Of a DNA stretch of 30,896 nt, positions 1 through 30,896 are shown piece by piece (the first letter of the stretch is position 1; every line of letters begins with the position of its first letter). The DNA lies in NCBI GenBank assembly GCA_049516815.1, contig JBEKST010000001.1, forward strand, positions 1 through 30,896. The letters are read 5' to 3'. The notes under the pieces were generated by a model that was not told the origin of the DNA, searched no databases, and saw nothing but the letters and a program-made list of their open reading frames with translations. Origin of the DNA: Bacteroidales bacterium. GTDB lineage: Bacteria > Bacteroidota > Bacteroidia > Bacteroidales > FEN-979. Both the position numbers and the translations under genes were made by a program.

Positions 1-1302
1 AAATCGATTAATTCGGAGATAAACTTCGAAAACCTGCTCCAATCGTTGCTCGAAAAAATGAAGATCGTCAAATCATTTGAAAAATCGTCAGCGCTTGTCT
101 TTGATAAAAATATCAACACATTCAAATTTAAGGCCAGCCTTGGATGGGAATTACGGGAATCTGCAGATGTCAAAATCAGTTTAAATGACGCTGAGATGCG
201 CTATCTTAAAAATGCCGAAGAGGTATTTGAAGATATTTTTCTGAAAACAGATTTCCGGGAATGGGGTGGTATCTCTATCCTGGATGGGCGTTCGGTTCCA
301 AAATCGATGCTTATCCTGGTCATCAGGGTGGAAAACAGAGTAGAGGCTTTTCTTATCTTTGAAAATATGAACCGGGAAAATGCTTTCGAAACCAAGGATC
401 TTAGTTTTATCAAGAATTCGAAGGAACACATCATATCCGCCTTCATCCGCACCCGGATTCTCGAGGATTTGCAAAATACACTGCAAAACCTCAAGGCCAC
501 CCAGGATCAGCTCATACAGTCGGAGAAACTAGCTTCTTTGGGCGCACTTATTGCAGGTATTGCCCATGAAATTCAAAACCCATTGAATTTTGTCAATAAT
601 TTTTCATCCTTATCTGCTGATCTGTCCGATGAACTTCTTGGGTTTTTAAAGGAACTGAAAGGTGCCCTCACTCCTGAACAATATGCCAATATCGAGGAGG
701 TTATCGGGATGATAAAGGGAAATGTGAAAAAAATTAATGACCATGGAAAACGTGCAGAAAGTATTGTAAAAGGGATGCTGCAACATTCACGGGGCAGAAC
801 CGGAGAGTATGAGCAAGTGGATATTAATAACCTGGTTTCTGAATATGTCAACCTCGCCTATCACGGCATGAGGGCAAAAGATAAAAGTTTCAACACTAGC
901 ATCAAAACACAACTGGATCCAGGGGTCGGAAAAGCCAGCATCATCCCGCAGGATCTGAGCCGCGTAATCCTTAACATTGTCAACAATTCATGTTATGCCC
1001 TCGATGAAAAAGTGAAAAAACATATTCCGGGTTTCATTCCTGAAGTGGTTATCAGTACGAAAAAAATAAAAGACAAAATTGAAATCAGGATCAGGGATAA
1101 TGGAACCGGGATCCCTGAACATGTGCGCGAAAAAATATTCAACCCGTTTTTCACGACCAAGCCTACCGGCCAGGGAACAGGATTGGGACTGTCGATGAGT
1201 TTCGACATTGTAACGCAGATCCACAAGGGTAAATTAGAGGTCAAATCCATGGAGGGAGAGTTTACAGAATTTATCATCACTATTCCCGAAAACCAATCCT
1301 GA
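1..1302 (+). CDS. Sensor histidine kinase (GAF-like region + HisKA + HATPase_c), 5' end lies outside the window
   Basis: The frame is open from base 1 (KSINSEINFENLLQSLLEKM...). H-box AHEIQNPLNFVNN, N-box DLSRVILNIVNN, G1 IRDNGTGIP, F/G2 IFNPFFTTKPTGQGTGLGLS, and a coiled coil LQNLKATQDQLIQSEKLASLG before the H-box. Confidence 0.92.
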   Translation, partial: KSINSEINFENLLQSLLEKMKIVKSFEKSSALVFDKNINTFKFKASLGWELRESADVKISLNDAEMRYLKNAEEVFEDIFLKTDFREWGGISILDGRSVPKSMLILVIRVENRVEAFLIFENMNRENAFETKDLSFIKNSKEHIISAFIRTRILEDLQNTLQNLKATQDQLIQSEKLASLGALIAGIAHEIQNPLNFVNNFSSLSADLSDELLGFLKELKGALTPEQYANIEEVIGMIKGNVKKINDHGKRAESIVKGMLQHSRGRTGEYEQVDINNLVSEYVNLAYHGMRAKDKSFNTSIKTQLDPGVGKASIIPQDLSRVILNIVNNSCYALDEKVKKHIPGFIPEVVISTKKIKDKIEIRIRDNGTGIPEHVREKIFNPFFTTKPTGQGTGLGLSMSFDIVTQIHKGKLEVKSMEGEFTEFIITIPENQS

Positions 1303-1322
1303 AGACGCTAACCCGATTTTAC

Positions 1323-1937
1323 ATGAAGAAACTTTTGTTCTGTTTTTTGGCTAGTCTCCTGATCACTTCATCGGTCTGCAGCCAATCAATTTTTAAGATC
1401 AATCAATACAATATCTATTATAATAACGGACTGATGCCCATCATCACGCTATTCACCGATCATCAATTCAGTAAGAAACTTAGCATTTCCAGTTATTTTT
1501 ATGTAAACGCCTATCAAAAAAATAGCTGGGGGGAAGGGTTGGTGGGAGTAACTTATACCCCGGTGCAAGGTGTTTCAGTAGGCTTCCTCGGCGGTTTGCA
1601 ATCGAATGAAACGGAAATCTGGCGGGTTTCACCCATTATCATGCTCAGTAAAAACCGATTTTCCTTATTTGGCGCGTTTGAATTTGGCGGGAAACGATAT
1701 CGGTGGGATGACATGGTTTTTTATTCTGTGAAAGCTTTTAAATTTGGAGCTGAATTGATCAGATATTATCAAATGTATGCTGCAGGCCCCCGTGTTGAAT
1801 TCTCTTTCATAAAAAAACAGCCTGTAACCATTTTTTATAGTGGATTGTGGGATTGGACTTATGGCCGGTACGCATCAATGTTCGGAATTTATTCGACCTT
1901 TGGTGCGTTTAAAAACATTGCATCATTTGAGAAATAA
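1323..1937 (+). CDS. Secreted hypothetical protein, probable small outer-membrane beta-barrel
   Basis: 204 aa. Signal peptide MKKLLFCFLASLLITSSVCS followed by Q. Many short alternating aromatic/hydrophobic strands (ISSYFYVNA, GLVGVTYTP, FSLFGAFEFG, SMFGIYSTF). Starts 20 nt after the kinase stop. The product is inferred. Confidence 0.55.
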   Translation: MKKLLFCFLASLLITSSVCSQSIFKINQYNIYYNNGLMPIITLFTDHQFSKKLSISSYFYVNAYQKNSWGEGLVGVTYTPVQGVSVGFLGGLQSNETEIWRVSPIIMLSKNRFSLFGAFEFGGKRYRWDDMVFYSVKAFKFGAELIRYYQMYAAGPRVEFSFIKKQPVTIFYSGLWDWTYGRYASMFGIYSTFGAFKNIASFEK

Positions 1938-2078
1938 CCCACCTACATTGTCCCTGCCATCATCTGTACCGAATTCAGGAGAAAAATTAAAAACTATTTC
2001 AATATTTATCATTTGTTGTCTTTGTTTTGGACTAAAAATGTTTATTTCAGAAAAGTTATCTGATTAAAAAAAAATACT

Positions 2079-2086
2079 TAATTTCG
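2079..2086 (+). promoter_or_regulatory. Possible Bacteroidota -7 promoter box variant (TAATTTCG)
   Basis: One mismatch to TAnnTTTG, about 45 nt upstream of the lipoprotein ATG. No clear -33 TTTG. Confidence 0.3.
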
Positions 2087-2131
2087 CATAGTTCATTAAC
2101 AGATTGTACAGACAAATCTTCAAACGACTTT

Positions 2132-2983
2132 ATGAAAGCATTAACCCAAATCCATTCTGGCGTTGCACTGGTTGCCCTCTTCCTTGTAATCGCCCTCTCA
2201 AGTTGCAACAACGCAACAAATAATAATCAAAAGGCAAATGCTGCAGCAGCCGACACCATCAAAAAGGAGGTTACCCTGAGTCCCGAATTAAAAAACCTTC
2301 TTTCCTCCTTTCCTACTCCTTTCACTATAACCACAATGCTTGAAAAAGCCAAAGCCGGTTTTATTTTTGACATTACCAACCCACCGGCGAATGTTGGAAA
2401 ATATACAACGGAAATGAGCAAATCACTGAACCTTGGGGTTTATAGTGCGGACCTTTGTTATTCTGCAACTTACAACCGTACTGATGAATCCAATAAATTT
2501 CTGGCATGTACCAATAAATTGGCTGACGAACTGGGTATTGCAGGCGTTTATGACCGGTTACTGCTTGATAAGATAAAAAAGTACAACAACAATAAAGATT
2601 CCCTGGTCGGCTTGATCAGTAAAGTTTTGTGGCAATCCAACGATTTCCTCTCCAAAAACAACCGTAACAAGGTTTCCGTGCTGATTGCTGCCGGTGGATT
2701 TGCTGAGGGGATTTACCTGGCAGCCGCGCTCGGTGAGATGGCAAAGGACAATACTAAAATTATGGCAGTCATTGCAGGCCTGAAAGATAATCACACGAAG
2801 CTGCTGACCATTCTTGAAGCTTATACATCCGATGAGAATATGAAACAGGTAGCTGATGAGATTGTAAAACTGAAGCCAATCTGGGCCAACTATAACATTG
2901 AAGCCGGAAAAAAAATCCCACAACAGAAATCTGTTGAGATCAGCAAACTGACTGAAAGCGTGAGACTGGCATTTGTAAAATAA
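2132..2983 (+). CDS. Uncharacterised lipoprotein, predicted mainly alpha-helical
   Basis: 283 aa. Hydrophobic N-terminus ending in lipobox LSS-C, then an N/A-rich linker (NNATNNNQKANAAAA). Contains a motif-like segment SLNLGVYSADLCYS. Confidence 0.8.
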   Translation: MKALTQIHSGVALVALFLVIALSSCNNATNNNQKANAAAADTIKKEVTLSPELKNLLSSFPTPFTITTMLEKAKAGFIFDITNPPANVGKYTTEMSKSLNLGVYSADLCYSATYNRTDESNKFLACTNKLADELGIAGVYDRLLLDKIKKYNNNKDSLVGLISKVLWQSNDFLSKNNRNKVSVLIAAGGFAEGIYLAAALGEMAKDNTKIMAVIAGLKDNHTKLLTILEAYTSDENMKQVADEIVKLKPIWANYNIEAGKKIPQQKSVEISKLTESVRLAFVK

Positions 2984-3040
2984 TCTTTAAATATCCAACC
3001 CACCCTGACAGTGAATAAGATTCTGTCATAGTGGTACCCG

Positions 3041-3072
3041 AAACCGCTTTTCCTGAAAGGCGGTTTTTTTTA
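3041..3072 (+). terminator. Rho-independent terminator after the lipoprotein gene
   Basis: AAACCGCTTT-TCCTG-AAAGGCGGTTT stem with one bulged G, running into a T tract. Confidence 0.75.
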
Positions 3073-3132
3073 TACGGTGTGCGTACGCAACGCAAATATT
3101 GCGTAAGTTTGAGTTACTAAAATCCCACCACT

Positions 3133-6100
3133 ATGTCTGAACCAATCCTGATGGCGTTGGTACAGCTTTTTGCCATCGTCGCTGCTTCTGTTAAACAACA
3201 GGTTTCCGATAACACCCGAAAAATCCTCGAATCCTATCTCCGCCAGCACCTCAATAACCAGGAACTTGATGAATACCTTAAGCTTTTTGACGAACTGGTG
3301 TTTTTTCATCAGCCGGATGAACCAGAAAAACAGGACGCCGATGTGTCAGAAAAGATTGAGTCCATCTGCTTTAAAATTCAGAAACAGCTTACCTCACTTG
3401 ACCGTTTGATTGTTTTTATCAAATTCCTCGAATTCCTGGATGAACTGGCGAGGAACACAGATGGAACAGCGGTAGTGGAAAGCGACCTGGCTGGTAGATA
3501 CATCCAGGTATTTAAAAAGGTTTTTAATCCACCGGAACAGGAATTTCGTGATCAGCGTGCTTTTATTGCCAATCCTTTTTCAGGGGATTTGCATAAGGAA
3601 CACCTTCTGGTGATCGATTCCGGCGCCAGCACTGAACTCAGTCTATTCAAACACCTTCAACGTGAACATCTCGACGGACAAATTTTGATTCTCTACGTTC
3701 CATCGGTGAGAACGATGATCTGCCGGTATCTGGGGAAAGATGAGATGTATCTGAATGGTCACAATGTACCCCCTTTCCGGTCATTCGTTTTTACCAATGG
3801 TGCCATCCTGAAAAACCTTAAAATCAGTCCGATTTACTATGCCGATGTGGCCGCTCAATTCCTGCATTCAAAGGCGAAAGTTAAAATTGATTTTACAGCC
3901 CGGGAAATTGAATACCGCTTTAAGAACAGCACCAATGGCATCCACCCGTTTAGTTTTACAGCCAGTTCGGGCGAACTCATCGGCGTTATGGGCGGAAGTG
4001 GCGTTGGAAAATCGACCTTGCTCAATGTTCTGAATGGCACTCTGAAACTTAACAATGGGCAAATTCTGATCAATGGGTATGACCTGGACAAGGATAAGGA
4101 AAAACTGCAGGGGTTAATCGGCTTTGTGCCACAGGATGACCTGCTGATCGAAGAACTAACTGTTTTTCAGAATCTTTATTACAATGCCAAACTCTGCTTC
4201 CGGGATTTTACAGAGCAGAAACTGATCCGGTCGGTGATGCATATATTGATGGATATCGACCTGATTGGTATAAAGAACCTGACTGTTGGCGATCCGATCA
4301 ATAAATACATCAGCGGGGGCCAGCGAAAACGGCTGAATATCGCGCTTGAACTGATTCGCGAACCTTCTGTTCTTTTTGCAGATGAACCCACCAGTGGGCT
4401 TTCCTCCATGGATTCGGAGATGGTGATGCTCCTGCTGAAAGAACAAACGCTGAAAGGAAGGCTGGTCATCGTCAACATTCATCAGCCTTCATCAGATATT
4501 TATAAGCTTTTTGACAAACTGCTGATTATGGACAAAGGTGGGTATCCTATCTATTATGGCAATCCCATCGATGCCCTCACCTATTTTAAATCGGTCAGCA
4601 GTCATGTGAATCCCGATGAAAGTGAATGTCAGACCTGTGGCTATGTAAACCCGGAGCAATTGCTGCAAATCACCGAAGCAAAAATTGTCAATGAATATGG
4701 ACGGCTGACCGGCAACCGAAAAACCACACCCAAAGAGTGGTATGGGATGTTTAGAGAACATGTTCAAACGAAACTTGAACTCAGGGAGGAAAAAAGTGAA
4801 GTTCCAAAAAGCTATTTCAAAATCCCGGGAATATTAAAGCAATTCAGCATCTTTAGTATCAGGAACCTGCTGACCAAGGTCACCAATCGTCAGTACATGC
4901 TGATCAACCTGATTGAAGCCCCATTCCTTGCGGCCTTGCTGGCATACCTTACACGTTATAAGTTTGGAGAACAATATATTTTCAGCGACAACCGGAACCT
5001 GGTTCCCTATCTGTTCATGAGCGTTGTGGTTTCATTATTCCTTGGAATGATGGTCAGCGCTGAAGAGATTATTAAAGACCGGCGGATTCTTAAACGCGAA
5101 GCCTTCCTCCACCTGAGCAGATTCAGTTATCTCAACTCGAAAATCATCTTTCTCTTTTCTCTTTCTGCAGTTCAATCGTTGTTATATGTGCTGGCAGGGA
5201 ACCTGATCCTTGGTATACATGGCATGACCCTCTCTTACTGGCTGATCCTGTTTGCCACCTCCTGTTTTGCCAACATCGTGGGATTAAACATTTCAGCCGG
5301 ACTCAACTCGGTGGTGGCCATCTATATACTTATTCCGTTCATCCTGGTACCACAACTTCTGTTGAGTGGCACGATCGTTCCTTTCGACAACCTCAATCCC
5401 GACATTGCCTCGCAGGAGAATGTTCCGCTGGTCGGTAACCTGATGACCTCGCGCTGGACCTTTGAAGCCCTCGCCGTGGAGCAATTCAGCAACAATGAGT
5501 ATGAAAAGATATTTTATCCATATGATAAAGAATTATCACGCTACTCCTATATTACGGCCTACGTGATTCCGACCCTTAAATCAGAGCTCGACGAATGCCA
5601 ACACAATCTTTTTAAACACGCAGAGCCGAAAAAAACTGCCAGTTACATGACAATACTGAAAAACGAAATTCCCGCCTTACAGAAAGGGGTTGGTTTTGCT
5701 TCGTTCCCATACATGAATGGATTAACTGAGAAACTTTTGAATGATTCTATCGTTCAGAATACAAAATCATACCTCGACTCGTTAAGCAGGGTTTACTCTT
5801 CCCGGTTGAGTGCGGTGACGGCCAGGCGCGACATTGCCTACGAAAAACTCAGAACCCGGTTGGGTGATGATGGGGTATATCAGTTTAAACAAGCCTATTA
5901 TAATGAAAACCTCGCCGACCTGATCATGAATAAAGGCGCTGAAAATAAGATTATTGCAGAAAAAGGGAAATTAATCCAAAAGAAAGACCCCATCTTCATG
6001 GAGCCGTCATCGCATGATGGAAGAGCCCATTTTTATGCTCCTGTAAAAATAATCGGATCATGGAAAATCAACACCTTCTGGTTCAACTTTTTCATTATTT

Positions 6101-6198
6101 GGCTGATGTCATTCATACTCTATTTAACCCTCCTGCATGATACTCTGCGTAAAACAATCGAGTTTTTCAAGCGGATAAAATTTGGAAAATCAGGGTGA
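3133..6198 (+). CDS. ABCG/White-like ABC half-transporter (NBD followed by ABC-2 type TMD) with a long N-terminal extension
   Basis: 1021 aa. Walker A GGSGVGKST (3991-4017), Q-loop GFVPQDD, signature ISGGQRKR, Walker B LFADEPTSGL, H-loop IHQP. About 6 TM helices, a large soluble loop and a final TM helix follow. Confidence 0.9.
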   Translation: MSEPILMALVQLFAIVAASVKQQVSDNTRKILESYLRQHLNNQELDEYLKLFDELVFFHQPDEPEKQDADVSEKIESICFKIQKQLTSLDRLIVFIKFLEFLDELARNTDGTAVVESDLAGRYIQVFKKVFNPPEQEFRDQRAFIANPFSGDLHKEHLLVIDSGASTELSLFKHLQREHLDGQILILYVPSVRTMICRYLGKDEMYLNGHNVPPFRSFVFTNGAILKNLKISPIYYADVAAQFLHSKAKVKIDFTAREIEYRFKNSTNGIHPFSFTASSGELIGVMGGSGVGKSTLLNVLNGTLKLNNGQILINGYDLDKDKEKLQGLIGFVPQDDLLIEELTVFQNLYYNAKLCFRDFTEQKLIRSVMHILMDIDLIGIKNLTVGDPINKYISGGQRKRLNIALELIREPSVLFADEPTSGLSSMDSEMVMLLLKEQTLKGRLVIVNIHQPSSDIYKLFDKLLIMDKGGYPIYYGNPIDALTYFKSVSSHVNPDESECQTCGYVNPEQLLQITEAKIVNEYGRLTGNRKTTPKEWYGMFREHVQTKLELREEKSEVPKSYFKIPGILKQFSIFSIRNLLTKVTNRQYMLINLIEAPFLAALLAYLTRYKFGEQYIFSDNRNLVPYLFMSVVVSLFLGMMVSAEEIIKDRRILKREAFLHLSRFSYLNSKIIFLFSLSAVQSLLYVLAGNLILGIHGMTLSYWLILFATSCFANIVGLNISAGLNSVVAIYILIPFILVPQLLLSGTIVPFDNLNPDIASQENVPLVGNLMTSRWTFEALAVEQFSNNEYEKIFYPYDKELSRYSYITAYVIPTLKSELDECQHNLFKHAEPKKTASYMTILKNEIPALQKGVGFASFPYMNGLTEKLLNDSIVQNTKSYLDSLSRVYSSRLSAVTARRDIAYEKLRTRLGDDGVYQFKQAYYNENLADLIMNKGAENKIIAEKGKLIQKKDPIFMEPSSHDGRAHFYAPVKIIGSWKINTFWFNFFIIWLMSFILYLTLLHDTLRKTIEFFKRIKFGKSG

Positions 6199-6307
6199 TC
6201 CATTCAGGATGTTATAAATCATAATATCAAGCCCTTTCATGCATGAAGTCAATAATATCGGGCCAATCTGAGGAACGGAATTACGAATTTTATTATTTTG
6301 AAATCAA

Positions 6308-6327
6308 GGGCACAAAATATTGTGCTC
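6308..6327. terminator. Weak hairpin between the convergent ABC and TolC genes
   Basis: GGGCACAA-AATA-TTGTGCTC, an 8-bp stem with one G-U pair. No strong T tract. Confidence 0.3.
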
Positions 6328-6354
6328 TTACGATAATTTCGCCATTTCGCTATT

Positions 6355-7659
6355 TTATTGTATTAGTTTCCCACTTAAAAGTAGCAACTCTGTTTCAGTT
6401 AGTTTTGCTTTGAATTCAGCGGTGATCAGCCTGGTGTCGGCATCCAGCAGATTATGTTGCACCTCCCTTAACTGAAGTGATGAAATTGAACCGATTGCGT
6501 AACTTTCCTTCGCAATTTCCATGTTTTTTTTCGCGAGCAGAAGGTTTTCCTGCTCAAACCCAATCATCTGAATTTGATTCCGGTAATCGTTATAGATTCC
6601 TGTAAGATATGCTTCAAGGCGGTTCTCTATCTGCTTAATTTCCAGGTCACCAGTTTGCACAGCGATCGCTGCATTTTTATACTGCCGGCTCAGATTAAGT
6701 CCATCAAAAAGCTTCAGGTTTAATGATAACCCAAATGAAGGGCCAAAGTTCCGGTTATATTGAATGAAATTTGCCTCAGTTTCAGAACGGTAATAGTTGT
6801 AATTGGCAAAAAAATCGAGTGTTGGCCATTGATTAGCCCGGGCGGTCTTTAATTCCAACTGCCCAACCTGTTTATTCCTGACGGCCAGAAGCACGTTTCG
6901 GTTTGCCGTTTTCATGGATAAACGAAGTGAATCGTACTGTAACATACCGGAAACCACAATCGTATCCTTCACTTCAAACGGGGTACTGACATCTCTCGAT
7001 AACAGTTCATTCAGGGTAGTCTTCGAATTTTCAAACAAGGTTTTTTGATTAGATAAGGCAGCCACATCAGCATTCAGCTCAACCCTGGCTTTAAGATATT
7101 CCATTTCTGAACCGGTTCCTGTTTCAAAACGCATCTTTGCAAGTTCAAGCCGGAACTGGGAAATTTCAACCTGCTCCGCTAAAATCCGGTGCACCCTTTC
7201 CTGTTGTATGATATCATAATAATTTCCGATGATCTTCGCCACTGTATTCTCAATTGTGATCTTCGCACTCAGTTCACTCATCTCCTCAAGTTTTTTTAAC
7301 TTGTCCCAGGTGATGAACATGTTTAATCCATCGAAGATTGTCCAGTTAATGCCGACCCCGGCCGTAATTAAATTGGAATGTGCGTCATGATTATCCAGTT
7401 CGGAGCCTGTGACAACTTTCACCTTGGCATCACTCAACTCATTACTATAAGCTAAACTGATTCCGGCAGATGGAAGCATCCCTGCATTTCCGGGCGATGT
7501 ATTGTTGTGTGCTGCCTGCTGTGATTTTTGTGCCATGATGATGCCATAATTGTTCGATAACCCTATCGACACTGCCTTATCCAGGGATAATAATTCCTGG
7601 CTTTCAGCCCATCCGGTAAAAAAAAGTAACAGTAACCCGGTGAACGCAATTTTTTTCAT
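6355..7659 (-). CDS. TolC-family outer membrane efflux channel
   Basis: 434 aa. Signal peptide ending AES-Q, two OEP repeats (GMLPSAGISL / NQWPTLDFFANY), C-terminal ELLLLSG. Its ATG overlaps the RND stop (TGATG). Confidence 0.93.
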   Translation of the reverse strand: MKKIAFTGLLLLFFTGWAESQELLSLDKAVSIGLSNNYGIIMAQKSQQAAHNNTSPGNAGMLPSAGISLAYSNELSDAKVKVVTGSELDNHDAHSNLITAGVGINWTIFDGLNMFITWDKLKKLEEMSELSAKITIENTVAKIIGNYYDIIQQERVHRILAEQVEISQFRLELAKMRFETGTGSEMEYLKARVELNADVAALSNQKTLFENSKTTLNELLSRDVSTPFEVKDTIVVSGMLQYDSLRLSMKTANRNVLLAVRNKQVGQLELKTARANQWPTLDFFANYNYYRSETEANFIQYNRNFGPSFGLSLNLKLFDGLNLSRQYKNAAIAVQTGDLEIKQIENRLEAYLTGIYNDYRNQIQMIGFEQENLLLAKKNMEIAKESYAIGSISSLQLREVQHNLLDADTRLITAEFKAKLTETELLLLSGKLIQ

Positions 7660-10600
7660 CAGCTGATATCTTCTGTCATGATGGATTTCTTTTCAACGGT
7701 AATCTCGGTATAATCAATTTTACTGGTTGACGGATTTCCCGACAAATAAGAATACATGACGGGGATGATATAAAGAGTGAGGAATGTAGAAAAGAACAGT
7801 CCCCCAACAACTGCGATACCTAATGATTGCCTGCTTTCGGCCGAAGCGCCTAGTTTTAATGCGATGGGCAGAATCCCAAGAATCATGGCCGATGAAGTCA
7901 TCAGGATCGGCCGGAAGCGTGAAATGGCTGCACGCTGGACCGCTTCAATTTTATCGAGTCCTGTCGCCTTACGTTGGTTTGCAAATTCCACGATTAGAAT
8001 GCCGTTTTTGGTTACAAGGCCTATCAGCATGATGATCCCTATTTCACTGAAGATATTCAGGGTCTGGTTAAAATACCAAAGAGAAAACAGCGCTCCGGCA
8101 AGGGCCAGGGGTACAGTAAACAGGATAATCAACGGGTCAACAAAGCTCTCAAACTGGGCAGCCAGGATTAAAAAAATCAGTACTATGGCTAAAAGAAAAA
8201 TATAGGCCAGACTGGATGAGCTTTCCCTGTAATCGCGCGATTGCCCGGCCAGTGCGGTGTTGAAGGTGGCTGGTAACAACTTTTTCGATACCCCGTCTAG
8301 CGCTTTGATCCCATCGCCCAGTGTTGCTCCCGGGGCAAGCCCGGCCGAGATTGTGGCGGAGATATAGCGGTTAAATGAAAAAATGGAGGCTGGGTTAATG
8401 GATTCCTCCATGTGTATCAGGTTGTCAATCAATATTAGTTCTCCCTTGTTATTGCGCACATACAGCGCCTTCAGTGCATCGGGACGGTCGCGATCTTGCC
8501 GCATCACCTGGCCAATGATCTCGTATTGCTTGCCATTCATGATAAAATATCCATACCGCTGGCCGCTCATGGCAAGTTGCATGGTTCGGGCAATTTCTTG
8601 TGTTGAAACATCCAGTAAGGCAGCCTTTTCACGGTCGATGGTTATCCGTAACTCAGGTTTGTTGATTTTAAAATTGGCATCAACAAACTGAAGGATCGGA
8701 ATTTTTCTGGCTTCTTCAAGAAATTCTGGCAACTCCTTGTTTAAGCCTATCAGATCTGGCGCCTGGAGAACATATTGAAGGGGTTGCCCCGAAAAACGAT
8801 CACCAATCGTTGGCGGTTCAAATGGAAAAGTGCGAATGCCCGTAATATTCTGCAAATCTTTCGACATTTTTCTAAAAATCTCATGCTGGCTCCGCGATCG
8901 CTTTTCCGGATCCAAAAGATAAACAATCTGTTGGGCCTTATTTGGATTTTCGATGGTTCCCATACTTGGTGAAATCCATGAAAAGGATACTGTAGCCTCA
9001 GGAAATGAATCCGCGATATAACTGTCGACCTGGGCCATGTAATTTGTCATAAATTCATAGGTAGATCCTTCAGGTGCAAGTGTTGGGATACGGATATTCG
9101 AACGGTCTTCAAGTGGCGCTAATTCAGAATGTAATGAGTGATATGTAAATCCAATAACAAATATTAACCCCACGAAGACCGGAAATACAAGCCATCTCCG
9201 GTTCATGAGACCTTTCAGGGAATACCGGTACCCTCTGTTCAGCGACAGAAAGAATGGTTCGGTTTTACTGATCAGCCAGTTTGTATTCAGATGTCTTTGC
9301 GTTTTCAGGATGCGTGAACACATCATGGGTGAAAGCGTCAGTGCCACAAAGGCAGAAATCAAAACAGATCCGGCAATAACAATGGCAAACTCTTTAAAAA
9401 GCCGTCCTATTAATCCTTGTAAAAACATAATTGGCAGGAATACGGCAGCAAGGGTAATGGTAGTTGAAATAACCGCGAAAAAGATCTCCTTCATCCCCTT
9501 TAAGGCAGCATCAGTGGGATGCAAACCCGCGTCGATTTTTGTATAAATATTTTCAAGCACCACGATGGCATCATCACAAACAAGACCGATAGCCAATACA
9601 ATGGCCAGCAGGGAAAGTACATTGATCGAAAGCCCCATTAATGCCATGATAATAAATGATCCAATAATGGAAACAGGAATAGCCGCCACTGGTATGATGG
9701 TCGAGCGCCAGTCGCGAAGAAAAATGAAAATGATCAGGACTACAAGAATAAGCGACAGAATGATGGTTTGCTGAACCTCTTTGACAGCCCCACGTTCAAA
9801 TTTGGTAAAGTCGTACCCTATTCTGACATCATAATCCGGCGGGATCTCCTTCCTGAGATTTTCCAACCGCTTGTAAAACTCATTGGCAATGGCCACATTG
9901 TTTGCGCCCGTTTGAGGGACAACCCCAATGATGATCACCGGCAAGAGCTCCATCAATACGGTGGAGCGGTCATTCTCGGGATAAAGTTCAGCAGTGCCGA
10001 TATCAGAAAGGCGGACAATGTTTCCACCCTCCTGCTTTATAATCACATCGTTAAATTGTTCCGGCGACTGCATCAATCCAAGAGTCCGGATCGTCAGTTC
10101 AGTCAGGTCACCCTCCACCCGGCCTGAAGGAAGTTCAATATTTTCGCGGTTGACTGCCCGTTCAACATCCACTGAGGTGATACCGTTGGCTGCCATTTTA
10201 TTGGGATCGAGCCAGAGCCGCATGGAGTATTTCTTTTCTCCGAAAATTTTAATGTCCCCAACCCCGGGAATTGTTTGAAGGCGCTCTTTAATCTTATTTT
10301 CAACCAGGTCGTTAACCTCCATGATGTTTCGTTTGTAACTCCGAACAATGATAAAAATGATCGCATTGGCATTGGCGCTCAGTTTCTCTACGATCGGTGG
10401 ATCCACATCCTTTGGCAATAATTTTATAGCCTTCGAAACACGGTCACGTACGTCGTTTGCGGCTGATTCCATCTCCTTTCCCAGGTTGAATTCAACTGTA
10501 ATCAGGCTTGATTGATCCGTTGAAACCGACGACAACGTCCTGATTCCCTCAATCCCATTGATAGCATCTTCCAATGGTTCCGTGATCTGGGCCTGGATAA

Positions 10601-10772
10601 TCTCAGGGTTTGCCCCCGAATAGGTCGTCGTTACCGTCACCACTGGCGGGTCCATCTCCGGATACTCCCTGATTCCAAGATAATAAAACCCTACGAACCC
10701 AAAGATGAGAATCAGGATGGTAAATACCATGGCAAGAACCGGCTTTTTTATACTCAGTTCGGATAAGCTCAT
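7659..10772 (-). CDS. RND efflux permease (AcrB/AcrD/AcrF family)
   Basis: 1037 aa. Proton-relay motifs GLVCDDAIVVLEN, GLVTKNGILIVEF and RFRPILMTS, with two large periplasmic loops. Confidence 0.96.
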   Translation of the reverse strand: MSLSELSIKKPVLAMVFTILILIFGFVGFYYLGIREYPEMDPPVVTVTTTYSGANPEIIQAQITEPLEDAINGIEGIRTLSSVSTDQSSLITVEFNLGKEMESAANDVRDRVSKAIKLLPKDVDPPIVEKLSANANAIIFIIVRSYKRNIMEVNDLVENKIKERLQTIPGVGDIKIFGEKKYSMRLWLDPNKMAANGITSVDVERAVNRENIELPSGRVEGDLTELTIRTLGLMQSPEQFNDVIIKQEGGNIVRLSDIGTAELYPENDRSTVLMELLPVIIIGVVPQTGANNVAIANEFYKRLENLRKEIPPDYDVRIGYDFTKFERGAVKEVQQTIILSLILVVLIIFIFLRDWRSTIIPVAAIPVSIIGSFIIMALMGLSINVLSLLAIVLAIGLVCDDAIVVLENIYTKIDAGLHPTDAALKGMKEIFFAVISTTITLAAVFLPIMFLQGLIGRLFKEFAIVIAGSVLISAFVALTLSPMMCSRILKTQRHLNTNWLISKTEPFFLSLNRGYRYSLKGLMNRRWLVFPVFVGLIFVIGFTYHSLHSELAPLEDRSNIRIPTLAPEGSTYEFMTNYMAQVDSYIADSFPEATVSFSWISPSMGTIENPNKAQQIVYLLDPEKRSRSQHEIFRKMSKDLQNITGIRTFPFEPPTIGDRFSGQPLQYVLQAPDLIGLNKELPEFLEEARKIPILQFVDANFKINKPELRITIDREKAALLDVSTQEIARTMQLAMSGQRYGYFIMNGKQYEIIGQVMRQDRDRPDALKALYVRNNKGELILIDNLIHMEESINPASIFSFNRYISATISAGLAPGATLGDGIKALDGVSKKLLPATFNTALAGQSRDYRESSSSLAYIFLLAIVLIFLILAAQFESFVDPLIILFTVPLALAGALFSLWYFNQTLNIFSEIGIIMLIGLVTKNGILIVEFANQRKATGLDKIEAVQRAAISRFRPILMTSSAMILGILPIALKLGASAESRQSLGIAVVGGLFFSTFLTLYIIPVMYSYLSGNPSTSKIDYTEITVEKKSIMTEDIS

Positions 10773-10773
10773 C

Positions 10774-11832
10774 TTAGTTTATTTTGGTTACTTTTAGTGG
10801 TGACTCCTTTTTAACCCGGAGCAAGTTGGTCAGGACAAGTGTATCTCCAACCTTTATTCCCTCAAGTATCTGGATATAATCACGACTTCTTACCCCGGTC
10901 TTAACCATCATGGGTTGGGCTAACCCTTCCCGTTTCACAAAAACACTGTACCCCTTGATGGATGGGATCAATGCAGAGGTTGGTATATACAGCCTTTTAC
11001 TTAATTGCCCCAAGGTAAGCGTAACTTTGACAGATGTGCCAGCTACTAATTTTTCATCGCCATTCGCGGCGACCGCCCTCACAAGAAGCGTCCGTGTCCT
11101 GACATCCACGGCAGGTTCGATGGCTTCGACCACTGCGGCCACATTATCGTTTAAATAATCGGTGCAGAAACTGATCGTTGATCCAACATGTATATCCCGG
11201 GCATACCGCTCCGGTATTGAAAAATCTATTTTAACCCTGCTGATATCTACCAAATTGGCCAAAACGAGCCCCGGATTCACCAGGGTGCCTTCGCTCACAT
11301 TCCTCAAACCGATTTTCCCCGCAAATGGAGCACGGATCTCCGTTTTTGCCAGGTCAACCTTCAGTATCTCAATTTCTGCCAAGAGGGTCTGATGCAGGTT
11401 TGATACCTCATCATAGCGTTCCTGGCTGATTCCTCCCTTTAATAGCAGAACTTTTTCCCTGGATTCATTCGCTTCGGCCAGTTTCACCTCAATAATTAAC
11501 TTGTTGATTTTTGCATTGATATCGGCATCATCCAGTTTAAACAGCAATTGATCTTTTGCAACATATGCGCCTTCCTTAAGAAATATCGAAGTAATTTTCC
11601 GGTTGATCTCGCTCACGATTTCAACCTGCTCATTGGCACTAATCGTTCCGACCGTTTCAAGTTGATAGTTAACTAGAGTATCTTTTGTGATAAAGCATTC
11701 GACAGGGACTATCGGATTAGTATTGGATAAGTTAACATACTCTTTTTTGCCAGAGATGACACATGTTCTTAAAAGAGCAAGAATGACCACTACTATTATA
11801 AGGCATCCCAGAATAAAGAGTGTTCGCTTCAT
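10774..11832 (-). CDS. RND periplasmic adaptor (membrane fusion protein)
   Basis: 352 aa. N-terminal anchor, lipoyl half-motifs (GAYVAKDQLLFKLD; IRAPFAGKIG), alpha-hairpin, IEPAVDVRTRT. Ends 1 nt before the RND ATG. Confidence 0.94.
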   Translation of the reverse strand: MKRTLFILGCLIIVVVILALLRTCVISGKKEYVNLSNTNPIVPVECFITKDTLVNYQLETVGTISANEQVEIVSEINRKITSIFLKEGAYVAKDQLLFKLDDADINAKINKLIIEVKLAEANESREKVLLLKGGISQERYDEVSNLHQTLLAEIEILKVDLAKTEIRAPFAGKIGLRNVSEGTLVNPGLVLANLVDISRVKIDFSIPERYARDIHVGSTISFCTDYLNDNVAAVVEAIEPAVDVRTRTLLVRAVAANGDEKLVAGTSVKVTLTLGQLSKRLYIPTSALIPSIKGYSVFVKREGLAQPMMVKTGVRSRDYIQILEGIKVGDTLVLTNLLRVKKESPLKVTKIN

Positions 11833-11843
11833 GTGTAAATACT

Positions 11844-14810
11844 TTAAAATTTTAGTGATACCATAAACTGGTCGTGCGGAAGTATCGGGCCATAGGCTCT
11901 GGAAAATCCAAAGGAGAGGGTTGATTTGAGCAAAGAGAATAAAACAAGTTCCAAATCAAGCTGAACCCCGGATGAAAAGAAATTCAGCTGAGGTTGGTCG
12001 TTGGCAATATTGGTAAAAAGACCCTGACCGAACAACGTAAACCGGGCATAGGTTGAATAAAAGCTCTTCATCCCGAAACGTTTGAAACGAATGGGTTTAA
12101 AATTAACCTCGGCCGAAATTTTCCCATAGTTTAGTGCTGAAATTTCATCGATCTCAACACCTGGAAAACTTGACATTTCCCGGTATTGCTGCGCCGAACG
12201 ATAATCAAGATAGTTATTCCCAAATCCTCCAAAGTAAAAATAGGAATTTGTCTTATTCGATTCTCCAAACGATTGCCCGATCGATGTTCTGAACCACAAT
12301 GAAGAGTTCCGTAATGGAAGTAAAAATCCAAGGTCAAAATTGTTAATCAGTTGCGGATAAAAGGTCTTCTTTGCGAAACTGGTATAGGCAAACACATTCC
12401 AGTCAAAGCCTTGTTCCGGTTCAATGGCGCCAAGTGATTTTCGTAAGTAACTCTTATGAAAATTGAGGGTCCCGACGTATAAATTACGGTAATCGGAGGC
12501 AATATTCTGGTAAAACGGTAAGGTCTCCAGATCGCCATAAGCAGTGAGTTTGATATAAAAATCGGTTTTTTCGGGTGAAAAACGGTTAATCAGTTTATAA
12601 TACTTTGCTGAAAAGGAGTAGCCAGCCCTGCTGAATTTGGTTGGGCCAAACAGGTCATAAAAATCAGCATAATTGTAATTTCCTGCGAAGGACCAGTTCC
12701 AGTAGTTGTATTCCGCTGAAAAATGAATAGTCTGTTTGAGCGGCAAGTTGGGTTGAGGTGAAAAAGAGAGTTTGAGCGTGAGCGAATTCAGACCCATCGG
12801 GTCCATGAAATTGAGCCGGTACCCGGCAGCAATATAATCTTTATATCCCTGGAGTATGGGATATACGCTGGCCAGTCTGAGTTCATGGATCGGACGATAA
12901 CGCTTCTCGGAAACCTTCAGCGAGTCAAGATTTATTTTCGATGGAGGGGGTAATGTCCAGCTTTCAATATCCAAATTCTTCTTATAAATCTGTTGGCCGA
13001 GGAATTTAATAGGAGACACATCGGCCAACGTATCAATTTTCATCATTCCGGCCACCATGCCTTTATGGGTGTATTCAAACATCAGCATTGAATCGGCCGA
13101 AACCGGTAAAGGCCTGAAAAAGCCGTTTTCGGCATTGGTAAGGATCTGTGCTTTATGTGTATCGATTGAGATGCGGAAAATATTTGAAACCCCTGTATAA
13201 TAAGAAGTTCCATAGAGATATTTTCCATCCGGTGAAAAAACGAAATTGGCAGCCGGGTTATCTTCAAATTCGTATAATTCCTGGTAATCTGTTTTTCCGG
13301 CAAGCAGGTCAGCAATGCGGAATAAAACCAGTCTCTGCCTCCCTCTTACATCCGAAAGCGTAGCAGAAAGTAAACTCCCATCTGATGAAATGGCGGGATC
13401 CGACAGATCCTTGCCAAATGGAAGGGTAAACATCGTTTGGTACTTCTTATATGGAGGTACGAACCGTACAAGGTTCGACCGCCCGCTCATGCTCTGAATA
13501 CCCCAAAGCGTATGGTTTTTGGGATCAAAAACCAGATTTCCGCAACGGCTGTATTTGATAAGATTCTGCGTTTTGCCTGTTTTCACATCGATTGATTGAA
13601 GCCCGCGCCAATCGTTATTATGTGTTGAAATGAAAATCGTTTTTGATGAATCGTCATAGGCCATACTGGTCACATAAAACAGGCCTGGACTGGGCACTGG
13701 GGCAATCCTTTTCATCTTACCCGTAACAATATCAATGCTTGCAATGTGAGCCAGTTTGCCAGGATAATTAATGGCAACCAATATGTTATGTGATGCCGGA
13801 TCATAATACTGGCGCGAAACAGATCCCAGGGGCTCCTTCGTAATATTCCGGTAATTCGTTAATGGATATTTGCTGATCTCCTTTAAATTCTTCTTTTGAA
13901 ATTCGTGCTCCCACTTGATCCATTGATCCCATTCATGCTGAATCGGAATTCCATATACATGTTTAAACTGGGAAGCATAAAAGCGTCTGCTTGTATCGGT
14001 TCTCGCATAAAAATTCTTCAGTTTCGGGATACCATATTTATATGCAAGGTAGCTTACGAACCGTGTACCGTAAAGATAGGAATTCACACCCACCTGGAAA
14101 TCGATCGTTGTACCTTCTGTTTCAAGTCCGATCACATTATAGAAAAATGCACTGTCGTGCACCATCGTGCGGAATACCATTTCATCGTATCCACCCATTA
14201 CACGACCAACACCACCCGACATCCAGGTTTCCATGAAAACTGCGATCCCTTCGTGATACCACCTGGGAGAGTACCAACGGGGTGTGGTAAAATAACTGTA
14301 AACCATTGAAAACGGATCTCGGTTATCAGCCATCACCTTGCCTCCGAAAATTGTTCTCAGAATTTTATCGGATTTCGATGCTTTGTCGCACATTACCTGG
14401 TGCGTGAGTTCATGGCTCATCAACCACTGCATCCGTTCATTGGAAGGGACAACCGAAAAGGTGTATTCAAAAGGCGAAATGCCAATGTTCAGAAAGTTCC
14501 AGGGGATTACCATGGTTCCACCATTTCCGATGTCGGAAAAATCGTTGAACAGGATGTTGGTTTCTCCGCTTGGCGTATAATCCCAGAATCGCTTATGGAA
14601 AGCCAGTGCATTCTCGAATGACCGCACGGTATGCGGAACGAGGTAGGAAGTGTTTTTATCCAGAAAAACCAGCCTTACATTTTTTGTTTCAAATTTCTGG
14701 ATGTTGATTTTTTTCTGAGTCTGAGCAGAAAGAAAAAAAGGAACAGACAGTAACACAAAGATCGAAACAACCAGAAAAAAAGGATGTGTGATACGGATAT
14801 ATCTTAACAT
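11844..14810 (-). CDS. Secreted fusion: gluzincin-type zinc metallopeptidase + TolB/WD40-like beta-propeller + C-terminal outer-membrane beta-barrel (Omp85-like, tentative)
   Basis: The likely ATG is 14810, because the ORF-track start at 14849 overlaps a -7 box. Signal peptide ends LSA-Q. HELTH at 14400-14414 plus PRWYHEGIA as the third-ligand Glu. PD40-like repeats (DPAISSDGSLL, FVFSPDGKYLY). Amphipathic strands end in terminal Phe (FMVSLKF). Confidence 0.78.
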   Translation of the reverse strand: MLRYIRITHPFFLVVSIFVLLSVPFFLSAQTQKKINIQKFETKNVRLVFLDKNTSYLVPHTVRSFENALAFHKRFWDYTPSGETNILFNDFSDIGNGGTMVIPWNFLNIGISPFEYTFSVVPSNERMQWLMSHELTHQVMCDKASKSDKILRTIFGGKVMADNRDPFSMVYSYFTTPRWYSPRWYHEGIAVFMETWMSGGVGRVMGGYDEMVFRTMVHDSAFFYNVIGLETEGTTIDFQVGVNSYLYGTRFVSYLAYKYGIPKLKNFYARTDTSRRFYASQFKHVYGIPIQHEWDQWIKWEHEFQKKNLKEISKYPLTNYRNITKEPLGSVSRQYYDPASHNILVAINYPGKLAHIASIDIVTGKMKRIAPVPSPGLFYVTSMAYDDSSKTIFISTHNNDWRGLQSIDVKTGKTQNLIKYSRCGNLVFDPKNHTLWGIQSMSGRSNLVRFVPPYKKYQTMFTLPFGKDLSDPAISSDGSLLSATLSDVRGRQRLVLFRIADLLAGKTDYQELYEFEDNPAANFVFSPDGKYLYGTSYYTGVSNIFRISIDTHKAQILTNAENGFFRPLPVSADSMLMFEYTHKGMVAGMMKIDTLADVSPIKFLGQQIYKKNLDIESWTLPPPSKINLDSLKVSEKRYRPIHELRLASVYPILQGYKDYIAAGYRLNFMDPMGLNSLTLKLSFSPQPNLPLKQTIHFSAEYNYWNWSFAGNYNYADFYDLFGPTKFSRAGYSFSAKYYKLINRFSPEKTDFYIKLTAYGDLETLPFYQNIASDYRNLYVGTLNFHKSYLRKSLGAIEPEQGFDWNVFAYTSFAKKTFYPQLINNFDLGFLLPLRNSSLWFRTSIGQSFGESNKTNSYFYFGGFGNNYLDYRSAQQYREMSSFPGVEIDEISALNYGKISAEVNFKPIRFKRFGMKSFYSTYARFTLFGQGLFTNIANDQPQLNFFSSGVQLDLELVLFSLLKSTLSFGFSRAYGPILPHDQFMVSLKF

Positions 14811-14836
14811 GGTAGCGAAAATCAGTATCGTCGTGC

Positions 14837-14844
14837 CAAATTTA
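14837..14844 (-). promoter_or_regulatory. Bacteroidota housekeeping -7 box TAAATTTG for the peptidase-barrel/RND unit
   Basis: Exact TAnnTTTG match 26 nt upstream of ATG 14810. No -33 box at canonical spacing. Confidence 0.55.
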
Positions 14845-15179
14845 AACAAAAATGAAACCTACACTACATTCGCAATAAAAAACACATCCACGGAGACATC
14901 ACAATAAATTCCTGCAATTATAATCATAAAGCCGTCAATTGACTCTGACTTCGGAAGTCCGTGCCTATTTGCCTATTATATGCCGCCAAAGGCTGATCAG
15001 ATCACACACTACCTTGACTATTGGCTTGACCTCAAGCAAATGGAAGGTTTTGTAAAGAGCAGGAAAAACAATGGATGGATGGAGTCCGGCCGGGATCAAT
15101 CATTCGCCGGCGGTGTTGGATCCGGAATATATTTCATTGGATCGATTCCAAAGGGTCAGGTGGAAATTTTTTTTCTCTT

Positions 15180-16445
15180 TTATTGTCCCTGTGGAATGAC
15201 ATTCAATCCCATACTACCAAGCTGACCCACCATATTTATAAAGTCTGAGCTGTAGACGACATTAAGTCCCTGCTGGTTGCTGAGAATCTGATTCAACTGA
15301 GCGCTCGATAACGCTATTCCCAAATTACTCTGATTTGAGCTATAAACGCTTTTCAAATCGATGTTCGATTGATAAAGGTTAAGTCCATGGGATGAAAAAA
15401 CGGCTACACCGGCAATGGCTCCCAGTGAAACGGAGCCTTGTAATATGGCTGTGATCTGGGAAGAGGACAAAACGTTTTGAAGATCTGTTTTATTTCCCAC
15501 CTGGAATTGCAGGTTGGCTTTATCGTATACCATTACACTACCTACGATGTTGCCAAGGTCCTGTTTTGATTTTACAGTCTGTCCCAGTTGCTGAGCCTGG
15601 ATAATTTTCCCAAGTTGGACATTGGAGCCAAATCCCATCTCCGTACTCCCTATATAATTTCCAAGGTTTCCCTGGCTCATAACGACATTTAAACTGTTCT
15701 GGCTCGAGAGGTTCAGTTGTTCTTTGCTGAGAACAATATTTAATGCCGATTGAGAAGAAAGTGCGTAGCCAATCAGTTGGGCGCATAAGGGTTTATCCTG
15801 GAGCAATCCGGAAAGTTGGACACCCTGGAGCAGCAACTGGTCGCGGATTGATTTCAGACTGATTAACTCGGTTTTTTTCGTTTTCAGTGTTTTGTCCGAC
15901 AGCATGAAATTGTCCATGCTCCTGAGTGCCAGGTTAAGAACGGAATCTTTTTCATTCAGGTTGTTTACGTAAATTCCGAAATCACGGAGGTTCTTTTCCA
16001 CATCGGCTGATTCATCCGAGTTATCCTTTAAATAGAAAGCTGTAAGCACCCGGATTGTGGTGGCCAGGGTTTTATTGTTATTCCTGATAAAATCGGAAAA
16101 ATCTTGCAAGGCCGATACTGATGCACACTTGTTGGGGTCAGTGCAAATTCCCTTCGATCTATATTTGTCGACACAGGAATCAATATTATTACTCAGATTC
16201 TGGGTAAAAACCGAAAAATAAATCAGCCCCTGGATCATATTTTTTAATTTACCTGTATCGGCAACCAATTCGCTCCGAAGCAAAATATCTTTTTCGGTCA
16301 TCTGCTGTTTATGGTATTTCTCAGCCTTACCAAAGGTTCCCGAAGTCAATCCTTTGAATAATGTAGGGTAAAATAATGAAATCCCTACGATCAGGATAGC
16401 AATAATCACCACAACGCTGATGATCACCTTGACTTGCTTTTTCAT
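15180..16445 (-). CDS. Hypothetical membrane-anchored protein with a helical domain and a C-terminal S/Q/N/G-rich repeat region
   Basis: 421 aa. KK plus a hydrophobic stretch at residues 7-26, 4 Cys in the helical domain, repeats at residues 230-421. Starts 20 nt after the anti-sigma stop. Confidence 0.85.
   Translation of the reverse strand: MKKQVKVIISVVVIIAILIVGISLFYPTLFKGLTSGTFGKAEKYHKQQMTEKDILLRSELVADTGKLKNMIQGLIYFSVFTQNLSNNIDSCVDKYRSKGICTDPNKCASVSALQDFSDFIRNNNKTLATTIRVLTAFYLKDNSDESADVEKNLRDFGIYVNNLNEKDSVLNLALRSMDNFMLSDKTLKTKKTELISLKSIRDQLLLQGVQLSGLLQDKPLCAQLIGYALSSQSALNIVLSKEQLNLSSQNSLNVVMSQGNLGNYIGSTEMGFGSNVQLGKIIQAQQLGQTVKSKQDLGNIVGSVMVYDKANLQFQVGNKTDLQNVLSSSQITAILQGSVSLGAIAGVAVFSSHGLNLYQSNIDLKSVYSSNQSNLGIALSSAQLNQILSNQQGLNVVYSSDFINMVGQLGSMGLNVIPQGQ
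15183..15758 (-). repeat. Protein-level degenerate repeat array, about 20 units of mostly 8-11 aa, consensus approx. [S/Q/N]xx-L-[G/N]-x-hydrophobic-hydrophobic-[S/G]
   Basis: Anchor residues L235, L244, L252, L261, M270, L278, L287, L297, L312, L322, I331, L341, L355, L364, L375, L384, L394, I403, L409, L414. The DNA repeats are not identical. Confidence 0.7.
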
Positions 16446-16465
16446 ATCTTTATTTGTTGATGTTT

Positions 16466-17248
16466 CTATTCTTTGTTGACTTGTACCGAATTATGATATA
16501 CCGATAAATCGTTCTGATAAATTTTAAAGTCGATGTTATGTGACAAACTGTTTTTATTGTAAAGCTGTATAATAAATTTATTGTCGCCTATATTATTGAT
16601 CTGAATTAAGTTGGCAGCAACCACGGCAGAGGATTGATCATTCACGCTGACATTCTGCACGTTTAATACTTTAAAGTCATTATAATCGAATTCGATGATT
16701 GATTTAACCAGATTAAGCGAAGAAATATCCACTCTTATTTCAACTATTTTCGTGGAATAGCGTACGTTGCACACGGCCTTTGTCAGGGGATCTTCATATT
16801 GTAAAACATCGGCCACTTTCATGTTATCAAATGAACGGGAATCGTAGAAAGTTCCCTTCATATCTTTGGTTGGGGCATTGGCTTTTTTAAAATCAACCTT
16901 TAAGAAACTGAAAATTATAATTCCCACGAAAACACCCAATACGAAGCTAAAACCTAATCTGACAGCAGGCCGTGACCAAAAGCTTCGCACTATTAAAAAT
17001 CCCGCTGTTTTCGGTGGCTGCTTATAGGTTTCCATATTTATCCTTTTTAATATTTCCTGTTTTAAATCGATATCAACAAAGGCTTTTTGCTCTTTATTCA
17101 TCTGAATTTTTATCAATTCCCATTCTTTGGATAATTGAGCAGCTTCCGGATGGTCAGACAGGTAGTCCTCAATTTCACACTGATCTGCCTTAGTTAACTC
17201 GCCATCCAGGTTCCTGTAAATCTTTTCGATGATTTCTTTTTCAGTCAT
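16466..17248 (-). CDS. Single-pass membrane anti-sigma factor
   Basis: Likely start at ATG 17248, overlapping the sigma stop (ATGACTGA). N-terminal anti-sigma-like domain (YRNLDGELTKADQCEIEDYL), TM LGFSFVLGVFVGIIIFSFL, beta-rich periplasmic domain. Confidence 0.78.
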   Translation of the reverse strand: MTEKEIIEKIYRNLDGELTKADQCEIEDYLSDHPEAAQLSKEWELIKIQMNKEQKAFVDIDLKQEILKRINMETYKQPPKTAGFLIVRSFWSRPAVRLGFSFVLGVFVGIIIFSFLKVDFKKANAPTKDMKGTFYDSRSFDNMKVADVLQYEDPLTKAVCNVRYSTKIVEIRVDISSLNLVKSIIEFDYNDFKVLNVQNVSVNDQSSAVVAANLIQINNIGDNKFIIQLYNKNSLSHNIDFKIYQNDLSVYHNSVQVNKE

Positions 17249-17786
17249 TTTCAAAAAATCCATTTGCAATCAATCCTTTTCGCAATTGTTCCCTGGCAAT
17301 AAATAATCTGGAACGAACTTTTTTAACCGGAATACGCGTGGCTTCAGTAATCTCTTCATAGGATAACCCGCAATAATATTTCAACAAAACCAATACCCTG
17401 TAATCTGCATTCATTTTGCGCAGTTCACGATGAAGTAAATTGTTTTTTGCTTCTGCAGCCATGGTTTCTGACTCTCCGAAATCAATCGGGTCAATCTTCC
17501 CAAGGCTTTCTGTCATCGGGTTTTTCCTGTTCCAGTTGATCGCTTCATTCACTGCGATCCGGTAAATCCAACTGAAAAACCGAAATCTGAAATCGAATCC
17601 ACCCATTTTTTCGAACGCTTTTACAAATACATCCTGAGTGAGATCTTTGGCCGTTTCAAAATTGCTAACCATTCGTAACATCATGTTTAAGATCGTTTTC
17701 TGGTAACGATCAATCAGCACCTCGAAGGAGGACATGTTGCCATGAATCACTTCATAAACAAGCTCATTATCGTCCTTCATTATCAT
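17241..17786 (-). CDS. ECF (sigma-70 group 4) RNA polymerase sigma factor
   Basis: 181 aa. Region 2 (AKDLTQDVFVKAF; FFSWIYRIAVNEAIN) and region 4 (GLSYEEITEATRIPVKKVRSRLFIAREQL). Confidence 0.93.
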   Translation of the reverse strand: MIMKDDNELVYEVIHGNMSSFEVLIDRYQKTILNMMLRMVSNFETAKDLTQDVFVKAFEKMGGFDFRFRFFSWIYRIAVNEAINWNRKNPMTESLGKIDPIDFGESETMAAEAKNNLLHRELRKMNADYRVLVLLKYYCGLSYEEITEATRIPVKKVRSRLFIAREQLRKGLIANGFFEND

Positions 17787-17789
17787 AAA

Positions 17790-17813
17790 TACAATAAAAA
17801 TGGAAAAAGTTGG
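17790..17813 (-). promoter_or_regulatory. Possible ECF-type autoregulatory promoter CCAAC-N15-TGTA
   Basis: An AAC -35 core and a GT-containing -10 element lie just upstream of the sigma ATG, which implies a nearly leaderless transcript. This is pattern resemblance only. Confidence 0.25.
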
Positions 17814-17846
17814 TGAAAGGTACTAAAAAATTATTAAAAAGATCCG

Positions 17847-18854
17847 CTAAATTTTTTCAAGCAGATAAAGCTTCCAGAGATCTTTCCGGTTCATCCGCAA
17901 CACTGGGGTAATGGCAAGGTATCCACCGCGACCAATGCTTTTCTTCAGGGCTTTCAACTCCCTGAGTTTAACCGGTAAATCAGGATCTGATGGAACTGCC
18001 ATGTCATTTTCCTTCAGCATCATCATGCTTTTGGCCTTCATCGAAAGTTCAAGGTACAAACTGATGAAACAATACATATCCAGCACCACCTCCCCCGGGA
18101 AATGTGCCTTCAGGGAAACCAGAAAACGACCTGTTTTTGTTTGAGAAAATTGCCCTTTTCTGATCATCCTAAGCATACCGACTTCAGAATCAAACTCTAA
18201 CTCGAGCCATTGGCGGATCGATTTCTCGTTTGAATTAAAGATTAAAATAAAGGACAGAGGTACCACCAGGATGATTATCACAGTTGAGACCAGCGGGGAG
18301 ACAAGGAACTGGTTAAAAATTCCATGGATTACTATGGCTGCCAGTACGCCCGATCCCGTTGCCACCCCAAGGTTTGATTGCCTGTTCAGTGCGCTCATGC
18401 ATAGAATGCCAAATATAGCTGTCGTTCCGCCGTGCATAATTGCTGTTCCAAACCCACGGGTGATCCAGATCATAAGGTTATTTTCATCCCCGGCATATTG
18501 TGATAGATAAAATAAATTTTCTGCAAAGGAAAAAGCCGCCCCGATCGAAAAACCATAGATTGCTCCATCAATCATGAATCCTATTTTATTTCTTTTTATC
18601 AGGAGCCATAACATGCCACATTTTAGCAATTCTTCAACGAAGGGTGCGATAAAACCGGAATAGGAATCAAAACTGACTCCCAGATGATTCATCAGATAGG
18701 TGTTAAGAAAAAAACTGATCCCCGAACTCACCAAACCCCATGTAAGGCAAATCATGAGCAGAGTTTTACTTACCAGTTTAAGGCTGTCGAGGTATAAAAG
18801 CATGACTAGGAAAAGAAATACGGGAATCAGGCTGACAAATACCTTTATAACCAT
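17847..18854 (-). CDS. prsW: PrsW-family glutamic-type intramembrane protease with an extra C-terminal soluble domain
   Basis: Multi-TM protein with motifs APFVEELLK (EExxK), FSFAEN (FxxxE), AIMHG and IHGIFN (HxxxN). Start is ATG 18854 or GTG 18863. Confidence 0.88.
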   Translation of the reverse strand: MVIKVFVSLIPVFLFLVMLLYLDSLKLVSKTLLMICLTWGLVSSGISFFLNTYLMNHLGVSFDSYSGFIAPFVEELLKCGMLWLLIKRNKIGFMIDGAIYGFSIGAAFSFAENLFYLSQYAGDENNLMIWITRGFGTAIMHGGTTAIFGILCMSALNRQSNLGVATGSGVLAAIVIHGIFNQFLVSPLVSTVIIILVVPLSFILIFNSNEKSIRQWLELEFDSEVGMLRMIRKGQFSQTKTGRFLVSLKAHFPGEVVLDMYCFISLYLELSMKAKSMMMLKENDMAVPSDPDLPVKLRELKALKKSIGRGGYLAITPVLRMNRKDLWKLYLLEKI

Positions 18855-18979
18855 GGATTTCACTTGTTTTATTAGTTACACCGGAAACTGGGTTTATATT
18901 GTCGGGTAATTTTATCTGTTTTGGTCATCACCAGCAGGAGATTATCATCCTATATCCCGAAATCCGAAATCCCTCAAAC

Positions 18980-19630
18980 TCACTGCACATCAATCACCCT
19001 GAACGACGTGCTCACCGGCACTCCTCTGAAATTTTCAATGAAACGTTCAGATACCCGCGACAGGCATCCTGTATCCATTGGCAATCCCATATTTATCGTA
19101 TCATTGATCACTTTCACATAGAACTTCTCACTGAGCACGATCCTGTTTTCAATGCTCTTGGTCATAAGCCGGGCCGTAAGATCAACATCGCTGCCATAAT
19201 AATCATCGGCACCTTCGAAAAAGGTGATGTTGTATACCTCCGTACAATAATGGATTGCTACCTTGCAGCTAAGATAAAGGTCCTGGTCGGGATGGTTTTT
19301 AATAAGAAACAGCCCTGCATAGATATCTTCGAGCAAGGCAAAACAAGTATTGTTCGAAGATTTCTTTTGCAAAACTTCATCAGGAATAAAGAGCATCATC
19401 TCATCCCCGATACCCTTGACAATATGTTGCTGAAAATGATTGGTATATAAAAGACTGTTGAAAGTATTGTTCAGCTTCCTACCCCAATTTTTCAGACCAC
19501 CCTGGTATTTTATATCGGTCGAGCGGTTGATATCCATAAAGAAACATATCCCCGGGCAACGCGGAATTTGTTCCAATGCCCGCACCATTTCCTCAGAGTT
19601 CGGATCAGTGTAATGAATGTAATGAGCCAT
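18980..19630 (-). CDS. Stand-alone class III nucleotidyl (adenylate/guanylate-type) cyclase domain protein
   Basis: 216 aa. FMDINRST (first metal Asp), VKGIGDEMM (second metal Asp, specificity Lys), KVAIH, DYYGSDVDLTARL. ATG overlaps the STAS stop (TGATG). Confidence 0.78.
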   Translation of the reverse strand: MAHYIHYTDPNSEEMVRALEQIPRCPGICFFMDINRSTDIKYQGGLKNWGRKLNNTFNSLLYTNHFQQHIVKGIGDEMMLFIPDEVLQKKSSNNTCFALLEDIYAGLFLIKNHPDQDLYLSCKVAIHYCTEVYNITFFEGADDYYGSDVDLTARLMTKSIENRIVLSEKFYVKVINDTINMGLPMDTGCLSRVSERFIENFRGVPVSTSFRVIDVQ

Positions 19631-19962
19631 CAGAATACCTTTAAGGCATCCTCTCTGGATAAATGAATCTCAAAAATGCTCGTAAATCCCGATATTTCGA
19701 AGATTTCATGAATATTCTCCTGTAAACAGCACAATACAAACTTCCCTTTCATCTGGGTAATCTTTTTCAAGGCCATCAGAAGAATACGCAAACCACTGCT
19801 GCTGATATAGTCCATTTTAGAACAATCAACCAGAATTTTATCATGATGGCTGTCGATCAACTCCATGAGTTTTCTTTCCAACATGCTGTAACTTGTCGTA
19901 TCAAGCCGGCCTGTTATGCCAATGATCACGCACTGATCTGTTTCCTGTTCTTTGATTTCCAT
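19630..19962 (-). CDS. STAS-domain anti-sigma factor antagonist (RsbV/SpoIIAA-like)
   Basis: 110 aa. GRLDTTS, VDCSKMDYISSSGLRILL with the phospho-acceptor Ser, FEISGF. Confidence 0.94.
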   Translation of the reverse strand: MEIKEQETDQCVIIGITGRLDTTSYSMLERKLMELIDSHHDKILVDCSKMDYISSSGLRILLMALKKITQMKGKFVLCCLQENIHEIFEISGFTSIFEIHLSREDALKVF

Positions 19963-19984
19963 ATGATTAATCTTTGGTTTTAGG

Positions 19985-20401
19985 TTAAAAATTCTTCATT
20001 AAAATTACGATATTTTTATCAACTGTCCGTTTATAATCCACGCTGTTCATCAATTCCCTGACGAAATGGATACCCAGGCCGCCAATCTGGCGATCCTCAA
20101 TTGATTTATCTAAAGTACTGTTCATGTTTTTCTCCAGCAGGTTAAAAGGTTTGCCATCATCCTCAAGGCATATCTTTAGGTGATGCTCATCAATCAGCAC
20201 GAAATCAAGGATGATATTGTGCTCCATCTTATCGTCATAGGCGTAGAAAACCACATTGGTAAACAACTCCTCCAACACGAGGTTGATCTCCATCACGATC
20301 TCTGTGGGAATGTTCCATTTTACAGACAATTCTTCCACATTGATTGCAAGTTTCTCAAGTTCTTTAATCTGGTTCTTAAGAATTAATTGAAAAGTTTGCA
20401 T
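19985..20401 (-). CDS. RsbW/SpoIIAB-like anti-sigma factor, Ser kinase (GHKL ATP-binding)
   Basis: 138 aa. N-box LEELFTNVVFYAY, G1 LEDDGKPFN, G2 IGGLGIHFV. Confidence 0.92.
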   Translation of the reverse strand: MQTFQLILKNQIKELEKLAINVEELSVKWNIPTEIVMEINLVLEELFTNVVFYAYDDKMEHNIILDFVLIDEHHLKICLEDDGKPFNLLEKNMNSTLDKSIEDRQIGGLGIHFVRELMNSVDYKRTVDKNIVILMKNF

Positions 20402-20463
20402 GGGTTTGTCTGTAGTTGATGGACAATGAGTGCCTCAATTGACCAGTATTTTATTTTTCTTGT

Positions 20464-20471
20464 CAAATGTA
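20464..20471 (-). promoter_or_regulatory. -7 box TACATTTG upstream of the RsbW-STAS-cyclase operon
   Basis: Exact TAnnTTTG match about 60 nt upstream of ATG 20401. Confidence 0.55.
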
Positions 20472-20590
20472 CTGAAAAACGATTAATTTTTTTAATTTCA
20501 TCCCTGCTTCATAATCAAAATAACTTTCGTACTTTGGGTCTCATGAAACTTTAACAACGAATAAATATCACAATCATTAACATATAGCCC

Positions 20591-20902
20591 ATGGTAACTT
20601 TCAATGTTAGTCCTGACGAAAAAGAATTTACAGCAACTTTTATCGGGCGACTCGACACCCTCGCTGTTCAGAAACTGGATGAAATAATCAAGATCAACCT
20701 TCCGGTAAAAAAGGGAACTTCATCTATGAAGATCATCTTTGACCTGAAGGATGTCGACTATATTTCATCTTCATTCATTCGGGTTTGTGTAAACGTTGCG
20801 AAACAAGCCGGACCTGGACAGTTTTCAGTTGTTCATTGTCAGCCCTTTATCATGAAAACATTTAAACTTTCGGGGCTGGATGAGATCCTGAATGTTTCGT
20901 AG
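20591..20902 (+). CDS. Second STAS-domain anti-sigma factor antagonist
   Basis: 103 aa. GRLDTLA, FDLKDVDYISSSFIRV, FKLSGLD. Divergent from the RsbW gene. Confidence 0.87.
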   Translation: MVTFNVSPDEKEFTATFIGRLDTLAVQKLDEIIKINLPVKKGTSSMKIIFDLKDVDYISSSFIRVCVNVAKQAGPGQFSVVHCQPFIMKTFKLSGLDEILNVS

Positions 20903-20975
20903 ATCGGGTTTGTGACTTTTTTCGGGTCTTTGTCTCGTCCTGGCCCGGCAGTGAGAATTCCGAAACCAGAGCCAA

Positions 20976-22022
20976 TCATTGCTGATGGTCGAAAAACGGT
21001 GTCAAAAATGACACAACATTTCTGGCAAGAAATTCTTTATTGTACCCTCCCTCCATCACGATCAGGGTGGGAATTTTCAATTCGGTGATCAGATATTCTG
21101 CAAGGCGAGGGTATATTTTTGCAGATAAGCTGAAATTACCGAGCTGGTCTTTCTCGAATGTATCAACGCCAAAGGATATTACAAGATAGCTTGCCCTGAA
21201 ATGTCGTAATGCGGAGACCGCATCACAGAATACCTTAAAATAAAATTTGTCGGTAATTCCTGGAGGTAGCGGGAAATTGATGTTTTTAGAAGTGTTTTCC
21301 GATACAAATCCTGTCAGATAGGGATAAGAATAATCGGGATCTCCGTGTATAGAGATGAACAGTATATTTTCAAGGTGCTGAACAATATCCTGGGTGCCGT
21401 TGCCATGATGGAAATCAAGATCGAGAATACCAACTTTCACACTTCCATTACCATTCAGTTCTCCCGTATCCTGCAGGTATTTAGTTGCCAGTGCTGCATT
21501 GTTAACAAAGCAATACCCGCCGGCATAATCAAATCCTGCATGATGTCCGGGAGGACGGCACAGGGAAAACACCCGGGATTGGCCCAGCAGGAGGTGTTTT
21601 GCTCCGGTAAGCGCTGTAAATCCTGAAAATCTGACGGCTTCCCAGGTGCCCTTGACAATCATGGTAGAGCTGTCTGTCATATAAAACCCGGCTTTCCCTA
21701 CCGGGCTTTTCATGGGTGGATGTTCCCGTAGCTTTCCGATTGCAAAAAATTCCGGCATAATACCTTCAGCCCATAATCCTGCAGTAATCCATTCTTCATA
21801 AGCTGTTTTAAGGTATTCAAGGTATTCTGATGAATGAACCTTATAAAAATGACCAAGATCGAATTGTTCTGCTCTTAAAAGTTCCACCTCCTTAACATCC
21901 AGAAGAAACTCATAGATAAGTTCAGCCCTTTCGGGTGACTCACCATATGCCACAACCTGGTTTGAGATGAATTCCTTGGGAGGATTATGCAGGATATGAT
22001 GCGGGGAATAGACGACAATCAT
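20976..22022 (-). CDS. Histone-deacetylase-fold enzyme, acetylpolyamine amidohydrolase (APAH)-like subfamily
   Basis: 348 aa. CRPPGHHAG, GGYCFVNNAA, LDLDFHHGNGTQ, SFGVDTF, MEGGY. The N-terminus (YSPHHILHNPPKE...ESPERA) and mid insert follow the pattern of Mycoplana ramosa APAH as recalled. Confidence 0.9.
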   Translation of the reverse strand: MIVVYSPHHILHNPPKEFISNQVVAYGESPERAELIYEFLLDVKEVELLRAEQFDLGHFYKVHSSEYLEYLKTAYEEWITAGLWAEGIMPEFFAIGKLREHPPMKSPVGKAGFYMTDSSTMIVKGTWEAVRFSGFTALTGAKHLLLGQSRVFSLCRPPGHHAGFDYAGGYCFVNNAALATKYLQDTGELNGNGSVKVGILDLDFHHGNGTQDIVQHLENILFISIHGDPDYSYPYLTGFVSENTSKNINFPLPPGITDKFYFKVFCDAVSALRHFRASYLVISFGVDTFEKDQLGNFSLSAKIYPRLAEYLITELKIPTLIVMEGGYNKEFLARNVVSFLTPFFDHQQ

Positions 22023-22036
22023 GGTTTCTGCTGAAT

Positions 22037-23533
22037 TTAGCTGATGATGTTCGGGTCGCGTTCCCTGATATAGGTCAGCAATTCTTTAGCAACATCACTG
22101 ACCAGGAGAATTTTACTGTAGTCAAGATCCACATTGTTCAGGTACTGCAGCACCAGAGCATCTCCGATGCGGGATTCGGGCAATATTCCGGCAAAGAAAA
22201 AACCCAGTTTTTCAAACTCTGCTGTGAGCCAGTATGTCAACGGATCTTCTAATTTCAGGAAAAGGTTGATCGCCGAGATTTGCTTGACGCAAAAACCCTG
22301 CAGAATTTTACGTAGCTGAAGTTTGACATCAGATCCATAGCTGGCAACAAAGATCTCGGCACAACCCTCTAATTCATTTACTCCTGTTTTGATAATTGCC
22401 GCTGGTCTATCATATATGAAGGAATCTGCCGAAGGGACCATAAAGTTAGGCGTTGAGCCCAGGTTTTGATATAGTCTTGAAATCATCACTTTATGATGTT
22501 CCGGGGCAAAAAGATTATACTGAACCGGAGGCATCATATATCTGAAGCCAAGGGCCACGCTGATCCGTTGCGAGGTGTCATCCGTGATGCCTTTAAATTT
22601 CCAGGAACCAGGACTTGTGGCAAGCATGATCCCGCAATCTTTGATCTGGAATTTGATCATTGATTTTTGCGTAAAAATATGGTTGGTAACCGCATAGGCA
22701 TATATCCCCCTGAGCTCGCGCTTTTTGGGAACCTGGAACAAATAATCCACCAATTTATTTAATGCTCCTTGTCCACGGTATTCAACATTAACGAAAACAA
22801 AAGTCAACTCAGCAATCGTATCTTCGGGATATTGATACAGAAGAGCCCCATGTCCCATGAAAACATTATCTTTTGTCACGGCAACAGCGGAGATCATCTC
22901 GGATGTCCTGTTCATCTCAACCAGACGTTCAGGATAATAAATATGATCATCAAAAAAAGTATATCCATGGGTTTTATAAGCACAACGGGATACTTCAATA
23001 GCTTCATGTTCATCTAATCCCCTTACAATGTATTCGATCTTTTCGGTGATGATGATACCCGGAGATTGCTTTTCCGAAGTAATTTCTTGCCGATTTTTAT
23101 GTTCATGATTATCAGCGACATATTTGATCATGACCGTCTCTTTTCCCTGTGTCCCGAGATTGTGAAACGAAAGCTCATCCATCATTTTCTGAATGAGATA
23201 AATTCCCAGTCCGGATGTGGACAGGTCATCGAGGTTTTTCGTCAATTCATATTTTTTAACCCGCTCAGGATCAAATGGGATACCCATTTCTTTAAGAACG
23301 ATTTTTATTCCGCCCGGGATTTTCTCACAGATTACATCGAATGTGGGATTCTCCTCATCGCTGGCGTGAATCATGACATTCGAGACGGATTCCTCAATGG
23401 CAATATCGATTTGATCAAGCTGATTCCCGGAAAAACCGATCACTTTAGCTATTTCCCTGACAAATAACTGAACTATGAAAGAATAACTCAGTTTGTTGGG
23501 AAAGGTCATTTTGATTGATTCGTTGGTTTCCAT
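22037..23533 (-). CDS. RsbW-like GHKL kinase domain fused to a GNAT N-acetyltransferase and a further C-terminal domain
   Basis: Likely ATG 23533 (METNES...). N-box IEESVSNVMIHA, KEMGIPFD, SGLGIYLI. GNAT acetyl-CoA motif FVNVEYRGQG. Stop lies 14 nt before the deacetylase ATG. Confidence 0.85.
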   Translation of the reverse strand: METNESIKMTFPNKLSYSFIVQLFVREIAKVIGFSGNQLDQIDIAIEESVSNVMIHASDEENPTFDVICEKIPGGIKIVLKEMGIPFDPERVKKYELTKNLDDLSTSGLGIYLIQKMMDELSFHNLGTQGKETVMIKYVADNHEHKNRQEITSEKQSPGIIITEKIEYIVRGLDEHEAIEVSRCAYKTHGYTFFDDHIYYPERLVEMNRTSEMISAVAVTKDNVFMGHGALLYQYPEDTIAELTFVFVNVEYRGQGALNKLVDYLFQVPKKRELRGIYAYAVTNHIFTQKSMIKFQIKDCGIMLATSPGSWKFKGITDDTSQRISVALGFRYMMPPVQYNLFAPEHHKVMISRLYQNLGSTPNFMVPSADSFIYDRPAAIIKTGVNELEGCAEIFVASYGSDVKLQLRKILQGFCVKQISAINLFLKLEDPLTYWLTAEFEKLGFFFAGILPESRIGDALVLQYLNNVDLDYSKILLVSDVAKELLTYIRERDPNIIS

Positions 23534-23603
23534 AAGTAGAGGGTTATTATGAGTTTGCAATTTTACATATGACAATCTGTGGAAATCACATTAAAAACCT
23601 GAA

Positions 23604-23627
23604 CAAAATTAGCATCATACAAATATA
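23604..23627 (-). promoter_or_regulatory. Two tandem -7 boxes (TATATTTG 23620-23627; TAATTTTG 23604-23611) upstream of the kinase-GNAT gene
   Basis: Two exact TAnnTTTG matches on the - strand, 70-95 nt upstream of ATG 23533. Confidence 0.5.
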
Positions 23628-23751
23628 TATTTATTTGACCGAATTATTTCGTGGCATATACAATCTATTCGTTTCAATAAAATAATGTATTTGGGAATCA
23701 AATTCAGGAATTTATCCAGGTTACCCATCGGTTCAGGACAATGTTAATTAT

Positions 23752-23806
23752 ACTGCATCTTAATAAAATTAATAAAAATGCAAAGCATTTTTCTTATAGA
23801 TGCAGT
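23752..23806. repeat. Nested inverted repeat in the divergent intergenic region
   Basis: Outer arms ACTGCATCT (23752-23760) / AGATGCAGT (23798-23806). Inner arms AAAAATGC (23774-23781) / GCATTTTT (23785-23792) around AAA. Confidence 0.6.
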
Positions 23807-24048
23807 GATGCCGATAGGAACAGTAGCTAAGATTTTGCAAACTTGTTCTGTATTGGTATAATTTCATTACTTTTGATGGAGGCTTTGGTTTTCATAGTTC
23901 CTGGATTTTTTGTCAGATACTAATCTGAAGTAATGGTTATCAACGCCTTAACCATATGTTATTTACCGGAATGGTGTGACAACCCGGGATATGTTCAATT
24001 TTCTCAGTCAGACCGGGCATTAATGCTCAAATTGTAGGGTCTGTTTAG

Positions 24049-24056
24049 TACATTTG
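24049..24056 (+). promoter_or_regulatory. -7 box TACATTTG upstream of the STAS-kinase fusion
   Basis: Exact TAnnTTTG match 42 nt upstream of ATG 24099. Confidence 0.55.
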
Positions 24057-24098
24057 ATCCTTTCTGTTTTTGATTACAGACTCTAAAATGTATTGATC

Positions 24099-26327
24099 AT
24101 GGAGATTATCACTGATGAGAAAATCCGTTGCGTTAAACCTATAGGCAGGCTGGATGTCAATAGCAGCAATGACCTTGATCTTGCCCTGATGGCTTTGCCC
24201 GAAAATGGTCAGGATATCATTATTGACTTGTCGGAATGTCCATATTTGTCAAGTGCAGGAATAAGGATATTGTTAAAAACCAAAAAGAAATTACAATCCG
24301 GTCAAAACGAACTTTTCGTGACCGGTGTCGTTCCGGAGGTGTTTCATGTGCTTGAGATAGCAGGTCTGCACCGCATTTTACACTTCGAGGCCAATGTGAA
24401 AACTGCTTTGACCGTCATTCAATCCGGCAGGAAAAATAAAACTGACAGCACAGAGATTGCCGTCGGTCATCATCATTTGGTCTATCAGCCAACAGGAGGA
24501 GACAAAATAACAGGACAACTCTGTCTGGCAACAGAGATAGTGAGTTATCATGAACTTGGTTATTCTATTGGCTTTGGATCATTCTCCAGTCCCATAGCGA
24601 CCGATACAGATTGTTCCGATTTCTTTGCTGTTCTTGAAAATTGTGCCGGTTTTATACCACTAAATCAATCCACGGATCCTGACTTCAGAATTACTTCCGA
24701 TCCTTTAAAGACCGGCTTATCGGTTTGTGAAGCCCTGTCATTCGGACAACACCCGACGGGTTCAATGAAATCAACCACACCTGGAAAATTGACATTCGGT
24801 CAGCTTGACGACGCTATCAATCATTTGAGGGAAGATACATTTTCAAAAAGTTCTGTCATACTACTGGTTGTGGTAAACTTCGATAGCAACGAACCTTCAC
24901 TGAGTCTTGTGTTGACAAATAATGCTGATTTGGCAGGTACTGTCAAGGATAACGGAATGAATCATTTCCAACATCTACTGTCAGAAAATGCCGGAAAGAA
25001 GAATTTCATCGGAATGACTTTTGTACTTTCTGAATTGAATCTTTCTGCACAGGGAGATTCATTCAATGACATCGTCCAGCAGCAATTGACTTTTGAAAAC
25101 ATCATGGCCGTTGAGCCTTTAAATTTGGGCAAGTTCCTCGAAAACCCTGTCGTTTGGCTATTTCATGCCGAAAAATTCGTCGACGGCAAAACGAAAAGGT
25201 TAACCATTGAGACAAAACCCGGATTTGTTTTCGAATCGCACAAAGCATTTCTGGCCAGACTGCTCTATACCGATTCGTCAAAGTTACTGGTCGATCCCTT
25301 GCATGGAGGATATTCGGCACAAACCTTTCAAGTTACCTCATTCGACCATGAAGGCCGGAAGATGAGACCTACCGTTCTCAAGATCGCGAATCGTAACTTG
25401 ATCACCAGGGAATCGGAAAGATGCAAACAATTTGCTCTTCCCTACATTTTTAACAATAGCGCGGTAGTACTGGGGGCAGAATACTATGGCGAAACAGGAG
25501 CGCTTCGTTATAATTTCGTTGGCATAGGGGGTGAATCGAGCCAATTGAAATGGTTGACTCATTATTACCTCCAGTCGGACATTTCTTTCCTTGAACCGCT
25601 TTTCGATAAAGTTTTTCTGCAAATCCTGAAACCGTGGTATGGCCAGCCAGTAATGAAAACCATCTTCCCGTTCAGAGACCATGACCCGACTTTTACGTTT
25701 TTTCCCCATATCTACCAAACAGTCAACGACCTGTTTTCCATCTCGACAGATAAAAAATACATTGTTATCCCGGAAGAGAGCCGACCTGTCCTGAACCCTT
25801 ATTGGTTTCTGAAACATGAATTTGCAAGACGCCGTGACTGGGGCATAGAATATTTCACAGGAATTTGCCATGGTGACCTGAATATGCAGAATATTCTGCT
25901 GGATGAAAACATGAACGTCTATCTCATCGATTTCTCTGAAACAAAACCCAGGTCGGTCATCTCCGACTTTGCCCGTCTCGAAGCCATTTTCCTGATCGAT
26001 AATGCGCCATTGGAAAATGAGTCCGACATGGTTGATTATCTTAATTTCATTTACGGATTTTACAAAAGTGACAATTTAGGTGACATCCCGGAAATCGACT
26101 ATACCGGAAAGCACCGCGGGAAAGTGAGTAAAAATGCCGCACTTGCGTTAAAAATGAGGAAATATGCCCTTGACAGCGCCAAAGGCAACCCCAATCCTGT
26201 ACCATATTATATAGCCCTGCTTGAATGGGTATTGCCTGTTGTTTGCTATACTCTGCCTGTCCCTCAGCGGCGTCTGTCGATGATTGTATCATCCATCCTG
26301 TGCGAAAAAGTGATGGCAGCTGAATAA
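24099..26327 (+). CDS. STAS domain + unknown middle domain + APH/protein-kinase-like phosphotransferase
   Basis: Likely ATG 24099. STAS (GRLDVNSS, DLSECPYLSSAGIRILL, LEIAGL). Kinase motifs LHGGYSAQTF (Gly loop), TVLKI, CHGDLNMQNIL, YLIDFS, SDFARLE. Confidence 0.82.
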   Translation: MEIITDEKIRCVKPIGRLDVNSSNDLDLALMALPENGQDIIIDLSECPYLSSAGIRILLKTKKKLQSGQNELFVTGVVPEVFHVLEIAGLHRILHFEANVKTALTVIQSGRKNKTDSTEIAVGHHHLVYQPTGGDKITGQLCLATEIVSYHELGYSIGFGSFSSPIATDTDCSDFFAVLENCAGFIPLNQSTDPDFRITSDPLKTGLSVCEALSFGQHPTGSMKSTTPGKLTFGQLDDAINHLREDTFSKSSVILLVVVNFDSNEPSLSLVLTNNADLAGTVKDNGMNHFQHLLSENAGKKNFIGMTFVLSELNLSAQGDSFNDIVQQQLTFENIMAVEPLNLGKFLENPVVWLFHAEKFVDGKTKRLTIETKPGFVFESHKAFLARLLYTDSSKLLVDPLHGGYSAQTFQVTSFDHEGRKMRPTVLKIANRNLITRESERCKQFALPYIFNNSAVVLGAEYYGETGALRYNFVGIGGESSQLKWLTHYYLQSDISFLEPLFDKVFLQILKPWYGQPVMKTIFPFRDHDPTFTFFPHIYQTVNDLFSISTDKKYIVIPEESRPVLNPYWFLKHEFARRRDWGIEYFTGICHGDLNMQNILLDENMNVYLIDFSETKPRSVISDFARLEAIFLIDNAPLENESDMVDYLNFIYGFYKSDNLGDIPEIDYTGKHRGKVSKNAALALKMRKYALDSAKGNPNPVPYYIALLEWVLPVVCYTLPVPQRRLSMIVSSILCEKVMAAE

Positions 26328-26529
26328 TTGGGTTAATTGGAAAAAACGCCCTAAATATTCAATCTCCGCCAATGTAAATCAATGAGATTAAAATTTTTCA
26401 AACATCATGCAAAAAAATTTCAAAGTCGAATTGATATCGAGAGCGAAGCGAATCGGAATCTACTCGTTATAGTTGGACCAGTGTTGGCCTGTCAGTTTGG
26501 TTACTGATACCATAGTCACGTTTCTGAAC

Positions 26530-26658
26530 ATCATCATCGCCATGGCAGGCCTGGGGCTTGTTATTGTAAATGCCCTGAGTGAATCTTCCCGGGGATTATT
26601 CATGATTGCTTCAACCATTCCTATCGCTGTTTTCATGGTTGTTTGGATTTATTTTCTT
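26530..26658 (+). pseudogene. cstA: Internal fragment of a carbon starvation protein CstA-like transporter
   Basis: IIIAMAGLGLVIVNALSESSRGLFMIASTIPIAVFM matches the recalled CstA segment (approx. IIALAGLGLVVVNALAESxWGxFTIAxTIPIALFM). The conserved W appears as R (CGG). Flanking codons look unrelated and the gene is otherwise absent. Confidence 0.6.
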
Positions 26659-26848
26659 GGTCATGCAAGATTCCTGGCAAATATTAAAAGACAAGGCGCA
26701 GTGTATCTGCGAAATGAAAAATATTTTATTAATGGAATAGTAACGAATAGGCGTTTCCGGAATCAGGTTTAGTTCTGAATTGAATAGTTCCAAGTAGTCC
26801 CGTATTAAAACTTGCCCAGAGTCAAATGATAAGATGGTAAAATGTAAG

Positions 26849-26870
26849 ACCTGCCTACCGGCAGGCAGGT
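26849..26870. repeat. REP-like GC-rich palindrome ACCTGCCTACCGGCAGGCAGGT
   Basis: 22-bp palindrome with one mismatched pair. It resembles the CCTGCCTnCCGGCAGGCAGG interspersed repeat I recall from Bacteroidota genomes. Confidence 0.7.
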
Positions 26871-26899
26871 GGCAAAATGATATTACCATTTTGCCACCT
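26867..26899. repeat. Perfect 13-bp inverted repeat overlapping the palindrome
   Basis: AGGTGGCAAAATG-ATATTAC-CATTTTGCCACCT. Related units occur nearby: ATGGTAAAATG (26834-26844) and TTACCATTTTGC twice (26883-26894, 26899-26910). Confidence 0.7.
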
Positions 26900-27096
26900 T
26901 ACCATTTTGCGATTTGCTTGGTGGCATCGACTGGAATATGATCTATAGTATTCAGTACTATTCAGTTAACCCACCTGATCGGTTATCTCATTGGTCTTGT
27001 TGTTCTTAACCTTTTTGGAGTTTTCTTCATGAATACACGGAACTACCCAGAACTACTTATTTTGTTGCCCAAAACTTGCCCAATTTGTTTTTCCAA

Positions 27097-27104
27097 TAAC
27101 TTTG
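27097..27104 (+). promoter_or_regulatory. -7 box TAACTTTG for the sugar-utilisation operon
   Basis: Exact TAnnTTTG match, with CTTG 18 nt upstream as a possible -33. Confidence 0.6.
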
Positions 27105-27217
27105 CTTTACAACCTTACTGGATTTTCCAATATACACCTAATAAGACAATATTTAAATAGAAAAAATGAATAACAAAAAAAGTGTTTTTAACAAATCTAA
27201 AAATTAAAACTACGAAT

Positions 27218-28687
27218 ATGAAACCGTTTAAACTTATTATCCTTCTGTTATTATCGGGGATATCAATTCAACTATCAGCAAAGGATTATAAAGCATCGCT
27301 GTTTGGTATTAAATCCGATGGTATAACATTAAACACCACATCCATACAAAAAGCCATTGATTATATCAGCGAAAATGGCGGTGGCAGACTGGTCTTTTAT
27401 GTAGGACGGTATCTTACCGGTTCCATTTTTATGAAAGAAAATGTTACCATACAACTCCAGGAAGGTGCTATCATTGTTGGTTCTCCCAATCCATTCGACT
27501 ATGAAAAAGTTTTAGCTCAACCTGCACTTATCCTTGCACACAACCAGAGGAATATTGGCATTACGGGTAAGGGAGTCATTGACGGACAAGGTTTCATCGT
27601 AGCAAATAACATAATTGATTTAGTCTATAAAGGGTTGATCAAGGACAATCTAACAGATGACAGGCCAAGTGCGAGTCGTCCTTTTGATATTTATTTTAAA
27701 GGATGCAGTAATGTAATGATTCAGGGGATTACCCTTAAAGACCCCTGCGCCTGGACCCTGGTAAACGACCAATGTAAAAATGTTGTGATCAATCAAATAA
27801 CTCTTGATGCGAAAGCATACTGGAATAATGACGGAATTGATATTGTTGACTGTGATAGCGTGAGCATTACAAATTCATATATCGATGCTGCTGATGACGG
27901 AATATGTTTAAAATCACAAGATGCCGGTTCAATTTGCCAGAATGTTTATGTTTACCACAATACGATACGCTCCAGCGCCAATGGTATTAAGTTCGGTACG
28001 GCTTCATATGGAGGCTTAAAAAATGTTAAAATTATAAATAACCTTGTTTTTGACACTTATCGTTCGGCAATTACTTTTTCTTCCGTTGATGGAGCAATCG
28101 TTGATAATATAATTGTTGACAGTCTACGGTCGATAAATACAGGAAATGCAATATTTCTCTGTATTGGTGAACGGCAAAAGGGGAAAAAGGGCAAAATGAG
28201 CAACATTCGTATTTCCAACGTTTATGCCGAAGTTCCTGCTACCAAACCCGATGCCGGCTACCGTTACGAAGGCCCTGTGGAGGATATGCCACGCAATATT
28301 TCTCCTGCTTCTATTGTTGGGATGCCTGATGCCAAAATAGAGAACGTTACATTAAGAAATATTGAAATTCATTATCCCGGAGGTGGAAATGCAAACTTTG
28401 CTAAAATTGGTCTGGATGAATTAGACTCAATACCTGAAGTGCTAGCTAAATATCCTGAATTCTCTATGTTCAAGGAACTTCCGGCTTGGGGATTTTATAT
28501 CCGCCATGCAAAAAATATCACTTTCGAAAATATTTCAATGATCTGTGAGAAAAAAGATTTCAGGACAGCTGTTGTTCTTAATGATGTTCAGGGTGCTACT
28601 TTTAAAGCACTTACAATAACTGAACCGGGCACTAAAAAAGAATCTGTTTATTCTTATAAATCGAATGGGGTGGTTATTGAAAAATAA
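27218..28687 (+). CDS. Glycoside hydrolase family 28 (pectin-lyase-like beta-helix), secreted
   Basis: Likely ATG 27218 with signal peptide MKPFKLIILLLLSGISIQLSA. FGIKSDGITLNTTSIQKAID, GRYLTGSI, catalytic-type motifs NNDGID and DDGICLKS, NGIKFG. Confidence 0.9.
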   Translation: MKPFKLIILLLLSGISIQLSAKDYKASLFGIKSDGITLNTTSIQKAIDYISENGGGRLVFYVGRYLTGSIFMKENVTIQLQEGAIIVGSPNPFDYEKVLAQPALILAHNQRNIGITGKGVIDGQGFIVANNIIDLVYKGLIKDNLTDDRPSASRPFDIYFKGCSNVMIQGITLKDPCAWTLVNDQCKNVVINQITLDAKAYWNNDGIDIVDCDSVSITNSYIDAADDGICLKSQDAGSICQNVYVYHNTIRSSANGIKFGTASYGGLKNVKIINNLVFDTYRSAITFSSVDGAIVDNIIVDSLRSINTGNAIFLCIGERQKGKKGKMSNIRISNVYAEVPATKPDAGYRYEGPVEDMPRNISPASIVGMPDAKIENVTLRNIEIHYPGGGNANFAKIGLDELDSIPEVLAKYPEFSMFKELPAWGFYIRHAKNITFENISMICEKKDFRTAVVLNDVQGATFKALTITEPGTKKESVYSYKSNGVVIEK

Positions 28688-28711
28688 TATGTCAAAATTA
28701 AAATAATTATC

Positions 28712-29563
28712 ATGAAAGAATATATTGCATTAGACATCGGAGGGACCAAGTTTATGGTAGCCTCCTATACTGAAACTTTAAAAGAAATAAAACGTGTTAA
28801 ACAGGATACTCCTGAAGATTTTAATGAAGGAATAAATCTTCTTTATAAAATGATCAACGAAGTTTCGGAAAAAAGTAAAATAGGGGGTATAGGAGCGGCA
28901 ATTGGAGGTCCGCTTGATCCTGTTAAAGGTATTGTGTCGCCTTTGCATCAGCACCAATGGAGAAATATTCCGCTTAAAGATATAATGGAAAAAAAATGGG
29001 AATGTTCTTTTTATGTTGATGTAGATACAAATGTTGCTGCTTTGGGCGAATATCATCTTGGAAAATATGAACATGAAAAGTTCCTTTACATCACATTAAG
29101 TACCGGCATGGGAGGAGGATATATTATTAACGGTAAAGTTTACCGCGGTTTTAATGGTAATCATCCTGAAGTTGGACATCAAACCATCAATTTCAAGTGC
29201 AAATATCCAGAAAAAGTAAAATGTGAATGCGGTTTACCCGATTGTATAGAAGCCTTGGTATCAGGAAATGCAATAAAAAGAATTTATAATAAACCGGCAG
29301 AAGAGCTTAACGCGGAGGAATGGGGTGAAGTGATATATAATCTTGGACAAGGTTTAAGAAATATTGCAACCATTATGACTCCCGACATCATAGTTTTCGG
29401 GGGAGGAATTTCTTTTGGAGCAGGCGAACCGTTTATACGAAAAATTGAAGCGGAAATGAAAAAACAATTAACGCTTGTAAAACCGCCACAGCTCGCATTA
29501 TCAAAGTTGGGATATGATACAGCCATTGCAGGAGCTGCTTATATTGCAAAGAATGGATTTTAA
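28712..29563 (+). CDS. ROK-family sugar kinase
   Basis: 283 aa with no HTH. ALDIGGTK, DTNVAALGE, LSTGMGGG, EVGH, zinc motif CECGLPDCIE. Confidence 0.92.
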   Translation: MKEYIALDIGGTKFMVASYTETLKEIKRVKQDTPEDFNEGINLLYKMINEVSEKSKIGGIGAAIGGPLDPVKGIVSPLHQHQWRNIPLKDIMEKKWECSFYVDVDTNVAALGEYHLGKYEHEKFLYITLSTGMGGGYIINGKVYRGFNGNHPEVGHQTINFKCKYPEKVKCECGLPDCIEALVSGNAIKRIYNKPAEELNAEEWGEVIYNLGQGLRNIATIMTPDIIVFGGGISFGAGEPFIRKIEAEMKKQLTLVKPPQLALSKLGYDTAIAGAAYIAKNGF

Positions 29564-29591
29564 AACTAAAATAATTTTGAATTTATAAATT

Positions 29592-30776
29592 ATGGATACA
29601 GAGAAACAAAAAGTAATTCTCGGTAAGTTATTACCTGTGTTGTTTGGTTTTTATGTTATGGGTTTTGTTGATATTATTGGTGCTGCAACTAAATATGTAA
29701 AAGATGATTTCAACTTATCAAACAGCATAGCAAATACATTACCATTGATGTTATTTGTATGGTTTTTTATAATGTCAATTCCTTCGGGTATCATTCAGGA
29801 CAAAATTGGCAGAAGAAAATCGTCCTGCATTGGTATCGGTCTTACCGGGATCGGGATGATAATCCCGTTAATCTCTTATTCTTTTTATTCAGTCATAGCA
29901 GGATTTATTTTACTTGGAATTGGTAATGCCATCGTGCAAGTGTCATTAAATCCCCTGATGCTTTTTGTTTCGCCAGCCGAAAAATATACCGGTTTTCTGA
30001 GTTTGTCTCAGTTTATTAAAGCTATCGCATCTTTGCTCGGACCATTGATCACGACAGCATTTTTTGTCTATACTCAAAACTGGAAATACATATTTCTTGT
30101 TTATGCCATACTGTCCACTTTATCTTTATTATGGCTGTATTTTACACACATAGAGGAACATCCTCAAAAAGAAGTAAGGCCAACATTCAAAACATCATTC
30201 AAATTATTATTTTCAGATAAGATGGTTTTATTAATGGTACTTGGTATTTTTCTTTCTGTGGGAATAGATGTTGGAATGAACGTAAGTATACCAGAATACA
30301 TGGGTAAGAAATTCTCTATGTCGCGTGAATCGGCTACCAATATTATAAGCATTTATTTTGCTGCAAAGATGATCGGGACTTTTCTTGGCTCGATATTGCT
30401 AACAAAACTCTCAAACAGAAAATTTTTCATTTGGACCATGGTATTAACCCTATTGGCATTCGGAGGCATTTACAGCGATATAACAAAGGATTTTGTAAGC
30501 TCCATGATATTTATAGCAGGATTAGGTGCATCAAATGTATTTGCGCTTATATTCTCATTAACCGTACAGCGTATGCCTGAACGTTCCAATGAGCTTTCCG
30601 GATTGATGATAATGGCTGTTTCGGGCGGAGCCGTTATACCTTTTATAATGGGATTCGCTGTTGATGTTTTCGGAACAAATGGTAATATTCTCATTTTGTC
30701 TTTATGTGCTGTATATATATTCTTCCTTGCCATTATCAATGCATCGAAAAAAAGCATAATTAATAACACAAATTAA
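29592..30776 (+). CDS. MFS sugar:H+ symporter (FucP/GluP-like)
   Basis: 394 aa, about 12 TM helices. QDKIGRRK loop motif, QVSLNPL, GLMIMAVSGGAVIP. Confidence 0.9.
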   Translation: MDTEKQKVILGKLLPVLFGFYVMGFVDIIGAATKYVKDDFNLSNSIANTLPLMLFVWFFIMSIPSGIIQDKIGRRKSSCIGIGLTGIGMIIPLISYSFYSVIAGFILLGIGNAIVQVSLNPLMLFVSPAEKYTGFLSLSQFIKAIASLLGPLITTAFFVYTQNWKYIFLVYAILSTLSLLWLYFTHIEEHPQKEVRPTFKTSFKLLFSDKMVLLMVLGIFLSVGIDVGMNVSIPEYMGKKFSMSRESATNIISIYFAAKMIGTFLGSILLTKLSNRKFFIWTMVLTLLAFGGIYSDITKDFVSSMIFIAGLGASNVFALIFSLTVQRMPERSNELSGLMIMAVSGGAVIPFIMGFAVDVFGTNGNILILSLCAVYIFFLAIINASKKSIINNTN

Positions 30777-30844
30777 GGATTTCAACCCTTCATTCGCATT
30801 AATAATTCTCTAATTGGTATTTTTAAATTTTATTATTCTTATTT

Positions 30845-30896
30845 ATGAAAAAACCGATACTGGTTCTGTTGATGTCAGCCGGCATCTTCATTGCAG
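30845..30896 (+). CDS. Start of a secreted protein, truncated by the window end
   Basis: MKKPILVLLMSAGIFIA reads as a signal peptide, preceded by an AT-rich leader. Confidence 0.5.
   Translation, partial: MKKPILVLLMSAGIFIA

What the first reader, a model, noticed from the sequence alone, without database searches (positions are those of the whole stretch)
15180..16445. Membrane-anchored protein with an amyloid-like or multi-core repeat tail
Hand count for residues 230-421 (192 aa): 94 are S/Q/N/G (about 49%), only 14 are D/E/K, there is no Arg, Trp or Cys, and the single Pro is 4 residues from the end. About 20 L[G/N]-anchored units recur mostly every 8-11 aa (e.g. QNSLNVVMS, QGNLGNYIG, KQDLGNIVG, QSNLGIALS, SAQLNQILS, QQGLNVVYS). 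This composition resembles functional amyloids or beta-solenoids, but the repeat does not match the curli consensus. An alternative is a precursor releasing many short related peptides. The segment GTFGKAEKYHKQQMTEKDILL just after the TM helix looks like a conserved processing or recognition motif (inference). The gene is the first downstream of the sigma/anti-sigma pair, so it is the likely ECF output.
Basis: partly seen in the sequence, partly recalled or inferred. Interest (0 to 1): 0.82.

Follow-up and report, generated by a model that had tools for sequence, protein, structure and literature searches.

The report
Repeat-tailed membrane partner of anti-sigma factor
This gene encodes an inner-membrane-anchored periplasmic protein that is a divergent Bacteroidales member of an unnamed family found beside, or fused to, the anti-sigma factor of a conserved stress-signalling gene cassette; nothing found here supports it being an amyloid or a peptide precursor.

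Summary
The tail has a true but degenerate 9-10-residue periodicity, seen across 166 homologues. Only 14 L[G/N] sites occur, not about 20.

There is no Pfam, NCBIfam or PDB match. About 360 clusters of homologues exist, all annotated hypothetical.

The protein has four parts:
- a signal-anchor helix;
- a juxtamembrane motif (YP..GTF/I..K.xKY..QMT..D);
- a conserved helical bundle of about 180 aa;
- a fast-evolving S/Q/N/G/L tail.

The anchor plus motif recurs in several phyla, where it leads into near-perfect tandem nonapeptides with the same register: cap, x, x, hydrophobic, x, x, hydrophobic, hydrophobic, x. These proteins lie in one cassette: ECF sigma, anti-sigma, this protein, a roughly 1000-aa outer-membrane peptidase/propeller/barrel protein, and PrsW. 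In at least ten loci the protein is fused to the anti-sigma N-domain.

An ECF-type promoter (CAACTTT-N14-GTA) abuts the sigma start codon. In some relatives it also precedes the repeat gene.

Best reading: this is the periplasmic sensing or shielding arm of a PrsW-type anti-sigma switch, itself induced by the sigma factor. The amyloid and multi-core-precursor readings are not supported, but the tail fold remains unresolved. This scan has noted the same cassette on other genomes. I found no paper describing it.

The parts
15180..16445 (-). Whole ORF 'X', 421 aa. Single-pass inner-membrane protein with a periplasmic body.
   Evidence: ORF and translation. 205 or more homologues and 358 clusters at 50% identity, all hypothetical. 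No Pfam, NCBIfam or PDB sequence hit. Single copy in its own genome.
16368..16427 (-). Signal-anchor transmembrane helix (about residues 7-26), preceded by the MKKQVK cytoplasmic stub.
   Evidence: AF2 helix 2-24. The same segment is an internal, sole TM helix in anti-sigma::X fusions, so it is an anchor and not a cleaved signal peptide, and the topology is N-in/C-out. A relative fuses the N-domain to a Sulfatase domain.
16272..16367 (-). Juxtamembrane motif, residues 27-58 (P27, G36, T37, K40, Y44, D53 and R57 invariant within the family). Candidate docking or cleavage element for a cassette protease.
   Evidence: Invariant columns. Modelled as disordered (pLDDT 34-44) despite being the most conserved part. 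Profile positions 3-58 match proteins of other families in the phylum. Alignment A4. The motif finds 37 loci in several phyla. Stand-alone anti-sigma factors carry an invariant G-T-hydrophobic about 15 residues after their own TM helix.
15759..16271 (-). Conserved helical-bundle domain (about residues 59-229). Specific to the Bacteroidota 'X' subfamily and absent from nonapeptide-only cousins.
   Evidence: AF2 pLDDT 79-93 with long helices 51-238. 57-65% identity to relatives, against 26-36% for the tail. Fold searches return only generic helical bundles with Z below 10.
15183..15758 (-). S/Q/N/G/L-rich tail (residues 230-421) made of degenerate 9-10-residue units. It is the fastest-evolving part of the cassette.
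   Evidence: Composition. Repeat statistics. Family-wide composition is about 40% SQNG and about 10% charged. Tail-only AF2 has pLDDT 51.5 and pTM 0.25. In the full-length model the tail scores 43-84 as a mixed alpha/beta domain.
15372..15539 (-). Conserved core inside the tail (about residues 303-358). Two beta-hairpins in both AF2 models; Y307 invariant, F314 nearly so.
16466..17269 (-). Class I-type single-pass anti-sigma factor with a periplasmic domain of about 140 aa.
   Evidence: Weak NCBIfam anti-sigma hits. Its N-terminal 126 residues are 62% identical to the N-terminus of the fusion protein P0065. Alignment A8.
17241..17786 (-). ECF sigma factor.
   Evidence: Pfam Sigma70_r2 and r4_2. 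NCBIfam sigma70-ECF scores 85 bits against a cut-off of 42.9.
17787..17814 (-). ECF-type promoter CCAACTTT-N13-TGTATTT, ending at the sigma ATG.
   Evidence: Conserved in 9 aligned loci from several phyla. It is the only full match in the window. It keeps the same 3-nt distance to the sigma ATG in about 25 loci.
17847..18863 (-). PrsW-family intramembrane protease with a C-terminal extension of about 120 aa.
   Evidence: Pfam PF13367, E 9e-22, covering residues 33-203 of 338. Homologues at E 1e-54 to 1e-92 lie in most of the related cassettes that extend that far.
11844..14849 (-). Outer-membrane protein of about 1000 aa: HExxH peptidase-like region, PD40 propeller, C-terminal barrel. It is the invariable downstream neighbour of X.
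   Evidence: PD40 hit. Atlas neighbour clusters carry PD40, Peptidase_MA_2 and Omp85. Homologues at E 1e-230 to 0 follow the X-like gene in nearly all loci.

Best explanation
X is the Bacteroidales form of an unnamed family of inner-membrane-anchored, periplasm-facing, repeat-tailed proteins. These proteins belong to the anti-sigma side of a conserved envelope-signalling cassette: ECF sigma, anti-sigma, X, a roughly 1000-aa outer-membrane peptidase/propeller/barrel protein, and a PrsW-type membrane protease.

Shown:
- N-in/C-out single-pass topology.
- A cross-phylum anchor-plus-motif module.
- A 9-10-residue repeat tail that evolves two to three times faster than every other cassette protein.
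- Repeated independent fusion of the whole module to the sigma-binding N-domain of the anti-sigma factor.
- Co-transcription with sigma from a conserved ECF-type promoter.

Inferred:
- The juxtamembrane G-T-hydrophobic...K.xKY motif is the docking or site-1 cleavage element for PrsW. The stand-alone anti-sigma factor carries a similar motif.
- The helical bundle and repeat tail act as the periplasmic sensor or shield. Their state, for example ligand binding or trimming by the outer-membrane peptidase, decides whether proteolysis proceeds to the genome's single site-2 protease and releases sigma.
- Because sigma induces X, X also provides feedback.
- The repeat units most likely form short capped amphipathic helices rather than cross-beta strands.
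For: - Cassette conservation: Bacteroidales; other Bacteroidota; 37 loci labelled Ignavibacteria, Acidobacteriota, Latescibacterota, Cloacimonadota, Gammaproteobacteria and others.
- Fusions to the anti-sigma N-domain: P0065 (12 contigs, no separate anti-sigma gene), P0135, L013, L014 and L018, and L026, L027, L028, L030 and L046.
- Shared N-terminal module.
- Shared 9-mer register.
- Tail divergence: 26-36% identity against 57-81% for PrsW, sigma, the bundle and the outer-membrane protein.
- G-T-hydrophobic after the anti-sigma TM helix.
- Promoter.
- PrsW.
- One Peptidase_M50 site-2 protease elsewhere in the genome.
- AF2 secondary structure: 8 of 14 L[G/N] sites are in helices, and the elements are reproduced in the tail-only model.
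Against: - No experiment or co-folding links the motif to PrsW.
- In this window X has only a 6-residue cytoplasmic stub and cannot bind sigma itself, so its role beside a complete anti-sigma factor is inferred from fusions in relatives.
- The tail here is poor in helix formers (A, E, R, K) and rich in S, N, G, V and I. The tail-only AF2 model is low confidence (pLDDT 51.5), so the helical reading of the units is not secure for this subfamily.
- One genome holds two tandem X paralogues with no cassette genes within 8 kb, so the family can exist outside the cassette.
- Having its own sigma-dependent promoter in some loci fits a pure output role equally well.
Confidence: 0.55

Rival explanations
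1. X is a pure stress-response output. It would be a sigma-induced periplasmic effector, for example a holdase-like binder of unfolded outer-membrane proteins or lipids. It would use grooves formed by short amphipathic helices and work with the downstream outer-membrane peptidase/propeller/barrel protein, without any part in controlling the sigma factor.
For: - X lies in the sigma operon. In six relatives the repeat gene has its own copy of the sigma-type promoter.
- It is always followed by the outer-membrane protein.
- One cousin segment passes the Pfam STI1-HOP_DP cut-off (33.5 bits against 29.1). That family consists of 9-residue helical motifs that bind hydrophobic clients (my knowledge).
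- Orphan paralogues exist outside the cassette.
Against: - At least ten loci fuse the module to the sigma-binding domain of the anti-sigma factor and have no other anti-sigma gene. This is hard to explain for a mere effector.
- X itself gives no STI1 hit.
- The most conserved element is the membrane-proximal motif, not the tail.
Confidence: 0.25
2. The tail would be a functional-amyloid or beta-solenoid subunit, cut from its anchor at the conserved motif and assembled in the periplasm or exported through the neighbouring barrel protein.
For: - The tail is 49% S/Q/N/G with very low charge and imperfect repeats, and this composition is conserved across the family.
- A peptidase-plus-barrel protein lies next door.
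- The tail-only model is low confidence, so a templated fold is not excluded.
Against: - No Curlin repeat hit and no csgB/E/F/G-like genes.
- The unit pattern is i, i+3, i+4, not alternating, and there is no spectral peak at 160-180 degrees.
- Cousins carry the same unit in Ala/Arg/Glu-rich, helix-favouring form.
- AF2 gives helices plus two hairpins packed on the bundle, with no solenoid.
- Fusion to anti-sigma factors points to signalling.
Confidence: 0.07
3. X would be a multi-core precursor, cut by the neighbouring metallopeptidase into many related short peptides.
For: - There are tandem short units, near-identical in cousins and often bounded by K or R.
- A conserved HExxH protein is adjacent.
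- Tandem paralogues have conserved heads and variable tails.
Against: - No modifying enzyme, C39/ABC exporter or immunity gene is conserved in the cassette.
- The units in X are degenerate and interrupted by a conserved non-repeat core.
- Fusion to the anti-sigma N-domain and a 180-aa conserved bundle are not expected of a leader peptide.
Confidence: 0.03

Closest known systems
Bacillus subtilis sigma-W / RsiW / PrsW / RasP regulated intramembrane proteolysis
   Same: It has an ECF sigma, a single-pass anti-sigma factor and a PrsW-family protease (PF13367), with a site-2 protease encoded elsewhere. The best NCBIfam sigma hits include SigW.
   Different: The host is a diderm. The protease is encoded inside the cassette and carries an extra C-terminal region of about 120 aa. 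Two further conserved components have no B. subtilis counterpart: the repeat-tailed protein X and the roughly 1000-aa outer-membrane peptidase/propeller/barrel protein. No cleavage has been shown.
Unnamed nonapeptide-repeat partners of anti-sigma factors in the same cassette
   Same: These proteins share the N-terminal anchor and motif, the 9-residue unit register, the cassette and the fusions to anti-sigma N-domains.
   Different: X has a conserved helical bundle of about 180 aa inserted between the motif and the repeats. Its repeats are degenerate, uncharged and S/Q/N/G-rich, and they enclose a conserved beta-hairpin core. Here PrsW lies upstream of sigma and an RND efflux operon follows.
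Escherichia coli rpoE-rseA-rseB (sigma-E envelope stress)
   Same: X occupies the gene-order position after sigma and anti-sigma, as RseB does. RseB is a periplasmic modulator of anti-sigma proteolysis (my knowledge).
   Different: There is no sequence or fold similarity. X is membrane-anchored, and the site-1 protease here is PrsW-type rather than DegS.
Curli CsgA and other functional amyloids
   Same: They share the S/Q/N/G-rich, low-charge, imperfect-repeat composition.
   Different: X has no Curlin_rpt match, no curli secretion genes, a signal anchor instead of a signal peptide, a helical-type unit pattern and no solenoid model.
STI1/HOP DP-domain 9-residue helical motifs
   Same: Cousin proteins begin their tails with DP/NP-x-hydrophobic-Q-x-hydrophobic-hydrophobic-x units. 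One of them passes the PF17830 cut-off.
   Different: It is a single short match in a low-complexity context, and X itself gives no hit. Treat this as a lead for the helical nature of the units only.

Membership tests
Nonapeptide-repeat anti-sigma partner of the PrsW cassette (unnamed) | N-terminal basic stub, TM helix, (Y)P(P), then G-T-hydrophobic...K.xKY..Q.T..D motif | tested here: met
   Alignment A4. Profile positions 3-58 hit cousins at E 1e-7 to 1e-11.
Nonapeptide-repeat anti-sigma partner of the PrsW cassette (unnamed) | Extracytoplasmic tail of tandem 9-residue units (cap-x-x-hydrophobic-x-x-hydrophobic-hydrophobic-x) | tested here: met
   The form is degenerate. Autocorrelation peaks at lag 9-10 over 166 tails. 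The register matches the cousins. The units are interrupted by a conserved core.
Nonapeptide-repeat anti-sigma partner of the PrsW cassette (unnamed) | Encoded between the ECF sigma/anti-sigma pair and the roughly 1000-aa outer-membrane protein, with PrsW in the cassette | tested here: met
   Window gene order. Relatives.
Nonapeptide-repeat anti-sigma partner of the PrsW cassette (unnamed) | Relatives exist in which the module is fused to an anti-sigma N-domain | tested here: met
   P0065 and P0135 lie within the X subfamily. Eight cousin loci show the same.
Class I anti-sigma factor | Cytoplasmic anti-sigma domain that binds the sigma factor | tested here: not met
   X has only 6 residues before its TM helix. 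The neighbouring gene at 16466-17269 supplies that domain.
Curli-type functional amyloid (CsgA/CsgB) | Curlin repeat (Pfam Curlin_rpt) match | tested here: not met
   No such hit at E up to 0.1.
Curli-type functional amyloid (CsgA/CsgB) | Cleavable signal peptide and dedicated csgE/F/G secretion genes nearby | tested here: not met
   The N-terminal helix is an internal TM helix in fused relatives. Window neighbours are sigma/anti-sigma, PrsW, the outer-membrane protein and an RND pump.
Curli-type functional amyloid (CsgA/CsgB) | Cross-beta or beta-solenoid structure; fibre formation | tested here: inconclusive
   AF2 gives mixed alpha/beta with no solenoid, but the tail-only model is low confidence. 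Fibre formation cannot be tested with these tools.
Multi-core RiPP-like precursor | Conserved modifying enzyme, protease-exporter and repeated cores flanked by recognition sites | tested here: not met
   No such genes are conserved in the cassette. The units are degenerate.
SigW/RsiW/PrsW-type regulated proteolysis system (for the cassette) | PrsW-family protease, ECF sigma, single-pass anti-sigma factor and a site-2 protease in the genome | tested here: met
SigW/RsiW/PrsW-type regulated proteolysis system (for the cassette) | PrsW-dependent site-1 cleavage of the anti-sigma factor (or of X) | not testable with these tools
   This needs protein-level experiments.

The most novel reading that the evidence does not exclude
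The fast-evolving, uncharged Q/N/S-rich repeat tail of the Bacteroidales subfamily could be a self-associating switch, either amyloid-like or condensate-like. Its assembly state in the periplasm, or its capture and trimming by the outer-membrane peptidase/propeller/barrel protein, would gate PrsW cleavage at the conserved juxtamembrane motif. A diderm ECF sigma factor would then be controlled by a trans-envelope proteolytic relay of a kind not yet described.
Probability: 0.1. Interest if true: 0.85.

Novelty: new variant of a known kind. Interest (0 to 1): 0.55.

Why it matters
ECF sigma/anti-sigma switches are the main envelope-stress sensors of bacteria, yet what most anti-sigma factors sense is unknown. 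This protein ties an abundant group of uncultured Bacteroidales to a five-gene cassette shared by several phyla. The cassette adds two undescribed conserved parts to a PrsW-type proteolytic switch: a hypervariable repeat-tailed membrane protein and a large outer-membrane peptidase/propeller/barrel protein.

The contrast between an almost invariant juxtamembrane motif and the fastest-evolving tail in the cassette gives a concrete, testable model: a conserved protease handle joined to a variable sensor. In this window the cassette sits directly upstream of an RND efflux operon, which suggests a link to tolerance of toxic compounds.

The work also shows that an amyloid-like composition alone is a poor guide. 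The same repeat register appears in clearly helix-favouring sequences in cousin proteins.

Tried and rejected
- Pfam, NCBIfam and PDB sequence searches of X gave nothing.
- The ESM Atlas feature search gave no usable hit.
- Foldseek against PDB had a best E of 0.33 (ClyA-type helical toxins, TM below 0.2). I rejected this as generic long-helix similarity.
- AFDB clusters returned only three uncharacterised distant relatives.
- The Atlas shape search gave TM of 0.26 or less.
- VIA-align wide gave Z of 9.8 or less, all generic four-helix bundles and below the level that is meaningful for helical proteins.
- The tail-only AF2 model with 124 sequences was too poor (pLDDT 51.5) to justify a fold search.
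- A word-indexed protein search with the cousin motif found one protein only.
- No second promoter copy was found in the 369-nt gap before the outer-membrane protein gene.
- No RNA sequencing run was listed for the locus.
- Literature searches combining PrsW, ECF and Bacteroidetes, nonapeptide repeat and anti-sigma, and the ECF re-classification paper (PMC7826278), gave no description of this cassette.
- The Pfam hits of cousin tails (Plasmodium_HRP, DUF826, FapA_N and others) were dismissed as low-complexity artefacts.
Full report
**1. What is there.**
The ORF at 15180-16445 on the minus strand encodes 421 aa.
- 94 of 192 residues are S/Q/N/G.
- 14 are D/E/K.
- There is no Arg, Trp or Cys.
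- The one Pro is at position 418.

The figure of about 20 units is too high. The tail has 14 L[G/N] sites with spacings from 5 to 44, and 7 of 13 spacings fall within 8-11. The repeat is nevertheless real:
- L[GN]x[IVL]h[SG] occurs 6 times against 0.14 expected from shuffles.
- The best off-diagonal self-alignment exceeds all 200 shuffles.
- Over the tails of 166 homologues, hydrophobic autocorrelation peaks at lags 9 and 10, with harmonics at 18 and 27. The N-terminal domain shows nothing comparable.

**2. The family.**
X has no Pfam, NCBIfam or PDB-sequence match. It does have more than 200 homologues in the word-indexed search and 358 clusters at 50% identity. All are hypothetical, and those that carry organism names are mostly Bacteroidales or Bacteroidota MAGs.

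Residues 1-230 are strongly conserved, with 30 invariant columns. The tail is alignable but variable; only Q232, Y307 and F314 are at least 90% conserved among 124 tails. The tail's composition is a family trait: about 40% SQNG, about 10% charged and about 43% hydrophobic.

Against three Bacteroidales relatives, the tail is 26-36% identical. PrsW, sigma, the helical bundle and the outer-membrane protein are 57-81% identical.

**3. Structure.**
With a 34-sequence alignment, AF2 gives pTM 0.75 and mean pLDDT 73:
- a TM helix at residues 2-24;
- a low-confidence segment at 24-48, which is paradoxically the most conserved sequence;
- a confident helical bundle at 51-238 (pLDDT 79-93);
- a mixed alpha/beta tail (pLDDT 43-84) with two beta-hairpins over the conserved core and a C-terminal helix that packs back on the bundle.

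Eight of the 14 L[G/N] sites lie in helices, one in a strand and five in coil. The tail alone, with 124 sequences, reproduces the same secondary-structure elements but is low confidence (pLDDT 51.5, pTM 0.25). The tail fold is therefore unresolved. No model shows a solenoid. Fold searches returned only generic helical bundles.

**4. Context in Bacteroidales.**
Relatives keep the order PrsW, ECF sigma, anti-sigma, X, a roughly 980-aa protein, and often an sCache protein and an RND pump. One locus has four tandem X paralogues with near-identical heads and divergent tails.

**5. Fusions.**
P0065 is one of eight proteins of 539-544 aa (seven's 90% clustering, six of which collapse into P0065 at 50%). 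It is seen on 12 contigs and carries the anti-sigma N-domain directly on X. Residues 1-126 are 62% identical to window anti-sigma residues 3-129. Its locus has no separate anti-sigma gene.

P0135 is an independent fusion with a different linker and a single TM helix, that of X. Another relative, P0208, joins the X N-domain to a Sulfatase domain.

These fusions fix the topology as N-in/C-out. They show that the N-terminal helix is an anchor. They place X in the anti-sigma apparatus.

**6. A wider superfamily.**
A profile scan of 401 genomes of the phylum found the full X family in few of them. It also found proteins that match only profile positions 3-58, which is the anchor plus the motif. These proteins continue into near-perfect tandem repeats such as ALASAEVRD, DARFAELMK and ADLRAMLAN. 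They lie next to anti-sigma genes or are fused to anti-sigma N-domains.

Using their motif, 37 further loci were fetched. Their records are labelled Bacteroidota, Ignavibacteria, Acidobacteriota, Latescibacterota, Cloacimonadota, Gammaproteobacteria and others. Searching the window's proteins against their ORFs shows one cassette almost everywhere: sigma, an optional separate anti-sigma gene, the X-like gene, a homologue of the 1001-aa protein (E 1e-230 to 0) and PrsW (E about 1e-80).

Most tails have period 9 or 18; a few have 12, 10 or 6. Two divergent X-family members with the helical bundle, in another Bacteroidota family, sit in the same canonical cassette. A third genome has two orphan paralogues.

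**7. Same unit.**
Anchored on the periodic Leu, the X-family unit reads S at position -4, S/Q/N at -3, L at 0, S/G/N at +1, V/I at +3 and L/I at +4. The cousin unit anchored on Phe reads D/N/S at -3 (87%), F at 0, L/A/V at +3 (91%) and M/L/A/V at +4 (88%).

Both therefore follow cap, x, x, hydrophobic, x, x, hydrophobic, hydrophobic, x. This is the pattern of short capped amphipathic helices, not of alternating beta-strands. The power spectrum shows only harmonics of period 9 and no peak at 160-180 degrees. One cousin segment passes the Pfam STI1-HOP_DP cut-off, which I treat only as a lead.

**8. The motif.**
G36, T37 and Y44 are conserved in all 15 sequences of A4, with one exception each for T37 and P27. 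Stand-alone anti-sigma factors of the cassette have an invariant Gly, usually in a G-T-hydrophobic triplet, about 15 residues after their own TM helix.

The motif is retained in fused proteins that lack the anti-sigma periplasmic domain. Its partner should therefore be a component present in all versions. PrsW is membrane-embedded and highly conserved, so it is the obvious candidate. This step is inference.

**9. Regulation.**
A conserved CCAACTTT-N13-TGTAnTT element ends 3 nt before the sigma ATG in nine aligned loci and in about 25 loci overall. In the window it is unique, at 17787-17812 on the minus strand.

In six loci a second copy lies 48-72 nt upstream of the X-like gene, and in L001 a copy precedes the fourth paralogue. 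The fixed spacing to the ATG suggests a leaderless mRNA; this is inference. The genome has one Peptidase_M50 site-2 protease elsewhere.

**10. Verdict.**
The amyloid/solenoid and peptide-precursor readings are not supported, though the amyloid reading cannot be excluded by computation.

The best-supported reading is a sigma-induced, membrane-anchored periplasmic arm of a PrsW-type anti-sigma switch. It would combine a conserved protease-handle motif with a fast-evolving repeat sensor or shield.

I found no published description. Earlier notes of this scan describe the same cassette on other genomes. I reached the cassette, the fusions and the nonapeptide cousins independently, before reading those notes, and afterwards I tested their promoter claim.

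What this window adds is a Bacteroidota subfamily with an inserted helical bundle and degenerate, uncharged repeats. In this Bacteroidales locus PrsW also lies upstream of sigma and an RND efflux operon lies downstream.

Noticed in passing
L001:8001-13208: There are four tandem paralogues of X (443, 414, 411 and 389 aa). Their first 220 or so residues are near-identical and their tails are strongly divergent. One tail carries a Gly/Asn-rich insertion. A copy of the sigma-type promoter motif lies about 146 nt upstream of the fourth paralogue.
   Followed up: partly
window 17787-17814 (-), and about 25 related loci: The ECF-type promoter CCAACTTT-N13-TGTAnTT keeps an exact 3-nt distance to the sigma ATG across phyla. 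This suggests a leaderless, autoregulated sigma mRNA.
   Followed up: partly
window 16466-17269 (-), alignment A8: Stand-alone anti-sigma factors of the cassette share an invariant Gly, usually in a G-T-hydrophobic triplet, about 15 residues after their TM helix. This resembles the G-T-F/I of the X motif, so both proteins may be recognised by the same protease.
   Followed up: partly
window 11844-14849 (-): This roughly 1000-aa protein has an HELTH motif, PD40 blades and a C-terminal barrel ending in Phe. It is extremely conserved (phmmer E 1e-230 to 0) beside X-like genes in several phyla. Atlas neighbour clusters carry Peptidase_MA_2 and Omp85. The Atlas record starts at residue 14, so the true start is probably 14810, which leaves a 369-nt gap after X.
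   Followed up: partly
window 17847-18863 (-): The PrsW homologue has about 120 extra C-terminal residues beyond the Pfam domain (residues 33-203 of 338). In this lineage the gene lies upstream of sigma and outside the sigma promoter. In other phyla it is the last gene of the cassette.
   Followed up: no
P0208 (550 aa, metagenomic): The X N-terminal anchor, motif and bundle (residues 1-203) are fused to a Sulfatase/LtaS-like domain (PF00884, E 8e-28).
   Followed up: partly
L056 (G277:C2:1449000-1468000) 8241-10616: Two tandem X-family paralogues have no sigma, anti-sigma, outer-membrane protein or PrsW gene within 8 kb. These are orphan copies outside the cassette.
   Followed up: no
window 6355-11832 (-): A complete RND efflux operon (membrane-fusion protein, AcrB-type pump, outer-membrane factor) follows the cassette on the same strand. 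It is also present in some Bacteroidales relatives (L001, L002) but not in others (L005, L006).
   Followed up: partly
window 18980-26327: Upstream lies a dense set of partner-switching genes: HATPase_c_2 (RsbW-like) proteins, STAS domains, a cyclase-like protein, a GNAT fusion, a deacetylase and a STAS-TCAD9 kinase-like protein. RsbW/STAS pairs also appear near the cassette in L006.
   Followed up: no
L014, L041, L044-L046: Some cousin tails use other repeat periods: 8 (GEGNTIQK), 10/5, 6 and 12. The 9-residue unit is therefore prevalent but not obligatory.
   Followed up: no
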